IMG/VR virus record: IMGVR_UViG_3300031933_000215 | Coordinates: 1 to 64,000 of that record | Length of the DNA: 64,000 bases | Direction: 5' to 3' (one strand) | Shown here: positions 1 to 64,000 of the stretch, piece after piece | How the letters are laid out: every line of letters begins with the position of its first letter | Position numbering within the stretch: position 1 is the stretch's first letter | Notes under the pieces: model-generated | Told to the model about the DNA's origin: nothing | Seen by the model: the letters and a program-made list of their open reading frames with translations, nothing else | Database searches by the model: none | Program-made: the position numbers and the translations under genes

Positions 1-10
1 CCTTTCGGTT

Positions 11-56
11 AGGGAATAAAAGAGGCCCCGTGTGGGTGGAGCCTCTTTTTTTTTTA
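11..56. terminator. Bidirectional hairpin terminator downstream of nrdJb
   Basis: AAAAGAGGC...GCCTCTTTT inverted repeat with a T-run on +; on - it is followed by TTTTATTCCCT, the recurrent tail motif. Confidence 0.7.
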
Positions 57-61
57 GTCAG

Positions 62-793
62 TTACCCACACTTCGACCATCCGCAGTTCAGACAGGTCGG
101 ACACCCATCCAGCAGCTGAAGATCACCACCACAGGTCCCACAGTTGCCTACAGACGGCTTTTCGGTTTCTTCCGTGTCGTCTTTCGGATCAGGGGTTTCC
201 ACCGCTGGCGGTGTTTCTGGAGCCTGTACCGGCTGTGCACCTTCGATCATTTTTTCCAGCTTGATCTGACCGCCGTGTTCGTTCAGGAACCCACGACGGA
301 ACAGGATCTGTTGAATGGACCATGCAATGGCTGCCACCACGGAATCGTGGAACACTGGCTTGCCCCATTCGTTCTTACCGCACCGCACTGGCCCTTTGTC
401 CCAGGCCACTTTACGCAAGTCTTGGAGGGCTTGGGTGATGTACCCACCACGCGCCGCCAATGACAGGTTACGCATGGTCGCGGTGATCCATTGGTGTTCG
501 CTGGACAGCTGCCCGGATGGGATGAAGAACTCGATCGGCCGTTCAATGATGACGTCCTGACCGTCTACAACGCCCTCTACGGGGATGAAAGAGACCAACA
601 CATACAAACGGTGGCGTCCTTCGGCATCGTAATAGGTGACCTTCTCAGACACCGCTTCGAGGGACCCTTCTGGGCGACGCTCAATGCGGACCGTCAACGG
701 GTCGACGTCTTGACGGGGTGGTTCAACCGGAGTTTCGGCGTTCTCTTTCTTGATGTGAAAACCAACGATCTTGGAATTGATTTCTTTTGTCAT
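62..793 (-). CDS. nrdJb: Class II ribonucleotide reductase small partner subunit (NrdJb-like, TSCPD-type domain plus C-terminal Zn ribbon)
   Basis: Directly downstream of nrdJa; ends in CGTCGG...DGCPTCLNCGWSKCG, the zinc-ribbon end typical of NrdJ C-termini and of Pseudomonas-type NrdJb. Confidence 0.8.
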   Translation of the reverse strand: MTKEINSKIVGFHIKKENAETPVEPPRQDVDPLTVRIERRPEGSLEAVSEKVTYYDAEGRHRLYVLVSFIPVEGVVDGQDVIIERPIEFFIPSGQLSSEHQWITATMRNLSLAARGGYITQALQDLRKVAWDKGPVRCGKNEWGKPVFHDSVVAAIAWSIQQILFRRGFLNEHGGQIKLEKMIEGAQPVQAPETPPAVETPDPKDDTEETEKPSVGNCGTCGGDLQLLDGCPTCLNCGWSKCG

Positions 794-865
794 TGCGACT
801 GTCTTCTCGTTAATGTGTTCGCGGCCACCGTGGGGGTGGTCGTTTATGTCGGGTGGATGGGTCGA

Positions 866-2995
866 TCAGTACTTGCCGTACAGGCCTTCTTTCAGACTGT
901 CGTACAGGTTCGCCGCGACGTGTTCTTCGCCGTCGTACGTGACCTTATCGTTACCCTTGAACTCCATCTCCTCGCCGTTTTCCAACTTGAACACGTACGT
1001 GGTGTTGTCCAGGTCTTCTTCACGGACCAGCACGCCCTGGAACGCCTCGGGGTTGAAGCGGAAGGTGGTGCAACCTTTCAGACGTTGGTTGTACGCGAGC
1101 ATGTACAGGTTCTGGAACCGCTCGTACGGGAAGTCGGTCGGTACGTTCACCGTCTTCGAAATGGACGAGTCCACCCATTTCTGAGCCGCAGCCTGAATCG
1201 AGATGTGGTGTTCGGGTTCGATGTTTTCTGAGACCACGCAGTTCTTGGGCAGGTCTTCTGGCCCGGCTTCTGGGTTGACGAACGCGCGATACGCCAGCAG
1301 TTCGAACGAGACGACTTCAACCTGGGTCTTAGTCTTCTTCCCAGTCTCGATTACATTACGGTAGTACTGATGCGAGAAGGACGGTTCGATACCGTTACTG
1401 GCGTTGTTGCCCAAGGACAGACTGATGGTGCCGGTGGGCGCAATTGAGGAATGGTGAGTAAACCGGGCACCGGTCTTGGCCAGCTTCTCTACCAGCTCTG
1501 GGTCCACTTCAGCGATCCGCTCCATGTAACGGCTGTACTTGGCATGCAGAATACGGGCCGGTACCTGCTGGCCTTCCTTGTAGCCGTCTTCCACCAGACG
1601 CGGTTGTTGACGCAGGTGTTTGGCGGTCAGGCGTACCTTCTTACGCAGGGCCGGGGCCGGACCTTTCTCCAAGGCCAGTTCCAGTGCCATCTTCCAGCCT
1701 ACCAGCGCCAGCTCTTTGGTCACTTGATCGGTGAATTGGATCGAGTCCGGCTGACCGTAGGTGTAACCCAACATGGCCATGGCTGAGCCCAGGCCGAGGT
1801 AACCCATGCCGTGACGACGCTTCTCAACAATCTCACGCGCTTGTCCCTTCAACGGCAGGCCGTTGATTTCCACCACGTTGTCCAGCATGCGAGTGAAGAT
1901 GCGCACCACGTTGCGGTAACGCTCCCAATCGAAGCGGGCTTCGGGAGTGAACGGATCGATCACGAATTTGGTCAGGTTCACCGACCCCAGCAGGCAGGAA
2001 CCTTCCGGTGGCAGGGGTTGTTCACCGCAGGGGTTGGTCGCCTGAATGTCTTCACAGAACCAGTTGTTGTTCATGCGGTTGACTTCGTCAATCAACAGGA
2101 AGCCCGGCTCCGCGTAGTCGTACGTGGAGCGCATGATGGTGTCCCACAGGTCTTTGGCCTTAACCACATCCACCACCTCGCACGCCACGCGACCTTGATC
2201 GTCGTAAACGTAGTCGTCTTCCTTCACTGGCCAGTCGCGGTAGACCAGGGCGATGTCTTCGTTATCCAGGCAATCTTCTTTGATGGGGAAGGCCAGCTGC
2301 CAGTCTTCGTCTTTCTGAACCGCCTGCATGAATTCATCGGTGATCAACAGGGACAGGTTGAACTGACGCAGTCGTCCATCTTCACGTTTGGCCTGGATGA
2401 ACTCCATCACATCCGGGTGACCCACATCGAACGTGCCCATCTGGGCCCCGCGACGACCACCGGCACTGGCAACTGTGAAACACATGCGATCGAAGATGTC
2501 CATGAACGCCAGGGGTCCATTGGTTCCGGCCCCAGCGCCGCGAACGTGTGCGCCTTTATGACGAATGGTGGAGAACGCGTAGCCGATACCACAGCCCGCT
2601 TTCAATGTAATGCCCGCATCCCGGACGGACTCAAGGATATCCAACATGGAATCTTTGACAGTACGGGACACCGTACAGTTGATCAATGACACGGCCGTCT
2701 TGTGTTCGGCAGCCCCGGCGTTCGAGGTGATCCGACCGGCCGGAATGGCACCGTGTTCCATCGCCCACAGAAACTCCTTGTACCAGAAGTCCCGGAGTTC
2801 TTGGGTTTCCTCTACGTCCGCCAACGCGCGGGCCACCCGCTTGTACGTATCGGCCATGGTTTTATCAACAACATTACCGTGCCGGTCCCGCAGCTGGTAC
2901 TTGGAGCCCCAGATATCCACCGACGTATCCTGAAACGGGATATCGGAAGTGAAATTAGCGGACAAAGGTTTAGAATTTTGGGTCGATTTGGTCAT
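866..2995 (-). CDS. nrdJa: Adenosylcobalamin-dependent (class II) ribonucleotide reductase, catalytic subunit NrdJa
   Basis: PAGRITSNAG, SLINCTV, GGRRGAQM, RQFNLS, catalytic TNPCGEQPL, RRHGMG and SIAPTGTIS motifs; lacks the C-terminal part, which is encoded by the next ORF. Confidence 0.92.
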   Translation of the reverse strand: MTKSTQNSKPLSANFTSDIPFQDTSVDIWGSKYQLRDRHGNVVDKTMADTYKRVARALADVEETQELRDFWYKEFLWAMEHGAIPAGRITSNAGAAEHKTAVSLINCTVSRTVKDSMLDILESVRDAGITLKAGCGIGYAFSTIRHKGAHVRGAGAGTNGPLAFMDIFDRMCFTVASAGGRRGAQMGTFDVGHPDVMEFIQAKREDGRLRQFNLSLLITDEFMQAVQKDEDWQLAFPIKEDCLDNEDIALVYRDWPVKEDDYVYDDQGRVACEVVDVVKAKDLWDTIMRSTYDYAEPGFLLIDEVNRMNNNWFCEDIQATNPCGEQPLPPEGSCLLGSVNLTKFVIDPFTPEARFDWERYRNVVRIFTRMLDNVVEINGLPLKGQAREIVEKRRHGMGYLGLGSAMAMLGYTYGQPDSIQFTDQVTKELALVGWKMALELALEKGPAPALRKKVRLTAKHLRQQPRLVEDGYKEGQQVPARILHAKYSRYMERIAEVDPELVEKLAKTGARFTHHSSIAPTGTISLSLGNNASNGIEPSFSHQYYRNVIETGKKTKTQVEVVSFELLAYRAFVNPEAGPEDLPKNCVVSENIEPEHHISIQAAAQKWVDSSISKTVNVPTDFPYERFQNLYMLAYNQRLKGCTTFRFNPEAFQGVLVREEDLDNTTYVFKLENGEEMEFKGNDKVTYDGEEHVAANLYDSLKEGLYGKY

Positions 2996-3232
2996 TTGAT
3001 ACAGCCTTAATGATAAAGCATTTTTGGTGGTTAAGGGAAAAAATACGGCGACACGCCTTTTGAAGGATGCCGCCTGAAGAATTCGTCTGTTCGAGTTTCC
3101 TTAGGAGTACCCTTGAGCCGCTCGAACATATAATTGGCTCAAACTCATCCCATCAGGACGGGAGGTAGAATTTTACCAATGGAGTCAATAACATGTCATA
3201 TTGACTATACTTTAATGAGGAGGGAACAGCCC

Positions 3233-4093
3233 ATGGAAAACGTTCATTGTATCTACCATGCCAACTGCACCGACGGCTTTACCGCCGCTTGGGTAGTGAG
3301 TCAGCGTTACCCGAACGCGGTCCTGCACGCAGCCGCTTACGGTCAACCGGTACCGATCATCCCAAAAGACGCGGTAGTCTACATAGTAGATTTTTCGTAC
3401 GACCTTCACGAGCTGGTGGCCCTGGCTCAAGTGTGTAAGTCGGTTCATGTTCTGGATCATCACATCTCTGCTGTCCGCAAACTGAAGGATAAGGTGGCAG
3501 AGTCACACGACGTGTTTCAACTGCCTGATAACCTTGAGTTGTATCTGGATATTGAACGGTCGGGAGCTCGTTTGGCATGGGATTATTTCTTCCCCCGAGA
3601 GGACGAACTGCCCGATCTGGTACGGTACGTTGAGGACCGGGACCTTTGGAAATTCAAGTATGAGGACAACACCCGTAACTACGTCCGGGCACTGATGGCA
3701 CGTCCATTCAGTATCGACGCTTATACCGAGGTCCACGAAACCAAGACGCAGAAGATTCTCGACGAAGGCGAAGTGTTGACGACCAGTGACGAGCGTCACA
3801 TCGAATGGCACCTTCAAGAAGCCACTCGTATGGTGACATTTGAAGGCGTGAAGACCCCGCTGGTCAACGCACCCAAATACTTGGTATCCGAGATCACACA
3901 CCGTCTGGTAAAAGAACACCCGATCGTTCTGGCGTACCATGATTCACCGGATGGTCGCGTTTTCCGAGTCACGACGGACTCCGAGCGTTCCGGTTTCGAC
4001 GCCTCCCGTATTGCGGAACAGTACGGTGGTGGGGGACACACTGATGCCGCTGGGTTCATCGTGCCCAGCAACCACACACTTCACCAACTGTAA
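3233..4093 (+). CDS. DHH/DHHA1 family phosphoesterase (NrnA/NrnB-like)
   Basis: YHANCTDG, IVDFS, LDHH and C-terminal GGGGHTDAAGF motifs; GAGGAGG RBS before ATG 3233. Confidence 0.85.
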   Translation: MENVHCIYHANCTDGFTAAWVVSQRYPNAVLHAAAYGQPVPIIPKDAVVYIVDFSYDLHELVALAQVCKSVHVLDHHISAVRKLKDKVAESHDVFQLPDNLELYLDIERSGARLAWDYFFPREDELPDLVRYVEDRDLWKFKYEDNTRNYVRALMARPFSIDAYTEVHETKTQKILDEGEVLTTSDERHIEWHLQEATRMVTFEGVKTPLVNAPKYLVSEITHRLVKEHPIVLAYHDSPDGRVFRVTTDSERSGFDASRIAEQYGGGGHTDAAGFIVPSNHTLHQL

Positions 4094-4102
4094 GGGTTGT
4101 TC

Positions 4103-4435
4103 ATGAAAGGGCTTTATTCCAACCGAAACGATTTCCACGCCGTCCGCTGGTATAAGAACGGCGACCACCCCAACGACAACTCGGAATGGATATCCGGAGA
4201 TGGCGATGACCGTTTCTTGAGTGAAGGTCACGTGGTGCGTTATTACCGTGACCCCAGGGTTGCTTCTGACACCAAGTGTCAGAAATGCGGTCACATCATG
4301 CATGACCACGGATTCATCGATGCCGGTGAAGACGGTGCGGTGGTGTGTCCTGGCGACTGGATAATCAATTGCGAAGAAGAAGTCTACAAAGTAATGAGTC
4401 CTGACGAGTTCCAAACCTTCATTGACGAGTATTAA
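4103..4435 (+). CDS. Hypothetical phage protein with CxxC/HxH putative metal site
   Basis: ORF with KCQKCGHIMHDHG and VCPGDWII; follows the DHH gene closely. Confidence 0.7.
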   Translation: MKGLYSNRNDFHAVRWYKNGDHPNDNSEWISGDGDDRFLSEGHVVRYYRDPRVASDTKCQKCGHIMHDHGFIDAGEDGAVVCPGDWIINCEEEVYKVMSPDEFQTFIDEY

Positions 4436-4444
4436 CTCAAATTC

Positions 4445-4457
4445 AGACCTATATCAC
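4445..4457 (+). promoter_or_regulatory. Putative phage early promoter (AGACCTATATCAC)
   Basis: Same motif recurs upstream of genes at 33792, 34415, 38998 and 49002; resembles the AT-rich TATATTAC-type early promoter of phiKZ. Confidence 0.5.
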
Positions 4458-4493
4458 TCCAGTGAGACAACTACGAATAAACGGGAGTTTAAC

Positions 4494-4745
4494 ATGTCCG
4501 CTGATGTGATGATCATGATCGACGCCATGGTTCTTGAAGACCTGCTACTGACTCGCCATATTGACCGCTCGGCTCGCGCGGGTAAAACAAAGATACCTTC
4601 CCACGAAGAACAGTTGAAGGAGTACACTCGTACCCATTACGAGAACCTCGCTGAACTGCGCAAGATCGGAGGGGAGGAAGCCATTGATTTGTTGGTGACT
4701 TGTCTGCGGGAAAAGAAAACCACCGGTGATTTACTGGCCGCCTAA
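4494..4745 (+). CDS. Small hypothetical protein
   Basis: GGGAG RBS before ATG 4494; followed by a terminator. Confidence 0.6.
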   Translation: MSADVMIMIDAMVLEDLLLTRHIDRSARAGKTKIPSHEEQLKEYTRTHYENLAELRKIGGEEAIDLLVTCLREKKTTGDLLAA

Positions 4746-4747
4746 TT

Positions 4748-4790
4748 ACGGCATAGGAGCCTCCCATAGCGGGAGGCTCTTTTTTTTTCG
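4748..4790. terminator. Bidirectional terminator between convergent genes
   Basis: GAGCCTCCC ATAGC GGGAGGCTC hairpin; T-run on +, CTATGCCGT tail on -. Confidence 0.8.
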
Positions 4791-6965
4791 TTAAAACACG
4801 AAACCCACCTGAGGCATTCGACTTTGGCGAGCGTGTCGATTGAGTTTGTTCTTACGACTGCGCGTCTCATGTGCCTGTTTGATCATCGCGTCGATGGAAT
4901 TACCCATACTCTCTTGGATGTCAAACCGGCCTGACAATTGCTTCAGGCGCATCTCCAATTTGGAAATGGTCATTGGATCGTTCGCGACTTTCAGTTCCTC
5001 CATTAACCGGTTGAACTCGTTCATGTATTCTTTCTGTTGGTTATGGCGGTGCACCTCGGTCTTGGACATCTTAACCTTGTCAATCTCCGTGTCGGAGAAG
5101 ACTTTGGTGGCGTCGATGCCGTAAACGTCCAAGTGTTTCGCCTTGGTGCAGAACCAGTGAGCCAACAAGAAAGACACCACCATGTCGTCGTGGTTCCCTT
5201 GCGAGTGGTCAATCCGTCCGTTACGGATAGTCAACGACAGGATCTCATTGATCAACGTCTTATCGTAGATCCGCTTTCCGCCCAGACGAATGGCCGATTT
5301 CAAAGCAGCACCGTAAAGGTTATCCCGAGAGTGGGCCCCGGACCCGGAGGTGTTGAAACCGAAATACCGCTTGAACCGGTCGTAGAAATACGAGGGTCTT
5401 GCGTTAACCGGACGTTGGATTTCCTTCCATTCGGTACTGTACTTGTTCGGATCGTCCACGATTAGGTTGTAGATCCGTTTGAACGGGTCCACGCCTTCCA
5501 CTGTTAAGTGAATGATCATGGTGTCCAGGATAGCCATACCACTGGACTTTCGCTCAGGCACGAACGTGATGTTGGGGAAACGGATCAACAACTTCGCCAG
5601 CCATTTCGAGAACCGGCTGAGGTTCGTCTCGTTGTATCGGCCGGTGCAGATGACGTCGTGGGTGTAGGCATCGATGATGACCAGACCTGTGGCATCGTTC
5701 TCGGCACCAAGTGCGTCACTGGGATCGTTGCCGGCCACAAACTTACTGGACGCCATCCGACTTTCAATCTCGTGTTCCGGGATGTACCAACGAATGGTGT
5801 ACCCTTCCTCGGAGATGTCCATGTAATCGATTTCACGTTCCGAGCTTTTGACTGCTTCTTTCTCTTCCGTGTTCAGTGGTGACCCTTCGTTACCGGTGGT
5901 CCAAATGTTCAGGTAATCCCGGTCGGCGATTTCACCTTCGGATGCGGATTCCCGAAGTTTCTGGAACAGCCATTGATCGGTCTTACCCAGTTGACGATGG
6001 TTGAACGCGCCGTAGATCAACGGCTTTACGCCAGAGGATGCCAAATCCACAACCCGCTCCAACTCGGCCTGGTTCTTCAGATCGAAGTACCGTTCGTCCC
6101 AAATGGCACCGCCGGTTAGGAACCGGTAAGCGTAACCACCATCCCGGGAATTGATCTTACCTGCGGTTGTGGTGTATACGTTACCGTAAGGTTGGTTCAC
6201 CGACGCCGCTTCTTCCCGAGCGGCCGAACCGGAGGACAGGGCAACGGGTAGAGAGATCTCAATGAGGTTGATGTACGCCAGCTCATCGAAGTGCATGATA
6301 GGCACGGTCAGACCCCGGCCCAGTTTGTCGGCGGCGATCTTGTCGTTACGACCCACCGACGTCTTGTAGCGATTGCCGAGTTTGTGGTTGGTGATGATTT
6401 CACTGTTGTCGGCATCGATGCGGTTGGGGTAATAAATGTAATCGGGGAGCAGGGCCCGGATTTCTTTGAGGCGTTCAACGTTGTTGTTACGAAGCGCCAA
6501 ATCCTTAGTGATCAGGTTAATGGTCGTGTTACTGGCCCAGATGTCCTTCAGTCCGGTAAACAACACGTCCGCTGAGACCGACTTACCGGTCTGTCGGGGT
6601 TGGAGCAATCCAAAATCCACGTGGTTAAAGAACGACCAATACATGGCGATGTTGCCACGGTTCGCACGGAAGCGTACCGGGACCGTACCGGCGTTTGGTG
6701 GTAGTCGGGCTACTTCACGGAAGAAGTACCATGCGTTGTAGCGACACTCCATACTGATTTTGAATTTGGTTTCTTGTGAGAGGTCGGGATCGAATGGGTC
6801 GACGCCCACTAGGTCGGGTTGATACAACGCCAAGATGAATTCGGCGTTTTCAACCCCCATGTTCTTGTACAGGAACACCAACCGTTTGAACGATTCGTTG
6901 GTTGTGTTGTAGTCAACAATCGCCGTCGGGTAGTCATTCCAATCGTCTTTGAAGAGTATCGTCAT
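4791..6965 (-). CDS. terL: Terminase large subunit (phiKZ gp25-like)
   Basis: Walker A LLQPRQTGKS, Walker B MHFDELAY, nuclease domain AGNDPS...FVPERKS...HDDMVVS; position next to the tail genes matches phiKZ. Confidence 0.9.
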   Translation of the reverse strand: MTILFKDDWNDYPTAIVDYNTTNESFKRLVFLYKNMGVENAEFILALYQPDLVGVDPFDPDLSQETKFKISMECRYNAWYFFREVARLPPNAGTVPVRFRANRGNIAMYWSFFNHVDFGLLQPRQTGKSVSADVLFTGLKDIWASNTTINLITKDLALRNNNVERLKEIRALLPDYIYYPNRIDADNSEIITNHKLGNRYKTSVGRNDKIAADKLGRGLTVPIMHFDELAYINLIEISLPVALSSGSAAREEAASVNQPYGNVYTTTAGKINSRDGGYAYRFLTGGAIWDERYFDLKNQAELERVVDLASSGVKPLIYGAFNHRQLGKTDQWLFQKLRESASEGEIADRDYLNIWTTGNEGSPLNTEEKEAVKSSEREIDYMDISEEGYTIRWYIPEHEIESRMASSKFVAGNDPSDALGAENDATGLVIIDAYTHDVICTGRYNETNLSRFSKWLAKLLIRFPNITFVPERKSSGMAILDTMIIHLTVEGVDPFKRIYNLIVDDPNKYSTEWKEIQRPVNARPSYFYDRFKRYFGFNTSGSGAHSRDNLYGAALKSAIRLGGKRIYDKTLINEILSLTIRNGRIDHSQGNHDDMVVSFLLAHWFCTKAKHLDVYGIDATKVFSDTEIDKVKMSKTEVHRHNQQKEYMNEFNRLMEELKVANDPMTISKLEMRLKQLSGRFDIQESMGNSIDAMIKQAHETRSRKNKLNRHARQSRMPQVGFVF

Positions 6966-7076
6966 AACGGAAATCTCATTGGAAAAACGGTTAAGTCTAT
7001 ATAATCCTAGTGATAACAGGCCTTCTAAGGAAGTTATCTATAAAAAACTACGAATAAAATACTAGGAGAATTGCAC

Positions 7077-7463
7077 ATGTTTAAGAAACTTTTGACCCAG
7101 TTCCGTACCAAGGACTTTTCCGAATTTCCCAGCGAATTGAAATGTGTGGTGGCGGTGATCAACCACAAAGGCGACACTCAACCGTACATGGCCAAGCGGG
7201 AACACCAACACGGCCGCGCCCGTCACACCGTAGCCTTCCGGTTCGACTATCCGTACCAGCAGCGCACCATCCAAGGCATGCTGGACGAATTGATCCTGTC
7301 CATGAAAGGTATGGATCGCCCAGTCGCTCCGATCGAATACACTCAGATCGACGACGTGACTCTGGAAGTCACTTTCAACAAAACCTACCGTATGGGCGAT
7401 GGTCCTCGTCGCATTTACGACGCGTTCATCGAGCGCTCCATGGGTTCCCTGCGTTTTGCATAA
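7077..7463 (+). CDS. Hypothetical protein
   Basis: AGGAG RBS; divergent from terL; followed by a terminator. Confidence 0.7.
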   Translation: MFKKLLTQFRTKDFSEFPSELKCVVAVINHKGDTQPYMAKREHQHGRARHTVAFRFDYPYQQRTIQGMLDELILSMKGMDRPVAPIEYTQIDDVTLEVTFNKTYRMGDGPRRIYDAFIERSMGSLRFA

Positions 7464-7470
7464 GACATAG

Positions 7471-7522
7471 CCGACATAGTGCCTCCCCAAAAGGGGAGGC
7501 GGCTATGCTTATTTTTTTTTTG
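7471..7522. terminator. Bidirectional terminator
   Basis: GCCTCCCC AAAA GGGGAGGC hairpin flanked by CCGACATAG and CTATGCTT plus a T-run. Confidence 0.8.
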
Positions 7523-7523
7523 T

Positions 7524-9188
7524 TTAGGTTGGAACCCCTTCTCGGATGACCACCGGCAAGGCAGAAATACCCAACTGAAGATCGCTGTCGTACGTCCGAC
7601 GAATCCATTCGATGTAAACCAACTCGCCGCGTTTGAGGTCGTTGATTACAACCAACGCCTCGTCCCACTGATCAACAGTGAACTCCCAGCTGTTATGAAG
7701 GAAGCGAACCCGGAAATGCGTTGGTTCAGGAGGCAGAACTTCTGTCGCCTCGTTAACCAGTGGCTCAATACCGTAGTACAGTTCCTTCAGCCAAACTTCC
7801 TTGCTGGGCATTCCATTGGCCAGATACAGATGCCAGTAGTTGGTGTTGACGTATTCCAGATCGGCAATCAGATTCTGACCATAGCCTTGTTCCTGATCCG
7901 GGCGGAAGTAGACAACCCAGTTTGGTTGTTCGGCGTCGCCTCGGGCCATCAATGCAATCTGGAAAGACTGTACGTGCCGGTATTGGGCAAAACGACCGTC
8001 AACCTTGTTGAGATCCACCGCAACCGTGAGCGATTGCATGACACCATACTCGGTGGGGCGGAACGGTTGTGAATTCACGCCCATCTGAACGTAAGGTGTT
8101 GCGTTGTAGAACGTCTGACGATCTAGGTTGTACAGCCAGTACTCCAACCGGTAACCGCGCTCGGCGTCCTGCCAAATTGGGAAGACAAATAGCTTGACTT
8201 CGTACGCGCCGTCACGCGGAGCGGTCTTGGCCTTATACGGTACCGTGAGGCGTCGATTGGCAGTCGGTTCAAGGTTGTAGGAAACCTCGTCTTCTGCTAG
8301 GTTGTAGGCCAGAACCATCGGGAACTCTTGACCCACCACCGTCGCAATGTAGTTGTTGATTCCATACAAACTGAACTTACCACCGTCGATTGGCAGTCGG
8401 TGCTTACTACCATCACTGTAGTGAACCAGACCCGTCATGGGCAGGGACTCAACCGTCACGTTCAGAGGGAACTCGATCGTCTGCGGGTCGGCTGAACTAC
8501 TGAACGGTGTGTCGATGGAAATGGCCGAGACGTATTTGCGAGCTGTGTCTGGATGACGGATAGCCGCAGTGTTCTTGACCAACAGTTGGGCAATGCTCAC
8601 CACTTTCCCGTCTTGAGCGTATGCGACCAGCGTACACAACTCACCATCTTCCATCGCTTCGGTAGTGTATCCGGCCATGGGAGCCTTAACGACGTCCTGT
8701 TCCGCATCGGAAATTTCTACGGACTCCAAAGGAATGGAGGTTCCCAAGAAATTTCCACCACCATCGTAGAAAGTGGAGATTACCTTACCTTCATCCAAAT
8801 TGATATCCGACCCCAAGAAGACCTTGTAGTGGTCCACCATGGAACCATAAAACATCAAGCGGGAATCGGGCGACAGTGTATGGGGTGTAACCGATTGGTC
8901 CAAGAAAAGCCGATACGACTCAGAAACGTAACCTGGACCCGTGCCAATCAGTACATCAATCCCATCGTTATCCGTTTCCCGCTCGGGCATGTACCATGGG
9001 GTCAGTACTGACATCCCGGTAGTGTAGTCCACTTCGGTGACCAGCATGAAACCTTGCACGGGATCAAAAACTAAGTCTTGTGGGTTCGGTACCCATTTGC
9101 CATCACTGTCTTCAGTGACGATCTCATCCCTCCGCCAGATCCGGAACCCGCGATTGGGGTCCCGGTAATTCGTGTTAATCGTATTCAT
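7524..9188 (-). CDS. Virion structural protein, baseplate region (phiKZ gp26-like by synteny)
   Basis: 554 aa beta-rich ORF in the conserved block between terminase and sheath. Confidence 0.6.
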   Translation of the reverse strand: MNTINTNYRDPNRGFRIWRRDEIVTEDSDGKWVPNPQDLVFDPVQGFMLVTEVDYTTGMSVLTPWYMPERETDNDGIDVLIGTGPGYVSESYRLFLDQSVTPHTLSPDSRLMFYGSMVDHYKVFLGSDINLDEGKVISTFYDGGGNFLGTSIPLESVEISDAEQDVVKAPMAGYTTEAMEDGELCTLVAYAQDGKVVSIAQLLVKNTAAIRHPDTARKYVSAISIDTPFSSSADPQTIEFPLNVTVESLPMTGLVHYSDGSKHRLPIDGGKFSLYGINNYIATVVGQEFPMVLAYNLAEDEVSYNLEPTANRRLTVPYKAKTAPRDGAYEVKLFVFPIWQDAERGYRLEYWLYNLDRQTFYNATPYVQMGVNSQPFRPTEYGVMQSLTVAVDLNKVDGRFAQYRHVQSFQIALMARGDAEQPNWVVYFRPDQEQGYGQNLIADLEYVNTNYWHLYLANGMPSKEVWLKELYYGIEPLVNEATEVLPPEPTHFRVRFLHNSWEFTVDQWDEALVVINDLKRGELVYIEWIRRTYDSDLQLGISALPVVIREGVPT

Positions 9189-9197
9189 AAACTTTCC

Positions 9198-11864
9198 TCA
9201 TCGTGCGACAGTGACGAACGCGGAAACGTCCGGGCGGTGCCGCAAATAGTGGTTCAAGATGCGAACGTAGAAGTTGTATTGGTAAAGGTCCAATTCAACC
9301 GGTTCAGTGAACCAATGTGGGTATACCTCGATGTGCACGTCATCGTAGTCAGTATTACAAGGGTCGTGGGGAAGTAACCACTCATAAGCCTGACACCAAA
9401 CACGTATGTCTTCCTCGCTGTACTGATCCTTAATGCCCTCCGGGTAGAGAACACCGTTGAGCAGATCGTGCAGTACCTTATTAGCAAACGGGGAAAACAC
9501 CCGGTATTGGGTTACGATGAAATCGGGGTGGTCCGGATGTGGGTGCGGGAGTTTTTCCGTCAGGTAGTCACTCACTCCTTTTTCCAACAGGTCGTCCGCT
9601 TCCCTGGCCTTGAGGTCATTGTCGTACACCTCCCGGAAAACAACCGGTGGGGTCTGAATCTGATACGGCGCACCATTGTCAGCGTTCTCAATCACCACGT
9701 TGGAATTGTCTTCCGCAAACTCCAGCTCGTCGGGATGGTGATACCGACCACCTGAGATCACTCGGCGAACTTTACGCTCATGAATGTTGTACCGATGGTT
9801 GTTAGACAGGACTCCGTATTGAATGAACCCGAAGTCATCCACCGGCAGGCGGTGCAGATCGGGTTGACAGAACCCGTAACACCGGACCAAGATCCGCTGC
9901 ACGTCAACGTCGAGGTACTCGTAGTTGTTCAACACAACCCGAGGCCAGTCCACTGTGTAGTCCAACCCCTCGATTAATGACCGACCGTTCAGGAATATGT
10001 CTAGCTGTCCATAAGGAATGGTCAATTCCGTATCACCACGAACACCCTGATGGGTCTCTTCCGCCATTATCGAGAAACTGAAATGGCCAGCGTGTCGGTT
10101 GATTTGAATTTCTCGACAGTAAAACGCGTCGTCAATGCGTACCGCACCGTAAATACCACCGTTGGTGTTATGCCAGTGCCAGATAGAGTCACCGTCGGTG
10201 TGTTCAAGGTAGCCATACTCATCTAGGGCGGGGTCATCAGTGATGTCCAACCATTGGTCCTGCGGTATTCCACGCCACATTGGTGTAACATACACACGGA
10301 AGTTATGCCCTTCCGGAATCACCACCGGCACGGTGCCGTACACCGTGTTTGGCGACTTACTACCGTAACCGGTGAGGGCCTCAACCATCTTACAGTTCGG
10401 GTTTCGCACTGGGTAATAAAACCCATTTGGGTGATAGTACCAACCCAGCAACACGCCGTTGTCGTCGTACTCAAACACCGTGGTGTTTTCACTGTGCTCG
10501 TACGCCAGTTCAGCGTACGGGACGCCGTTCCGGTCCTTGACCAGTGATGGGGTGTTTGCCAGAATGGTCGCTGCCGCATGGTACCCATAAACCGAACCCA
10601 TTAACTCCTGCTGTTCCTTTTTGGCAGCTCGATCTTGGGTCGGGTCATTATAGCTGATCGGATGAATGACGTATGGGTCGGCCGACATCGTCAGGACGTA
10701 CGGACTCTGTTCTAGGTTGGTGGCGTGCCACAGAGGCAGGCTGGCTTCGGTGCCAACCATGGCGTCCACAATCTTTCGACTGGGGAGTCGATACAACTCC
10801 TGAATGCGGTTGGCTTCCGGAACCAGAGGTCGTTCGTAACCCGAATGGCGAATAAACACCTGAAGGCGTTTACCCATGGGGGTGGACCATTTGGTGCTGG
10901 GCCAACGTTCTGAGTTTTCCAGATGACGCGGGTCTTCGGGATTTGCCATGACAGCGTTGGTCACGCGATCGGCAGGCACGCTGTAATCCTTATGCGTCAC
11001 CATCCGAAGCCAATCTTCCTCGTTGCGGTGATACCCAATCCCAACAAAGCGGTCTTGAATGGTTCGATTGACGATAAAGATGTCAACGTCATCCAAGTAT
11101 TCAATTTGCTGGACGCTCGGGTCGTCATAATGAAGTAGGTATTTACGAACGGCATCCAACTCGGAATAAAACGCAGGAAGATCATCGACCTCGAATTCTA
11201 CCATACGTTTGATGGAGCCATCCAGTACGTACTCCAGCGTGTCTCCAATCTGAGCCGTGGTCAACGAAAGGTTATGAACGAACCGACCGTTAACAAAATA
11301 GTAAGGGAACCCACCGTGTTCTTCAACCAGCAAACGAATCTCACGTTGGATGAGCAGTATGTCGTCCTCAGTAGTGGCGGTAATGCCATTGCAAAAGATG
11401 TGACGATTCCCTACCGACCGATCGCTGTTAAAGTAGGCATTGCTGTAAACCCGAAGGTAGAGGTCGGAGTCTTCCAAATCGTTTATGCGATCGTTGACCG
11501 GAACCGCCACAATCAGGTTTTTGTTTGACGTCAGTCGGATGTAGCTGTTGTAACGCGGGAACTGCACACCGTTGGCGGTATAGAGTTCGTTGTATAAAAG
11601 CTCACTCTCCGCCAGTTTGGCAAAGTTCATCCACGTTCTGGTTTTTAAAGGAAGACCCAGCCGTTTCGGGATAGCCTTGCCTATCTGGTAGACGTGGTAA
11701 TACACGTCCTTTGTGGGTAGTTCCAGCTGTTCGTAAAACAACCGGATATTGTCCCGCGATCCGTAACGTGGGGTAAGACGCGCAAGCCGATACACAAACT
11801 GTCGATCCTGCGCTGGATTACACCACACGTTAGCAATCGCGTGTCGCAGCAATTGCGCGTTCAT
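9198..11864 (-). CDS. Large virion structural protein, baseplate region (phiKZ gp27-like by synteny)
   Basis: 888 aa ORF, N-terminus MNAQLLRHAIANVWCNPAQDRQ; size and position match the phiKZ block. Confidence 0.6.
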   Translation of the reverse strand: MNAQLLRHAIANVWCNPAQDRQFVYRLARLTPRYGSRDNIRLFYEQLELPTKDVYYHVYQIGKAIPKRLGLPLKTRTWMNFAKLAESELLYNELYTANGVQFPRYNSYIRLTSNKNLIVAVPVNDRINDLEDSDLYLRVYSNAYFNSDRSVGNRHIFCNGITATTEDDILLIQREIRLLVEEHGGFPYYFVNGRFVHNLSLTTAQIGDTLEYVLDGSIKRMVEFEVDDLPAFYSELDAVRKYLLHYDDPSVQQIEYLDDVDIFIVNRTIQDRFVGIGYHRNEEDWLRMVTHKDYSVPADRVTNAVMANPEDPRHLENSERWPSTKWSTPMGKRLQVFIRHSGYERPLVPEANRIQELYRLPSRKIVDAMVGTEASLPLWHATNLEQSPYVLTMSADPYVIHPISYNDPTQDRAAKKEQQELMGSVYGYHAAATILANTPSLVKDRNGVPYAELAYEHSENTTVFEYDDNGVLLGWYYHPNGFYYPVRNPNCKMVEALTGYGSKSPNTVYGTVPVVIPEGHNFRVYVTPMWRGIPQDQWLDITDDPALDEYGYLEHTDGDSIWHWHNTNGGIYGAVRIDDAFYCREIQINRHAGHFSFSIMAEETHQGVRGDTELTIPYGQLDIFLNGRSLIEGLDYTVDWPRVVLNNYEYLDVDVQRILVRCYGFCQPDLHRLPVDDFGFIQYGVLSNNHRYNIHERKVRRVISGGRYHHPDELEFAEDNSNVVIENADNGAPYQIQTPPVVFREVYDNDLKAREADDLLEKGVSDYLTEKLPHPHPDHPDFIVTQYRVFSPFANKVLHDLLNGVLYPEGIKDQYSEEDIRVWCQAYEWLLPHDPCNTDYDDVHIEVYPHWFTEPVELDLYQYNFYVRILNHYLRHRPDVSAFVTVAR

Positions 11865-11876
11865 TATCCACCTTCC

Positions 11877-12797
11877 TTAAACAAAGCGGGATTGAATGCT
11901 CCGGAACATCTGATCGGCGAACCGGGACAACTCGTGGGGGCGTCCAGTGGTTTCCACTCGACGGGACAAAACTGTTTTCCGGTACGAACGTTCGCCGGCG
12001 GCTGAATACACCATCGCTACAAACGTTGGCATGTGTTCCAAAGCAACGCCCACGTGTTCACGTGCATTGACCCCAATCCAGCTGTTAGCAACCAGTGTGT
12101 AGAGGTCGATGAACTTCAGTTGACTCAGACCCACCGTACCGCTGCACTGACGAATAGCGGTGGCGAATGCGTCTGCATCGTTCAATGGACCTAACTGATC
12201 AGCCACCTCCAAAATGATGTGTGTGGGTACCGATGTGACCCGAGCAATTTGTGGGGCAAGACGGTGGCGATCCGCTTCAGACAACTCGTTACCATCCAAC
12301 AGTTGGGTGTGGTAATAGTACGCCGCGACGATCGAAACCCGCGCTTGGTATTCCAGTGCCAGACCAAACCGCTGAGCCAGAGCCAGGGTAATCCAGCGAA
12401 TGAATGTCTTGATCGGGATGTCGCCCAGACGCTGGAAGAAGGTACTGCCTTCGGTAGCCAGGATTTGGGTGAGGATCAGACGCATGCATTGGAAACTGTA
12501 ATCGTTGGAAGCTACAAGACGGTATGAGTCATTACGCCGATTCCAGCTCATGTATGGTCGTCCGTCAATTACCCATTTGGGTTTGGACTGGGTTCCAATG
12601 TTGACGAACTGCGTGAACCCGGGGACGTCATTGTAATCGTCGGTCGGGGGAATAAAGAACGCATCCCGGATTTGATTACCAGCTGGAGTGGTCAATGCAG
12701 GGAGTGGGTTTTCGATATCGGCCCGCTTCAATGCGTTCGTAATACGATCGACCTTATAGGCTTTCGTAATGGTCGTGTAGTAGGGATCTATCACCAT
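11877..12797 (-). CDS. Conserved phiKZ-like protein (gp28-like by synteny)
   Basis: GGAG RBS before ATG 12797; divergent from the sheath gene. Confidence 0.55.
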   Translation of the reverse strand: MVIDPYYTTITKAYKVDRITNALKRADIENPLPALTTPAGNQIRDAFFIPPTDDYNDVPGFTQFVNIGTQSKPKWVIDGRPYMSWNRRNDSYRLVASNDYSFQCMRLILTQILATEGSTFFQRLGDIPIKTFIRWITLALAQRFGLALEYQARVSIVAAYYYHTQLLDGNELSEADRHRLAPQIARVTSVPTHIILEVADQLGPLNDADAFATAIRQCSGTVGLSQLKFIDLYTLVANSWIGVNAREHVGVALEHMPTFVAMVYSAAGERSYRKTVLSRRVETTGRPHELSRFADQMFRSIQSRFV

Positions 12798-12937
12798 GAT
12801 CAGGCTCCTGACAGACATTGTGAAAAAATACTGAGTCTCTATATCTAGGATATTAGACCAATATCTATGAATTGACTCAGATTCATGCTCATAACATCGG
12901 TATCCAGACTCCACAGCGCTAATTGGAGAATACAACT

Positions 12938-15025
12938 ATGGCTAGTCTAACTAATGCCGCACCGAAGTTTATCTTCGAAGGCATCAATGATCAGTCTCGT
13001 GGCACCATGGTCCGCGAGCCTGAGACGTACCCGCAGCATATGCCCTTGCTGCGGCTGTTCACTGAAACCGGTCCGACAACAACCACTCTGGTAAACTCCT
13101 CCAGTGGTTCGTTCAACGACATCTTCGGCAGCAAGAGTCTTGCTCGTCGGGGCAAATATTTCAACACTCAATCTCTGCTGGCGGAAACCCTGCTGGCGGA
13201 AGGCAACGGGTTCTTTGTTAAGCGTCTGCGTCCGGAAGATGCACCGAACCCCGCCCGCATCATCGTCGCCATCGACATTGTTGAAGACGACATCCCTCGG
13301 GTTTCCACCCGTCTGTCCGGTTTTGATTACCCGGACCTGGTGGACGAGAACGTCAATGTTGACGAAAACGGCAACGTTGAAACCGTCAATGGTCTGCGTG
13401 GCAAACTGGTTCTGATCAAAGACAACGAGTCTTCGGTTGGTACTCAAAAGCCGGGTCCTGGTACCTTTGTTTCTGAGCGTGATGGTACCCAATCCACCCT
13501 GTACCCGCTGTTTGAGCTGCCCGCCAGCTTCTTCGGTGAGCCGGGCAACCACCTGGGTTTCCGGATGTGGGCTCCGACCACTCAAGACCCCAACCCGTTC
13601 GACGAGCAAACCACTGAGCAGTTCAAGACCCGGATGTACCGGGCACAGTTTATGCAGCGTCACGATGCCGGTAGTACACCGGTAGTTATCCCCACCGTTA
13701 CCGGTGAGAGCTACGTCGACCTGTGCTTCACTCCGGATGCTTACAGCGAATCTACCGACAAGGAGTATTACGCTGAGAAAGTCCTGACTCAAGCCTACGA
13801 AGACGACGGCATTGACTCCGGTGAACCTCCGGTTTATTCACCGTTCGAGAAGATCCACGTCTATCAGGAAAACTTCGACCTGGTTCAGACCATGGTTTAC
13901 GAAGCCGAGCTGCGCGTGAACCCGTCTGCAGTAACGCACCTGGCCGCGCCTGGTCAAGTCGATCTGTTCTCCGCCGTTGACATCGACGGTGACCCACTGC
14001 ACAGTCTGCTGCTGGAAGGCCCGCTGGACGGTGGTGTTGAAATCGGTAAAGAAGCCACTGTGTTTGCTTCTGGTGGCGGTGACGGTACCACAGATCTGGC
14101 GATGTATGAAACGCTGGTGAACCGTGAGAACCGGAACTTCGGTGAGCTGGGTGACGAATACGAAAACCTGCCGCTGTATCCGTTCTCGGTTGTGTACGAC
14201 ACCGGCCTGTCCATGGAAGGTAAGTACGAAATGATGACCGTGTTAGGTCGTCGTCAGGACGTACGTTGCATCTTCACCACGTATGTGGAAGCCGAAGAGC
14301 GTCTGCCGACCAAGTCCGAAGAACTGTCTCGGACTCAGGCCCTGATGGCACGCCTGCGGGCCTACCCGGAATCCACCCTGCATGGCACTGCGGTGTGCCG
14401 GGCGGAGATCATTCAGCAAACCGGTTTCCTGGCGGGTGGTGGTTACAACAAACCCGTACCGCTGGTGATCGATTACGCTCAGCGTTGGGCACAAATGGCC
14501 GGTGCTGGCTCTGGCAACATGCGTGAAGGCAAAGACATCGACGTTAGCCCGAACAACCGGGTACGGGCGGTAAAGGACCTGAACGTTAAGTTCTTCAACC
14601 AGCGCATGCAGTCGGACCTGTGGACCAACGGTGCCACGTACACCCTGTCCTACGATCGTCGCAGTCAGTTCTACCCGGCTCTGCACTCCGTGTACAACGA
14701 CGACACTTCTGTACTGATCTCACCGATCACCGTCAGCATCTGCTGTGACGTGATTCGTCTGATCCGTCGAGTGCACGCCGAGTTGTCCGGCAATGCCAAG
14801 CTGACCAAAGAACAGTTCATTGAGCGTTGTGACTCGCTGGTACTGGAAATGGTCGATGGTCGTTATAACGATCGTGTGGTGGTGGTTCCCAAGACCTACT
14901 ACACCGAGAATGACGACAAGCGTGGTTTCAGCTGGCACTGTAAAGCCACCGTGTACGCGAACAACCCGCGCACTGTCATGATCTTCGATCTGGAAACTCG
15001 CCGCATGGAGGACCTGGCGCAGTAA
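12938..15025 (+). CDS. Tail sheath protein (phiKZ gp29-like)
   Basis: About 695 aa; sheath-like C-terminus (YDTG...LGRRQD, YDRRSQFYPALHSVY, WHCKATVYANNPRTV); strongly biased codons as in highly expressed genes; followed by the tube gene. Confidence 0.85.
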   Translation: MASLTNAAPKFIFEGINDQSRGTMVREPETYPQHMPLLRLFTETGPTTTTLVNSSSGSFNDIFGSKSLARRGKYFNTQSLLAETLLAEGNGFFVKRLRPEDAPNPARIIVAIDIVEDDIPRVSTRLSGFDYPDLVDENVNVDENGNVETVNGLRGKLVLIKDNESSVGTQKPGPGTFVSERDGTQSTLYPLFELPASFFGEPGNHLGFRMWAPTTQDPNPFDEQTTEQFKTRMYRAQFMQRHDAGSTPVVIPTVTGESYVDLCFTPDAYSESTDKEYYAEKVLTQAYEDDGIDSGEPPVYSPFEKIHVYQENFDLVQTMVYEAELRVNPSAVTHLAAPGQVDLFSAVDIDGDPLHSLLLEGPLDGGVEIGKEATVFASGGGDGTTDLAMYETLVNRENRNFGELGDEYENLPLYPFSVVYDTGLSMEGKYEMMTVLGRRQDVRCIFTTYVEAEERLPTKSEELSRTQALMARLRAYPESTLHGTAVCRAEIIQQTGFLAGGGYNKPVPLVIDYAQRWAQMAGAGSGNMREGKDIDVSPNNRVRAVKDLNVKFFNQRMQSDLWTNGATYTLSYDRRSQFYPALHSVYNDDTSVLISPITVSICCDVIRLIRRVHAELSGNAKLTKEQFIERCDSLVLEMVDGRYNDRVVVVPKTYYTENDDKRGFSWHCKATVYANNPRTVMIFDLETRRMEDLAQ

Positions 15026-15063
15026 GCGCCGGGTTCGCCCCATAGCTAACAGAGGAATTGCAA

Positions 15064-15927
15064 ATGTCACGCTATCAAAACCCTTTCATTGGTAATCGCG
15101 CCTATGGATTGGGACAGGCGGCTAACACGGTCGATATCTCACAGGCCGGTACCAAACAGTTCGCTCCCAACCTGGCCAACCTGGCGGCCAACACGCCGTA
15201 CGTTCGCCGTAACGTCGTGCCTTTTCTGATTGAGGCACCGCGTTTCTTCCAGTACACCAGCAACCCGGAACTTTATGTACGCTGTCTGAAGGCGTTCATT
15301 GAGAACCACACCCGCACCATCGACGGTCTGAACCAGCAGTTGACGGTTGACACCGCCGAAGCACCGGTGGGCGGTTCTGGTGAGCGGATTCAAACCGCTA
15401 CCAACGTTACCCGTGCGGTCAGCAACCCGACTCACGGTTGTTGGGAACTGCAAGGTCGTGCGATCTCCAAGTTCATCAAGTGGTGGATTCAGTACGGTAT
15501 CGGTGACGAGAACACCAAGGTACCGCTGATCGTTGCCGACGGCAACATCGCTGCTGAGAACTACGACGCCACCTTCTACGGCGCCACCATCCTGTACATC
15601 GAGCCCGACCCTACGTTCACCGACGTGGTCAGTGCTTGGCTGTCCACCAACATGTTCCCGACCGCCACGCCGGTATGGGAAGGTTCCAAAGACGCCAGCC
15701 AGCTGGGTCAGAACCTGGACATCAACGTGGAATTCACAGCCACCACCGATGTGTCTGTTGGTACTCAACTGTTTGCTCGCGACATCCTGCAGAGCCTGAA
15801 CATTGGCGGTATGAACCCCAATGAGAACCCGCTCTGGCTGGAAAACATCGCAGCCGACATCAAGGCCGCCGACAACGGTGTGGAAGGTCAGCTGGAGAAA
15901 GGTGCTTCCGAGCGCATCAGCTACTAA
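15064..15927 (+). CDS. Tail tube protein (phiKZ gp30-like)
   Basis: About 287 aa beta-rich ORF directly after the sheath; WLSTNMFP motif; strong codon bias. Confidence 0.75.
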
Positions 15928-15930
15928 CCA

Positions 15931-15970
15931 TCGGCATAGACTTGGGGTCTCTTCGGAGACCCCAGTTTAT
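15931..15970. terminator. Terminator after tail tube gene
   Basis: CTTGGGGTCTC TTCG GAGACCCCAG hairpin with UUCG loop followed by TTTATT; TCGGCATAG on the 5' side. Confidence 0.8.
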
Positions 15971-15972
15971 TC

Positions 15973-16338
15973 GTGAATCAATCGAGGTCCGTTATGCCCA
16001 GTCAACGTGAAATCGAACGTGCGAAAGCTCGGGTGCGGCGCTCCCTGGACCGTGCGCGTGAAAACGGGTTGCTACCGCCACGGAATGCAGATAAGGCGAA
16101 CCCGCCAGCGGAAGATAAGTCGGTCCCTGCAGGTCGCAATGTCAGTGAGTTGAAAAGTCGCCCTAACCCCCCGGTCAACGAAGCCCAAAAGCCCAAGGAA
16201 GAGCAAAAGCAAGAACAGGAGATTCGGGAAGTCAGTTTCGCTAAACATGTCTCAACCCACGTATCCAAACAGAAAAACGGCCTACATGGGCAACTGGAGT
16301 CGGGAGCAAAGAACCGACTGGATTTGAAAAATCGCTAA
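15973..16338 (+). CDS. Hypothetical basic, low-complexity protein
   Basis: ORF fills the gap between the terminator and the next gene; GAGG before ATG 15997 is an alternative start. Confidence 0.5.
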   Translation: MNQSRSVMPSQREIERAKARVRRSLDRARENGLLPPRNADKANPPAEDKSVPAGRNVSELKSRPNPPVNEAQKPKEEQKQEQEIREVSFAKHVSTHVSKQKNGLHGQLESGAKNRLDLKNR

Positions 16339-16425
16339 TCTGTAATGAGAGGGGACATGCCCCACACAGTCTACAAATTCTTAAACCTACATCACTCATG
16401 GGATAGTTCAACACAAGGAGTTACA

Positions 16426-16899
16426 ATGCGTCGTTTAATGCGGTTTAATCACAAACGTGGACAAAAACCAAAAGTGGTAATTGTCAAAGGCAACCCCGAC
16501 AAGATGGTGGGGATGGAGAAACTGGCTCAGGCTTACTATCAAGAGATCGCTAACTACCTAGAAGACATGGGGTTTAAAGTGGAGATGGATGATGGTGAAC
16601 CCAAAACCTGTCCGGACATGAACGCAATATTCTGGGTAGCCCATTCCCGTGGGGTTGATCGTGAGCGCTGCGTTCCTCCGACTGAGAAATGGCGTTTTTT
16701 GAAGTTCGGCGATTTGGAAGGGGTCATTCATCCAACGGACGCCCGCTGGCAACGGTCCATCACCAACCACACCACGTCCAAGCAACAACCCCCAAAGGAG
16801 CATTTTGTGTTTACGATCGAACAGCAAGAGGCGATCAACGCGCTTGTACGTAAGCTTTCAAAGCACCCTGATTTTAAGGACCGGTTCGTTGGTCGATAA
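16426..16899 (+). CDS. Hypothetical protein, possible alpha/beta-hydrolase-like fold
   Basis: AAGGAG RBS; VVIVKG strand and WVAHSRG nucleophile-elbow-like motif. Confidence 0.55.
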   Translation: MRRLMRFNHKRGQKPKVVIVKGNPDKMVGMEKLAQAYYQEIANYLEDMGFKVEMDDGEPKTCPDMNAIFWVAHSRGVDRERCVPPTEKWRFLKFGDLEGVIHPTDARWQRSITNHTTSKQQPPKEHFVFTIEQQEAINALVRKLSKHPDFKDRFVGR

Positions 16900-16950
16900 C
16901 GACATAAGAGGAGGGATAGTCCCTCCTCGATTTATGTTTTTTTTTTTATT
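16899..16950. terminator. Bidirectional terminator
   Basis: GAGGAGGGA TAG TCCCTCCTC hairpin; ACGACATAA on the left, TTTATGTTTTT on the right. Confidence 0.8.
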
Positions 16951-17860
16951 TCACCGACCGATCAATCCAGAGCGTCAGGGCCAACACGATACCGTACATC
17001 TCTGTGGTCAGATCCGCCAGCGGTTCAATGCGATCCGCCGAGAAAACCTTCGCCACCCACTGCCAGACTTTGGCGGCGTAGAGTTGATCTTCGGTTTCGT
17101 TACACTTGATCACGTCCCAGATCCGTTCCGGTTCTTCCTCATCCAACTTATACAACGAATCCCACGCATACCGGTACGCGACTTCGTTGTCGTTGATGTG
17201 AATGCCCAACTTCAACAACAGATCGGAGATCCGAACGATTTCTTCGTGAGTCAGTGCCGGGAGTGTGTCCACATGACGGTTGGGTTTGGCCAGTGATTGT
17301 TTCACACCGACCATGTGGCCACCCAATGGCAACTCCACCGTCATGGTTTTGGGCAACCGCATGTGGGGAATCAGGTGGTTGACTTGCTTGGCGTCGTCAA
17401 CGGTGAACTCGCCTCGCTCTAAGATCTCGATGACTGGAGCGTTGATCCGATCGCAGGCCTTGAGGTCCTCCACCAGTTCGTTGCGGTAATTGGCGATCAC
17501 CGTAAAGGTCTGATTCAACAGATCACGAACCGACTGCACTGTTTGTGCCGGTTGGAGGTATTCGGCAATATCATGCGCATCCACGTACCCTTCGACCAGT
17601 GGTTGTTTGTCCAACCACTGTTTGTTGGTGTAGTAGCTCTGCAGGGCCTGCCTCAGAATGTGAAGACCGGTGCCGTTGACGCTGTCGTTGTCGGACAGAC
17701 GGTTTCGAACCACACGCTTCTTGATCTCGTTCAACCCATCGGCCATGTCTTCCATGCTCAGACCCCAGGTCAATCCCAGAAAGCTCGACAACTGAAACGG
17801 GTGTTCACTGGTGGTGATGGGGAAATTCTCCGTCAACACCTCCCGGATGTCACTGCTCAT
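16946..17860 (-). CDS. Hypothetical protein, possibly virion-associated
   Basis: 304 aa ORF co-oriented with its neighbours; no recognised motif. Confidence 0.6.
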   Translation of the reverse strand: MSSDIREVLTENFPITTSEHPFQLSSFLGLTWGLSMEDMADGLNEIKKRVVRNRLSDNDSVNGTGLHILRQALQSYYTNKQWLDKQPLVEGYVDAHDIAEYLQPAQTVQSVRDLLNQTFTVIANYRNELVEDLKACDRINAPVIEILERGEFTVDDAKQVNHLIPHMRLPKTMTVELPLGGHMVGVKQSLAKPNRHVDTLPALTHEEIVRISDLLLKLGIHINDNEVAYRYAWDSLYKLDEEEPERIWDVIKCNETEDQLYAAKVWQWVAKVFSADRIEPLADLTTEMYGIVLALTLWIDRSVK

Positions 17861-17869
17861 AAAGTCCCC

Positions 17870-18559
17870 TTATTGCACAAGACCGTAAGTGTCTTTGATG
17901 TATCGAATCTGTTCGTCCAAAACAATGGTGCGGGCTTTCTGCCACAGATACCGACCGGGTTCGGTGTACAGGTGAAGGCCATTGACAAACTCCCGCTGTT
18001 TTTCAACAAACGCTTTGGGTTCGATCATGTTGCCGGTCATTACCGCGATTTCTTTGCGCAGCCCACCAACGACATGCGCCACCCCAACCGTACTGAAACT
18101 GTATAACACATCCGCATCGCGAATGCAGCGTTCCAATTCGGTGGTGGGGGTGTGGATGAACGGAAATTCAGTCACCCGAATGAGCGCTTCAACTTCGTCG
18201 AAGTCGATGCCACGGTCACGGGTCTTTTGACCCAGTCCGGTCTCAGCAAACCAACGTAGACCAGCGATTGCCCGGTCAATGTTTTCCCGATCAGACAGTT
18301 TTCCGCCACTGTGATCGAAATCGTGAAACAGACACGCCAGTACCAACGCCACCTCGGGTTTACGCCCCACATACAGGTTAGAGGTCAACAACAACTGGTC
18401 TGCAATTCGGGCCATGTGATACAGATGCGTGTTGTTGTGGTACGGCAGATCGCCGGAGGGATTATTGGCTTGGACCCATTCCCACACGGGAAGGAGTTTC
18501 AATACCTTCAGACGAAAACGAAACAGTGTGTCTTGAACAACGAGATCAATATTCGGCAC
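17870..18559 (-). CDS. HD-domain metal-dependent phosphohydrolase
   Basis: LPYHNNTH...LACLFHDFDH...IRDADVL pattern (H...HD...D). Confidence 0.85.
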   Translation of the reverse strand: MPNIDLVVQDTLFRFRLKVLKLLPVWEWVQANNPSGDLPYHNNTHLYHMARIADQLLLTSNLYVGRKPEVALVLACLFHDFDHSGGKLSDRENIDRAIAGLRWFAETGLGQKTRDRGIDFDEVEALIRVTEFPFIHTPTTELERCIRDADVLYSFSTVGVAHVVGGLRKEIAVMTGNMIEPKAFVEKQREFVNGLHLYTEPGRYLWQKARTIVLDEQIRYIKDTYGLVQ

Positions 18560-18587
18560 AAGTGACAGGCCCTCTTTGGTTATTGTG

Positions 18588-19811
18588 TTACGAGTAATGG
18601 TCTTTGGTCAACGCCCTCAGCGTGATGTACAGCAATACTCCCGTACGCACTGAAGCAATTACTGCCCCATTGCGAGTTGTGACTGCGTTGCGCACCAGCT
18701 TCTCAGTGTGCTGGCGGAGTTTGAGCACCGACGCGTCGGATGAACGCGATGCCATCAGCAGTGATCGCAATTTGGTCAGTAGACCGGGCAGGTCGTTCTT
18801 ACGACCCAAGACCGCTCGGTTACTTTGCAGATAATCAAACGTGTAGAGTAATGTTTCGTTAACAATCTCTTCCAGGTATTTCTGGCTACGCTGGCTGTAG
18901 TTCTTGCTCAGGTACTGAAGCGATTCGCGCAACAGCTTCGGGGGCATGGTGGGCATGGCCGAGGCAATCACGTCCATCAATTCAGGCTTGATCAGGTTGC
19001 TCTCGTTTTGCGCCACCTCGTGCATGTACCGGATGTACGCGCTGTACCCATTGCGTCGGTCCTTCAGCACCATCTCCCCGTCGGTGGAGATCATGGCGTC
19101 ACTGGTGGAGGTGACCCGAACCCCCGCTCGCAGGGTTTCCAGATACACCACGTAGATCTTCTTCACCACTTCCCGAATGCGCCCTTGCGTGTCAGTCACC
19201 ACGCGGATCAAAGACTCGTCCGGTTTGAAGTCTCGGATGGCCCGGCGGTAGATGGAGTTGGGAGACACCAAATCGAACGACCGGGCTTCCAGCAAAGCAC
19301 GCCAAGAGCCGTAACGGCGGATGTCGTACCGACCGGACAGGGCGGCGTAGGTAGCTTGGGCCACCGCTGGGTCGGCGGGGTACTTGAAACGCGGTTGCAA
19401 CAAGCTGGTCAAGAACCGGTAATGGAGTACCATGAACGCGTGGGCTTGGGCTTCTTTGCGGAGCTTCTGAGGAATGCGGGTTTCCCGCTCCAACCGGTGA
19501 GCGATGTAAATGGGGGTGTAGTTGAACACGTCCGACATCACCTTGAAGTCGAAGTTGATCGCTTTCACCGACTTGAAGCGTTCGTGCAGGAGTTCTTCGT
19601 CAACCTCCAACACGTCTTCGTACCACGTTTCCCGGTCAGACTCCAGAAACCGAATGGGGTGGACTCCCATCAGTACCCCACCGAAGAACGCGTTGTGATC
19701 TTCGTTGCGGGTCATGAAATTCTGGGAATAGCGAATGATGCGCTTACACAGGTCTCGGTTGAACTTGACCTGATCAAACTGCTCATCAAACACGGCTTTG
19801 AGGGTGGACAT
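18588..19811 (-). CDS. Conserved phiKZ-like protein (about 407 aa)
   Basis: Long helical ORF with FFGGVLMGVHPIRF; AAGG before the ATG ATT ATG start. Confidence 0.65.
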   Translation of the reverse strand: MSTLKAVFDEQFDQVKFNRDLCKRIIRYSQNFMTRNEDHNAFFGGVLMGVHPIRFLESDRETWYEDVLEVDEELLHERFKSVKAINFDFKVMSDVFNYTPIYIAHRLERETRIPQKLRKEAQAHAFMVLHYRFLTSLLQPRFKYPADPAVAQATYAALSGRYDIRRYGSWRALLEARSFDLVSPNSIYRRAIRDFKPDESLIRVVTDTQGRIREVVKKIYVVYLETLRAGVRVTSTSDAMISTDGEMVLKDRRNGYSAYIRYMHEVAQNESNLIKPELMDVIASAMPTMPPKLLRESLQYLSKNYSQRSQKYLEEIVNETLLYTFDYLQSNRAVLGRKNDLPGLLTKLRSLLMASRSSDASVLKLRQHTEKLVRNAVTTRNGAVIASVRTGVLLYITLRALTKDHYS

Positions 19812-19843
19812 AATCATTACCTTTGCATAAGTTGACTGACGGT

Positions 19844-20272
19844 ATGAAACACCTGTGGGTTGCATTCCATCACTTTACAGACCTAGATCATTGGGTTGAG
19901 GAATCCATCCCGAAGACTTTCATCCCTAGAGAGGTACGTCCCATGAGTCCGGTAACATCTCTAATCAATGACCTGATCGACACCGAGGTTAAGTCTCTGG
20001 CCAATAAGCTGGAGTCGGTGGTACAGTTTGCACACGACGATCGGGGAATCATTGATGCGCCCACTGGCAACCTCACCGTTTTTGCATTGGATCATTTCCC
20101 CTACCTGCAACACCGTTTGCGGGATACCCTGTTGGGAACGAACGGCGAATACGCGGCCGAGCTGCTCGGCGACCTGGGGTTCCAATTCACCACGGCTTAT
20201 TCGGAGCCTCGGGTTTATTTGACCAGCGGTCAATACATCCAGCTGTCCAACCGTGTGAAAGCCCACACCTAA
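19844..20272 (+). CDS. Hypothetical protein
   Basis: ORF followed by a hairpin plus TATGCCGT. Confidence 0.55.
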   Translation: MKHLWVAFHHFTDLDHWVEESIPKTFIPREVRPMSPVTSLINDLIDTEVKSLANKLESVVQFAHDDRGIIDAPTGNLTVFALDHFPYLQHRLRDTLLGTNGEYAAELLGDLGFQFTTAYSEPRVYLTSGQYIQLSNRVKAHT

Positions 20273-20418
20273 AGAGCATATAACCAGGAGTCCCTGTGGG
20301 CTCCTGTATGCCGTTTCCAGATGAAACCGATACGTTGGTCGTCTGTGATCTTTAAACCATCTTATGAAGGCCTGTAGACCGTTACAGGCGTATTAATGCA
20401 ACCCAAATAGGAATCGAC

Positions 20419-20817
20419 ATGTCTGAAACCAACCAGCTCCTCTCTTGCGGACGTTCCAACCAGTTCAAAGTCAAAGACCTGGAAGCCTTCAAGGCCGCCG
20501 TCCAACCCTTTGACGTCACCATAGTGGAAGATGAGGGCGACGATCATACGGTGAGCATCCTGGCCAATGCCCGCAGTGGGATCAGTTTTACCAAAGATCA
20601 ACAACACATCCTGGAGTTGTTGGTTGAGCACCTGACCGACGACTCGGTGGCGATCCTGATGCAGATTGGTTACCGGGCCGATTCGTTGGAGTTGGTGGGT
20701 AACGCCGTGGCGGCGAACAACAAAGGACAGATTCGCCAGATTGACCTGAACTACATCTACCGGATGGCGCAGGACCTGTTGGACGACACGTCCGAAGTGA
20801 CCGCCTGTGCCGACTAG
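20419..20817 (+). CDS. Hypothetical protein
   Basis: TAGGA RBS; phage-typical codon usage. Confidence 0.7.
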   Translation: MSETNQLLSCGRSNQFKVKDLEAFKAAVQPFDVTIVEDEGDDHTVSILANARSGISFTKDQQHILELLVEHLTDDSVAILMQIGYRADSLELVGNAVAANNKGQIRQIDLNYIYRMAQDLLDDTSEVTACAD

Positions 20818-20819
20818 GG

Positions 20820-21240
20820 AAATCGCGCCGGGTCGGCCGCTCAATCCCCACCTGTAGAACCACAGGAGATTGGATGGTGTGAACACTAACCATCCTGCGG
20901 CGGCGGAACACGTATCCCTTTCCGTCAGGACCAAGTAATAGTCTTGTATTCCTATCGTCCCATTAGGACGTATGATAGGAATACAGGACGTGAAGCGATA
21001 GAAAGAGATCTTTACTTTGTTTTGAAAGAGGGAGACGTTAGTCTCCCATCCTTATTTCTTTTTATCTAAAGGACTTTTTTGGTCCTTTAGAATTAATTTA
21101 CTGTCTCTTCCTTATATTTATGTGGGGGACCGAACACGCACGAAGTGGGGGTGAGGGCCCCCACTTCTTTAAGCGTGAAAGGTATCCCTGAATCTGTACC
21201 ATAGTACTTTTTAGTATTTTATTTTTGAGGAAGAGAATCC
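20820..21240. other. Non-coding region with a cluster of strong inverted repeats and an AT-rich tract
   Basis: Hairpins at 20941-20989, 21030-21047, 21065-21091 and 21142-21167; no credible ORF. Confidence 0.6.
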
Positions 21241-21241
21241 C

Positions 21242-21403
21242 ATGCTTAAAAAGCTTCATCAAGGGTATCTCAAACTCATGTGTAAACACAAATGGGTGGA
21301 TAAGACGAAACCCGACGACAAGCACTATCGGATCGGTTGTCGTTTGTGTGGCAAGGAGGTACGCTTGAGCGCAAAGACCCCAAAGTCTCAGAGAGAGAAA
21401 TAG
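21242..21403 (+). CDS. Small putative zinc-binding protein (53 aa; not in the ORF track)
   Basis: GAGGA RBS; MLKKLHQGYLKLMCKHKW...GCRLCGKE with a CxHxW...CxxCG pattern. Confidence 0.55.
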   Translation: MLKKLHQGYLKLMCKHKWVDKTKPDDKHYRIGCRLCGKEVRLSAKTPKSQREK

Positions 21404-21742
21404 CGACTCAGGAAAAAATACGCGCGGGTTATAACCTATGTGGAGTTAGCAACTTCATAGCCATGGGTATTCTCGCAGTTGTCGTAAAATCCTTGCAGTC
21501 TCCGGGTGCTGTAAGGTAACTCTTCGTGGGTTCTCTCTCTCCCTTAGCCCGGCTTCGAATTCAATACTGCCTGGGGTTCGCCCCGGGCTTTATTCCGTCA
21601 CCCTGCAAATCGAAAAGGACAACACCCATGGAAAACATCTTGGTCAATAGCAAAGATTCACTCTCCGCCTCAGAACTATGAGGCTAATCCTGTGGTGGCG
21701 ACAACCCACCCATAACCCAAAGCAACTCTAAGGAGTATACCC

Positions 21743-22623
21743 ATGACTGTTAAAACACGACTCTACGCATGGTCGATACCAGTCAATCCAACCGCACCGA
21801 AGCCCTGGATCAGGACCTGTGCTATTTCATCGAAGAGCTGGACGGCTCTGGTAAGAACCGTAAAGAAAACTACTCGGTGATTGCCAAGGAAGTGGAAAAC
21901 ATCCTGGCGCGTTACCAGCCGGGCGATTTCAACATCGTTCTGTTCTCCATGGCCGGTGGCTCTGGCTCGGTGATCGGTCCTCTGGTGATCAAGGCTCTGC
22001 TGGAAGCGGGTGAAACCGCCGTGGCGGTTCTGGTCGGCTCTGACGACAGTGCCATCTCGGTGACCAACACCATCAACACCCTGAAGTCTCTGGAATCGGT
22101 TTCAGTGATGGTGGGTCAGCCGGTGGTAACCGTGTACCACGAAAACACCGCCGGTGTTCCGCGTAAGGTGATCGACGACGAAGTCGAGTTCGTCCTGCAT
22201 GCCCTGACCGAACTGACCAGTCAGAACAACCGGGAGCTGGATACGCAAGATCTGACCAACTGGGTACAGTACCACAAGGTCTGCCCGGTACGTCCGCAAC
22301 TGTCAGCCCTGTCGGTGTTCGATAACCGTCAGGAAGCGGCCAAGCAGATCGAGCCGATCTCGGTGGCGTCCCTGTACGCCGACCCGGACAAGGACAACCC
22401 ATTCGGCAGCCCGCACTACGCGACCGTGGGCTACCCGCGTGAGGGTACCATGCAACTGTCCGATCAGCTGCACTTCGTGATCAACACCGCCGACATCGAA
22501 GAAACCTTCAATCACCTGACCGAACGTCAGAGCGAACTGAACAAAGCGTACAGCTCGTACCGCCAGCGTAAAGCCGTGGTGGATGTGGACGACGATGTTA
22601 CCGGCGATGGCATGATCCTGTAA
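21743..22623 (+). pseudogene. phuZ: PhuZ phage tubulin, disrupted by an N-terminal deletion and frameshift
   Basis: Body has tubulin signature FSMAGGSGSVIGP, VDTS, DGSGKNR and a C-terminal VDVDDDVTGDGMIL tail. The RBS-led start at 21743 (MTVKTRLYA) is out of frame with the body (ATG 21769), and the GGxG phosphate-loop segment is absent. Confidence 0.8.
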
Positions 22624-22628
22624 CAACG

Positions 22629-22667
22629 ACGACATAAAGGTGGGGTTTCGGCCCCACCTTTTTTTAT
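22629..22667. terminator. Terminator after phuZ
   Basis: AAAGGTGGGG TTTCGG CCCCACCTTT followed by a T-run; ACGACATA on the 5' side. Confidence 0.85.
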
Positions 22668-22678
22668 TTGGAGATTTG

Positions 22679-23188
22679 ATGATGGCCAAGAAGTCAAAGC
22701 ACGATGGTCTTGACGCGTTATTGGCCAAGGAGTTGGGGCTGGAACTACAGACGCAGACATTGCCGTTGAAGAAAGTGCAGACCATGGTCAAAGAAGCCAA
22801 CGGTTTGTATTTCGCCTTTGTGATCGATGGTTATTACTACTACGATACGGTTGAGTCGTGGGCTGGTAGTTTGGGTTGTCGTGTAAAACCCAAGCGGTTC
22901 TTGTTGGAGCCCCGCGTTCGTCAGCGACTGGAACAGCGTCATTACCTCCGATGGTACTTCCACTATGGAACGGCGTTGTATCGGGTACAGATTGCCAAAC
23001 CCAAAGACCTGTTCGATCGCTTGTGGTTTCAACCATGCGACGACAACCCACGGTCGACCAACGTTCTCATTGAGGTTGAATCCATGTTTCTGCGAAAGAA
23101 ACCATTGATGCAACTGCGTGAATCGAAACTGCCTTGGTACGATATTCCTGATCACTGGGAACCTGTAGAAATGAAAAAGCGAGCATAG
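22679..23188 (+). CDS. Hypothetical protein
   Basis: GGAG RBS; followed by a hairpin plus TATGCCGT. Confidence 0.65.
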   Translation: MMAKKSKHDGLDALLAKELGLELQTQTLPLKKVQTMVKEANGLYFAFVIDGYYYYDTVESWAGSLGCRVKPKRFLLEPRVRQRLEQRHYLRWYFHYGTALYRVQIAKPKDLFDRLWFQPCDDNPRSTNVLIEVESMFLRKKPLMQLRESKLPWYDIPDHWEPVEMKKRA

Positions 23189-23325
23189 ACCCTCCCCTGA
23201 TTTGGGGAGGGCTTTATGCCGTTTCTTTTTTTTTGGTTACGGTGCACCGGTGATGGTGCAATGCAAGTAATTAAAAGTTTATATTATCTCAGTGTAATTT
23301 AGTAGAGTTTAGTAAAGGACCCATC

Positions 23326-24333
23326 ATGTTTTATAGCACTGAGTTTAAACGTAATGAAAAACAATGGTTAGTTTTTATAATACTCCATATAAAAACTAAC
23401 TTTAAATATATTGGATATACAAACAGCCCTAAGAGAACACTGATTAATTTTTATTATAAACTAAAACGCGGAACTCACACTAACAAACATATACAAAATG
23501 CATATATGGACGACCCTAGATTGGAGAGAATTTATTTTGGGGTCGATTCTGAAATAGAAGCTATAAAATTAAAATCAATGCTAATTCAACGATACGCTAA
23601 ACGTGGTGAACTTTTTAACATTGATAAGTTAAATAACCACAAAGACAATGACCCTAGGGTTGACATTATTGTAGACAAGGTTGAAATGGACGATAGTGTT
23701 AAATTACCTCCAATGGACAAAAGGAGGTATGAAAGATTTATAGAGTTGCGTTCGAAACCATTCGACACCTTAGCAACCCCGAGTGGTTTACATGTACTGA
23801 CAAATACTGACATACATGCAAAAAGTAGAGTCGTGGGTGTGTATGTCATATACCACCCCAAAACAGGGAAGTATTATGTTGGTAGTACATCTAACCTTTA
23901 TTCAAGAATTGTAGCTCACCTTTCGGGATTAAGAAAAAACAATCACGAAAATAGTTCTCTTAACTTGGCTTTTAAGTCTGATCCGCAGATTGAAATTATT
24001 TGTTATAAGACTGATGACCGAGAGAAAGCATTTGAGTTAGAGCAGGACTTGATGGATAGTAATAAACATAATTTATTCAATAAAGCGTTAGACTCTAAGA
24101 ATAACTTCCACGGTTATATTTACAAGGGAAAACCAATGCCTGACTGGATACGCGAAAAAATTAGCAATTCGAGTAGAATACGTACCGATTTAAAACGAAC
24201 TCCAATTAATATTGATGGTGTTGTTTATTCATCAGTTAGTGAAGCTAGTAGACAGCTCGGTATCAATAAACGAACACTTTTCAGAAGAATACATTCTAAA
24301 ACACATCACAACTACACCCTGCATGTTAATTAA
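23326..24333 (+). mobile_element. Free-standing homing endonuclease gene with two GIY-YIG domains and a NUMOD3/NUMOD1-type DNA-binding tail
   Basis: VFIILHIKTNFKYIGYT and GVYVIYHPKTGKYYVGST, both followed by ...H.N..(L/I)..A; IREKISNS and DGVVYSSVSEASRQLGI; markedly AT-rich relative to flanks. Confidence 0.85.
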
Positions 24334-24385
24334 CATAAACCCACTGGCGGAGACCAGTGGGTTTTGTATGCATTTTTTTTGTTTG

Positions 24386-25183
24386 TTATGGACCACCAAC
24401 AATGGTCCTTATGTGTCGACGGCGTGCTTCGGGGTCGTTGAGGACACTAATTTTCAACCAGCGCCGCAAACCTTCTTGATACATTTGATCGGAGTCGGCG
24501 TAGTTCATGATGGTCTCGCGGAACACCCCGAGCATTTGACCACCAGAGAGCTGCCCTTGGTCCATCGGCACGATCATCTTGTTGTAGATGTAGGCTTTGG
24601 TGGCCAGTACGCACAGCTTGGCAAACTCAGGGATAGCCGGCGGGCGAATGAACGACAAGGCGTCGTCGTTACCCAAACGAACCCGCATGAACGCAGTAAC
24701 GTAAGGCAGATACACAAACCGAGCCATCACGGTGTTGTGGGCGATCAGGTTCAAATACGAGGTCATGGCGGGTGGTACCCGCATCGCGCTGTCCAATACC
24801 CGACGCGTCTCGGAGGCCATGGGTGATTCTGTGTAGTGCAGTGCCATCCCGGCGTTTTGATAACCCAATGCTGCAAAGTGAACCGAATACACCTGAACGA
24901 TTGGGCGGTTCTGAACCACCTCGTTTGGAATGTGGTAGATCACAGTGTACGGATCGGTTTGTTCGGCCCGCACGGGATCTTCCAGTGGAATGAAGGCTTC
25001 GGTACCACCGTGGAGATCCAAATCCACCAAGACCCGGGGGTCGATGATCTGCTCCCGAATTCGAGTGTCTAAAGAGACAACTGTCTGGCTGTTTTGCAGC
25101 TCTTGGGAGATGAATGCTTCGTTGAGGATTGCTTGCGGGATGGAGAAGCGGATCTCATCCAGTGCTTTGGTGATCGGATTCAT
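24386..25183 (-). CDS. Conserved phiKZ-like protein, probably virion structural
   Basis: 265 aa ORF, MNPITKALDEIRFSIP; GGAG RBS. Confidence 0.65.
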   Translation of the reverse strand: MNPITKALDEIRFSIPQAILNEAFISQELQNSQTVVSLDTRIREQIIDPRVLVDLDLHGGTEAFIPLEDPVRAEQTDPYTVIYHIPNEVVQNRPIVQVYSVHFAALGYQNAGMALHYTESPMASETRRVLDSAMRVPPAMTSYLNLIAHNTVMARFVYLPYVTAFMRVRLGNDDALSFIRPPAIPEFAKLCVLATKAYIYNKMIVPMDQGQLSGGQMLGVFRETIMNYADSDQMYQEGLRRWLKISVLNDPEARRRHIRTIVGGP

Positions 25184-25273
25184 AAAAGCTCCTGTGAAGC
25201 CGTCTGAGAGGTTTTCTTGGCGAGGTAATACTCTGGCTCCAGATAGTATACTAAAGGGCGTCAGGCTGCCGTA

Positions 25274-25741
25274 ATGGAACCAGAAATAGATCTACATCAT
25301 AAGGTTGGTGTAGAAGACAACAGACTAAGGACCCACATGTCACAGATACTATCCGGCCCAGCACGGGTTTATGTTTACGACATCACCACCGTCCTACAAC
25401 TGATGCAACCGGTACTCAGTGACATCGAAGCCCACCGCGCGATTTCGGTGTTGGGTGTGGACGGGGTGATTGACGCCTTTTTGGAAAAGACCATTCACGA
25501 TTTCGAAGTCGTTTCGGTGTGGGAACACCTGCCCGGCAGGTACCCCTCCGAACTCAATAATCTATTCATCCGTCAAACCGAGGCGATATCGGAACTCTAC
25601 CGCCAGCTGTATTTCCCGCCAGATTGCGCCGGGTCCATGGCCACAATACGAAGAATACATGGAACGCTCTGGCTCGTGGTCTTCGATCCCATGCAGATTG
25701 GACCCTACGAAAAACCAAAAACAGAACACGTGTTTCATTAA
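25274..25741 (+). CDS. Hypothetical protein, small-gene array member 1
   Basis: First of a tightly packed co-oriented array. Confidence 0.6.
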   Translation: MEPEIDLHHKVGVEDNRLRTHMSQILSGPARVYVYDITTVLQLMQPVLSDIEAHRAISVLGVDGVIDAFLEKTIHDFEVVSVWEHLPGRYPSELNNLFIRQTEAISELYRQLYFPPDCAGSMATIRRIHGTLWLVVFDPMQIGPYEKPKTEHVFH

Positions 25742-25752
25742 GGGCTTAGGCA

Positions 25753-26718
25753 ATGCAAAAAGATGAACAATGTTTTATAGTGCTGGATGTCAACGGCTAC
25801 ATCAACGCGCTGAAACACGCCGTCAATGTGTTTAACCAAACCGGATTGGAACTGAAAGTGGTGCAAGGAACCGAGGAGGTGACGGTTCACCTGGACCCCC
25901 TCCCGACGTTGTGTACCACCCGAGCGCTTCGGGTGTTGTACGCGCTGGTCGAAGAGACTGTCAGTCAACACGTACACTACCGTCTGCACTCAAACCCGGT
26001 TCCGGTTATTGCCCAAACGCTTCGCGACTGCGCCGTACCTAGTGACGAAGACTGCATGATGACCGAGAACTTCCTGTGCAACGAGACGGTCGATGGCGTG
26101 GTATTGGAGTTGACCCGTCAGGTATCGCACCACATTAGCGGGCAGCCCTGGCGGCAATGGCAGGTGATGTCGTCGTCCCACATGTTGGCATTGATCGGCG
26201 GTAAGGATTTCCGGGTGGCCGAATGGGAACGCTTCCACGGTCACGACTACCGCAGTGAAGACGAGTTGTTGCGAGTGAACATCACTTCTACGGTGAACAT
26301 CATTCAGTACAGCATCGGTTACGACCTGGCCATCCCGATCGACAACATCCCCATCCACGCATTGGTGTTGGATACCCTTCGCAGTCATTGCCCGGAGTTT
26401 GTGTTCAAGAACGACCACACGCTCTACCCTAGCATGTTGGATGGCATGGGCGTCAGTGACTACGAAGCGTTCTACCGCAAACACCTGCGCGAACCCATCG
26501 AGTCCTTCGTGCTGATGTTCCTACACAGTCAACTTGAACCGTTCGAGAACTATGATGCCGAACTGACCGATGACTTCCTGTTGGTGGTTACCCGCCGCAG
26601 TAAGACCCGGAGTCAGGAGGAGCGTTTGTACCGGGAACTGCGTCAGAGCATCGACGCTGGTGACTGGCTACCCGAACGGGAAATCCGTTGGATGAGACAA
26701 TATGAGCGAACCCGCTAA
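25753..26718 (+). CDS. Hypothetical protein, array member 2 (possibly two repeated units)
   Basis: 321 aa, about twice the size of its neighbours; FIVLD and LRVNIT strand-like starts in each half. Confidence 0.7.
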   Translation: MQKDEQCFIVLDVNGYINALKHAVNVFNQTGLELKVVQGTEEVTVHLDPLPTLCTTRALRVLYALVEETVSQHVHYRLHSNPVPVIAQTLRDCAVPSDEDCMMTENFLCNETVDGVVLELTRQVSHHISGQPWRQWQVMSSSHMLALIGGKDFRVAEWERFHGHDYRSEDELLRVNITSTVNIIQYSIGYDLAIPIDNIPIHALVLDTLRSHCPEFVFKNDHTLYPSMLDGMGVSDYEAFYRKHLREPIESFVLMFLHSQLEPFENYDAELTDDFLLVVTRRSKTRSQEERLYRELRQSIDAGDWLPEREIRWMRQYERTR

Positions 26719-27181
26719 TACGAAGAACGTCGTATTGGCCATCGACAAACGTGAGTTACTCTACATGCACCCCGGTCTGGTTGACCGGGGGGCTATGCTC
26801 GGAATCCCGGAAGACGTGACTTACGAGTTGGTGCTGACCATGACCGACGTGTTTAATTTACACGTGAGCTTGTCCGAAGAGCTTTCAATGGTGGAAGACG
26901 AGATGTACAACATCTTCGAGTTCATGACCGACCCGTACCTCACCTCCGAGGCCGGGATGGATTCCGCTGAAGGGTCGCGATTGGACGACTATTGTCGGGA
27001 GGTGTACGAGTCATTGCAGACCCTGCGGGGGATGATTCCCCTGAACGTCACCAACCTGCAGTACCTGTCGCACTTTTTGGAAAGTCGCTTTCCCCACCTG
27101 TTCTACGTGGGTGGGGTGATGCACACCGGACGTGTCCCTAACGACTACATGTTTAACGAAAAATACTTCCTGTTCATGTGA
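26702..27181 (+). CDS. Hypothetical acidic protein, array member 3
   Basis: Overlaps the previous stop codon; VVLAID start. Confidence 0.7.
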   Translation: MSEPANTKNVVLAIDKRELLYMHPGLVDRGAMLGIPEDVTYELVLTMTDVFNLHVSLSEELSMVEDEMYNIFEFMTDPYLTSEAGMDSAEGSRLDDYCREVYESLQTLRGMIPLNVTNLQYLSHFLESRFPHLFYVGGVMHTGRVPNDYMFNEKYFLFM

Positions 27182-27188
27182 GGACACC

Positions 27189-27575
27189 ATGTACACCTGT
27201 TTGTGGACCGTGAGCTTTATTGAGTTCACGGCTTTAGCTCCCAACATCAAGGAACTGGCAAATCGGGCTGGGATCACCATGACCGATACCATTCGGTTGT
27301 GTGTAGACGCCCTGGATTACACGTTCAGTGGGGACGTTGTTGATCGCATGTTGTCCGAGGCATTGTACCTTCGGATCTACCAGCACTACGACGACTACCC
27401 GCACCACGTGACCATTCCGTCAGAAGACAAGGAAGCGTATGTGCGGGCGTGCGACTTGACCGTGAGGCACCTACAACGCTTGATGCCATACCAAGGCAGA
27501 CCCACCGAAATCAGCTTGGACCGCACGATACTGGGCCAAGCTATTTATATGCTAGTTCATTACGATAACCGTTGA
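27189..27575 (+). CDS. Hypothetical protein, array member 4
   Basis: GAGGA RBS before ATG 27189. Confidence 0.7.
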   Translation: MYTCLWTVSFIEFTALAPNIKELANRAGITMTDTIRLCVDALDYTFSGDVVDRMLSEALYLRIYQHYDDYPHHVTIPSEDKEAYVRACDLTVRHLQRLMPYQGRPTEISLDRTILGQAIYMLVHYDNR

Positions 27576-27587
27576 AGGAACCGAATC

Positions 27588-28016
27588 ATGCAGATACTTT
27601 ATGTCATCGATGGTGCTGAAATCAAAGCCGCTGTTGGTGTTGTGGGTAAGCCTGTGGCCAAACACGCGGTCGAGACCTACCTTGCGTACATCCACGCTGT
27701 CGTTTCGGGGGAATTGACCCACTGTCACGATAACCTGAACGAGTACATCCATCAGGCGTACTTCGATCTGGTTGAATCCCGCAAGATCCAACAGGTGAAA
27801 GACGACGTCCCGATAAACACCAACTGGTACCGGGATTTTACGCGCCTGATTGAGGTTATGAACCGACACATCGGTCGGGGCGTGCTCCAGTTCCTCTCGT
27901 TGGGCATTCCGGTCATGGCGGTGGAGGTAGAATACTTGGGCGTGATCCGTAAGAAAGGCGACATCCTCCTTAAGATCGATGTCAAACTCAAGAACACGAT
28001 AACACATGGAGAATGA
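27588..28016 (+). CDS. Hypothetical protein, array member 5
   Basis: AAGGA RBS; MQILYVID start. Confidence 0.7.
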   Translation: MQILYVIDGAEIKAAVGVVGKPVAKHAVETYLAYIHAVVSGELTHCHDNLNEYIHQAYFDLVESRKIQQVKDDVPINTNWYRDFTRLIEVMNRHIGRGVLQFLSLGIPVMAVEVEYLGVIRKKGDILLKIDVKLKNTITHGE

Positions 28017-28019
28017 CCT

Positions 28020-28505
28020 ATGCGTAGCAGTCTGGTGGTCGATCGCCGGAGGGTGGACGATGCCTTAACCCGTATCCGGTATCTGTTAGAGGTCAATTAC
28101 GAAGAAGGCCGTCTGACCGAAGAACAGAAGGCAACGATACCCGCAGCGGTGTACGAAGGTTTCTCGTACTACCTTGAGATGGTATGCTCGCGGGTGCTTG
28201 GCGGACCCAACGTCGCGTACATCTTGGCCGAGTACATGTACGGGGCCCACATAAAACCCCACAACTATCCTGTGGTCTGTGCTGAGTTGGAACACACGTT
28301 CAAACTGGCCAGCGAGTTTGTGTTGGGCGCTCTACAAAACCTCACCCAACAGGTGGAGGCCAATTGCGAGGACGTCACTGACCTTCAGTTCATCCCTTCG
28401 GAGAACACACACCTCGGGGTTTTCATGATGGAATCCGAGCCTATTGTTGAAGAAAACGACATCGGTCGTGGCCTGACTGAGCCTGTCATGCAAACGTACC
28501 TGTGA
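28020..28505 (+). CDS. Hypothetical protein, array member 6
   Basis: GGAG RBS; MRSSLVVD start. Confidence 0.7.
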   Translation: MRSSLVVDRRRVDDALTRIRYLLEVNYEEGRLTEEQKATIPAAVYEGFSYYLEMVCSRVLGGPNVAYILAEYMYGAHIKPHNYPVVCAELEHTFKLASEFVLGALQNLTQQVEANCEDVTDLQFIPSENTHLGVFMMESEPIVEENDIGRGLTEPVMQTYL

Positions 28506-28536
28506 ATGGGTACCGTTTGGTTAGGGCTGTGTCGGT

Positions 28537-29022
28537 TTGATTATGAGGACACGCATGCTTACCACGATTAAATGGATCACCGTTGTGTGCATCCCAACCC
28601 TAACCAAACAACACCTGGACCAACCGTTTGCGCCATTGAACGCAAACGAGGTCGACACCACGGCCCTGTGGGACGGGTACGCCAAGTATCTGATGGAGAT
28701 CTATGGCGAGTACCATCTGACCGAGCGCGTGCGCCAGCCTGAGGAAGAGTTCTTCCAAGAGCTGTGTTACGTGAAGCTCCAGGGCCTGGTGGACATTGAA
28801 CAGCTGTTGGATGTGTATGAGCGACTGACCAAAGACCACCACGCCTACATCCTTGAAGCGTTGGAATGCATTGCGCAAGAGGACTGTTACCTGAAATCGA
28901 TTCAGGCCCAATGGCGGATGGAACGGGACGGTCGACAGCTACCCATGCTGTTCTTTGAAAGCAGTACGTTGTTTGATTTCATTGAAGGCACACCACCGGT
29001 CTACACGGTGAGTGAAGAATGA
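28537..29022 (+). CDS. Hypothetical protein, array member 7
   Basis: Co-oriented ORF; start codon uncertain. Confidence 0.65.
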   Translation: MIMRTRMLTTIKWITVVCIPTLTKQHLDQPFAPLNANEVDTTALWDGYAKYLMEIYGEYHLTERVRQPEEEFFQELCYVKLQGLVDIEQLLDVYERLTKDHHAYILEALECIAQEDCYLKSIQAQWRMERDGRQLPMLFFESSTLFDFIEGTPPVYTVSEE

Positions 29023-29032
29023 GTGCAGGGCT

Positions 29033-29395
29033 ATGAGAAAAACGCTGATGGTGATGGACGTGCGGGACTTTGGAGTGATCGAACACCCACGACATTCGAA
29101 GTTCGGCATGGAACTGTCACAAGGCTTGATCCACACCTACCTCGTGGGTTACAGCCGATGGGGAATGGGACAGTTGGACACCGCGTGCGATTATGAGGCG
29201 TTCGCTGCCACAATTCTTGAAAACACGGATGGCTTTCATTTACTCAACGACCTGGAAAAGGACCTCTTACTCTATGAGAGCGTCCAATACCTCCAGAGCT
29301 TCATCGATTACGTGGAGTCTCGGCTGGCGGACCAACGCATTGACGTGTTCCCACCCTTGAGACCCCACCGTCGTGTCATGCTTTTGGTGGGATAA
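29033..29395 (+). CDS. Hypothetical protein, array member 8
   Basis: MRKTLMVMD start; followed by a hairpin and T-run. Confidence 0.65.
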   Translation: MRKTLMVMDVRDFGVIEHPRHSKFGMELSQGLIHTYLVGYSRWGMGQLDTACDYEAFAATILENTDGFHLLNDLEKDLLLYESVQYLQSFIDYVESRLADQRIDVFPPLRPHRRVMLLVG

Positions 29396-29602
29396 CACCG
29401 ATAGGGGACCTCCGGGTCCCCGCATCTTTATTTTTTTTTAGTCCCCTTTGGAGATAGGAAAAACTACGCGAGGTGTCGATAGTCTAGGAGGCAACTTCTT
29501 TGTATAAACAGACCGCGTTAAACCGAAATCAAGGACGGTTAGCTTCCTCTTTGGGAAGTCATTGGCTCCAAAGTACAAAGGGATTACATAAGGAGAGTCA
29601 TC

Positions 29603-30019
29603 ATGCCCAGTATCTACGATGTCCAAATCGGACAGCGTTTCTCGTTTGAGGTTTACCCCACGTCGATCATTGGTAACAATTTCCAAGACGTGCGACTGGA
29701 AGGTATCCTCAGTGCCCGCGCGGCCGCTTCGTATGGTTTTGACATCGAAGCCCTTCACGCGAACGTGTATCCAACCCTGCCCCAGGGCTCTGCCCCGAAC
29801 GACCCGTTCCAATACAGCTACATCCGCATACAGTACCCCTCGGGTGAGTATGCCATTGTCGGGGTCCCCTGGATTCGCCAGGAGTCCATCGTGATCTCCA
29901 GCGGCGGGACCATCCATTTGACGTTCGACGACAAAACCCAATCCGACCTGGACCGTATTCTGATGGCCCTGTCAAGCAATGGGTATCGTCCGGACGATGT
30001 AAAAGTACAGACTCAGTAA
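29603..30019 (+). CDS. Conserved phiKZ-like protein upstream of DNA polymerase
   Basis: AAGGAG RBS; beta-rich 138 aa ORF. Confidence 0.7.
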   Translation: MPSIYDVQIGQRFSFEVYPTSIIGNNFQDVRLEGILSARAAASYGFDIEALHANVYPTLPQGSAPNDPFQYSYIRIQYPSGEYAIVGVPWIRQESIVISSGGTIHLTFDDKTQSDLDRILMALSSNGYRPDDVKVQTQ

Positions 30020-30153
30020 GCGTCTCCACGTGTGTTCCTAAGCCCTGTAAACATGCGTCTTCGCCGCCCCCGTCGTGGGGCGGTTCTTTTTTGCCGTCGC
30101 ACCGGTGAAACAAATACGCCCTCACCCAATGTGATAGGCAGAGGAGAGAAACC

Positions 30154-32280
30154 ATGGAAAACCCATTTGTACTACCCGACGACAATTATCAACGCGACCT
30201 GAACATCATTGCCGGCTATTACGACGATGCCGCCAAGTACCTGCAACTTCAGACCGGTCAGTCGTTTGATACCTGTTTGGATTATGTGCGGTCTCGGGTA
30301 CATCCGGGAAAACCCAACGGATTCAACGATCCCCGAGCGTTGGTGTTGTCGAAAGACGAAAACGGCGATCGGGAACCAACCACCCAAAGCTTCATGCAGT
30401 TCTTGACCCGTGTGACCAAGAACAACCTGCTGTTGTCGCCCAGCATGGCGGCCTACATGCCGGAAGATCAGAAAGCCTCCACCCATGCAAAGTACATCGA
30501 AGAAGGGGTGGGTAAACGGAAGAAAGTCAAAGGGCAGATGTTCGAGGCCGAACGCAACGGCGACGACGAATTGGCGCTGGTGAAGAAGGGTGAACAGAAT
30601 AACCTGAAGATCAACAACAACTCTTACTCCGGTGCGACGGTGTCAACCGCCACCATCCTTTATTACAAGTCGACCCACAGCTCGCTGACGTCCACGTGTC
30701 GGACGGCCACGTCCTACGCCAATGCCGCCAACGAAAAGTTCATCGCCGGGAACCGCCATTACTACAACCCGGAAATTACCAAGTCGAACATTCTATCACT
30801 GATTAATGGGGCCGACCTTGAACTGATTGATCAAGCGTGTCGGGAATTCGATCTGGTATACCCGACCCCCAAGGACGTGGTGGACTGCGTGCGGTATTCG
30901 AGTGTGCAGTATTGGGACGGTGAGGAGCACCTCCAATCCATTATGAACATGGCTGAAACCATGACCCCCACTGAACGGGCGGCGGTGGTGTATGTTGCCG
31001 ACCTGTACCACCTCCACAAACACAACCCCAAGTTTGTGGTGAACTTCTTGATGGAGCTGTCGTCGGTGGGAAGTCCCGATGCTGGGGTGACGGACGAAGA
31101 GTTCAAGTCGTGTGACGACGATGTGCAGATGCTCGCAAACTTCCTGTGTTACGATCTAGTGGACGGTCGGAAAACGGAGACACTACTGGAGGAAGCGCCA
31201 GAGGTGTACGAGATGATCAAGAGCAGCGGCTTGAACGTCATCAACGTCCTACACAAATACAAGTCAATGATCCACGCATTCTGGTTGACCAAGACCGTGC
31301 CCAGTTCTATTCACGCGTTCCCCAGCGCGTACCGCAAGGCAGCGGTGGTATCGGACACCGACTCGACCATGTTCACCATGCAGTACTGGGTCGAACAGTG
31401 CTTCGGTCACGTCAGTTACGCGGTGGAAGCCCAACGCGTGGTGTTCGCCATGGTATTCTTGGTCAGCGAACTCATGCTACACATTCTGGCGATCCAGTCG
31501 GCAAACATGGGCGTGTCGAAGAAGAAGCTGCGCCTGTTGGCCATGAAGAACGAGTTCTACTTTGCCGTGTTGTCAATGACGACTCGGTCCAAGCACTACT
31601 ACGCTTCTCAGGACGCGCAAGAAGGCTTGATGTTCCCCAAACCCAAGCTGGAAGTAAAAGGCGTGGGTCTGCGTGATTCAAAGGTTCCCAAGAAGATCAA
31701 CGATGGGGCCAAGGATCTGATGGAAGACATCATCGGTACCATTAAGGCCGAAGAAAAGCTGAACATGCGGGAGATCTTGAAGCAGGTGGCGGACATTGAA
31801 CGGGAGATCGCGTCGAGTGTCCAGAGCGGTTCGTACGAGTACATGACGTCCGGTCAGGTAAAGTCCAAAGAGTCTTACAAGAACCCGGAAGTGTCAAACT
31901 ACATGCAGTACGAGTTGTGGCGGGATGTGTTCGCCCCGTTCTTGGGTAAGACCAAAGAGCCGCCGTACTCGGTGGTTAAGGTCTCACTGGTGGCCAGCAA
32001 CAAGACGGAGATCGAGGAGTGGTGCAAACGGATGGGCAACGACAGATTGGCCACGCGCCTCAAAGAATGGTTGCTTCAGCGCCGGCGTACCAACCTGTCA
32101 ACCCTGTTGATCCCACAGGAAGTGGTGGAAACCACCGGGATACCGAAAGAGATCATCGCCGGGGTCGACACCCGCAAACTCATCTTTAACACCATGGGGG
32201 TATACTACCTGATGTTGGAGTCGTTGGGAATCTTCAAGCAAGACAAGAAACTCGCACGACTGTTGTCCGACTACTATTAA
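30154..32280 (+). CDS. Family B DNA polymerase, polymerase-domain subunit (phiKZ gp50-like)
   Basis: K...N..Y helix motif (NLKINNNSYSG), catalytic VVSDTDS, KHYY, LEVKGVGL. Confidence 0.85.
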   Translation: MENPFVLPDDNYQRDLNIIAGYYDDAAKYLQLQTGQSFDTCLDYVRSRVHPGKPNGFNDPRALVLSKDENGDREPTTQSFMQFLTRVTKNNLLLSPSMAAYMPEDQKASTHAKYIEEGVGKRKKVKGQMFEAERNGDDELALVKKGEQNNLKINNNSYSGATVSTATILYYKSTHSSLTSTCRTATSYANAANEKFIAGNRHYYNPEITKSNILSLINGADLELIDQACREFDLVYPTPKDVVDCVRYSSVQYWDGEEHLQSIMNMAETMTPTERAAVVYVADLYHLHKHNPKFVVNFLMELSSVGSPDAGVTDEEFKSCDDDVQMLANFLCYDLVDGRKTETLLEEAPEVYEMIKSSGLNVINVLHKYKSMIHAFWLTKTVPSSIHAFPSAYRKAAVVSDTDSTMFTMQYWVEQCFGHVSYAVEAQRVVFAMVFLVSELMLHILAIQSANMGVSKKKLRLLAMKNEFYFAVLSMTTRSKHYYASQDAQEGLMFPKPKLEVKGVGLRDSKVPKKINDGAKDLMEDIIGTIKAEEKLNMREILKQVADIEREIASSVQSGSYEYMTSGQVKSKESYKNPEVSNYMQYELWRDVFAPFLGKTKEPPYSVVKVSLVASNKTEIEEWCKRMGNDRLATRLKEWLLQRRRTNLSTLLIPQEVVETTGIPKEIIAGVDTRKLIFNTMGVYYLMLESLGIFKQDKKLARLLSDYY

Positions 32281-32341
32281 CGACATAAAGCCTTTCTCTA
32301 AGCGCCACCGTGGACTGCTTAGAGGAAGGCCCTTATTGCGT
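32280..32341. terminator. Bidirectional terminator between convergent genes
   Basis: GCCTTTCTCTAAGC...GCTTAGAGGAAGGC long hairpin; tail motif on both strands. Confidence 0.7.
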
Positions 32342-32637
32342 CAGTGCAAAACCGTGGTAGGTACCGCACCTTCTTCTTGGGCGACGGCGTACCGGACGTT
32401 CAGTCCCGTTCCAATGGGGACCAAGAAGGAGTGTACAACGTCTGGGTCGTGAGGGAGTGTGAACTCCAGTTCCATTAGCTCCCCGTCTTGAACCATCTGT
32501 TCAAGGAACTGGCCGGAGAACAAGGCGCGTTCTTCCTCCGACAGTTTTCCGATCAGGTCCAAGGGTTTCAACCCCTTGTAGTATTCAACCAGAGTCAATA
32601 CTTTTTCTTTTACGTCCGCTTCGGTTTTAAGCTCCAT
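32341..32637 (-). CDS. Hypothetical protein
   Basis: AAAGGA RBS before ATG 32637. Confidence 0.6.
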   Translation of the reverse strand: MELKTEADVKEKVLTLVEYYKGLKPLDLIGKLSEEERALFSGQFLEQMVQDGELMELEFTLPHDPDVVHSFLVPIGTGLNVRYAVAQEEGAVPTTVLH

Positions 32638-32665
32638 AGCGATTCCTTTTAATGCAAGTGATGTT

Positions 32666-33763
32666 TCAACCCCAACCGTGGCCCTTACTGTCCAGGTGGT
32701 CAATAAGGTCACGAATCTCTTTGCGGTACTGCTTGACAACGGCGGGACTGCCGACACCAGAGAAGATGCTGTCGTTGCTGGCATCCACCAAACTGGTGTA
32801 CAGGTTGTTGAGGTACGTCCGGTCGCCTTTGTGCTGTTTCACTCCGGTCTCTAGGATGTAACGCATGTACGGTAGCCGTGCGATCTGCAATGCCCAGTCG
32901 TTGTGTCGACTGACCGGGTCTTTTGGCAGCTCCATGACTTGGTACAGGTTTTCTTTGATCAACATCGGGGTCCGGTAAGGGATTTGCTCGATGTCCACAT
33001 CCCGCCAAGCCTGACTGTCAAGCAGCCATTTGCCAAATCGATCCACTCGACCTGAGTAATCGGCCAGATAGAACGGATGCGGTGTTGGGTACTTCGGCAT
33101 GCCGATCCCACGGGAGAGTCGGGCCACGCGATTGAAGACCGCAATGTCCAGATAACTCGCCAGACTGTTGGGTAACACAAAACTGCCAATGAATCGAAAC
33201 ACGCTTTCGGGCTGATCGTATTGTTCGGCCTTGGCTTTCAACCAATACCGATACTGGATGGCCAACAGTGGGATGTCAATGACCGACACGCCCCAGCCCT
33301 TACCGGGGAGTTTGTTGTTCGGAACCGGCATCCCTAAGTCGGTGCGGGTGTGGTAGAGGAACGTAAACGGAGCCCAGTCCTTCCATTCCCGATCGGCCCG
33401 TTTCAGATCGGTGTTGCCTTCCGAGGCGATCAGGATCTCATCGGTCTGAGGTCCAAGACTCACCCCGGCTTCATGTACACGCCCACGATACGTACTGGAG
33501 GTGATGTTAAACGCACGAGCCACACCCACTGACGCGTCCTCAACAAACCGACGATACCGTTCGTCGTCCAGGTCCCACCGCCGTGGTATGTGCATAAGAA
33601 TCCGACCTAGGAGGTTGTCGGAATCCACCCGTTTCGGGTTACGTCGATAGTACGCTCGGACGTCGTTCAGTGACCGGGTGTAGAACCGCCGAAGAAAAGC
33701 CAACTGGGGGTAAACGAGCGCACCGGTTTTACGTCTGGGTGGTTCGCGGAAAAACTGATGCAT
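32666..33763 (-). CDS. Conserved phiKZ-like protein (gp52-like by synteny)
   Basis: About 365 aa ORF between DNA polymerase and chimallin. Confidence 0.65.
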   Translation of the reverse strand: MHQFFREPPRRKTGALVYPQLAFLRRFYTRSLNDVRAYYRRNPKRVDSDNLLGRILMHIPRRWDLDDERYRRFVEDASVGVARAFNITSSTYRGRVHEAGVSLGPQTDEILIASEGNTDLKRADREWKDWAPFTFLYHTRTDLGMPVPNNKLPGKGWGVSVIDIPLLAIQYRYWLKAKAEQYDQPESVFRFIGSFVLPNSLASYLDIAVFNRVARLSRGIGMPKYPTPHPFYLADYSGRVDRFGKWLLDSQAWRDVDIEQIPYRTPMLIKENLYQVMELPKDPVSRHNDWALQIARLPYMRYILETGVKQHKGDRTYLNNLYTSLVDASNDSIFSGVGSPAVVKQYRKEIRDLIDHLDSKGHGWG

Positions 33764-33791
33764 GACGTATGTCCTGTTTCCAAAGGTTTTA

Positions 33792-33804
33792 AGATCTATA
33801 TCAT
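33792..33804 (+). promoter_or_regulatory. Putative early promoter (AGATCTATATCAT)
   Basis: Recurrent motif preceded by a T/A run, about 45 nt upstream of ATG 33848. Confidence 0.5.
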
Positions 33805-33847
33805 CCGGGTGCAGGCAACACACTGCACAACTAAAAAGGAGTCAACG

Positions 33848-34285
33848 ATGAAAAACGAAAGTCTCGCTGCGGTTCGCAAAGCGATTGAAGAGCTCCGGAT
33901 CGTAGAACAGTCCCTGATGCTCGAAAGTAAAGGGGGTGAACAAAAGAACATCCCAACCAACGAGGTGCTGCAAAAACACCGTACCGATAACAAGAGCTGG
34001 CGGGTGACTCCGGAAAAGCCAGCGGTGGTCGCATCGTTTGCGTTTGAAGATCCGAACGAGGTCCCCACTTACCCGCACATCACAACTTTCACTCAGGATT
34101 CCAAGACCCTGTTGGAACTGTTCGATGAAATCCGGGAGTATATCGCAGACCAAACAAATGACGGTAAAGTCATTACTTATGTGGATATGCGTTTGGCATC
34201 CAAGGGTCTGACGTTGGATGTGGTGGACAAAGAAGTCGAACGTCCAGAAGAAAACAACGCGTCGGAAGATACCGACGATCAATAA
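33848..34285 (+). CDS. Hypothetical protein
   Basis: AAAAGGAG RBS. Confidence 0.7.
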   Translation: MKNESLAAVRKAIEELRIVEQSLMLESKGGEQKNIPTNEVLQKHRTDNKSWRVTPEKPAVVASFAFEDPNEVPTYPHITTFTQDSKTLLELFDEIREYIADQTNDGKVITYVDMRLASKGLTLDVVDKEVERPEENNASEDTDDQ

Positions 34286-34414
34286 AATAAAAACTACTCT
34301 CTGTATCATCCTATAGAGAGAAGTTGTCTCTCGTCTGGGATTACGATCCTGGACTTAAGAGGTTATGCCCCCGACACAAGGCATTTGGTGTTTGTTTGTA
34401 ATGAAAAAAACTTC

Positions 34415-34427
34415 AGACATATATCAC
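34415..34427 (+). promoter_or_regulatory. Putative early promoter of chimallin (AGACATATATCAC)
   Basis: Recurrent motif preceded by an A7 tract; chimallin is known to be an early gene. Confidence 0.55.
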
Positions 34428-34507
34428 ATGCAAGACAATGCCGTGGGTATTGGTTAGAGATCGACGCATCTCACAGGTTAACTGACAAACTGCAAAAGGA
34501 GCCGCTA

Positions 34508-36403
34508 ATGGCTATTCATGACGAAAACGAAAAGCAACCGAACAACACTCAGCAGCCGAAGTCCGGTGCTGAGCAACGTACCGCTCAGAACCCGTACGCC
34601 AACCAGCAAACCGCCGGTGGCGCTGCACCCCAGGGAGGCCGCATGGGCATGGGCAGCCTGAACCAACACCTGCGTCGTTCCGGCTCTTACGATCGCAGCG
34701 AGTCCCGCTCTTCTGAGGCCCTGCGCGGTCTGCAGGAAACCCGTCGTGTACTCCTGGAGTCCCAAGCTCTGCAGGACGACTTTGAGCTGATCCGCTTCGA
34801 CCGCGATGCCAACCGCGTTGGCCTGCCGGCCATCCTGGCGACCAAATCCATCAAGCAGCAAGGTCAGGTGTACACCGTGGTTCGTACGCTGCTGCTGGAA
34901 GCTGAAGGCATCCGCCTGCAACCGCGCATCGAGCAGAACGGCATCCAGCGGATCGAGATCCCGACCCGTGCCCAGGACGTGTTCAACGATGTGTACTGGA
35001 ACCGGATCACCGATTTCCTGCGTCGTGCGAAAGGCGTCCAGGACATGACCGTGGTCGATGCTGGTCCGCTGGTGGTACCGGCCGACTTCGATTTCAAGGA
35101 CGACATGGATGTTTCCCGCATCCTGATCTCTTCTGTCAACCGTTGCGATGACATCATCGCTCGTCTGATGGGCGAAGATCCGTTCTCCATCGAGCTGTTC
35201 AAGCGTCAGGAAGAGCGTCTGACTGCGCGAATCGACTTCACTGGTGAGCAGGTCCACAACGTGGTCGGTCACCCGGTCCGTAGCGACGTGGTTGTTACCA
35301 TGAACCGCGCCGTGGCCAACGTTTCCCAGGAAGAAGATTTCTACGAGCGTGAAACCTCGTTCAACAGCGTGGCAGGCTTCATCAACCTGGAATACGCACC
35401 GGCGCCGCAGCAGCAGCAAGTGGCCTGGGGTCAGCAGCAGCCCGAAACCCAACTGTTCACTCCGAGCTTCGTCATCACTGACGTGTCTCAGGCGGACTGG
35501 ATTCAGGCACAGACTCCCGAGCTGTACCTGCTGGCGATCTCCAACGCTTACCGCGTAACTGCTGGTACTGCGTGGGTTCGTAGCTTCCTGCCACAGGTTG
35601 GTAAGGAAGGTGTGGACACTCGTGACATCGGCGCGCTGGGCTACATGACTCAGGCCGGTCAGAAGATCGAAACCAAGTCCGATAGCTTCACCGACGAGGA
35701 CTTCGTGAAACTGATGACCGCTCTGGTTCGTCCGAACCCGTCGTTCCTGATGGACGTCGACCCGGTTGGTGATCACGCTGCCATCGAGAACTACTTCGTG
35801 GACGCAGCTTTCGAAGGTCCTAACCAGCAGAAGGCGAACCAGAAGCTGATCCAGGCAGCCGACAACCTGACCGGTGGTCGTTTCTCCACTCACTTCAACG
35901 CGCGGGAAAACGCTCTGGTGATCCCGTACGGCCAGGAAGTGCACACCGGTTACTACATCGGTGAAGACGGTGAGAAGCGGGACATCCGCGATCTGGACGT
36001 TCTGGCCATGCTGAACCTGACCAAGGGCAACGTGTCCGACTTCATGGAATGGTACCGCACCCTGTGCGATAACACCATGCCTCCGGGCGTACGTCTGCAG
36101 CAGCGTGAGCGTTACGAACGTCAGTTCCTGGACAAGGGCCTGAAGATCACTGGTCGTGCAATTCGCCTGCTGCTGACCCCGGCGGCCATCGAGGCGCTGG
36201 ATGCAGCAACTCGCGAAGCAGGTCTGCACGTGGACATGGAAAACGTTACCAGCGTCATGGGCGCTCAGCGTTTCGTGGGCAACACCATGATCAACCAGTA
36301 CACAGTAAGCCGCAACGCCAACATGGGTTACGGTCAAGCCAACAACGGTCCGGCCTCCGGTCCGGCTCACGTTGGTGTGACTTCCAGCGGCCGCATGTAC
36401 TGA
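34508..36403 (+). CDS. chmA: Chimallin, major phage nuclear shell protein (phiKZ gp54-like)
   Basis: 631 aa with disordered N- and C-terminal segments; very strong codon bias; lies between DNA polymerase and the nvRNAP beta' gene, the position of chimallin in phiKZ/201phi2-1. Confidence 0.85.
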   Translation: MAIHDENEKQPNNTQQPKSGAEQRTAQNPYANQQTAGGAAPQGGRMGMGSLNQHLRRSGSYDRSESRSSEALRGLQETRRVLLESQALQDDFELIRFDRDANRVGLPAILATKSIKQQGQVYTVVRTLLLEAEGIRLQPRIEQNGIQRIEIPTRAQDVFNDVYWNRITDFLRRAKGVQDMTVVDAGPLVVPADFDFKDDMDVSRILISSVNRCDDIIARLMGEDPFSIELFKRQEERLTARIDFTGEQVHNVVGHPVRSDVVVTMNRAVANVSQEEDFYERETSFNSVAGFINLEYAPAPQQQQVAWGQQQPETQLFTPSFVITDVSQADWIQAQTPELYLLAISNAYRVTAGTAWVRSFLPQVGKEGVDTRDIGALGYMTQAGQKIETKSDSFTDEDFVKLMTALVRPNPSFLMDVDPVGDHAAIENYFVDAAFEGPNQQKANQKLIQAADNLTGGRFSTHFNARENALVIPYGQEVHTGYYIGEDGEKRDIRDLDVLAMLNLTKGNVSDFMEWYRTLCDNTMPPGVRLQQRERYERQFLDKGLKITGRAIRLLLTPAAIEALDAATREAGLHVDMENVTSVMGAQRFVGNTMINQYTVSRNANMGYGQANNGPASGPAHVGVTSSGRMY

Positions 36404-36423
36404 TCGGTAACGATCGGCAACCA

Positions 36424-36460
36424 CTAAGAGAGGGTCTTCGGGCCCTCTCTTTTTTTGTTC
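36424..36460 (+). terminator. Terminator after chmA
   Basis: AAGAGAGGG TCTTCGGG CCCTCTCTT followed by a T-run. Confidence 0.8.
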
Positions 36461-36485
36461 CTAACCTCAGAACGGAGAACTCCGT

Positions 36486-37931
36486 ATGGGCATACATACC
36501 GAGATGGTTGACTTCGATGAAGAGTTCATGCAGCTCGATATCGAACCCATTGTGGTCAACGATTACAACACCAGTATCCCGGAAGAGAAGGAGGCATTGG
36601 ATCGACATCTGTACACGCACTACCAAGGAACCGATGTCATTGAAGAAGCCGCTTCGTGTGACTGCGGTCGATTGACCAAGGTGTACCGGATTGGCGTTGT
36701 TTGCTCGGATTGCAATACCCCCGTCCAAAGCACGACCGATCGTCCGATAGAATCCATGCTGTGGATTCGAGCGCCGGAAGGGGTGAAGGCACTGTTCAGT
36801 CCGGAAGCGTGGATGGTCCTGGAACCGGCCATGCGGGTTCGGGAGTTCAACATCCTGGAGTTCCTGACCAACACGGATTATCGGTACGACATCAACCGGA
36901 TCAACTCGAAAGAGACCCGGCGTAAGATCAACAAGCTGGTGTCCAACAACATCCCTCGGGGATGGAACAATTTCATCGAACACTTCGATGAGATCATGGA
37001 CTTTCTGTTCAACGCCTCCGTCATCGATTCCAACAAAACCAACAAGCGGGAGTTGTGGCGGTTCATTCAAGAAAACAAGGCACGGTTCTTCCCCAAGCAC
37101 CTGCCGATTCCATCCAAGGTGTGTTTCGTTGTGGAGTCCACCACCAGTGGGGTTTACATCGACAAACCGTTGGGACTGGCAATGGATGCGGTACTGACCA
37201 TCGCGTCCATACGGTCGGCACCGGTGCCGTACAAGCCCACCGTGGTTCAGAATCGGGTGGCGAAGTCCGTCCGTGAACTGACCAAGTTCTACCACGAATA
37301 CACACGCAGCCGTCTGGCGAAGAAGCCGGGGATGTATCGGCGGCATGTGTTCGGGTCACGACTGCACTTCAGTGCTCGGGCGGTTATCACCTCCATTTCC
37401 GATCCTCACGAAGGAGACGAACTGCACATCCCTTGGGGGCTGGCCACCCAGCTGTTCAAGTACCATCTAGCCAACAAACTGCTGAAGCGCGGCTACAGTG
37501 CCAATGGCGCACTGGAGTTCATCTACAGCAATGTGTTACGCTACAACCCACTGTTGGACGAGCTGTTCCAGGAGCTCATCAACGAGGCACCGGACGGTGG
37601 TCCTGCGTGTGTGTTCCAGCGTAACCCGACCCTGCAACGGGGGTCAACCCAGCAGTTTCGGATCACTCGGGTGAAGACGGATGTGAACGACAACACCGTG
37701 TCGATGTCGGTCTTGACGCTCCGGGCCCCGAACGCTGACTTCGATGGCGACCAGCTGAACATGATCCTGATCCTGGATAATGAGATGCGTCGCGCCACCG
37801 CACGACTGGCCCCGCATCTGTGGGTGTTGTCGCCGGACATACCGCGTCAGATCTCAGGCAACTTGGAGCTTCAGGGTCCAGTGGTGGACACCGTGGTCAA
37901 CTGGCTACATGCCGACTACCTGTCGGCCTAA
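36486..37931 (+). CDS. Non-virion RNA polymerase beta' subunit, N-terminal part (phiKZ gp55-like)
   Basis: Zn site CDCG...CSDC, RRHVFGSRLHFSARAVIT, QRNPTL, catalytic NADFDGD. Confidence 0.92.
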   Translation: MGIHTEMVDFDEEFMQLDIEPIVVNDYNTSIPEEKEALDRHLYTHYQGTDVIEEAASCDCGRLTKVYRIGVVCSDCNTPVQSTTDRPIESMLWIRAPEGVKALFSPEAWMVLEPAMRVREFNILEFLTNTDYRYDINRINSKETRRKINKLVSNNIPRGWNNFIEHFDEIMDFLFNASVIDSNKTNKRELWRFIQENKARFFPKHLPIPSKVCFVVESTTSGVYIDKPLGLAMDAVLTIASIRSAPVPYKPTVVQNRVAKSVRELTKFYHEYTRSRLAKKPGMYRRHVFGSRLHFSARAVITSISDPHEGDELHIPWGLATQLFKYHLANKLLKRGYSANGALEFIYSNVLRYNPLLDELFQELINEAPDGGPACVFQRNPTLQRGSTQQFRITRVKTDVNDNTVSMSVLTLRAPNADFDGDQLNMILILDNEMRRATARLAPHLWVLSPDIPRQISGNLELQGPVVDTVVNWLHADYLSA

Positions 37932-37946
37932 TAAAAGGAAACTGCA

Positions 37947-38315
37947 ATGCAACAAAACGAACCGAACGCAACAAAGCCACACAATCCCGACGCCGAAGGT
38001 GGGACGATGAAAGTGACTTTGGGCGAGGACAAGCAAACGCAACCCACAGTTAATATCTCTGTGACCAGCAACCTGCCTCACATTGGTAAGACCGCCATCG
38101 CAGTGATCATCACGGACGCCCTGCTGACGCAAGGCTTTGAAAACGTTCGAGTGTTTTCGATGGATGGGGATTTCCCGAAACACGCCAACCGGGATCTCCT
38201 TACCGTAGACGATCTTGCCGTTGAACCGTTGATTCAGATCGACGACACCAACGGGTATGGGATCGGTGAATTCACCACACAGTTTAAAGTGGGGCCTAAA
38301 ACCCAAGGGGGGTGA
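37947..38315 (+). CDS. Hypothetical protein
   Basis: AAAGGA RBS. Confidence 0.6.
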   Translation: MQQNEPNATKPHNPDAEGGTMKVTLGEDKQTQPTVNISVTSNLPHIGKTAIAVIITDALLTQGFENVRVFSMDGDFPKHANRDLLTVDDLAVEPLIQIDDTNGYGIGEFTTQFKVGPKTQGG

Positions 38316-38317
38316 TC

Positions 38318-38935
38318 ATGGCACAGTACGTACCAGGCGGTGCCGATCTCATTGACATCATGGCCGGTGGACGCCCCGACGAAGCCACCCGACAGTGGTT
38401 CGCCGAACGGGCCGAGGTGGTTCAGCAGAACCTGACCAACACCAGCCGGGCGTTCTTTGATCGGGCCCGGAGCCTGTATCAGACGATCTCCGAATCGCAA
38501 GCGCTGCAGATGCTGCGGAACCTCAGGACCAAGAGCGACGATGTGTGGTCGGGCAACGTGATCGAACCACTGCGGACGCTGGAGTCGATCCAGACCGCCT
38601 CGCCGGTCATGCAGCGGATGATCATGGCTCAGCCGGATCTGCGCAAGCGGTACCTGAACCAAGAAGTGGAAGCGTACGGCGACAACTACACCAACTTCCA
38701 CGGCGACGTTTGGGGTGCGATGCACTTCGACTACCGACGCGTCATGGACGGTGTACTGGAATTCGAAGACGAGTCCAGTTACGTCATCCGTCACTTCATC
38801 GACTACATGGAAGAGGACGAACGCAACCTGTCAACGCACGAGAAGATCGACATCCTGAATACGTGGGATGTGGTGAAACGTCTGTTAGACGAAGGCGGGG
38901 AAGACCCCACCTCACCGGTAGGCAACGACCTCTAA
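38318..38935 (+). CDS. Conserved phiKZ-like protein
   Basis: GGGG RBS; followed by a hairpin plus TATGCCGT. Confidence 0.7.
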   Translation: MAQYVPGGADLIDIMAGGRPDEATRQWFAERAEVVQQNLTNTSRAFFDRARSLYQTISESQALQMLRNLRTKSDDVWSGNVIEPLRTLESIQTASPVMQRMIMAQPDLRKRYLNQEVEAYGDNYTNFHGDVWGAMHFDYRRVMDGVLEFEDESSYVIRHFIDYMEEDERNLSTHEKIDILNTWDVVKRLLDEGGEDPTSPVGNDL

Positions 38936-38997
38936 CGGTAATAAGGAAAGGGCCCCGATCCGGGCCCTTTCTATGCCGTTGGATTGAAACTTTTTTA

Positions 38998-39010
38998 AGA
39001 CACATATTAC
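38998..39010 (+). promoter_or_regulatory. Putative early promoter (AGACACATATTAC)
   Basis: Motif variant after a T-run, upstream of ATG 39070. Confidence 0.45.
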
Positions 39011-39069
39011 ACTCATGGTAACTTGAGTTACTCAAATCCCCTTTTCACTTTGTTGAAGGAAACAAAACA

Positions 39070-39396
39070 ATGACGACTGAAGGTTCCCCGTACCAAGAGC
39101 TGGTCGATCTATTGCGCAAGTACGACAGCTTGCCCGATATGTCCGAGTTCGAATACGAGTATGTCTCGGCTCAGAGCGAGCACGTTGACCGCTACACGCC
39201 CGAGGCCAGAGAACTGTTGGAACAGATCTGCTCCATGGCCAACCATGAATTGATCGACGACAATGGTGCGCCTAAGTACGCGGCAATGAACCAACTGGAA
39301 TACGAAGGTTTCCGGGTGAGCCCGGGGGAAACCGACTCCTTTGGTTGGTTGTCCGGGCTGATCAACACCCGCAACGGCTGGATCGTTTTCGGGTAA
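39070..39396 (+). CDS. Hypothetical acidic protein
   Basis: AAGGA RBS. Confidence 0.7.
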   Translation: MTTEGSPYQELVDLLRKYDSLPDMSEFEYEYVSAQSEHVDRYTPEARELLEQICSMANHELIDDNGAPKYAAMNQLEYEGFRVSPGETDSFGWLSGLINTRNGWIVFG

Positions 39397-39487
39397 CATG
39401 CGGCGGTGGGGACCATACCCACCGCTTTCCTATTTTTTTTTTAGTCCACGGAAGGATAGTATGGTAACCCGCAAAGGAGAAACAGTC

Positions 39488-39892
39488 ATGGGTAAAAGTG
39501 TTCCTACACTGTCGTCGATCGGATGGATATCCACGGTCGAGGAGAAAGGCGATTTTGCCTTGTCGTATTTCATCACCAGCGAGTATTCACAGTCAGTCCT
39601 CCATCAAGGGCAGATTGTGTCGCTCCAGTACTTGGTGAAAGAATTCGGGTCGAACCCCATGAAGTTGGAAACCGAGATTTCCAACGCGTTGGAAGGTTTG
39701 ATGGAGCGGTACTTTGATGACAGCGCCACGTCGCGCGTGGTTGTCTCCGAGCCTGACCCAGAGAAACCGAACGAACTAACAATACGCTTCTGGTGTATTG
39801 TACGTGAGAATGGCCGGGAGTATTCGCTGGGACGCAGCGTTGTGTTAACCGATTCCCGGATCAGTAAGATTGCGAAACTGAACAATGGGTAA
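39488..39892 (+). CDS. Conserved phiKZ-like protein, possibly gp25-like baseplate fold
   Basis: AAAGGAG RBS; helix-then-strands pattern; the fold call is a weak inference. Confidence 0.5.
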   Translation: MGKSVPTLSSIGWISTVEEKGDFALSYFITSEYSQSVLHQGQIVSLQYLVKEFGSNPMKLETEISNALEGLMERYFDDSATSRVVVSEPDPEKPNELTIRFWCIVRENGREYSLGRSVVLTDSRISKIAKLNNG

Positions 39893-39905
39893 TTGAGGTA
39901 CACAT

Positions 39906-40430
39906 ATGACGGATAAAAAAGCCGATGAGGTGACGGTCGGGAACATGGACAGTGAACCGCCCGAACTTCCACCTATGGAAATGGCACCCCACAACCCACA
40001 CATGCTTTTGAAACGGGTGGAAGAACTGACCGAACAGAACGAGGCGTTGACCAAACGGGTCCAACGGCTGGAGCGGTCGATCCTTGAGTTAACCACGATC
40101 CAACACCGCCAGACGGTTAACATCTTCGAAAGCATTGGCTCGGCCATTACCGGTATTGGTAAGAGTTACCAAGAACGCGTCAACCCCACACCACCCAGTA
40201 AAGAAGTCGTTATTCAAACCGTCCCGGACGAGTCTGAACGCAACGACCAGACGCTGTGGTTGATGTTGATCGACGGTCAAGCCAAAGCAGGCATCATGGT
40301 GGATGGGGAATTCAAACCCCAACCTTACCCCGCCGAACTGTTGGTTCCAGCGACCGAATGGTTGATCGACCGGGGTCTTGGCGTGGATCACCCGGTGGAA
40401 GTGAACCTCTTTGTTAAAACTCGAAAATAA
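39906..40430 (+). CDS. Hypothetical protein with coiled-coil segment
   Basis: GAGG RBS; heptad-like LKRVEELTEQNEALTKRVQRLERSI. Confidence 0.65.
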   Translation: MTDKKADEVTVGNMDSEPPELPPMEMAPHNPHMLLKRVEELTEQNEALTKRVQRLERSILELTTIQHRQTVNIFESIGSAITGIGKSYQERVNPTPPSKEVVIQTVPDESERNDQTLWLMLIDGQAKAGIMVDGEFKPQPYPAELLVPATEWLIDRGLGVDHPVEVNLFVKTRK

Positions 40431-40444
40431 AAAGGCTGTGTCTC

Positions 40445-41020
40445 ATGGAACAAAAAGCAAAGACTCATGAAGAGCTCCTGCTCGGCGATTCATTGTCGGT
40501 AATCCTGGAAGAAGAGCGGCGCCAATTGCCGGTCATCTCCGAGTATCAGTTTCAACGGGAAGTGGTGGACATCTTGGCCAACCCGTTTGGTGAGGACGCA
40601 CTGCGTCAGTACGCTATCTACGTGGGCGAGTTGACCAAACCACTGAACGTGGTGTCGAACGAGGACCGCAACCAGATCCTGTTTACGGTACCGGCATTGG
40701 TGCAGTCCCCAGTGACCACGATCGCTTACGGTTCCGGCATGACGGCGGAAGCGTTCATGCGGACGCTGAATCGGGACGTGGATTTGGGTGGTCGCCGAAT
40801 CAATCAGAAGATCCGAGACTTCATGATGCAGATGACCCAACGTCCGAACTACCTGGAGACGGTCATTTACCCCATCAGGGACATTCTCGCTCGCTATGGG
40901 CGCCAAATGGTGGATCTCCCTGGCGTTCCCCAGATGAACCAAACAAACCCCGTAGCGGGCTCCTCAGCGCCTCAGAGCACCAGTAACTCATCCTTCTCCG
41001 ACGACGAATATGAAGATTGA
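40445..41020 (+). CDS. Conserved phiKZ-like protein
   Basis: ORF overlapping the start of sbcD. Confidence 0.65.
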   Translation: MEQKAKTHEELLLGDSLSVILEEERRQLPVISEYQFQREVVDILANPFGEDALRQYAIYVGELTKPLNVVSNEDRNQILFTVPALVQSPVTTIAYGSGMTAEAFMRTLNRDVDLGGRRINQKIRDFMMQMTQRPNYLETVIYPIRDILARYGRQMVDLPGVPQMNQTNPVAGSSAPQSTSNSSFSDDEYED

Positions 41021-42164
41021 TGCGACGAAGTCACCGGGCAGCTTTCGGTTCGTCAGTTTGGGGGATGTTCATCTAGGACACCACCAGACCCCGACGGCCA
41101 AGATCATCGAAAACCTGGACCGGTATTGCACCAACGACCAAGTCCTGAAAGACGTTGACATGCTGATCATCACCGGCGACTTGTTCGATCGGCTGTTGCA
41201 CAACGCCGATGACAGCTTGCATTTGATCAACCGGTGGATCACCCGGGTATTGTACCGCTGTGCGTACTTGGACGTGGCCATTCGAATCGTCGAGGGTACG
41301 CCGTCCCACGACCGGGGACAGTCCCGGTTCTTTGTGGAACAAGCCAAGAACGCCAAGATCAACGTGGACTTGTATTACGCCACCCAACTGGAGATCGAAC
41401 ACAACGAGCGGTTTGGCATCACCATCCTGTACATCCCCGACAAATGGCGCCCAGACACGACGGAGACCTTGGAAGAGGTCAAACTGTTGATGCGCAAGCA
41501 GGGGCTGGAACAGGTGGATTACGCCATCATGCATGGGGCGTTTGAATACCAACTTCCCAGCATTGTGAAAGAACCCACCCACGACAGTGCCACGTACTTG
41601 TCGTTGGTTCGGTACTTCATCCTCATCGGCCACGTACACCTGATGACTCAACTCGAACGCATCTTGGCGGCCGGTTCATATGATCGGATTTGTCACGGCG
41701 AAGAGGGCCCCAAAGGGTATTACGATGTCCGTGTCCGGGGACCGGACGATTACGACGTTGTGTTTGTGGAGAACAAAGGCGCCAAGCGGTACGACACGCT
41801 CGACTGCACGGGGTTGGATACCAAGGAACTCAACGTCAAGATTCGTAAGGTGGTGGAAACACTCCCTAAAGGTAGCGCCATACGTCTACGGTGTTCACCA
41901 CATGACGCAGCGGCTGGGGATATTGATGGGTTGGTGAAACTCTATCCACAGTTCGAATGGAGTATCGTTAAGGATCGCGAGAAGGTCAAAAAGGAAAGTG
42001 TTCTGGACACCTTCATGAACACGGACATGGAAGAGTTCATTCCGATCACCAAGGACAGCATCGAAGGCTTGGCCGAACAGGAACTGGAACGTCAAGGGTT
42101 GGACACGGCGTTCGTGGCCAATTGCACTCACCGACTAAAGGAGCTACTCAGTGGATTACATTGA
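41010..42164 (+). CDS. sbcD: SbcD/Mre11-like metallophosphoesterase nuclease
   Basis: LGDVHLG, IITGDLFD, EGTPSHD, IMHGAF, LIGHVH motifs. Confidence 0.85.
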   Translation: MKIDATKSPGSFRFVSLGDVHLGHHQTPTAKIIENLDRYCTNDQVLKDVDMLIITGDLFDRLLHNADDSLHLINRWITRVLYRCAYLDVAIRIVEGTPSHDRGQSRFFVEQAKNAKINVDLYYATQLEIEHNERFGITILYIPDKWRPDTTETLEEVKLLMRKQGLEQVDYAIMHGAFEYQLPSIVKEPTHDSATYLSLVRYFILIGHVHLMTQLERILAAGSYDRICHGEEGPKGYYDVRVRGPDDYDVVFVENKGAKRYDTLDCTGLDTKELNVKIRKVVETLPKGSAIRLRCSPHDAAAGDIDGLVKLYPQFEWSIVKDREKVKKESVLDTFMNTDMEEFIPITKDSIEGLAEQELERQGLDTAFVANCTHRLKELLSGLH

Positions 42165-42993
42165 ACGTGAAACTGGGCAGTTTCCGTTATCCATCGGGAC
42201 ATCACTTGCGTTCGAGGGGTTGTTCGGGATACACCCGAACCAGCCCCGACACCCGTCCGGCTACGCCCGCATCAAAGAGGTGTGGGTCAACCTGAGGACG
42301 CTGATCCGCAACTGCTACGCGGCCATGACGGTGGAGAATTCCAAAAAGGCCTCCATCGAAATGTCGGCGCAGGTGATTTACGATGAGATTCAGTCCCTGC
42401 CTGACATCATCCGCCAGCAAGCGAAAGGCCGCTACGGCATTCGACTGTACCAGAACGACCTGTCCGACATCAAATGGCAATTCCCCAATGCCAAGCATAA
42501 AACGCCCCGAACCGAAAAGCAGCGACACTACCACAATTATGAGCAGTTGGTGTTGAAGCTGTTGTTGGACATGCTGAGCTCGGAGAAGATCCCGGTCCTT
42601 ACCGTGAACCGAAAACCGCCCATGCAACAAACCACCGTGGCGTTATTGACCCATTACCCTCATGAGCTACTGTGGCGGTTTCAGTTTGAACGTCTGTTCT
42701 TACTCGAATCCCACACCGGTAAAGTGAAGTCGGTTGGGCAGTGGAGCAGTAAACTCAACGGCGTTGACGAAGAGGATCAACTCCCCGTGAATGAGTTCAC
42801 CCTCCAACTGTTCGGCGAAGGTACTTTGCTGAATAGCTTTCCCAAGAAACTCCGTGACGAAGTAAAACAACTGGCGATGGTGCGGAAGTGGTCGGCGATC
42901 ACCACCGTGCCAAAGATCCAGAACGACGTTCTCCGCTACGGCGGTGAGGGCCTTAAGAACGTCTACCGGGAACTCACGATACGCACCGGATAA
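42151..42993 (+). CDS. Conserved phiKZ-like core protein (gp66-like by synteny)
   Basis: Overlaps sbcD; member of the conserved nucleus block. Confidence 0.6.
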   Translation: MDYIERETGQFPLSIGTSLAFEGLFGIHPNQPRHPSGYARIKEVWVNLRTLIRNCYAAMTVENSKKASIEMSAQVIYDEIQSLPDIIRQQAKGRYGIRLYQNDLSDIKWQFPNAKHKTPRTEKQRHYHNYEQLVLKLLLDMLSSEKIPVLTVNRKPPMQQTTVALLTHYPHELLWRFQFERLFLLESHTGKVKSVGQWSSKLNGVDEEDQLPVNEFTLQLFGEGTLLNSFPKKLRDEVKQLAMVRKWSAITTVPKIQNDVLRYGGEGLKNVYRELTIRTG

Positions 42994-43106
42994 ATTACTC
43001 CGCGTCGCTATCATACGAGAAACCCAAGCACGCAGACGCCCGATGTGTTTAAAGGCGTATGTCGTCGTCTCAACGGAATAAACCATAATTGACCTGGAGT
43101 ATACAC

Positions 43107-43829
43107 ATGGCTGACCAACGTCCCCCCATCAAACCCAATCCGCTGGACGTCATGTCCACGTGGTTCTTTGCCGAGCCGGTAGCCGGTGCTACGAAGCGCC
43201 CGAACTTCCGCGCCAAAGTGATTGGTAACGTCCCTCGGTTTGTTGTTAAGACCAACGTCCCCGATGACCGGAACAACGGTCGTATTGATTTCAACATGGA
43301 TCTGCCGACCTTTGGTGCGATCATGAGTCGGTTCCAGAAACTGGCCGACGGTGGTGATGAGCCGTTCACTTTCGAGTACAACGACGACTTCGTCGGTGGT
43401 AAGAAGCTCGACAAGCCGGTAACCGTGGCCAGTGTAAAAGGCGGGCGTGATCGTGAAACCGGTCGCATCTACATCGCCGTATTGGGTTACAACCGACCGA
43501 AGATCCAGTTCTTCTTCGGCCCGTCCAAATTCCACGCCATGAAACACGGCGATGGTTCCGAAGTCAGTCAGGCTGAGGTCAGCAACGCGTACTGCGCCAG
43601 CTTTGTGAACATGTATTCCAAGTTGGTTGCTGAACTTCTGGTCTCCGAGTTCAACGAAGACGGTAAGAACGTGGCCAAGGCACCGACAGCCCAAGGCGGC
43701 GGTGGTGGTCAAGGTTACCAGAACCGTGGTGGCGGTCAGCAGTATGGCGGCGGCAACAGCGGCGGCGGTCAACCGTCCGGTGGTGGCGATAGCTTCAAGA
43801 ACGCCGACAGCTTCGAGGATTTCCTCTAA
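43107..43829 (+). CDS. chmC: ChmC-like nucleus-associated nucleic-acid-binding protein with Gly/Gln-rich tail
   Basis: Beta-rich SSB/Whirly-like core plus GGGGQGYQNRGGGQQYGGG tail; immediately upstream of the gp68-like gene, as ChmC is in PhiPA3/phiKZ. Assignment is by synteny and composition. Confidence 0.6.
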   Translation: MADQRPPIKPNPLDVMSTWFFAEPVAGATKRPNFRAKVIGNVPRFVVKTNVPDDRNNGRIDFNMDLPTFGAIMSRFQKLADGGDEPFTFEYNDDFVGGKKLDKPVTVASVKGGRDRETGRIYIAVLGYNRPKIQFFFGPSKFHAMKHGDGSEVSQAEVSNAYCASFVNMYSKLVAELLVSEFNEDGKNVAKAPTAQGGGGGQGYQNRGGGQQYGGGNSGGGQPSGGGDSFKNADSFEDFL

Positions 43830-43976
43830 CCTTCCATTCACACAAACCCCAGGGACCATGTGGCTCTGGGGTTTGTGCCCTACCCCCAATTGAATAAAAA
43901 ATCAAACCTACATAATCCACGTGGTGACTCGCCTGAATAAGTGAGTCAAAGAAACGATCCGCAAAGAGGCTTAGGT

Positions 43977-45545
43977 ATGCATCTTGAAGTTACCCAAACA
44001 CAGGGCGATGGGTTTACGGAGGTCGCAGCGGTTCACAAAGGTGCGCGGTTGACGTTCAACACCAGCACCTACGGTAAAGTGAAACTGGCCGACCCCACTC
44101 AGGTGTTCAAAGAGATTAACGAGTATTGGGAATGGGCGGGCGAAGAAGTCCAAGACCACGTCTGGTCCCAGTATCAAGAAATCAAGGAGTACCTGGAGCA
44201 GGTTCTTGATCCGTTCCACATTGGCAAATACCTGAAGAAGCACATCACCCTGATGTTTCAGAAAATGCCCATGTCGGATATGTCTAAATGGCTGCTGACC
44301 CGTGGTGGCCTGTACGTGCCGTCGGACATCCCCGACGCCATTGAGGAAGACGCGCGGTACAAGCGGGAAGATCAGACGTACGTGAAATCCCACTACATCG
44401 ATCTGGCCACCCTGGCCCTAGCACTGCGTCCGCTGCTCCCCATCTTTGGTGAGTACATCGACCAAGGTGGTCAAGGGGTTGGTAACGACCTCTATAAAGA
44501 GATGGAAGTGGTGGGGTTGATCACCGAAACCGAATTGGTGAACTACCCCATCGAAGAGCCGGCCTTTGACAAGCTCTTCAACTACATCAAGATCACCACC
44601 GAAGACGGCCCGGTGTCTCTCGGCCGTCTGTGGAAAGGTATGGGTTCGGCAGAGATCCCATTGTGGTTCCAAGCGAAGGTGCTGGTGCGTCGGTTGACCA
44701 TCGTCCCGCTCACGGACCACACTGCCACCCATTCAATCATTGCGAACGTGTACCGTTACGTTCGTACCAACATGAAACCCACCGACCGTCGGGCGACCGA
44801 CAAGGTGAAGGAGAAAACCCCCGAAGATGAAGGCCAAGACGAAGACGATAAGACGTCGCTGCTGGAAAATTACAAAGTCAAACAACGTATTGCTGATGGC
44901 GACGCCGTCCACTTCACGGTGTATAGTGAGAACATCGCAGGGATCGCCCAACGCGTCGATCCCACAGTGGATCTGAAACTGATCGAACAGACCACAGCGA
45001 TTCTTCCGGATGTGGACAAACTCCAAATCCACCCACACCAAGTTCGACTGGCCCAATGGGTACTGGCCAAAGCGTTTCCACCCAGAGCGTTTTACCATAT
45101 CCAAAAGTCGGCGGTACAACGACTACTCGCAGCAGCTCAAGCACTGCTGTGGCATTGGGGTTACTTGGACATCGCCATTCTGTTGCAGGTCGAACAGATC
45201 AATACGACCGAGCAGAACATCCCTGGCATTACCCAGCAACCTCGGAGCAACACGCGGATCTCACGCAAGTACATTGATGAGTTGATGGTGGCGTACCCAC
45301 ACGTTAAACCACAACGCCCGAAAGCAGGCACGGGCGAAATCAACAACCGCAGCGGTAACATCGCAGCCATTGGCATCAACAATGTCACGCGTCTGATCAT
45401 GCAAAGCAACTGGTACTACCACGGTCCTCTCGAACTGCGTCAGCTGGCGCAACAAACCGAGGGACGCGGCGTGGTTGCGGTACCACCCGCCATTAAGAAC
45501 CGCATCACTGAACTGGTGCTAGACTTGGCAAAGATCAATCAGTAA
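43977..45545 (+). CDS. Non-virion RNAP promoter-specificity subunit (phiKZ gp68-like)
   Basis: About 520 aa helical ORF at the gp68 position; assignment mainly by synteny and size. Confidence 0.65.
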   Translation: MHLEVTQTQGDGFTEVAAVHKGARLTFNTSTYGKVKLADPTQVFKEINEYWEWAGEEVQDHVWSQYQEIKEYLEQVLDPFHIGKYLKKHITLMFQKMPMSDMSKWLLTRGGLYVPSDIPDAIEEDARYKREDQTYVKSHYIDLATLALALRPLLPIFGEYIDQGGQGVGNDLYKEMEVVGLITETELVNYPIEEPAFDKLFNYIKITTEDGPVSLGRLWKGMGSAEIPLWFQAKVLVRRLTIVPLTDHTATHSIIANVYRYVRTNMKPTDRRATDKVKEKTPEDEGQDEDDKTSLLENYKVKQRIADGDAVHFTVYSENIAGIAQRVDPTVDLKLIEQTTAILPDVDKLQIHPHQVRLAQWVLAKAFPPRAFYHIQKSAVQRLLAAAQALLWHWGYLDIAILLQVEQINTTEQNIPGITQQPRSNTRISRKYIDELMVAYPHVKPQRPKAGTGEINNRSGNIAAIGINNVTRLIMQSNWYYHGPLELRQLAQQTEGRGVVAVPPAIKNRITELVLDLAKINQ

Positions 45546-45585
45546 GCTGATTGTGAATTTTTAACTGCAAAAGAGAGAGAACCCC

Positions 45586-47241
45586 ATGTACGGTTTAAAC
45601 GTTAATATCTCGATCGCGGATTTTATTCTGACGCAGACCGGGACCTACCAGGAGCAGAACCTCCGGCCGTTCACCACCAACATCCAAGCCGAGGCGATCA
45701 ACGCGCTGGAGCGTTCGACCCGTGGTGGTCGCAACCTGGGCGTGTCCGCTGTGGAGGAAGTTGCTGGCAGTGTAATCCGGCCCTCCGCCACGCCGGAGGC
45801 CAACGTCAACATTCAGCAAGGCTGGGCGTCCCGCCGGTTCCGGTTTCTGATGCGGGTGGTGGAAGAACATCCGTTCAACGCCGGTCAGCGGGTGCAGCGC
45901 ATCCTGTTCGGCTACACGGACCATTCGGACGCCTCCATCAACCACCTGGACCCGGAAATGCGGGTGTACTTCAACTCCGAAACGGTGATTGCCGATCACA
46001 TTCGCAACACTCCCAATGGTCCGGTGTCCGAGCCGATCGTGCTGGCGGCAAACCAGATCATCTCCCCACTGGACATGTTCGGTCCGGCGTCGAACTTCTC
46101 GGCGTACTACCAGAGCCCGTCCTCGTACCTGATCCGTCCGGAAGACGTGTTCGGTATGGGTCAGACTCGCAGTGTGACGGAAAAACTGATGCAGTCCGGT
46201 CAGTTTGAAGGCGGTATTGATCTGGTCATGGACTCCCGCAACACGGTGGGTCATGGTGGCACCTATAAGTACTCCCGTCGTCGTGACACCTCGCCGTCCC
46301 GCTACCTCTCAGACACCCTGTCCGCGTACAGTCACGCGGTGAAGGAGTCTCAGATGGAAGAGGAAGGCATCGGTGTGGGTGATCAGGAAGTACTGTACGG
46401 CGAAGCTCAGAGCCACGCCGCGAACCAGGACATCCACAAGAACATGTTCTTCTCCCGTCTGAAAGACGAGGCGCAGTTCATGGAGCGCGGGTACGTGAAG
46501 TTCAAGGACCTACAACAGATGTTCCCGGAAGTTCAGCACACCACGAAGTACTCGTTGGACGATGGTCGCAGCATTCGTCGCGTCAATCAGGCGCAGGATA
46601 GTGAATATTGGACCGGTTCCGACAACATGACGTTGGCCGCGTGTACGCTGGCGCAGGTAGTCCCGTCCATCATGATGGACAACTACATCCGCACCATCAG
46701 CTTCGCGGTAACCAACGGCCATGGCTTGGGCGAATACCTCATTGACTTCCACGAGAATGGCACCACCGGTGTGGTTCCTGGCCTGTCGATGATCGCGCCC
46801 TTGCAGGAGTTCCAGCGTCGTTTGATCACCGACGTGCTGAACACCGTCACCATGAGCAATCAGATCGGCTTCCAGATCAGCATGAGCTCGGATCTGGCCG
46901 GCGACAGTGTCATTGACATTGCCATGGACGGGGAACCCGTGCGTCGTTACGTGGCACCCACGTTCAGTGACTCGCTGTTCGCTCCGGTGATCACCCGTGA
47001 CCGCCAGCGTCCGCAGGACATTTCCAATGACCTGCTGTACTTGGTAGAGCACACAATCCCCAACGCTCGTGAGACGGGCATTGTCGGTGCCCAAGGCCAA
47101 CCGTTCGATCAAGCCTTTGGACATCAGCCGCCCCATCCGGCCAACGGTCCACACCAGGAACCGATGGTAGGCAATGGTTATCCCTCCAACCCGTACAACA
47201 ACCAAGGTTTTAACAATGGCAACGATACAGGACTTTTATAA
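45586..47241 (+). CDS. picA: PicA/Imp1-like phage-nucleus protein import factor (phiKZ gp69-like)
   Basis: 551 aa ORF directly after the gp68-like gene in the conserved block; assignment by synteny. Confidence 0.6.
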   Translation: MYGLNVNISIADFILTQTGTYQEQNLRPFTTNIQAEAINALERSTRGGRNLGVSAVEEVAGSVIRPSATPEANVNIQQGWASRRFRFLMRVVEEHPFNAGQRVQRILFGYTDHSDASINHLDPEMRVYFNSETVIADHIRNTPNGPVSEPIVLAANQIISPLDMFGPASNFSAYYQSPSSYLIRPEDVFGMGQTRSVTEKLMQSGQFEGGIDLVMDSRNTVGHGGTYKYSRRRDTSPSRYLSDTLSAYSHAVKESQMEEEGIGVGDQEVLYGEAQSHAANQDIHKNMFFSRLKDEAQFMERGYVKFKDLQQMFPEVQHTTKYSLDDGRSIRRVNQAQDSEYWTGSDNMTLAACTLAQVVPSIMMDNYIRTISFAVTNGHGLGEYLIDFHENGTTGVVPGLSMIAPLQEFQRRLITDVLNTVTMSNQIGFQISMSSDLAGDSVIDIAMDGEPVRRYVAPTFSDSLFAPVITRDRQRPQDISNDLLYLVEHTIPNARETGIVGAQGQPFDQAFGHQPPHPANGPHQEPMVGNGYPSNPYNNQGFNNGNDTGLL

Positions 47242-48559
47242 GAAATCCCTGAGCGCTCTGCGTTTCCAGGTGGACGACGATGACCTCATCAGCTTCCTGA
47301 ACCCGGAAGGTCGCGCTACCCCGACAGTCGTGGATGGCCGTCGGTTGGTACTGCCGACCAAGCAGCGACTCCGGGAAGGCTTCGGTGAGGACCTCCAACC
47401 GTTCCATCCGCTGTCTGAGAACATCGCGCGGCGCAGTGCGTCGCCGGTGATCAAGAACATGCAGCGGACGGCCAAAGCGGTGCTGGCCCATTACTTCACC
47501 GAGCTGTCACTGCGACTGCTTGCGGTGGCCTCCGACCCGAGTCTGCACAAGGACCTCCCACCGGCGTGCAGTGAGTACTTGAAGAAAGTGTCCAATGCGG
47601 ATGCGAAAACCCTCAAGGACTTCGACACGCTGATTGGTAAGGCCGTGCAGAAGAACAAGCTAATCACGCTGTACCTGCGCAATGGCGGTACCGTGGATGG
47701 GAAGAAGATGAATCGCCTGTGTGTGATTCGCTTCCCAATCATGGACGAGCTTAACGAGGAAAAGCCCTTCGGCATCAAGCTGCGTAAGAAAGACCGCGCG
47801 ACGCTGCAGGCGCTCTTCCATCACATCATGCCATTCGGCGACAGCCCAGAGGAATACAGCGCCGGGTCCAACTCGCGGATCGCGCCGTTCTTCGACGCGT
47901 TCATGCGAGCGTATGCGAAAGTGGCTGAGCAGCTGAACAGCGTGGTACGTAAGTACGCCAAGCCGATGGAGATCTCTCTGGAGCCCATCGACCTGAGCTA
48001 CCTCGAAGAGCTGGACAATCTCGGTCAGTACTACGAGAAGATTCCAAGCCTGCGGGGTAACGATGGCGGTACGAAGGAAGACACGCCCGAAGAAGCCGAG
48101 GCCACCAAGGCACCCACGGAAAAGCCGATCAAATCGGAAACCGTACAAGCACGGACGCCTGGGAAATCCACCCCCCTACCTCCGGCTGAAAAACCAAGCA
48201 GCGGGATGTCGGTGGACGACTTCATGAAGACCATCAACCCGCAGCAGGCACAGCCTGCCCAACCGCAGAACCCGTACCAAGCGGCACCACCACCCAACCC
48301 GTACGCAACCCCCGGTCCGGTAGCGCCTTACGGCCAACCGAACCAACCCATGGGTGGTTACGGCGGCTACGGTGGTGGTTACGGCGGTGGTGGCTACGGC
48401 GACCCCAGGCGTCCAGGCTGGCTGACTGGTGGTCAACCCAACCAACCTTCCCAACCAGTTAACCCGTTCGCGCAAGCGCTCGCTGGTGGTGCTCAGGCAC
48501 AGCCGTCTGGTTATGGGAATCAACCCTACCCCCCAATGGGTGGCGGTAGCAGTCTGTAA
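47216..48559 (+). CDS. phiKZ gp70-like core protein with long Pro/Gln/Gly/Tyr low-complexity C-terminus
   Basis: Overlaps the picA stop; tail with GYGGYGGGYGGGGYG. Confidence 0.7.
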   Translation: MATIQDFYKKSLSALRFQVDDDDLISFLNPEGRATPTVVDGRRLVLPTKQRLREGFGEDLQPFHPLSENIARRSASPVIKNMQRTAKAVLAHYFTELSLRLLAVASDPSLHKDLPPACSEYLKKVSNADAKTLKDFDTLIGKAVQKNKLITLYLRNGGTVDGKKMNRLCVIRFPIMDELNEEKPFGIKLRKKDRATLQALFHHIMPFGDSPEEYSAGSNSRIAPFFDAFMRAYAKVAEQLNSVVRKYAKPMEISLEPIDLSYLEELDNLGQYYEKIPSLRGNDGGTKEDTPEEAEATKAPTEKPIKSETVQARTPGKSTPLPPAEKPSSGMSVDDFMKTINPQQAQPAQPQNPYQAAPPPNPYATPGPVAPYGQPNQPMGGYGGYGGGYGGGGYGDPRRPGWLTGGQPNQPSQPVNPFAQALAGGAQAQPSGYGNQPYPPMGGGSSL

Positions 48560-48566
48560 CGCAGAC

Positions 48567-48607
48567 GCGGCATAGAGGGAGTCCGTTGGGACTCCCTCTT
48601 TTTTTGT
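48567..48607. terminator. Bidirectional terminator
   Basis: AGAGGGAGTCC GTT GGGACTCCCTCT hairpin; T-run on +, CTATGCCGC on -. Confidence 0.8.
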
Positions 48608-48978
48608 TAACCTGAGACTTTGGTGGAAAGGTAAAGTGTCCGCAGATCGGCCAGAATGTCATCGGGTGGCATCAATAGCGTAAACCCGATTTCCCGCACG
48701 TAGGGGTTGTGCAACTGACGACCGAACTGATTGGGACTTTCCATGCCATTGACCCGCATATAAATCCAGTGTTTATCGAGCGACACCCCCAACTCACCCA
48801 ACAGACCGTAGAAATCCCCTTCGTACTGATGGATCTTGTCGGGACTGACGTTCGACCGTTGTGTCGTTGGATGGTACCGTAAGATTTGCAGGTGCGTCTC
48901 CAGGATCGTACGGAACTCCGGTTCGTACATTACCTCATCGCCCGGCGGGCGTTTCAGGGTGGCTATGGTAAAAGCCAT
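48607..48978 (-). CDS. Small conserved protein, opposite strand within the nucleus block (possible LysM/tail-X-like fold)
   Basis: GGAG RBS before ATG 48978; YEGDFYGLL...HWIYMRVNG pattern; the fold call is weak. Confidence 0.6.
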   Translation of the reverse strand: MAFTIATLKRPPGDEVMYEPEFRTILETHLQILRYHPTTQRSNVSPDKIHQYEGDFYGLLGELGVSLDKHWIYMRVNGMESPNQFGRQLHNPYVREIGFTLLMPPDDILADLRTLYLSTKVSG

Positions 48979-49001
48979 GGATGTTGCTCCTATTGACATT
49001 G

Positions 49002-49014
49002 AGATCTATATCAT
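49002..49014 (+). promoter_or_regulatory. Putative early promoter of nvRNAP beta gene (AGATCTATATCAT)
   Basis: Identical to the 13-mer at 33792; 47 nt upstream of ATG 49061. Confidence 0.55.
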
Positions 49015-49060
49015 CCCGTTGGACACTTAAATAACTGCAGTAATTCGAGGATCGATAAAA

Positions 49061-50239
49061 ATGACCGAACGAAACCGTAAAGAGATTGGGGTGGATATGC
49101 TTGGCGTGAACGCCATGGACCCCTACTTCCAAAATTCATCAGGTCCCCGGAAGGCAATGTTCTCCACCCAGATCGGTCAGGCCCCGATCGTGGATGGTAA
49201 TACCCCACGCCGGATCTTCACTGGCGTGGAAACCAAATACGCCGACGACACGTTTGATGTGTCACTACCTTGCCACGCAACCATTTTGAAAGTCATTCAC
49301 AAGTTCCCTATCGGCATGGGTCGGGACGTCATTCGGCATAACCCCACCACCGTGGTGATCTACGAAGATTACTACGACCCACATAAGACCATTGGGGTGT
49401 TGGAAGTCAACGATTTCATGTCACTACACCAGGACTTCGGGTTCCGCATGGAGAAAGATCCGGAAGTGTGGAACGAACTGGGTCCGCGTGTGATGATGGA
49501 GAAAGGGACGCGTCTGGCCAAATCCCCAGCGGTCCGTGAGAACGGTCAGTATGGGATTGGATTGGAAGCAGAAGTGGCGTTCATGTCCATGCCTGGTACC
49601 ATCGAGGATGGGTTCGTGGTGTCCCGGACGTTCCTGGAACGGATGACGCCCCGAACCTACAACACGGCCGTAGGTAATTGGGGGCGGAAAGCGTTCCCGT
49701 TGAACCTTTATGGAGACGACGAGCACTATAAGCCGTTCCCGGACATTGGCGATACCATCCGGGACGACGGATTAGTGTTTGCTCTGCGGGAGATCGATGA
49801 CGATCTTGGCGTGGCAGAGATGACCCCGCGTGCCCTGCGGGAAGTGGACTACGCGTTCGACAAACCATTCTTCGGGAAACCCGGGGCCAAGATCGTGGAT
49901 GTCAATGTCTACCACGATGACCGACTGAACCCGTCCAGTACGCCGGTCGGTATGGACACCCAAGCTCGGAAGTACTACGACGCTCAGGTGGTGTTCTACC
50001 AATCACTGATGGACGAGTATAATCGCTTGGCTAAACGGCGCGGTAAGCGTCTGTGCATCACTCCCGAGTTTAACCGTTTGTTGGTGGAAGCTCAGATGTT
50101 CCTGCCAGTGGCAGGGGACCGCCGTAAGCTGACCCGGATGTACCGTCTGGAGCAACTTGACGAATGGCGTGTGGAGGTGACCTACGAGAAACGCTTGGAA
50201 TCCAACATGGGTTACAAGTTCACTGACATGCATGGTGGT
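49061..50239 (+). CDS. Non-virion RNAP beta subunit C-terminal part, exon 1 (phiKZ gp71-73-like)
   Basis: RKAMFSTQIGQ, VAFMSMPGTIEDGFVVS; ends at GYKFTDMHGG, the first half of the GDKxxxRHGNKG motif. Confidence 0.9.
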
Positions 50240-51584
50240 AATTAATTTGTGAGGGTTCATCTATCTCCAGCAATATTAGGAGGTAAGATGAAAAAGAGTA
50301 AAGAGTTTAGACGCATTCCCGGATATGATCAATACGCTGTCAGTAAAGACGGTGTGGTGAAGTCCGTGGTTAGAGATATTGTACTCAGCCAATACCTTTT
50401 AGATGGGTATTTGATTGTAGACACGTTCCGTGGATCAAAAACGGAAACCCTACCTGTCCATAGAGCCGTTGCGTTGGCATGGGTTGAAAACCCAAACCCT
50501 GAGAAGTTTACAGTGGTCAACCACAAAGACGGCGATCGGACAAACAATTGGTACGAGAACCTTGAGTGGACTGACTACTCAGGGAACAACTACCACGCCA
50601 TTAATAGTGGTCTGCGCAACGACAACATTCCTTGTCGCATCCGGGATTTCGAAACCGGCGAGATAACGGAATTCAGTTCTATGGCACAGGCAGCAGTGGC
50701 GATGGGTTTACGGGCATGTGAACCGTACAGTATCTTAAGACCAAAGATGTTCGGGAAGTTAGTTGCCGATAAATACGAGCTTCGGTTTAAAGACGAACCA
50801 ACACCCTGGTTCTACGAAAATCGAACCGAGCGAGTTAAGCCTTCACGTTACATGGTTATTGTAACGGAAGAGGACGGTAGCAGTCGGGAAATCTTCTCGA
50901 CGCGTGCTCTCCTTAAAGAGTATCAACTCTACGACAGCCCAATGAAATCAATCCCGGAGCTGGCGAAGTTTGGGAATCAGAAATACCCAAACAAAGAGTT
51001 CAAGGTACTTGACAGTTACTCCGGGGATCTTTACCGGGTTACGCGTCAAACCAAAGAGAGCCGTAAGCTACCTGTCCTGGCACGTAATCCAGATGGGGAT
51101 ATGCATTTCGACTCTTTGACTCAATGTGCCAAACACTTCGGTGTTGATCGTTCCGTCATTCACAATCGACTTGATAAGCAAATAGATTTGGATGGATGGA
51201 CCTTCACAAGAAATATTGCCCCTTCAGTCCTTGATGGCTGAAGGAGTCTCCTTTAACTGACGGGAACGCCCTGAGAGCCTCATACACCAACTACATCGGT
51301 GGAAACACATGTAGGGCCAGTCTAATCAGCTGGACGGTAAAAGAGATGAGGATTGGGTGATCCGCAGCCAAGCTCCTACGGATCGCTGTGAAGCGAGCTA
51401 CGGAGAAGGTTCAACGACTAACCGTTCACCACGGTGTACCCGCCAAGCGGCGTCGGCTAATTACCGGTTAATAGGGAAATGGGGAGCCTCTCATTGAGGG
51501 GAAGATATAGTCTGGTCCTTGGGGAAACTCAAGGCGGGTGTCATTGCACACCGGGTACAAGTAGCGATTGTACTGGACAAAACG
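50240..51584 (+). mobile_element. Group I self-splicing intron in the nvRNAP beta gene
   Basis: Exon ends in U and intron ends in G; core elements GTGATCCGCAGCC (Q-like), GGTTCAACGACTA (R), GAAGATATAGTCT (S); splicing restores in-frame MHGG|KGVVC. Confidence 0.88.
50288..51241 (+). CDS. Intron-encoded HNH homing endonuclease (NUMOD4 + HNH_3 + C-terminal DNA-binding repeats)
   Basis: RRIPGYDQYAVSKDGVVKS; VHRAVALAW...VNHKDGDRTNNWYENLEW; GGAGG RBS. Confidence 0.9.
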   Translation: MKKSKEFRRIPGYDQYAVSKDGVVKSVVRDIVLSQYLLDGYLIVDTFRGSKTETLPVHRAVALAWVENPNPEKFTVVNHKDGDRTNNWYENLEWTDYSGNNYHAINSGLRNDNIPCRIRDFETGEITEFSSMAQAAVAMGLRACEPYSILRPKMFGKLVADKYELRFKDEPTPWFYENRTERVKPSRYMVIVTEEDGSSREIFSTRALLKEYQLYDSPMKSIPELAKFGNQKYPNKEFKVLDSYSGDLYRVTRQTKESRKLPVLARNPDGDMHFDSLTQCAKHFGVDRSVIHNRLDKQIDLDGWTFTRNIAPSVLDG

Positions 51585-52541
51585 AAAGGCGTCGTCTGTA
51601 AGATAATGGAGGACGCCGACATGCCTGTGGATGAGAACGGCAACCGAGCCGACGTGGTCATCTATGGCATCTCCACAGTTAAACGGATGAACTTTGGTCG
51701 CTTCTACGAACAGTTCATCAACGCTGCCAGTCGGGACCTACTACACAAAGTCCGTCGTCAGGCGGGTCTGAAACACAACGTCAAACCCACCGCCTATCAG
51801 TTGGCTACGGTCAAACAGAATACGGAGGTAGTGGAGTCCATTTGGCAACAACTGATGGGTTACTACGAGATCGTGGCCCCACTGCAACAGGACCTATTGA
51901 TTGACGACCCAGACCACTGGCGTCATGTAGAAGCGGTGCTGATGGACGAGGGGACCTGGCACGATGGAATCTACCTGTGGGTTCCGCCCGATAACCCGGT
52001 CAACAACCTAGCGATGGCAAAGGAGTTACGCGACAGTGAGTTCTGCCCGCACTATGGCCCGGTGACCTATCGGGACAACGCGGGTAAAATGGTGACCACG
52101 GTGGACCCCACATTGATCGGTACGCTGTACATGATCATGTTGGAGAAAACCGGGGAAGACTGGTCTGGGGTGGCTTCGGTGAAAACCAACCACTTCGGGG
52201 TACCGGCCAAGCTCAATAACTACGACAAACAAACCGCACCGGGACGGCAGGCACCGGTTCGAGCGCTGGGCGAGTCCGAGACCCGTTCGTACATCTCCAC
52301 GGTAGGTCCAGAAGCCACCATGGAGTTGTTGGACCAGTCAAACAACCACACCACCCACAGCCATGCCGTGGAGACAATCCTCAAAGCACCCAAGCCAACC
52401 AACATCGACAAGGTGGTGGATCGGAAGAAGGTGCCGTTTGGTGGTTCACGTCCGGTGGCACTGGTGCAACACGTGCTGAACTGCCGTGGCATCAAGTTTG
52501 TCTACCGACCAGACACGGAAGGCAGTGGGAACCAACTGTAA
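51585..52541 (+). CDS. Non-virion RNAP beta subunit C-terminal part, exon 2
   Basis: KGVVCKIM, DMPVDENGNRADVV, KRMNFGRFYEQ, RALGESE match beta conserved regions H and I. Confidence 0.9.
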   Translation, partial: KGVVCKIMEDADMPVDENGNRADVVIYGISTVKRMNFGRFYEQFINAASRDLLHKVRRQAGLKHNVKPTAYQLATVKQNTEVVESIWQQLMGYYEIVAPLQQDLLIDDPDHWRHVEAVLMDEGTWHDGIYLWVPPDNPVNNLAMAKELRDSEFCPHYGPVTYRDNAGKMVTTVDPTLIGTLYMIMLEKTGEDWSGVASVKTNHFGVPAKLNNYDKQTAPGRQAPVRALGESETRSYISTVGPEATMELLDQSNNHTTHSHAVETILKAPKPTNIDKVVDRKKVPFGGSRPVALVQHVLNCRGIKFVYRPDTEGSGNQL

Positions 52542-52565
52542 TTGTAACACAAAAGGGCTTAGAAG

Positions 52566-54536
52566 ATGAACCGTTACAACGCGCGTGATCTGTTGGCCCT
52601 CACCGTTGACGAGTTGTGGTCGCTCCCAGAGGAGCGCCACATCATCGTCTTTGACGATGGGGAACTGACAACACATACCCGGGCAACCATCACCTCGGTG
52701 TACCTCTGGTACATCATCCAACAATACCCCGACACTCCGATCTTGAAGGAGTTCCATCTGGGGGGCCAAACCTTCAGCAGTAAGCTGATGGTCGGGTTGA
52801 TCAACAAAGTGATCTGGACGGTCCATGATCACCATCAAGTGGACCCGGAGGTCTTGGCCAAATGGGCATTCGATACCACCAACCGTTTCTACAACGACTT
52901 CACCGTCCGCTTGGCGGCCCACGTCTCCAGCATGAGCATGTTCGACGTACTGGAGATCATGTATCACCCAGAGGTGCAGAAAGCCAACAAGGAAGTGGAG
53001 CCCACTCAAGCGTCCATCGAGGAGGAATGCTACCCCCGTTTGAAGAAGGTGTTGACCGAGGCGCCGGAATTGAACGGCAACCCGATGGCGGATGCCTGTC
53101 GATCGGGCACCGCTTCAGCCGGTCAGGTGTTACAGTGCGTGGGCCCTCGTGGGTTCATGACCGACATCAACTCGGACATCTTCCCCGAACCGATCATGAC
53201 CGGGTACATCGAGGGCATCAATGGGCTGTACGAGTCCACGATCGAATCCCGTTCCGGCTCGAAGTCACTGCTGTACAACAAGGAGCTGCTGCGGTCCACG
53301 GAATACTTCAACCGGAAGACCCAGTTGATTGCGGAGTACGTTCGCAACCTGCACCCTGGCGATTGCGGTACACCGCACGTTCGGGATTTCCCGGTCATGC
53401 ACGACAACCTCAAATCCCTGGAAGGGAAGTACCACGTGGTGGATGGGAAGCTGGAAGTCCTGCGTGGTGATGAGGAACACCTGTGCGGAAAACACATCAA
53501 GCTTCGTTCGGTTTTCGGGTGCATTCATCCCGACCCGGCGGGCGTGTGCTTGACATGTTATGGCGAGCTGGGTCTGGCCATTCCGTACGGCACCAACGTC
53601 GGGCAGGTCAGTGCGGTGTCCATGGGGGACAAGATCACCTCCAGCGTACTGTCGACCAAGCACTTGGATTCCACATCCCGTGTGGAGAAGTTCCACCTGG
53701 AAGGGGTTGAGGCCAAGTATTTGGAGTACGGCAAAGAACCGGAGATGCTCTACCTCAAGAAGAAACATCGGAACAAGTCGATCCGTTTGGTGGTGGCACG
53801 CCAGGAAGCCCCGAACTTGGCGGACGTTTTGATGCTGAATGATCTGGATAATTACCCGGTCGCCAACGCCAGTCAGATTACGATGATGCAATTCATCGTG
53901 GATGAAGGTGACGAGGGTCAAACGCAGGACGTCCTTCGGGTCTCCCTGTACAACCGTCGTTCCAGCTTCTCCAAAGAGTTGCTGCGCCACATCTCCAAGA
54001 CGCGATGGACCCACGACAGTCGGGACAACATCGTGATCGATCTGACCGGTTTCGACCTTACCCAACCACTGCTTTCACTGCCGTTCAAGCACGTTAACAT
54101 GCACGAGGTCATGAAGCGCATTCAGAGCTTCCTGCATTCGTCCAGCGACAGTGAGAACAAGAAACTGAAGGTGTCTACACGTGACGTATCCCGAAACAAA
54201 CTCAAGTTCCTGAAAAACTACAAGGACCCGACAGAGGCCTTGGTCAGCTTCACGGCCATGTTGAATGAAAAGCTCAACATCAACATTGTGCATTGTGAGA
54301 TCCTGCTGTACGCCATGATGGTTCGGTCCTCAGCGCAGCGCGATTATCGACTCCCCATCCCGGGATTCGATGGCTCGTTTGAGAACTACAACAACCTCAT
54401 GATGAACCGCAGTCTCAGTGCTGCCATGGCTTACGAGAAACAAAGCGCCCCGCTGGTCTCTCCTTCCAGTTTCGTCTACACTGATAGGAATGACCACCCG
54501 TACGATCTGATCGTGTTGGGAGGGCGTGTGAGCTAA
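52566..54536 (+). CDS. Non-virion RNAP beta' subunit, C-terminal part (phiKZ gp74-like)
   Basis: SGTASAGQVLQCVGPRG, DCGT, SVFGC...GVCLTCYG, GTNVGQVSAVSMGDKITSSVLSTKH. Confidence 0.9.
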   Translation: MNRYNARDLLALTVDELWSLPEERHIIVFDDGELTTHTRATITSVYLWYIIQQYPDTPILKEFHLGGQTFSSKLMVGLINKVIWTVHDHHQVDPEVLAKWAFDTTNRFYNDFTVRLAAHVSSMSMFDVLEIMYHPEVQKANKEVEPTQASIEEECYPRLKKVLTEAPELNGNPMADACRSGTASAGQVLQCVGPRGFMTDINSDIFPEPIMTGYIEGINGLYESTIESRSGSKSLLYNKELLRSTEYFNRKTQLIAEYVRNLHPGDCGTPHVRDFPVMHDNLKSLEGKYHVVDGKLEVLRGDEEHLCGKHIKLRSVFGCIHPDPAGVCLTCYGELGLAIPYGTNVGQVSAVSMGDKITSSVLSTKHLDSTSRVEKFHLEGVEAKYLEYGKEPEMLYLKKKHRNKSIRLVVARQEAPNLADVLMLNDLDNYPVANASQITMMQFIVDEGDEGQTQDVLRVSLYNRRSSFSKELLRHISKTRWTHDSRDNIVIDLTGFDLTQPLLSLPFKHVNMHEVMKRIQSFLHSSSDSENKKLKVSTRDVSRNKLKFLKNYKDPTEALVSFTAMLNEKLNINIVHCEILLYAMMVRSSAQRDYRLPIPGFDGSFENYNNLMMNRSLSAAMAYEKQSAPLVSPSSFVYTDRNDHPYDLIVLGGRVS

Positions 54537-54585
54537 CCACGGAGGACGGGGGAGGGTGACAGCTCCCCCGTTGTTGTACCCAACA

Positions 54586-57153
54586 ATGAAATCATTACTG
54601 ACGCTCGACGTTTATTCTCACGGGGTCCGCATCAGTGGATACACCCGTGAGACCTTTCGTATCATTGCTGTTTTTTTGGAACGACTGGCGCTAAAAGAAC
54701 CACGCCACATTCCACAGGAACGGCGAATGGTCATGGAACTGAAGAAACGGTTCTACGGCCTAACCGATTCCCGCAAGGAATCTTTCATCCACCGCTACCA
54801 GCTTGAAGAGTTTCTGCTCTACTTGAAAGACCGTGGATTGGAAGGGCGATTTGAGATCAACCATATCGACGCCCCGGTACCCACCCCAGCCACGTTTGAT
54901 ATTTACGATCACTATGAAACCCGTGGATACCAGATTCCCATCGTTGAGTTCATGACCACCCCCGATAAGCGCTCTTGCCGCCTGGACCTCCAGACCGGCA
55001 AGGGGAAGGCCGAGACACTCTATTCTCGAATTAAAGTGCCTGGTGGTTGGTCTACAATGGGTGAGATGGAGGTTGGTACGAAAGTCACAGCATGGGATGG
55101 AACCACCACCCATGTAACGGGAGTATACCCACAGGGAACCACTCCCGTTTATAGGGTAACGTTTTGGGACGGACGTCATGTTGATGTTTGTCCTGAGCAT
55201 CTCTGGAAAGCGTTCTATGTGAACACTGTACCCCATAGACGGTGGCGGGTTATTGATACCTTGGAACTCAAAAGACTAAGTGAAATGCCCAATCCACGGG
55301 TATATGTTCCTTTGTGTCAATCCGAAGACGGCCCTGAGGTTGATGTCACAATACCGCCATACACACTGGGCGTACTTATTGGAGACGGTAACCTAACCGG
55401 AACCGGTATAAATATATTCAAACCAGATAACGAGCTGTTCGAAAATATTAGGGAGGAATTATTACCGGGTCACGAGTTACGCGACTCTCTAAAGAAGCCG
55501 GGTTTACGTTCCTTGGTAAATGCCAACGGAGGTGAAAACCTATACCGTCGCTACCTCAAAGAAATGGACATTGACGGAACCTATTCTTGGGAAAAATACA
55601 TTCCCCAGAATTACCTCCACGGATCTACGGAACAACGGTGGGCATTACTACAGGGATTGATGGACACAGACGGGACAGTCAACACCAGAGAAACCGGTGG
55701 GGCTGTGTCGTTTAACTCCACCAGTCGTCGTTTGGCGGGGCAAGTTCAATACCTTGTGCGTTCTCTTGGCGGTATTGCCTCAATCAGTGAACGCAATACA
55801 CAATACACATACAACGGAGAAAAATGTCAGGGACGTAAGTCTTACGATGTTAACATCCGTCACCCGAAACAACGAAAACTATTCCGCCTACCACGGAAGT
55901 TAGAACGTATACCTGAAACTAACCAATATTCGGAGGATTTAAAACTCAGAGTTCGTTCGGTTGAATACCTTGGTGAGGAACCAACTCAATGCATTTCAAT
56001 CGATCATCCGGAGCGCCTGTATGTAACCAATGACTTCATTGTGACACACAACACCTATTGCGCCTTACGGTCGGTGGCCACCCTGGGCGTTCGGACGGTG
56101 GTGATGGTGTCGCCCAAATACTTCGGCATTTGGGAAAAAGCCCTGAAAGAAACCTACAAAGACATAGATGGACGTTACTGTACGGTTTCCGGTTCCGCCG
56201 AGTTGCGGGCGTTGATTGAGAAGGGCGTGGAAGGAGACCTGGACTACGATGTGATCATTGTCTCCAACGTAACCTACCGCAGCTACCTGGAATCGTACGA
56301 GCGGTTCGGTGAGGCGATCACCAGCATCGGCTATTTGGTCCCGCCCCCACGGTTTCATGAAGCCTTGGGCGCTGGGGTGCAAATCAACGATGAGTTCCAA
56401 GACGACCCCGGTCTGGTGTTCCGCACGGATGTTTACACGAATGTCAGAAAACAGTTGTACTTGTCCGCCACGCCATTCACTGGGAACGAGTTCGTCACCC
56501 GCATGATCGACGTGATGCTCCCCAAAGAGACGTCCTGTCCCTTGCCGGAATACGACCAGTACATCAATGTGATCGGACTGATGTACCACGACCCGGACGT
56601 TAAACGCAAAGACTACCTGACGCCCTTTAAGAACACCTACAATCACACCCGGTACGAGAAACGCCTGCTCAAAGCCAAGCGTCGATTGGAACGGTACAAG
56701 CGGATGGTGTTCAAGGTCATCAACGGCATTTACATCAAAGACCGGGAACCGGGCCAGAAGCTACTGGTTCTGTGCGCCACGGTGGACTTCATCAAACACC
56801 TGACCAAGGAGTTGAAGCTGAAGTACCCCGACTTGACCATCGGTGAGTTCGTGGCGGGGTCCAACCCCAAGACGCTGCAAACCAACGACATCACGGTGTC
56901 GACCATCAAGTCGGCCGGGACCGGTCAAGACATCATTGACTTAAGAGAAGTACTGCTGCTGCAAGCAACGGATTCCAAGAAGGACAACATCCAAATCCTG
57001 GGCCGTCTGAGACGCATGAAAAACTGGCCAGAACACACACCACGCATGACGTATATGGTGTGTATGGACATCCCACAGCAGATTCGTTACTTCAAAAATA
57101 AGAAGGGTCATTTCGATGGACGCGTCGTGTCCCATCGGGTGATGCGTATCTAG
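54586..57153 (+). CDS. SF2 (UvsW-like) helicase precursor containing an intein (phiKZ gp75-like)
   Basis: Walker A LQTGKGK|T split by the intein; QINDEF, LYLSATP, SAGTGQDI, QILGRLRR motifs. Confidence 0.88.
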   Translation: MKSLLTLDVYSHGVRISGYTRETFRIIAVFLERLALKEPRHIPQERRMVMELKKRFYGLTDSRKESFIHRYQLEEFLLYLKDRGLEGRFEINHIDAPVPTPATFDIYDHYETRGYQIPIVEFMTTPDKRSCRLDLQTGKGKAETLYSRIKVPGGWSTMGEMEVGTKVTAWDGTTTHVTGVYPQGTTPVYRVTFWDGRHVDVCPEHLWKAFYVNTVPHRRWRVIDTLELKRLSEMPNPRVYVPLCQSEDGPEVDVTIPPYTLGVLIGDGNLTGTGINIFKPDNELFENIREELLPGHELRDSLKKPGLRSLVNANGGENLYRRYLKEMDIDGTYSWEKYIPQNYLHGSTEQRWALLQGLMDTDGTVNTRETGGAVSFNSTSRRLAGQVQYLVRSLGGIASISERNTQYTYNGEKCQGRKSYDVNIRHPKQRKLFRLPRKLERIPETNQYSEDLKLRVRSVEYLGEEPTQCISIDHPERLYVTNDFIVTHNTYCALRSVATLGVRTVVMVSPKYFGIWEKALKETYKDIDGRYCTVSGSAELRALIEKGVEGDLDYDVIIVSNVTYRSYLESYERFGEAITSIGYLVPPPRFHEALGAGVQINDEFQDDPGLVFRTDVYTNVRKQLYLSATPFTGNEFVTRMIDVMLPKETSCPLPEYDQYINVIGLMYHDPDVKRKDYLTPFKNTYNHTRYEKRLLKAKRRLERYKRMVFKVINGIYIKDREPGQKLLVLCATVDFIKHLTKELKLKYPDLTIGEFVAGSNPKTLQTNDITVSTIKSAGTGQDIIDLREVLLLQATDSKKDNIQILGRLRRMKNWPEHTPRMTYMVCMDIPQQIRYFKNKKGHFDGRVVSHRVMRI
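55009..56052 (+). mobile_element. Class 3 intein (348 aa) with LAGLIDADG endonuclease
   Basis: Starts with Ala (AETLYSRIK), ends in THN before Thr; WCT triad in EHLW, TQCISI and VTHN; LGVLIGDG and LQGLMDTDG motifs; lower GC than flanks. Confidence 0.9.
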
Positions 57154-57222
57154 TTTGGGCGTCCTTCGGGACGCCCTTTATTCCGCCAGCTCGGCATAAC
57201 CAACGACAACGGAGCAATACCC

Positions 57223-57957
57223 GTGACTACTGCATTACTTAAGAAAGGAAGTTTCAAGATCCTGGATGACCTGGCCTGCGACATGTCGCGCGTCATGTTG
57301 GTCGAACTCAAAGACATGAATTTGGCCAACTTTGTGGACACCACCCCCTTCTTCAGCGATGGGGGCGAGGCGGTGAAAGAACTGCTGGAATGGTTCGGTG
57401 TTCCTGACGACAACGTGATCATGGCTCACTGCCACTGGTCTCGCGGTAACAAGCGTCAGCTGCGCGGTACCGGCATGACCGCGTACCACCCTTTCATCGT
57501 TCGCGTTAACGGACAGACCCGGATCTGGGCGTTTGCTATCCCCAACGAACTATCCCGGAATTGGTTGATCGGTACGTACCTGGGTTACCCACAGTGCTGC
57601 GTTGCGGAGTACGAGGAAGACCTGAAAGTCAGTGCCACCGACGGGTTGTCACCGCTGGAAGAGAAACGCAAGCACTTGGAAGAACACGCCCCCAACCACA
57701 CCGCTGGGGAAGTTCCCTGCTGGCAGTGCATTCGGGACGTGTTCTCTGATCCCAGTCGGACCGGCAATCGATTGATTCAGATCTCAACCCGCAGTCAGGA
57801 AACGTTCTGGAACGATTCGAACGAAGCGTTCTTGGCGTTCTTCGATGCGGTGAATGCCTATCTGGGCCACCGCCTCAGCCCGTGGACGCCTGAGGGTCAC
57901 ACGGTTTCCGAAGCCAACGAATCCTTGAGGGTAAAAGATGAAACGACTGCTGCATAG
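57223..57957 (+). CDS. Hypothetical Cys-motif protein (GYPQCC...PCxxC), paralog A
   Basis: WLIGTYLGYPQCC and VPCWQC. Confidence 0.7.
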   Translation: MTTALLKKGSFKILDDLACDMSRVMLVELKDMNLANFVDTTPFFSDGGEAVKELLEWFGVPDDNVIMAHCHWSRGNKRQLRGTGMTAYHPFIVRVNGQTRIWAFAIPNELSRNWLIGTYLGYPQCCVAEYEEDLKVSATDGLSPLEEKRKHLEEHAPNHTAGEVPCWQCIRDVFSDPSRTGNRLIQISTRSQETFWNDSNEAFLAFFDAVNAYLGHRLSPWTPEGHTVSEANESLRVKDETTAA

Positions 57958-58393
57958 AACGTTATCGTTTCTGGGGTTTGGACATCTGTACGAGACCCCA
58001 GCCCAACGCATCATGAAAGAACACAACTTGGGGGCGGTTGAACACCACACAGTGCAAGAACACAACATGGCAGCACCGCCGCCCGAACCGGAAGAAACCA
58101 CGGAACACGAAGATGACTTTAACGAGTTCGAGCGTCAAGTGGATCAGTTGTTCGATTGGTTGTTAGAACAGATCAATTGGTGTTATTACCAACTCAATCG
58201 TGGTCCGGTTGGTCCGCCAGCGTATGCCAATCTGGAAGAGAAGTTGGCGGCGTGCGAATTCATGGCCAACAACCTCCAGGCGTTAAAGGAAACGCTGGAT
58301 CATCAGACCAGTTCGCTGACCCCCGAAATGAAACAGCGGTACAACACGGTTTTGGAGAAAGTCGGTTACGAGTACCGGGGTCACGACGGATAA
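57938..58393 (+). CDS. Hypothetical protein
   Basis: Overlaps the previous gene; acidic middle region. Confidence 0.65.
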   Translation: MKRLLHRTLSFLGFGHLYETPAQRIMKEHNLGAVEHHTVQEHNMAAPPPEPEETTEHEDDFNEFERQVDQLFDWLLEQINWCYYQLNRGPVGPPAYANLEEKLAACEFMANNLQALKETLDHQTSSLTPEMKQRYNTVLEKVGYEYRGHDG

Positions 58394-58453
58394 ATTTCAC
58401 TCGCCCTTTAAATTGTCTGTTAAACCGTTTGTCATAAAAGGAGCTAACCGTAT

Positions 58454-58840
58454 ATGGGCCTACAACTGATCCCTGGCCAGCTTGAGAAGTTTGTTGGGGT
58501 GTTTTACCGAATCAACGCAAAAACGCCACCAGCGCGTCCTGACGTCCATGTGGACGGTGTCCTGGAACGACTGGTGATCTCCAAAGGCCAACTGCAGGTA
58601 CTGATTGACGGTCAGTCGGTGGACGTGAACATCCCGCCCGAGGAACAGGTGGATGAGGCGACCTACCAAGGCATGCTGCAGTTGCTGGTTAACCAACTGG
58701 TGGAAATGTTACAAGTCCCACAGTACACCCACGACGTTCTTCAAGCGATGCAGAAGGGCGGACTGATTGCACAGTTCCAAGGGGTTACCCTACGGATGAA
58801 CCCACTGACCGCCGGTGTCGGTGAGGTCGATCAGTTTTAA
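58454..58840 (+). CDS. Hypothetical protein
   Basis: AAAGGAG RBS. Confidence 0.7.
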   Translation: MGLQLIPGQLEKFVGVFYRINAKTPPARPDVHVDGVLERLVISKGQLQVLIDGQSVDVNIPPEEQVDEATYQGMLQLLVNQLVEMLQVPQYTHDVLQAMQKGGLIAQFQGVTLRMNPLTAGVGEVDQF

Positions 58841-58894
58841 ACGCACCATGGGTCCTTCCGAGGGCCCATGTTTTATTCCGTCAAGGGAGTTGTC

Positions 58895-59509
58895 ATGATC
58901 ATAGCCGAACGCGAAGAAGAAGGACGGTACGTCGGGCTGGTAGAGATGCCAGTCCCCGAATCGGTTCGGATGAAGAACCCAGCAAAACCAACCAAAGATT
59001 TTTACGAACTCATGCAATGGCTCGGGGTTCCTCAAGCGGAATCGGTCATCAGCATTGAGTTTGCCAGAGACCTCGCAACCAAGGGAAAGAACCACGATGA
59101 TCGTCCTGGGTACCACACCTGGATGCCAACTATCGTGCGCTTCCCGGATCGGGTTGTTATTTGGGCCATCACCTTACGTAAACCTGTACACAAACACTGG
59201 GTCATCGGCATGTGGTACGGGTACCCTCAATGCTGCATCAAAGAACATCTAATCGACATCGAACATTACCGTCGAAGTGGATTTACCGACAACCCCATCG
59301 CCAAGAAACGGAAAGAAAACCACCCGTACCGTGGTGGGCCCGTACCTTGCAACGCATGCCTGACCGACCCTTATCCCGATTTTAAGGAACAGGTCAAACG
59401 CCACCGCCAGTGTCCAATCCCTTACCCTACCGCAGTTCCTGGGAAGACCTGGTTTGGTGCGGTGCTGTGTTACGGTCGCGGTGAGCTGAAACCTTGGGGC
59501 CGACGTTAA
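58895..59509 (+). CDS. Hypothetical Cys-motif protein (GYPQCC...PCxxC), paralog B
   Basis: WVIGMWYGYPQCC and VPCNAC; GGGAG RBS. Confidence 0.7.
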   Translation: MIIAEREEEGRYVGLVEMPVPESVRMKNPAKPTKDFYELMQWLGVPQAESVISIEFARDLATKGKNHDDRPGYHTWMPTIVRFPDRVVIWAITLRKPVHKHWVIGMWYGYPQCCIKEHLIDIEHYRRSGFTDNPIAKKRKENHPYRGGPVPCNACLTDPYPDFKEQVKRHRQCPIPYPTAVPGKTWFGAVLCYGRGELKPWGRR

Positions 59510-59561
59510 ACAATCCGTCCCACGGGACGCTTTATATACCACAAAACGAGGAGTAGCAATA

Positions 59562-59885
59562 ATGAGCAACGATGAGAACAAAACCCTGGACGACGCTTAC
59601 GACGCCATCCGTGCCGAGCTATTGAAACACATCGGTATGAACGGTGGGTTCATCAGCCAAGGCGCCTTGATGGCCGTCATGTTCAACGGCGACGGTGCCG
59701 TGAATGCCGCTGGCAGTCTGATCATCCAGGTTCTGGAACGGATGGTTGAGGAAGGCGATGTGATGGAGATGAAACTCAAACACAAAGCCTTGGGTGGGTT
59801 TGGTCAACCGTACTACGTGGACCACAACACCGAGATCCATTTCACCGACAACAGTCAGAAGCGTACCCAGACCCGGAGTGTTTAA
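59562..59885 (+). CDS. Hypothetical protein, possible winged-helix
   Basis: GAGGAG RBS; helix-rich N-part ending in a short beta hairpin. Confidence 0.65.
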   Translation: MSNDENKTLDDAYDAIRAELLKHIGMNGGFISQGALMAVMFNGDGAVNAAGSLIIQVLERMVEEGDVMEMKLKHKALGGFGQPYYVDHNTEIHFTDNSQKRTQTRSV

Positions 59886-59888
59886 TCA

Positions 59889-59970
59889 AAGGCACCCTTC
59901 GGGGTGCCGTCTATGCCCTTTCTTTTTTTTTTGGTCAACGACATAAAGCCCGCCCCGAAGGGCGGGTGTT
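59889..59970. terminator. Back-to-back terminators of convergent genes
   Basis: GGCACCC TTCG GGGTGCC then CTATGCCC and a T-run on +; CCCGCCC CGAA GGGCGGG then CTTTATGTCGT on -. Confidence 0.8.
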
Positions 59971-60488
59971 TAATCGTCACTGTTAGTGAAGTCCAAATCC
60001 AGTTGACGCTGCACACTGCGGTGGGTGTTCTCTTGCTGCGTGGCATCGGCTTGAGAGATGTCGTACAGCAAGTCCACGACGTACGGCGGTAGGTCCAAGA
60101 ACTCAGACAGCGACAAACCAAACTGTTTGCGGATCTGGTAATTGTAGTAACGTCGAATGTGGCTGAACAGCATGCTACCTTCCATGGCATCCTCTTTGGG
60201 ATGCATGGCCACCAACGCCAGCGGCTTGTGGGGATGGGGCTTCTCATGATCGAAGATCCCATACTCGGTTTGGTAACACGACAGGGTGATGATCTCAGCG
60301 GCCGTGGCACGGACCGCTGGGAGTTCGCGCAGCAACGCATCGATTTGGCCGGTGCTGTTTAGTTGATGCAACCCAAAGCTGGAGAACGCCACGTGCCCGT
60401 TCGCGTCGTCAAGATCGAGCGTTAGACGACTGAAACGGGCGTCCGTGTTGGTCTCCGGGTCTAGCTGTGCTTCAGGCTGACCAACGTA
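59970..60488 (-). CDS. Predicted -1 frameshift extension (gpGT-like tail assembly chaperone C-terminal part)
   Basis: The frame is open from just upstream of the T7 slippery run to the stop at 59970; no good RBS at the GTG 60392; FGLSLSEFLDLP helical motif. Confidence 0.65.
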   Translation of the reverse strand, partial: YVGQPEAQLDPETNTDARFSRLTLDLDDANGHVAFSSFGLHQLNSTGQIDALLRELPAVRATAAEIITLSCYQTEYGIFDHEKPHPHKPLALVAMHPKEDAMEGSMLFSHIRRYYNYQIRKQFGLSLSEFLDLPPYVVDLLYDISQADATQQENTHRSVQRQLDLDFTNSDD

Positions 60489-62161
60489 AAAAAAGTGGTA
60501 AGAACATCAAGGGGAACCAGATGCTCAAACCGCTCCTTAAACTTCTCAGCGACCGGGGTCTGACATTTGGGACAGTTGAACGATGGGATGGCAATCATGC
60601 TGATGAGGCTGTCGTCCATGTAACGATTCACCTCACCGAAGAACGTGTCCACGAACTCGTCGGTGGAGAAGATGTGGTTCAACGTTTCATTGATCACATC
60701 GGTGTCTTCCGACACCAGTTCTTCGTTGCCGTCCTCGTCCTTCTCGTGGATCGAGGTAACCCAATGGCTGTACTGACGGGCCGTGGTGGCCATCCCCAGA
60801 CGGGTGATGTACTGATCCCGGTTACTGCCGTGAGGTGGTTCGTTGAATGCCCCTTGGGTCATTTCGATGATACCGTTTATCCATGCCTGACCGGAGTCCT
60901 CATACTCCTGAATGCTTGGGACTTTCAGGGTCACCCCCAACTCGCCAAACCAGACCAGTCGTTGCCCGCCCCGAGTGTGTTCGGTCAGATACAGGCGCTG
61001 CTCATCGTCGGTCATCTTGGTGAATTTCCGAGCCATCAGTTTCTTCTGACCTTGGGTCAGTGAGGTACTGTCGGTCCAGTACAGGCGGTTGAGGTTCAGT
61101 GTTTCCTTAGTGACGTGTTGGCACTTCTCCACATCTGCCAGACACGGATGGGCATATGGGAACCCTTTCGGGTACAACGTCACCGCCAAACCCCAGAGTA
61201 CCATGGGGGCGTCCAACAACAGGATCTTTTCCTTCAGGTCACTTGGCGTTGTGTAATGCACGTTGCTGTCAATGACATACTGGAGTGCGAAGTCCAGTGC
61301 TGCCGACATCAACACCTGGGCGGTGTTGGAGAACGCCATGCCCTTACTGTCCGCACCCAGCGTCACCTTGATCTGCTGTAGCTCGTATTGCAAACCGGTG
61401 ATAGCTGACAGTGGTGGTGTCTTCATTCGCAGCCAAACGCCACTGTGCCACAGCGGCACATCAAATACGGTACCCACACCGGCTCGCCGAGCCAGGTAGG
61501 TCATGGTCTCCTCGCGACTGTGGTGGGTACCACCCAACTTCTGTTTGGGTTGACCCGGACGCAAGCCTTGACCTTCGTGATCCAGGATCTGTTGCCAGTC
61601 ACTACCTTCCCGTGCCAGACTGTTCTCGCCAAATCCGTTGAGTTGGGCGTAGGTCAGTGCGTTCATCGCCGTACGGAACCAAGCATTGCCTTCGTTGTCC
61701 GCAACCTCCCGGCCTTGCTTGGTGGCTTTCCTCTCCAGTTCCTCTTCCCGCGCGTTAATGTTTTCCAACATAGTCGTGGAACGGTCGAGAACCTGACTTA
61801 CCGTGCTGTAAGCTTCCCGGAAGACAGTCAGGATGTCAGTCAGCGCCGGGTCGGTAGTCAATTCCCCAGTAGTTTTCAGTTTCTCTTCAAACTGGTGGTA
61901 CGGCTGGTCGGGCACGAACGCATCGGTGGCCTCATCTTCGGGCTCTTCGTCACCCTCATTGCTGGGGTCGTTCCCGGTATCGGCTTCGCCTTCCTCGGTG
62001 GTTTCCTGTGTTGGGTGGTCGTGGTCTTCAGGCTCGGTGTTCAGAGCCATGTCTTCAGGCTCCGGCTCGCCGAACCGCCCCTGAAACTCTTCGGGAGTGG
62101 GTTGGGTATCGGACGACTCGTTGTTGACGTTCGGATTTTCGTTAGAATCGTTCTGATCCAT
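60461..62161 (-). CDS. Conserved phiKZ-like protein, probable tail/baseplate assembly chaperone (gpG-like)
   Basis: Acidic disordered N-terminus, C-terminal CPKC, and a slippery site 8 codons before the stop. Confidence 0.6.
   Translation of the reverse strand: MDQNDSNENPNVNNESSDTQPTPEEFQGRFGEPEPEDMALNTEPEDHDHPTQETTEEGEADTGNDPSNEGDEEPEDEATDAFVPDQPYHQFEEKLKTTGELTTDPALTDILTVFREAYSTVSQVLDRSTTMLENINAREEELERKATKQGREVADNEGNAWFRTAMNALTYAQLNGFGENSLAREGSDWQQILDHEGQGLRPGQPKQKLGGTHHSREETMTYLARRAGVGTVFDVPLWHSGVWLRMKTPPLSAITGLQYELQQIKVTLGADSKGMAFSNTAQVLMSAALDFALQYVIDSNVHYTTPSDLKEKILLLDAPMVLWGLAVTLYPKGFPYAHPCLADVEKCQHVTKETLNLNRLYWTDSTSLTQGQKKLMARKFTKMTDDEQRLYLTEHTRGGQRLVWFGELGVTLKVPSIQEYEDSGQAWINGIIEMTQGAFNEPPHGSNRDQYITRLGMATTARQYSHWVTSIHEKDEDGNEELVSEDTDVINETLNHIFSTDEFVDTFFGEVNRYMDDSLISMIAIPSFNCPKCQTPVAEKFKERFEHLVPLDVLTTFFTLVSLKHS
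60488..60494 (-). other. Predicted -1 ribosomal slippery heptamer T TTT TTT
   Basis: ACT TTT TTT in the reading frame of 60461..62161, followed after 5 nt by a bulged hairpin. Confidence 0.65.
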
Positions 62162-62163
62162 TG

Positions 62164-62676
62164 TTAAGCCTCTTCCGTTGCAGGGGTGAGTTCCAGCATG
62201 TCACCGTGTTGCTCACGAATGACTTCAATCAGTGAAAGAATCAGCGGGGCAATAACCGTTTCGAAATGCGTTTCCAGGTTACTATATTCCATGCTGATTG
62301 AGAACATCACCGGCCAATCTTTCTCAGGCGGTACGCCCGAACGCCCTGCGTGTTTCTGATGGAGCGCGTCCAGGTTTTCTTTGTACTGTTTGATGTCACC
62401 AAGCAGTGTGTTGAAGCAACGAGAGAAACCGTCGGGGTCGTCCAGCTTCTCTTTCAGAGTGTCGAGCTGGTTCATGACTGGCAAGGTGAATCCCTGCGTG
62501 TGCAGAAGCTTCTTGGCACATTGGTGATACATCTGGTTAAGGACTTCCCAACCGGTTTCCGACTTCAATACAGCGTCGGCAACTACGCGTTGTGTTGCCT
62601 CGATATCTTCCTTGGTCAGGTCAACATCTTGTACATCAGCCGGTGCTTCATTAAGGTTCTTTTCGTTGGAAGACAT
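62164..62676 (-). CDS. Hypothetical helical protein
   Basis: ORF ends 2 nt before the next gene start (GAGG RBS inside its end). Confidence 0.65.
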   Translation of the reverse strand: MSSNEKNLNEAPADVQDVDLTKEDIEATQRVVADAVLKSETGWEVLNQMYHQCAKKLLHTQGFTLPVMNQLDTLKEKLDDPDGFSRCFNTLLGDIKQYKENLDALHQKHAGRSGVPPEKDWPVMFSISMEYSNLETHFETVIAPLILSLIEVIREQHGDMLELTPATEEA

Positions 62677-62845
62677 AAAGCGTTATAACTCCGTTATTAT
62701 GAAATCGTGATAAGCCGAGCGGGTGGTGAGACGTCATTCTCGTCATATATTAGCTGCCCCAAGTAGTTTAACCCACATTTAAGTACCACGGGATTTCGTA
62801 ACAGTATGTTAAAACTCATTCCCAAACCGACCCGAGGCTGTTGTC

Positions 62846-63697
62846 ATGTACGAAGAAATACAGGTGGGGCTAGATGGCGTCGTTACGCCCGAACGCATGG
62901 ATGTGCTTCTCGAAACTTACCGTCAATTGACCAAATCAGGATTGGACGCATTGAACGATGAGTTGATTGGCATTTTTAACATGCAAGACGGTATCGCCGA
63001 TAACGCCATGTTTGCCAGTCGGGTGGAAGATTGTCTGATGATCGGGGCAATCGAGGTTCTGCGGACACACGGCATTACCGTGAACCCACAAACCGCCGAA
63101 ATGACAACATTGACCGACACGATCCAGACACTGAATGACTTCGAGCACTACATTGTTCCGGAGGTGTTGGTTGGTCTGGTGGGTCCGGATGAAGAACCCG
63201 ACTTGGCACTGGCGTCGGTCGTTGCTTTGTTTACCGACAGCACTGAGGACGACGTGATTAATGCGGTGGACGCGGTGGAGACCTCGGTCATCGAACGAAT
63301 GCGGGCCGTGGCGGAACGCCAAATGGAATACGAGGCGGAGGCGCAGTCGGTCCCGCCAGACCACAACGAACGGATCGGTCACATCAACACATTGATTCGT
63401 CAGTACGAAGGGCGTCACCCAGCGATCGTAATGGAGATGGCCGAACATGGTATCCCCAGTGGTCAGCGACTGAACAACTTGTTTGAGCAGGTCTTTGAAC
63501 AGATCGACGGATACACCCCCAAAGAGCTGGGGGTTGAGTTCCTCGGGCTGGTACTGTACAGCGACACCCCCTTGTCCGACGTGTATGAAGTTGCCAGCGG
63601 GTTGCCCCAAGAATTCACCGACAGTCATTCAGAACAGTACCGCATCGGTCATGCTCTGGATCAGGCGTTCTCGTATATTAAAGGTGGCTCGTTATGA
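62846..63697 (+). CDS. Hypothetical acidic protein
   Basis: GAGG RBS; divergent from the previous block. Confidence 0.7.
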   Translation: MYEEIQVGLDGVVTPERMDVLLETYRQLTKSGLDALNDELIGIFNMQDGIADNAMFASRVEDCLMIGAIEVLRTHGITVNPQTAEMTTLTDTIQTLNDFEHYIVPEVLVGLVGPDEEPDLALASVVALFTDSTEDDVINAVDAVETSVIERMRAVAERQMEYEAEAQSVPPDHNERIGHINTLIRQYEGRHPAIVMEMAEHGIPSGQRLNNLFEQVFEQIDGYTPKELGVEFLGLVLYSDTPLSDVYEVASGLPQEFTDSHSEQYRIGHALDQAFSYIKGGSL

Positions 63698-64000
63698 ACA
63701 AACGGGAATACTTTTTCACCGCCCTGAAAGCCGGGGCCTGCAAAAAGCGGGCCTGGGTGAACAGTGTGTTTGCGGTGGTTGAAGACGAACAGTACCCCAC
63801 ACAACCTTTCCCGTACCAGTTGGTGCGGTTACCGGAACACGACCGGTTGATGTTTGCCGACCCCGAACAAGACATGGACTGGGTAACCATTGAGGACAGC
63901 GATCGGGAGACCGCGCTTTGTGCGTTCAAAGAAAAGGTAACCTTGAACCCGGGCGAGTTGGCCAACTTCCAGGGTGAGGAACCGATCGTTACCGCGTACG
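63694..64000 (+). CDS. 5' part of a gene running off the window, probably a virion RNAP beta'-family subunit (phiKZ gp80-like by position)
   Basis: ATG overlaps the previous TGA; open to the window end (MNKREYFFTALKAG...). Function inferred from synteny only. Confidence 0.45.
   Translation, partial: MNKREYFFTALKAGACKKRAWVNSVFAVVEDEQYPTQPFPYQLVRLPEHDRLMFADPEQDMDWVTIEDSDRETALCAFKEKVTLNPGELANFQGEEPIVTAY

What the first reader, a model, noticed from the sequence alone, without database searches (positions are those of the whole stretch)
50240..51584. Group I intron with HNH endonuclease inserted in the HGG|KG catalytic-region motif of nvRNAP beta
Boundaries can be read directly: ...CAT GGT GGT | AATTAA ... 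ACAAAACG | AAA GGC GTC. Splicing restores MHGGKGVVC. The endonuclease ORF sits near the intron 5' end, ahead of the ribozyme core. Intron HNH enzymes in RNAP genes of nucleus-forming phages (PhiPA3 gp210) are known to cut the intronless allele of co-infecting relatives, so this is a candidate interference weapon aimed at nvRNAP beta. An intron in the equivalent phiKZ gene is recalled, so the site may not be new.
Basis: partly seen in the sequence, partly recalled or inferred. Interest (0 to 1): 0.6.

Follow-up and report, generated by a model that had tools for sequence, protein, structure and literature searches.

The report
Mobile intron splitting phage polymerase gene
A self-splicing group I intron carrying its own HNH homing endonuclease interrupts the catalytic-centre motif of a jumbo phage's non-virion RNA polymerase beta gene, at exactly the site already occupied in phage phiKZ, so it is real but a new member of a known kind.

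Summary
Window 50240..51584 (1345 nt) is a group I intron (Rfam RF00028, 69.7 bits, E 1.3e-15). It splits the gene for the C-terminal half of the non-virion RNA polymerase beta subunit. Exon 1 matches residues 1-393 and exon 2 residues 394-699 of the solved phiKZ gp71-73 chain, so the join is seamless. The first exon-2 residue is the lysine that aligns with E. coli beta K1073. The intron ORF (50288..51241, 317 aa) is an I-HmuI-type HNH endonuclease, 58% identical to phiKZ gp72. phiKZ, PhiPA3 and several metagenomic chimalliviruses carry related introns at the identical site, some with this endonuclease, some with a different HNH protein, some with none. Twelve such introns share a covarying core (42 of 58 predicted pairs compensated). 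The guide sequence changes from GCC to GUU where the exon ends AAU instead of GGU. The ORF always sits in the P1 loop. Endonuclease identities (54-61%) do not track host-gene identities (35-52%), and its GC3 is 49% against 68-70% in the exons, which suggests horizontal spread. Splicing, DNA cleavage and any role in phage competition were not tested here. Verdict: an orthologue of the phiKZ gp72 intron in an uncultured phage.

The parts
49061..50239 (+). Exon 1 of the nvRNAP beta (C-terminal half) gene, 393 codons, ending ...MHGG
   Evidence: It matches phrog_3295 positions 5-403 (E 1e-130) and PDB 7OGP chain C residues 1-393 (E 3e-134). It is 52-58% identical to phiKZ gp71 and PhiPA3 gene 065.
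50240..51584 (+). Group I intron, 1345 nt. Read unspliced, exon 1 runs into an in-frame TAA at 50243..50245.
   Evidence: Boundaries. The 5' exon ends in U, the intron ends in G51584. Rfam RF00028 hit.
50237..50242 (+). P1 5' strand (GGU|AAU) containing the 5' splice site after U50239
   Evidence: It pairs 6/6 with AUUGCC at 51215..51220 with a G.U wobble at the splice site. The pairing covaries in homologues.
50246..50266 (+). 5' strand of a 21-bp extension of P1
   Evidence: RNAduplex pairs it with 51190..51210. An equivalent helix with compensatory changes is found by the same duplex fold in phiKZ, L011 and L012; by eye in L037.
50278..50283 (+). Shine-Dalgarno AGGAGG for the endonuclease ORF
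   Evidence: Read directly; it lies 4 nt upstream of ATG 50288.
50288..51241 (+). HNH homing endonuclease ORF (317 aa) in the P1 loop. Its last ~50 nt encode the P1 3' strand, the guide sequence and most of P2.
   Evidence: phrog_59 HNH endonuclease E 2e-36. Sub-threshold Pfam hits to HNH_3, NUMOD1, NUMOD4 and I-HmuI NUMOD-like. I-HmuI PDB 1U3E E 7e-12, with H79/N91/N100 aligned to H75/N87/N96. 58% identical to phiKZ gp72.
51190..51210 (+). 3' strand of the P1 extension. It lies inside the ORF and encodes the conserved LDGWTF C-terminal motif.
51215..51220 (+). Internal guide sequence AUUGCC (G51218 pairs with U50239)
   Evidence: GCC becomes GUU in L037 and L089, where the exon ends AAU.
51221..51244 (+). 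P2 hairpin (51221-27 / 51238-44); the ORF stop TGA 51239..51241 lies in its 3' strand
   Evidence: every pair covaries among 12 introns.
51248..51512 (+). Catalytic core: P3 (51248-53/51481-86), P4 (51257-63/51362-67), P5 with a P5a-c extension (51267-71/51355-59), P6 (51368-76/51402-09), P7 (51416-20/51508-12), P7.1 (51421-24/51432-35), P7.2 (51440-43/51447-50), P8 (51487-91/51497-501)
   Evidence: Rfam alignment, helix table, RNAalifold on 12 homologues. P4 and P6 coordinates were corrected by hand after the script misplaced them. P7 and the J8/7 motif AAGAUAUAGUC are invariant.
51517..51584 (+). 3' domain: P9 (51517-23/51528-34, GAAA loop), P9.1 (51537-41/51548-52), P9.2 (51555-60/51568-73), terminal G51584
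51585..52541 (+). Exon 2, 318 codons plus stop, starting KGVVC; K1 aligns with phiKZ gp71-73 K394 and E. coli beta K1073
   Evidence: phrog_3295 positions 404-694. PDB 7OGP chain C 394-699 (E 2.5e-103) and E. coli beta 1073-1130. Pfam RNA_pol_Rpb2_6.

Best explanation
This is a mobile group I intron that carries an I-HmuI-type HNH homing endonuclease, and it is orthologous to the phiKZ gp71/gp72/gp73 intron. It sits in the gene for the C-terminal half of the beta-like subunit of a nucleus-forming jumbo phage's non-virion RNA polymerase.

Inferred mechanism, step 1 (splicing). The gene is transcribed as one pre-mRNA. The intron folds so that the last three exon bases plus the first three intron bases (GGU|AAU) pair with the guide sequence AUUGCC about 975 nt downstream. 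A 21-bp helix stabilises this pairing and loops out the endonuclease ORF. An external guanosine attacks after U50239, and the exons are ligated after G51584. The result is a 711-residue subunit with the intact ...HGGKG... motif of the double-psi beta-barrel. Unspliced RNA would give only a 394-residue truncated product, because of the TAA two codons into the intron.

Step 2 (endonuclease). The ORF is translated from its own Shine-Dalgarno sequence. By analogy with I-HmuI and PhiPA3 gp210, the protein nicks or cuts intron-less alleles of the same gene at or near the GGTGGT|AAAGG junction. Repair from the intron-containing copy then spreads the intron (homing).

What is shown here: the boundaries, the frame restoration, the family assignments, the covarying structure, the shared insertion site, and the mismatch between endonuclease and host-gene divergence. 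What is inferred: self-splicing, the DNA target, and homing.
For: Ribozyme: Rfam RF00028 at 69.7 bits, E 1.3e-15. Exon continuity: the two exons match abutting positions of one PHROG profile and of the solved phiKZ gp71-73 chain. Same site and same intron termini in phiKZ, and gp72 is 58% identical. PhiPA3, PA7 and many other Phikzvirus genomes carry endonuclease-less introns at the same site. Further occupied alleles occur in IMG/VR and metagenome contigs, with Rfam scores of 60-92 bits. RNAalifold on 12 introns gives 58 pairs, 42 of them with compensatory changes. P1 and the guide sequence covary, including GCC to GUU where the exon ends AAU. The HNH residues are conserved relative to I-HmuI. 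In phiKZ, native nvRNAP contains a single 74-kDa gp71-73 polypeptide (PMC4666361) that is continuous across the junction in the cryo-EM chain (PMC8287921). Mobility signals: endonuclease identities of 54-61% do not track host-gene identities of 35-52%, and endonuclease GC3 is 0.49 against 0.68-0.70 in the exons. Close relatives of intron carriers are intron-less (PS119XW is 74-79% identical to PhiPA3).
Against: A long-read transcriptome of phiKZ found no spliced reads for the predicted introns, including the gp72 one (bioRxiv 10.1101/2023.10.13.562163), although protein data imply that splicing occurs. P10 pairing with the 3' exon is at most 2 bp (hand inspection). All individual Pfam hits on the endonuclease are below their gathering scores. 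The endonuclease's target and activity are unknown.
Confidence: 0.88

Rival explanations
1. Besides being a homing element, the endonuclease acts as an interference weapon. During co-infection it is imported into a related phage's nucleus, cuts that phage's intron-less nvRNAP beta gene, and so blocks its middle and late transcription, as PhiPA3 gp210 does to phiKZ gp178.
For: There is a precedent in the same phage family for an intron HNH enzyme in an RNAP gene (PMC11620839). The target would be an essential, highly conserved motif. Intron-less alleles with near-identical junction DNA exist in related phages (GGTGGT|AAAGG in Noxifer, L008). The ORF is intact with its catalytic residues.
Against: The precedent concerns a different gene (virion RNAP) and an endonuclease from a different intron. 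phiKZ orf72 deletion mutants were readily isolated, so the gene is not strictly essential. PhiPA3 and most Phikzvirus genomes already carry an endonuclease-less intron at this site, which destroys the target, so no competitor with an open site is documented. No close intron-less relative of this phage was found. Nuclear import cannot be predicted here.
Confidence: 0.25
2. The intron is a resident, no-longer-mobile element. It still splices, but the endonuclease is inactive or has lost its targets and is on the way to deletion, as in the 307-nt and 450-nt endonuclease-less versions.
For: Endonuclease-less derivatives dominate among sequenced Phikzvirus genomes: only 14 phage records keep at least 80% of the ORF. 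PhiPA3 keeps only a remnant of the ORF's 3' end. I-HmuI D74 is N78 here.
Against: The 317-codon ORF is uninterrupted, has a strong Shine-Dalgarno sequence, keeps H79/N91/N100, and is 55-61% identical over its full length to orthologues in four other lineages. That pattern argues for purifying selection or recent transfer.
Confidence: 0.1
3. The gene is truly split: the two halves are made as separate proteins and the insert is never removed from the RNA.
For: GenBank annotates phiKZ gp71 and gp73 as separate CDSs, and PHROGs holds separate families for the halves (phrog_18919, phrog_23982). No spliced reads were seen in one phiKZ data set.
Against: Exon 2 has no ATG or GTG start and no ribosome-binding site at its 5' end. 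Its frame is open for only 22 codons upstream, back to a TTG inside the conserved ribozyme core. The split would fall between adjacent residues of a catalytic-centre motif. The ribozyme core is conserved with covariation. phiKZ nvRNAP contains one 74-kDa gp71-73 chain.
Confidence: 0.03

Closest known systems
phiKZ gp71 / gp72 / gp73 intron (nvRNAP beta-like subunit gp71-73; predicted by Mesyanzhinov et al. 2002, as cited)
   Same: Identical insertion point (CAT GGT GGT | ... | AAR GGC GTC). The intron starts AATTAAT and ends ACG. The HNH ORF has the same length (316 vs 317 aa), is 58% identical and sits in the P1 loop. The guide sequence AUUGCC is the same. The neighbouring genes are syntenic (gp69, gp70, gp74, gp75 homologues).
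   Different: The host gene is only about 52% identical. This intron has a P5a-c extension of about 85 nt and an extra hairpin after P7.2 that phiKZ lacks. Its P1 extension is 21 bp against about 13 bp. It comes from an uncultured phage with 53% GC.
Endonuclease-less introns at the same site in PhiPA3 (450 nt) and most Phikzvirus genomes such as PA7 (307 nt)
   Same: Same site and a homologous core. PhiPA3's core, including P5a-c, is the closest by blastn (65% identity over 91% of the query).
   Different: They have no ORF. PhiPA3 keeps a remnant of the ORF's 3' end, and PA7 keeps only a short P1-extension hairpin.
PhiPA3 gp210 intron (virion RNAP beta gene; Birkholz et al. 2024, PMC11620839)
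   Same: A group I intron with an HNH nicking endonuclease in a catalytic-region motif of a chimallivirus RNAP beta-like gene.
   Different: It is in a different gene (vRNAP gp211/209, homologous to phiKZ gp178) at a different site (after a DD motif). Its interference role was shown by experiment. The window's phage has a separate HNH-containing insert in its own vRNAP beta gene, outside the window. That HNH protein is only 32% identical to this one over 142 aa.
I-HmuI / SPO1 DNA polymerase intron (PDB 1U3E)
   Same: The N-terminal DNA-binding sheet plus HNH domain are homologous (E 7e-12), with catalytic His and Asn conserved. It is phage-borne and encoded in a group I intron.
   Different: I-HmuI is 174 aa, this protein 317 aa, with extra NUMOD-like modules. 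The host gene and target are different.

Membership tests
Group I intron (Rfam RF00028) | Covariance-model score above the curated gathering threshold | tested here: met
   69.7 bits against a cut-off of 50, E 1.3e-15, full model 1-253
Group I intron (Rfam RF00028) | 5' exon ends in U, which forms a G.U wobble with the internal guide sequence in P1 | tested here: met
   U50239 pairs with G51218. The P1 6-mer pairs 6/6, and the guide sequence covaries with the exon and intron bases in 11 homologues.
Group I intron (Rfam RF00028) | Intron ends in G (omega-G) | tested here: met
   G51584; all 17 homologous introns whose 3' ends were read (5, 12) also end in G
Group I intron (Rfam RF00028) | Conserved P3-P8 core supported by compensatory changes | tested here: met
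   42 of 58 RNAalifold pairs show double changes across 12 introns. P2, P3, P6, P7.1, P8, P9, P9.1 and P9.2 are all supported. P7 is invariant, so it says nothing either way.
Group I intron (Rfam RF00028) | Excision restores a continuous reading frame | tested here: met
   each exon searched separately
Group I intron (Rfam RF00028) | Guanosine-dependent self-splicing | not testable with these tools
Subgroup IA (phage-type) group I introns | Extra helices P7.1/P7.2 between P7 and the 3' strand of P3 | tested here: inconclusive
   P7.1 (51421-24/51432-35) is present and covaries. P7.2 is present here, but its register in homologues is unclear. No subgroup-specific models were available.
I-HmuI-like HNH homing endonucleases | HNH catalytic motif (general-base His, metal-binding Asn) | tested here: met
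   H79, N91 and N100 align with I-HmuI H75, N87 and N96. phrog_59 E 2e-36. Pfam HNH_3 at 23.1 bits is just under its 24.8 cut-off.
I-HmuI-like HNH homing endonucleases | Site-specific nicking or cleavage of the intron-less allele | not testable with these tools
   Requires the purified protein
phiKZ gp72-type intron (orthologous element) | Same insertion site, homologous ribozyme and orthologous endonuclease | tested here: met
Intron-endonuclease interference system (PhiPA3 gp210 type) | The endonuclease damages a co-infecting relative's allele and lowers its yield | not tested
   Only the precedent from the literature. No intron-less close relative of this phage was found.

The most novel reading that the evidence does not exclude
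The HG(G/N)|KG codon junction of the nvRNAP beta gene is a family-wide homing hotspot in chimalliviruses. One ribozyme lineage is exchanged horizontally among phages whose polymerase genes are only 35-50% identical, and it has hosted at least two unrelated HNH endonuclease lineages as well as empty forms. The ORF is always placed in the P1 loop, and its last codons encode the 3' strand of P1 and, in the gp72-type ORFs, the guide sequence as well. A ribosome finishing the ORF must therefore unwind the 5' splice-site helix. In a phage that separates transcription (nucleus) from translation (cytoplasm), this would make splicing and endonuclease synthesis sequential rather than competing.
Probability: 0.3. 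Interest if true: 0.5.

Novelty: new member of a known kind. Interest (0 to 1): 0.3.

Why it matters
For annotation, the two 'RNA polymerase' ORFs and the HNH ORF between them should be merged into one spliced gene of 711 codons plus an intron-encoded endonuclease. For biology, the element adds a well-diverged example to the few known RNAP-gene introns of nucleus-forming phages. The comparative set assembled here shows that this site is occupied in many uncultured chimalliviruses, with endonuclease gain, loss and replacement. That is the expected footprint of an active homing cycle, and it is a precondition for the interference-competition idea demonstrated for PhiPA3 gp210. The set also gives a covariation-supported secondary structure for the phiKZ-type intron, which could guide splicing and endonuclease assays. 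None of this changes the current understanding of such elements.

Tried and rejected
- Megablast of the whole gene against 50,697 phage records gave no match, so the phage has no close cultured relative.
- blastn (distant mode) with the ribozyme found only PhiPA3 over most of its length, plus short conserved-core matches elsewhere.
No read-level evidence for or against splicing could be obtained, and read laying was not used.
- The first, strict pattern scan of IMG/VR returned only contigs already known.
- The relaxed pattern on metagenomes returned 120 loci. Nineteen of them encode the polymerase exons or the endonuclease; twelve were taken further and the rest were discarded as chance matches. 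None was taken for human DNA, and none was analysed further.
- My automated helix table mislocated the 3' strands of P4 and P6 and the register of P5, P5b and P7.2 in homologues. I corrected the window coordinates by hand, and I do not rely on those rows for covariation.
- RNAalifold's pairs 5/6-471/472 and the small hairpin in the AAGAUAUAGUC motif are probably artefacts of a method that cannot draw the P3/P7 pseudoknot.
- P10 was looked for by hand: at most 2 bp here and not conserved, so no P10 is claimed.
- The upstream GTG at 50249 (330-aa version of the ORF) was rejected as the start, in favour of ATG 50288. That ATG has the Shine-Dalgarno sequence and matches the N-termini of the orthologues.
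- The exons were never joined for any search or fold.
- The large protein searches, structure prediction and complex prediction were not used, because family scans and PDB matches left nothing open.

Full report
**1. What is in the sequence**

Exon 1 of a '+' strand gene ends CAT GGT GGT at 50239. The next bases, AAT TAA, give an in-frame stop two codons later. At 51584|51585 the sequence reads ...AAAACG | AAA GGC GTC GTC TGT. Removing 50240..51584 (1345 nt) joins ...TDMHGG to KGVVCKI... in frame.

The intron begins AA and exon 2 begins AAA, so shifting both boundaries by 1 or 2 nt would give the same mRNA.

**2. Is it a group I intron?**

Rfam's RF00028 model matches 51163..51534 at 69.7 bits (gathering score 50, E 1.3e-15). 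It is the only Rfam hit in the 64-kb window.

Each exon was searched on its own.
- Exon 1 (393 aa) matches positions 5-403 of the 698-position profile phrog_3295 ('RNA polymerase beta subunit'). Exon 2 (318 aa) matches positions 404-694 of the same profile.
- Against the PDB, exon 1 aligns to residues 1-393 and exon 2 to residues 394-699 of chain C of 7OGP, the phiKZ non-virion RNA polymerase subunit gp71-73.
- Exon 2's first residue aligns with E. coli beta K1073. It corresponds to phiKZ K394, one of the two conserved double-psi beta-barrel lysines named in the structure paper (PMC8287921).

The gene is the nvRNAP one, not the virion one. Supporting this, the next gene (52566..54536) is the gp74-type beta' piece (phrog_3015), the local gene order matches phiKZ gp69-gp75, and the same genome has a separate vRNAP beta gene elsewhere.

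**3. The ORF**

The ORF starts at ATG 50288, 4 nt after AGGAGG (50278..50283), and runs to TGA 51239..51241, giving 317 aa.
- It matches phrog_59 and several other HNH endonuclease families.
- It gives sub-threshold Pfam hits to HNH_3, NUMOD1, NUMOD4 and the I-HmuI NUMOD-like domain.
- It matches the solved nicking homing endonuclease I-HmuI (1U3E, E 7e-12). H79, N91 and N100 align with I-HmuI H75, N87 and N96.

**4. The site is not new**

- phiKZ has gp71, gp72 (316-aa HNH protein) and gp73 in the same arrangement. Its exon/intron junctions are CAT GGT GGT | AATTAAT... and ...AACG | AAG GGC GTC. gp72 is 58% identical to the window's ORF (E 9e-131).
- PhiPA3 has a 450-nt intron at the same point without an ORF. 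It still carries a remnant of the ORF's 3' end.
- PA7, fnug, kmuB, SL2, PA02 and other Phikzvirus genomes have a 307-nt ORF-less version.
- Only 14 phage records keep at least 80% of the ORF.
- I took an evenly spread sample of 60 of the 304 phage records that encode this subunit. Only Phikzvirus genomes were split at this site. 201phi2-1, Psa21, PS119XW, Noxifer, Goslar, SPN3US, EL and the Erwinia, Ralstonia, Serratia, Vibrio and Aeromonas phages were continuous.

Literature on the phiKZ element:
- The phiKZ introns at gp56, gp72 and gp179 were predicted in 2002 (cited).
- Native phiKZ nvRNAP contains one 74-kDa gp71-73 polypeptide (PMC4666361).
- orf72 can be deleted (PMC12676376).
- One long-read transcriptome did not see spliced reads.

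**5. Uncultured relatives**

- The window's genome is an IMG/VR record of 231,818 bp with terminal repeats. A second IMG/VR record carries an identical copy of the locus.
- Two other IMG/VR phages (L011, L012) carry orthologous endonucleases (55-61% identity) at the same site, although their polymerase exons are only 37-44% identical to the window's.
- A pattern scan of metagenome contigs, filtered by tblastn, added further occupied alleles:
  - L037, L089 and L070: introns of about 1.85 kb with a different 445-465-aa HNH ORF, about 31-33% identical in the N-terminal region.
  - L087, L048 and L130: ORF-less introns of 324-408 nt.
  - L143: a gp72-type ORF, 58% identical.
  - Several contigs cut at one end.
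- Eight of these reach 60-91 bits on RF00028.
- In L037 and L089 the motif is HGN|KG, as in E. coli.

**6. Structure**

*P1 and the P1 extension.*
- RNAduplex pairs the 5' splice-site region with a segment about 950 nt downstream. GGU|AAU (50237..50242) pairs with AUUGCC (51215..51220), and U50239 forms the canonical G.U wobble with G51218.
- A 21-bp helix (50246..50266 with 51190..51210) extends P1 and loops out the ORF.
- The duplex fold recovers the same arrangement in phiKZ, L011 and L012, with compensatory changes in both the 6-mer and the extension. In L037 the extension is visible by eye, and in L070 only the guide 6-mer was checked.
- The guide triplet is GCC where the exon ends GGU, and GUU where it ends AAU.
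- ORF-less introns have a short hairpin in place of the ORF. The ORF is therefore in the P1 loop.
- In the gp72-type introns the ORF reads through the P1 3' strand, the guide sequence and into P2; here the stop lies in the 3' strand of P2. In the other HNH type the ORF ends 1-3 nt before the guide sequence.

*Core.* MAFFT plus RNAalifold on 12 introns gave 58 pairs, 42 of them with double compensatory changes. These cover P2, P3, P6, P7.1, P8, P9, P9.1 and P9.2. P7 and J8/7 are invariant.

*Features of this intron.* The window's intron, like PhiPA3, L012 and others, has a P5a-c extension that phiKZ lacks. The P7.1/P7.2 helices suggest the phage-typical IA class, but no subgroup models were available. 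P10 is at most 2 bp.

**7. Signs of mobility**

- Pairwise endonuclease identities among the window, phiKZ, L011 and L012 are all 54-61%. The polymerase exons of the same genomes range from 35% to 52%. The window's endonuclease is closest to that of L012, one of its two most distant host genes.
- The endonuclease has GC 46.5% and GC3 49%, against 55% and 68-70% in the flanking exons.
- Occupied and empty alleles are interleaved among related phages: PhiPA3 is occupied, while PS119XW, 74-79% identical, is empty.
- Together with ORF-less and ORF-replaced forms, this is the pattern expected from repeated invasion, degeneration and re-invasion. With so few sequences I did not attempt a formal topology test.

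**8. Mechanism and rivals**

- *Best-supported account.* This is a self-splicing, mobile group I intron whose I-HmuI-like enzyme targets intron-less alleles. Splicing, the cleavage site and homing are inferred from family membership and from the phiKZ protein data.
- *Interference weapon.* The idea is plausible by analogy with PhiPA3 gp210. That enzyme, however, sits in the vRNAP gene, and no susceptible competitor of this phage is known. I give it about 0.25.
- *Truly split gene.* This is very unlikely. Exon 2 has no start codon or ribosome-binding site, and its frame is open upstream only to a TTG inside the conserved core.

**9. Verdict**

It is an orthologue of a known element, in a new and rather divergent uncultured chimallivirus. 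The added value is comparative: a wider distribution of the site, endonuclease turnover, and the P1-loop architecture with ORF/guide-sequence overlap.

Noticed in passing
window 54556..57153, insert at about 55012..56052: The gp75-type SF2 helicase gene downstream of the polymerase genes carries a roughly 347-aa intein-like insert with a LAGLIDADG homing endonuclease domain (Pfam LAGLIDADG_3 E 6e-11, Hom_end E 3e-6). It splits the Walker A motif (GKGK | T). The Noxifer orthologue (514 aa) aligns to residues 4-152 and 500-865 with nothing in between. The insert ends ...THN followed by T, but appears to begin with Ala rather than Cys or Ser.
   Followed up: partly
own genome outside the window, G000:C1 about 194300..197400 (L006), minus strand: A second HNH-containing insert splits the virion RNAP beta gene. 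phrog_3148 positions 880-1055 and 1065-1423 flank a 363-aa HNH ORF. A sub-threshold RF00028 hit (25.8 bits) lies at 195526..195897. This is the counterpart of the PhiPA3 gp210 type of element.
   Followed up: partly
L037, L089, L070 (metagenome contigs), same insertion site: The same ribozyme lineage at the same polymerase site carries a different, larger HNH ORF (445-465 aa, about 31-33% identical over part of its length). In L037 and L089 the exon motif is HGN|KG and the guide sequence is GUU. This indicates endonuclease replacement within a resident intron.
   Followed up: partly
window 47174..48559: The phiKZ gp70-position protein (461 aa) ends in a low-complexity tail of about 150 aa, rich in Pro, Gln, Gly and Tyr (GGYGGYGGGYGGGGYG and PNQP repeats). 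It looks like a disordered region.
   Followed up: no
L004 (PS119XW), around locus position 4664: The intron-less PS119XW allele reads CAT GGC GGC | AAA GGT at the site, where all occupied alleles have GGT GGT or GGT AAT followed by AAR GG. The synonymous C at the last exon position could not form the P1 G.U pair and might affect endonuclease recognition.
   Followed up: no

What the first reader, a model, noticed from the sequence alone, without database searches (positions are those of the whole stretch)
59970..62161. Predicted -1 programmed ribosomal frameshift fusing two conserved genes (lambda G/GT-like) in a phiKZ-type phage
Near the end of the 566 aa ORF the minus strand reads ACC ACT TTT TTT ACG, a T TTT TTT heptamer in the correct X XXY YYZ phase (60494-60488). 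The -1 frame has a TGA only four codons earlier, then stays open through YVGQPEAQLDPETNTDARFSRLTLDLDDANGHV straight into the next ORF, whose GTG has no clear RBS. A bulged stem GGTC-AG-C-CTG-AAGCA-CAG-CT-A-GACC starts 5 nt after the heptamer. The products would be 566 aa and about 730 aa. This is the layout of tail assembly chaperones in long-tailed phages. I do not recall it being described for this gene pair in nucleus-forming jumbo phages, and here it is not visibly beside a tape measure gene.
Basis: partly seen in the sequence, partly recalled or inferred. Interest (0 to 1): 0.8.

Follow-up and report, generated by a model that had tools for sequence, protein, structure and literature searches.

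The report
Conserved frameshift in jumbo-phage core gene
A core gene of nucleus-forming jumbo phages (the phiKZ gp77 family) almost certainly makes a short and a long protein by a ribosome slip on a run of T's, and this arrangement is kept in every relative examined but is joined in none of the 14 GenBank records inspected and was not found in the literature searched.

Summary
On the minus strand a 566-aa ORF (62161-60461) carries T_TTT_TTT (60494-60488) in X_XXY_YYZ phase. The -1 frame runs open from there for 172 codons to 59970, which would give a 730-aa fusion.

Comparison makes chance very unlikely. All 82 complete orthologous loci (76 unique sequences, 45 clusters at 50% identity, from phiKZ to SPN3US, Goslar and RAY) keep three things:
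- an in-phase T-run of 5-8 bases;
- a 0-frame stop 8-37 codons later;
- a -1 extension of 150-195 codons.

The slip-site Phe codon is TTT in 68 of 68 cases, against 39% of Phe codons elsewhere. The -1 linker has no stop in 3420 codons, against 283 in the third frame. A conserved extension motif (HV....FG) often lies upstream of any start codon. No in-frame fused version exists among 199 family proteins. Contigs of four metagenome runs confirm T7.

Function is inferred only. Fold and language-model searches, but not sequence profiles, link the body to T4 gp26/gp51 baseplate-hub assembly chaperones. That makes a G/GT-like chaperone pair plausible, although the gene is not next to tail genes.

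Papers found by the searches do not describe this frameshift.

The parts
60461..62161 (-). 0-frame ORF, 566 aa including the TAG stop. It is the ortholog of phiKZ gp077, 201phi2-1 gp136, Goslar gp081, RAY gp267 and chimallivirus core gene cg18. This is the short product.
   Evidence: 37% identity to phiKZ gp077; phrog_4585, E 4e-138; cg18 table; AlphaFold2 model with pLDDT 80 and pTM 0.78.
61931..62161 (-). N-terminal acidic, predicted disordered region (residues 1-77). It varies in length among orthologs.
   Evidence: pLDDT below 50 for residues 1-77. In one search, alignments to relatives start at residue 46 or later.
60488..60494 (-). Slippery heptamer T_TTT_TTT (0-frame codons AC[T TTT TTT], Phe557-Phe558). 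This is the proposed site of the -1 tandem slip of tRNA-Phe.
   Evidence: An in-phase T-run is kept in 82 of 82 complete orthologous loci. The P-site codon is TTT in 68 of 68 cases.
59970..60488 (-). -1 frame extension: 172 codons plus the TAA stop, read after the slip. With residues 1-558 it would give a 730-aa long product. It contains the ORF listed as 59970-60392 (GTG start).
   Evidence: tblastn aligns from residue 1 in relatives; phrog_12109; alignment A2.
60354..60488 (-). Linker part of the extension (extension residues 1-45): low-confidence, Pro/Glu/Asp-rich, ending in the conserved HV....FG motif. In this window codons 1-32 lie upstream of the first possible start codon.
   Evidence: pLDDT 40-58 over the first 50 residues; motif at residue 31, first start at codon 32; no stops in the -1 frame in 76 unique loci; excess of synonymous changes.
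59973..60353 (-). Folded helical C-terminal domain of the long product (extension residues 46-172). It ends in a long helix with pLDDT above 95.
   Evidence: Conserved columns YGI..H, PL..VA.H..ED and EFL.LP in A2. No match in the PDB.
60461..60487 (-). Dual-coding tail. The 0 frame reads TLVSLKHS then stop (end of the last helix of the short product). The -1 frame reads YVGQPEAQL. It is the most nucleotide-conserved stretch of the locus.
   Evidence: In one search, short contigs of related phages lay only on about 60469-60524.
59949..59966 (-). G+C-rich hairpin followed by a T-rich tail, directly after the TAA of the extension. It is a likely transcript end for the operon.
   Evidence: 7 pairs, all G-C; sequence.
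62164..62676 (-). Upstream co-oriented gene (170 aa), ortholog of phiKZ gp078. It sits directly upstream in all annotated relatives and is probably in the same operon. Function unknown.
   Evidence: phrog_14050, E 2.5e-35; synteny; the Atlas search was uninformative.

Best explanation
The gp77-family gene of this chimallivirus is expressed as two proteins from one start codon.

Most ribosomes read the 0 frame and stop at TAG 60463-60461, which gives a 566-aa protein. A fraction slip back one base on T_TTT_TTT (60494-60488), with tRNA-Phe re-pairing on UUU. These ribosomes continue in the -1 frame for 172 more codons and give a 730-aa protein. The long form carries the same body, then a flexible linker of about 45 residues, then a helical C-terminal domain.

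What is shown: the sequence arrangement, and its strict conservation with selection acting at the nucleotide level. What is inferred: that the slip is ribosomal, and how efficient it is. No stimulatory RNA structure or upstream Shine-Dalgarno-like element was found, so the slippery run may act alone or with an unknown stimulator.

Function is an inference of middling confidence (about 0.45). The body resembles T4 gp26/gp51-type baseplate-hub assembly chaperones in predicted fold. On that basis the pair would work like the G/GT (lambda) or E/E+E' (P2) tail assembly chaperones: a fixed ratio of a short form and a long form, where the extra domain of the long form recruits another tail or baseplate component during assembly.
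For: 1. Anatomy in the window.

2. Conservation of the arrangement.
- 15 of 15 named genomes and 82 of 82 complete loci (45 clusters at 50% identity and 19 at 40%) keep an in-phase T-run. Run lengths are 5 (16 loci), 6 (13), 7 (41) and 8 (12).
- All have a 0-frame stop 8-37 codons later and a -1 extension of 150-195 codons.

3. Selection at the nucleotide level.
- The P-site Phe codon is TTT in 68 of 68 cases, against 39% TTT elsewhere in the same ORFs and 0 of 15 to 0 of 18 in G+C-rich ones (p = 1.6e-28).
- The base before it is T in 56 of 76 cases, against a 29% third-position T frequency (p = 1e-15).

4. The -1 frame is kept open and coding.
- There are 0 stops in 3420 linker codons, against 283 in the third frame.
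- In the part of the linker that has no start codon and no overlap, 68 codon differences are synonymous and 63 are not (p = 4e-11 against 25% synonymous).

5. Independent initiation cannot explain the conserved N-terminal part of the extension.
- tblastn aligns from extension residue 1.
- The HV....FG motif lies upstream of the first ATG/GTG/TTG in many genomes. In phiKZ the motif is at codon 30 and the first start at codon 85; in L037 they are at 17 and 136.
- The Val codon of the motif is GTG in only 14 of 61 cases.

6. No family member is fused in frame. Among 199 proteins, including the best 150 of 1730 cluster representatives, all stop 8-34 residues after the Phe motif.

7. The T7 run is not an assembly error.

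8. Function lead.
- Foldseek against BFVD gives E-values from 9e-5 to 4e-3 to several 'Baseplate hub assembly protein, T4-like' or 'baseplate hub subunit' models.
- In the ESM Atlas, 51 of the 100 nearest clusters carry PF12322, and one structural match has TM 0.53.
- NCBI names T4 gp26 'gp26 family baseplate hub assembly chaperone'.
- Both families share a C-terminal AVP-x-CPxCG...FFxLL end and a 2+2 cysteine pattern.
- One family member hits phrog_150 'baseplate hub' at E = 0.004.
Against: - No protein, ribosome-profiling or RNA evidence was available, because every sequencing run found was DNA.
- No conserved downstream hairpin or pseudoknot was found: mean z = -0.43 over 75 sequences, and consensus energy -1.1 kcal/mol with no covariation.
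- There is no enrichment of SD-like motifs upstream (11 of 76 against 6 of 76 in a control window). The usual bacterial stimulators are therefore missing.
- About a quarter of the unique sites are not perfect X_XXY_YYZ heptamers (N_TTT_TTY, N_CTT_TTT, G_GTT_TTT).
- The two Phe residues are also conserved as amino acids, so phase conservation is partly confounded with protein conservation.
- The functional assignment has several weaknesses. There is no Pfam match. Profile-profile comparisons with T4 gp26/gp51 are not significant. No PDB fold match was found. The gene lies among RNA polymerase, helicase and head genes, not tail genes.
Confidence: 0.8

Rival explanations
1. Transcriptional slippage. 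The phage (or host) RNA polymerase stutters on the T-run and adds one U to some mRNAs, and normal translation of those mRNAs gives the same 730-aa fusion. The ribosome does not slip.
For: - The site is a homopolymer, and 53 of 82 loci have runs of 7-8 T.
- No ribosomal stimulator (hairpin or SD) was found.
- From general knowledge: chimalliviruses transcribe with their own unusual multisubunit RNA polymerases, whose slippage behaviour has not been described to my knowledge.
Against: - 16 of 82 loci have only T5 and 13 have T6. From general knowledge, that is shorter than the runs known to give useful polymerase slippage.
- The 3' edge of the run is fixed in phase. The run is lengthened only on the 5' side, at the wobble base of the preceding codon (56 of 76), which is what an X_XXY_YYZ heptamer needs.
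- Variant sites (G_GTT_TTT, N_CTT_TTT) still allow an A-site tRNA-Phe slip. From memory, the phage T7 gene 10 site G_GUU_UUC is of this kind.
Confidence: 0.1
2. Two ordinary genes. The downstream ORF is translated on its own (here from GTG 60392), the T-run only encodes a conserved Phe-Phe, and the frame relation is an accident of shared descent.
For: - Gene callers and 14 GenBank records annotate two separate CDS.
- A start codon exists somewhere in the -1 frame in almost every genome.
- The Phe-Phe pair is conserved as protein.
Against: - The extension is conserved as protein from its first residue.
- The HV....FG motif lies upstream of the first possible start in many genomes, and annotated starts are scattered between codons 2 and 143.
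- The linker has no stop in 3420 codons, against 283 in the other frame.
- TTT is chosen in 68 of 68 cases against the local codon preference.
- The -1 relation holds in 45 clusters at 50% identity.
- Synonymous changes are in excess in the start-free linker.
Confidence: 0.06
3. Artefact or decay. A homopolymer sequencing or assembly error, or a recent frameshift mutation, split a single 730-aa gene in this metagenomic contig.
For: The window is a metagenome-assembled viral contig (IMG/VR UViG_3300031933_000215), and the break is at a homopolymer.
Against: - Contigs of four runs from two kinds of environment span the run with no gaps.
- The same split is present in 82 of 82 loci, including cultured and independently sequenced phages.
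- No unsplit version exists among 199 family proteins.
Confidence: 0.01

Closest known systems
Tail assembly chaperone pairs made by -1 frameshifting: lambda gpG/gpGT and P2 gpE/gpE+E' (general knowledge: Xu, Hendrix and Duda 2004; Christie et al. 2002, cited from memory)
   Same: - Both products share an N-terminal body, with a short 0-frame form and a long -1 form.
- The slip is near the 3' end of the upstream ORF on a homopolymeric or near-homopolymeric heptamer. From memory, the P2 site is T_TTT_TTG.
- The arrangement is conserved across very divergent phages while the sequences diverge.
- The ESM Atlas puts P2 GpE and 'tail assembly chaperone GT' clusters among the nearest named neighbours of the extension. 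Scores are 0.80-0.82, which makes this a lead only.
- Foldseek gives weak hits of the body to two tail assembly chaperones, at E = 0.07 and 0.3.
   Different: - The body is 566 aa with an alpha/beta fold and a four-cysteine site, not a helical protein of about 100-150 aa.
- It matches no Pfam chaperone family.
- The gene is not upstream of a tape-measure gene. It lies between head and RNA-polymerase genes and a helicase.
- No binding data exist.
T4 gp26 / gp51 (Pfam PF12322 T4_baseplate; NCBI name 'gp26 family baseplate hub assembly chaperone')
   Same: - Predicted fold similarity: Foldseek E from 9e-5 to 4e-3 to several family members, and Atlas TM 0.53 with 51 of the 100 nearest clusters carrying PF12322.
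- Both have a 2+2 cysteine pattern, and both end in CPxCG...FFxLL.
- From general knowledge, T4 gene 26 also makes two products, though by an internal start: 26' is annotated.
   Different: - No significant sequence or profile match.
- The chimallivirus protein is more than twice as long, with an acidic disordered N-terminus and a helical insertion.
- T4 gene 26 ends with TTC TTT GAG and has no slippery run and no -1 extension.
- T4 genes 26 and 51 sit inside the baseplate gene cluster.
Phage T7 gene 10A/10B capsid frameshift (general knowledge, from memory)
   Same: It is a -1 slip of tRNA-Phe on a U-rich site (G_GUU_UUC) near the end of a phage structural gene, and it adds a C-terminal extension to a minority product. 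The variants G_GTT_TTT and N_CTT_TTT seen here are of that type.
   Different: It concerns a different protein, and its extension is short rather than a separate folded domain.

Membership tests
-1 programmed ribosomal frameshift site (tandem-slippage type) | Slippery heptamer X_XXY_YYZ in the 0-frame phase | tested here: met
   The window has T_TTT_TTT at 60494-60488 in phase. By my count of the table, about 56 of the 76 unique orthologous sites are perfect heptamers; the rest are N_TTT_TTY, N_CTT_TTT or G_GTT_TTT.
-1 programmed ribosomal frameshift site (tandem-slippage type) | The 0 frame stops soon after the site, and the -1 frame is open from the site into a long coding region | tested here: met
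   In the window the 0-frame stop is 8 codons later and the -1 frame is open for 172 codons. This holds in 82 of 82 loci. The -1 linker has no stops, against 283 in the third frame.
-1 programmed ribosomal frameshift site (tandem-slippage type) | The site and frame relation are conserved in orthologs beyond what protein coding requires | tested here: met
   TTT is used in 68 of 68 cases against 39% elsewhere. A wobble T precedes it in 56 of 76 cases against 29%. The arrangement is kept in 45 clusters at 50% identity.
-1 programmed ribosomal frameshift site (tandem-slippage type) | Stimulatory element: a downstream hairpin or pseudoknot 5-9 nt after the site, or an upstream SD-like sequence | tested here: not met
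   Downstream folds are no more stable than shuffles (mean z = -0.43). The consensus fold shows no covariation. SD-like motifs occur in 11 of 76 sites against 6 of 76 control windows. Pseudoknots and long-range pairings were not searched.
-1 programmed ribosomal frameshift site (tandem-slippage type) | Trans-frame protein demonstrated | not testable with these tools
   Only DNA metagenome runs hold this sequence. No proteomic data were accessible.
G/GT-type tail assembly chaperone | Two products sharing an N-terminus, produced by a -1 frameshift | tested here: met
   Shown in silico only.
G/GT-type tail assembly chaperone | Gene pair lies directly upstream of the tape-measure gene in the tail module | tested here: not met
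   The neighbours are gp78-like, gp79-like (head), helicase and RNA polymerase subunit genes.
G/GT-type tail assembly chaperone | Sequence or fold membership in a known chaperone family | tested here: not met
   There is no Pfam hit. Only weak leads exist: Foldseek E = 0.07 and 0.3 to two chaperones, and Atlas 0.80-0.82 for the extension.
G/GT-type tail assembly chaperone | Binds the tape-measure protein (short part) and the tube protein (extension), and is absent from virions | not testable with these tools
   Only indirect evidence: the phiKZ and 201phi2-1 records do not mark gp77/gp136 as virion proteins, while their neighbours are so marked.
T4 gp26/gp51 baseplate hub assembly chaperone (PF12322) | Significant match to the PF12322 profile | tested here: not met
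   None of 34 members hits PF12322 even at E = 10. hhalign probabilities are 1-15%. T4 gp26 and gp51 themselves score 4e-52 to 9e-64.
T4 gp26/gp51 baseplate hub assembly chaperone (PF12322) | Same fold | tested here: inconclusive
   Foldseek against BFVD gives E from 9e-5 to 4e-3, probability about 1.0, and target-normalised TM 0.39-0.54 for at least 7 family models. The Atlas gives TM 0.53. Both sides are predictions and no solved structure exists.
T4 gp26/gp51 baseplate hub assembly chaperone (PF12322) | Required for baseplate hub assembly | not testable with these tools
   This needs phage genetics and electron microscopy.

The most novel reading that the evidence does not exclude
The gp77 / gp77-76.4 pair is the so far unrecognised tail or baseplate assembly chaperone of nucleus-forming jumbo phages. 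It would be an evolutionary bridge showing that T4 gp26/gp51-type hub chaperones and G/GT-type frameshifted chaperones are one ancient system. Its frameshift would work without any RNA stimulator, and so might be tuned by the phage's own modification of host ribosomes.
Probability: 0.3. Interest if true: 0.8.

Novelty: new member of a known kind. Interest (0 to 1): 0.62.

Why it matters
- This gene is core gene cg18 of the Chimalliviridae and is still listed as hypothetical. Its downstream partner is annotated inconsistently: 81 aa in phiKZ, and an overlapping upstream start in RAY.
- If the frameshift is real, every chimallivirus genome annotation misses a protein of about 700-730 aa. The core gene set gains a conserved domain. 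Proteomic, Tn-seq and knock-out data for the two 'genes' need to be read as one unit with two products.
- The site offers a clean natural test case of -1 frameshifting on a bare U-run. It is present in more than 1700 sequence clusters and in tractable model phages (phiKZ, PhiPA3, 201phi2-1, Goslar, RAY, SPN3US).
- It gives a testable lead to how the large tails of these phages are assembled.

Tried and rejected
- **Near-identical DNA in GenBank phages:** none. The window is a metagenomic phage, IMG/VR UViG_3300031933_000215.
- **Pfam:** nothing for either piece, or for any of 34 family members.
- **PDB by sequence profile:** nothing.
- **PDB by fold:** nothing for the body or for the extension (only villin-headpiece noise).
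- **Profile-profile comparison with T4 gp26 and gp51:** not significant in four set-ups. Only the shared C-terminal motif stands out.
rejected.
- **Upstream SD-like stimulator:** no enrichment.
- **The conserved Val of the HV motif as a hidden GTG start:** rejected, since GTG is used in only 14 of 61 cases.
- **In-frame fused homologs ('Rosetta stone'):** none among 199 proteins. The longer proteins only have longer N-termini.
- **RNA evidence:** no RNA run holds the sequence.
- **gp78-like neighbour:** the Atlas search was uninformative.
- **Literature:** ten searches and five papers read gave no description of this frameshift. 'gp136' hits referred to the PhiPA3 capsid protein, not to 201phi2-1 gp136. 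The search for the E. coli slippery-motif survey found nothing in the library, so slip-site efficiencies are not quoted.
Full report
**1. Observation.** On the minus strand an ATG at 62161 opens a 566-aa ORF that ends with TAG at 60463-60461. Nine codons before the stop the sequence reads ACC ACT TTT TTT ACG. Counting codons from the ATG puts T_TTT_TTT (60494-60488) in X_XXY_YYZ phase. The -1 frame has a TGA four codons before the first Phe. It is then open through FFYVGQPEAQLDPETNTDARFSRLTLDLDDANGHV... for 172 codons to the TAA at 59972-59970. It includes the mechanically listed ORF 59970-60392, which has a GTG start. A slip would give 558 + 172 = 730 aa.

A T7 run by itself is not rare in this window. 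There are 38 overlapping matches against 10 expected, mostly intergenic. The case therefore rests on comparison with relatives.

**2. Identity.**
- No phage in GenBank is close at the DNA level.
- The window is IMG/VR contig UViG_3300031933_000215, and a second contig is identical here.
- The 566-aa protein is the ortholog of phiKZ gp077 at 37% identity, with 238 phage records matching. It belongs to phrog_4585.
- It is core gene cg18 of the nucleus-forming phage family, listed there as 'hypothetical protein' (Goslar gp081, phiKZ gp077, RAY gp267; supplement of PMC10299810).
- Neighbouring genes follow the phiKZ order: RNA polymerase subunits, a helicase and small genes on one side, and gp78-like and gp79-like genes on the other.

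**3. Comparative test.** The -1 peptide, searched on its own, aligns from its first residue in Noxifer, PA1C, Psa21, PhiPA3, Phabio, 201phi2-1 and phiKZ. In each case the match spans the end of the gp77 gene and the next small gene.

I read the junction in 14 named genomes. These were the seven above plus RAY, Goslar, SPN3US, RP31, FLC9, FLC8 and pVa-21. I also read it in 69 IMG/VR loci.
- All 82 complete loci have an in-phase T-run of length 5 (16 loci), 6 (13), 7 (41) or 8 (12).
- All have a 0-frame stop 8-37 codons later and a -1 extension of 150-195 codons.
- The loci fall into 45 single-linkage clusters at 50% identity and 19 at 40%.
- None of the 14 GenBank records joins the two CDS.

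**4. Selection is on the nucleotides, not only on Phe-Phe.**
- In 76 unique sequences the P-site codon is TTT in all 68 Phe-Phe cases. TTT makes up only 39% of the other Phe codons of these same ORFs, and 0 of 15 to 0 of 18 in G+C-rich genomes (p = 1.6e-28).
- The preceding wobble base is T in 56 of 76 cases, against a mean third-position T frequency of 29% (p = 1e-15). The amino acid there varies (Thr, Val, Leu, Ala, Ile, Tyr, Ser, Asn and others).
- The remaining sites (N_TTT_TTY, N_CTT_TTT, G_GTT_TTT) still let an A-site tRNA-Phe move from UUY to UUU.

**5. The -1 frame is translated from the slip site.**
- The first 45 codons after the site contain no stop in the -1 frame in any of 76 unique sequences (3420 codons). 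The third frame has 283 stops over the same bases.
- The extension aligns as a protein family (A2, 53 sequences). It has a variable Pro/Glu-rich linker, a conserved HV....FG motif and a helical domain with the motifs YGI..H, PL..VA.H..ED and EFL.LP.
- The first possible start codon is scattered between codons 2 and 143, and it often lies after the HV....FG motif. In phiKZ the motif is at codon 30 and the first start at codon 85. In L037 they are at 17 and 136, and in L031 at 17 and 70.
- The Val of the motif is GTG in only 14 of 61 cases.
- In the part of the linker that neither overlaps the 0-frame ORF nor follows a start codon, 18 close pairs show 68 synonymous and 63 non-synonymous codon differences. 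That is far more synonymous change than in non-coding sequence (p = 4e-11 against 25%).

**6. No unsplit version exists.** The 60 homologs from the word-indexed search and the best 150 of 1730 cluster representatives from the exhaustive search all end 8-34 residues after the Phe motif. None reaches 680 aa, and the longer ones have longer N-termini.

**7. Not an assembly error.** Contigs of four DNA metagenome runs span the run with no gaps. Two runs are from gas-well or subsurface samples and may be the source of the window. Two are from freshwater samples. Short contigs of other, related phages lay only on about 60469-60524. That fits this dual-coding stretch being the most conserved DNA of the locus.

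**8. Stimulators.**
- A consensus fold of 14 of the closer relatives has -1.1 kcal/mol and no covariation.
- SD-like motifs 4-18 nt upstream are not enriched.
- Pseudoknots and long-range pairings were not examined.

**9. Mechanism and rivals.**
- The best reading is a -1 ribosomal slip on the U-run.
- Transcriptional slippage would give the same protein and cannot be excluded without RNA data. However, T5 and T6 runs in 29 of 82 loci, the fixed 3' edge of the run, and its extension only at the 5' wobble base all fit a heptamer better. I give it 0.1.
- Separate initiation alone (0.06) and artefact (0.01) are contradicted by sections 3-7.

**10. What the protein may do.**
- AlphaFold2 gives a confident model of the body: pLDDT 80, pTM 0.78, with residues 1-77 disordered.
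- The extension models as a linker of about 45 low-confidence residues plus a helical domain.
- Neither model matches a solved structure.
- Against predicted viral structures, the body first matches its orthologs. It then matches several 'Baseplate hub assembly protein, bacteriophage T4-like' and 'baseplate hub subunit' models, with E from 9e-5 to 4e-3. It matches two tail assembly chaperones weakly.
- In the ESM Atlas, 51 of the 100 nearest clusters carry PF12322 (score 0.91, 198 shared features), and one structural match has TM 0.53.
- T4 gp26 and gp51 are the founding members of PF12322. NCBI names gp26 a 'baseplate hub assembly chaperone'.
- Both families have a 2+2 cysteine pattern and end in CPxCG...FFxLL. 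SPN3US even reads CPACGKTH against T4 CPECGKTH.
- Sequence-profile tests are nevertheless not significant, so membership is not established.
- For the extension, the nearest named Atlas clusters are P2 GpE and 'tail assembly chaperone GT'. Their scores of 0.80-0.82 are often reached by chance.
- T4 gene 26 itself has no slippery run.

I therefore propose, at about 0.45, that the pair acts as an assembly chaperone in two forms. It would work like G/GT without being a demonstrated member of that family. It fails the location, size and sequence criteria.

**11. Literature.** Ten searches and five papers read gave no description of a frameshift in this gene or in Chimalliviridae. These included the core-genome paper, a 2025 review of nucleus-forming phages and a 2025 Tn-seq preprint. 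The library lacks most subscription journals, so prior description elsewhere cannot be ruled out.

**12. Verdict.** The stem-loop is not supported, and the function is only a lead. This is a new, family-wide instance of a known recoding mechanism in a core gene of a much-studied phage group. Interest is 0.62.

Noticed in passing
window 49061-52538 (+): The RNA polymerase beta-subunit gene (phrog_3295) appears split. ORF 49061-50242 matches profile positions 5-403 and ORF 51519-52538 matches positions 403-694. An HNH endonuclease ORF (50249-51238) lies between them. This may be a homing-endonuclease insertion or an intron-like element.
   Followed up: no
L001 (phiKZ) 4809-5051; L008 (RAY) 2880-3428: Annotation of the downstream partner is inconsistent. 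phiKZ 076.4 is called as only 81 aa from an ATG at extension codon 85, which cuts off the conserved HV....FG part. RAY gp266 is called from an upstream start that overlaps gp267 by 136 nt.
   Followed up: partly
window 60469-60524: Short contigs from other, related phages in the metagenome runs lay only on this stretch at 85% likeness. Summed depth peaks there, at 42 against 18 in run X3. This marks the slip-site and dual-coding region as the most conserved DNA of the locus.
   Followed up: partly
window, whole; e.g. 46-55, 4780-4788, 7512-7521, 16937-16947, 39433-39442, 59923-59932: Runs of 7 or more T are over-represented (38 overlapping matches against 10 expected). Nearly all are on the + strand at what look like intergenic positions, so they may be terminator tails or promoter elements.
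   Followed up: no
window 59891-59966: Two G+C-rich hairpins sit between the convergent gene sets: CCCGCCC-TTCG-GGGCGGG at 59966-59949 and GGCACCC-CGAA-GGGTGCC at 59908-59891. An A/T run lies between them. This looks like a bidirectional terminator region.
   Followed up: partly
window 61103-61144 and 60563-60574 (residues C340, C347, C530, C533): Four nearly invariant cysteines (HPC..D..KC and NCPKC) suggest a zinc site tying the middle of the protein to its C-terminus. The Burkholderia and Ralstonia phage branch (FLC9, RP31, FLC8) has lost the C-terminal CxxC.
   Followed up: partly
window 54671-54677 (+) and 22659-22665 (+): Two further T7 runs lie inside long ORFs: the 865-aa helicase-like ORF 54556-57153 and ORF 22640-23188. 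Both are near the listed starts of these ORFs. They were not examined for phase or conservation.
   Followed up: no
L084 (T4) 3803-4429: T4 gene 26, the possible distant relative, also gives two products, but by an internal start (26', annotated at 3803-4090). Its last codons TTC TTT GAG TTA CTA TAA overlap the ATG of gene 25.
   Followed up: partly
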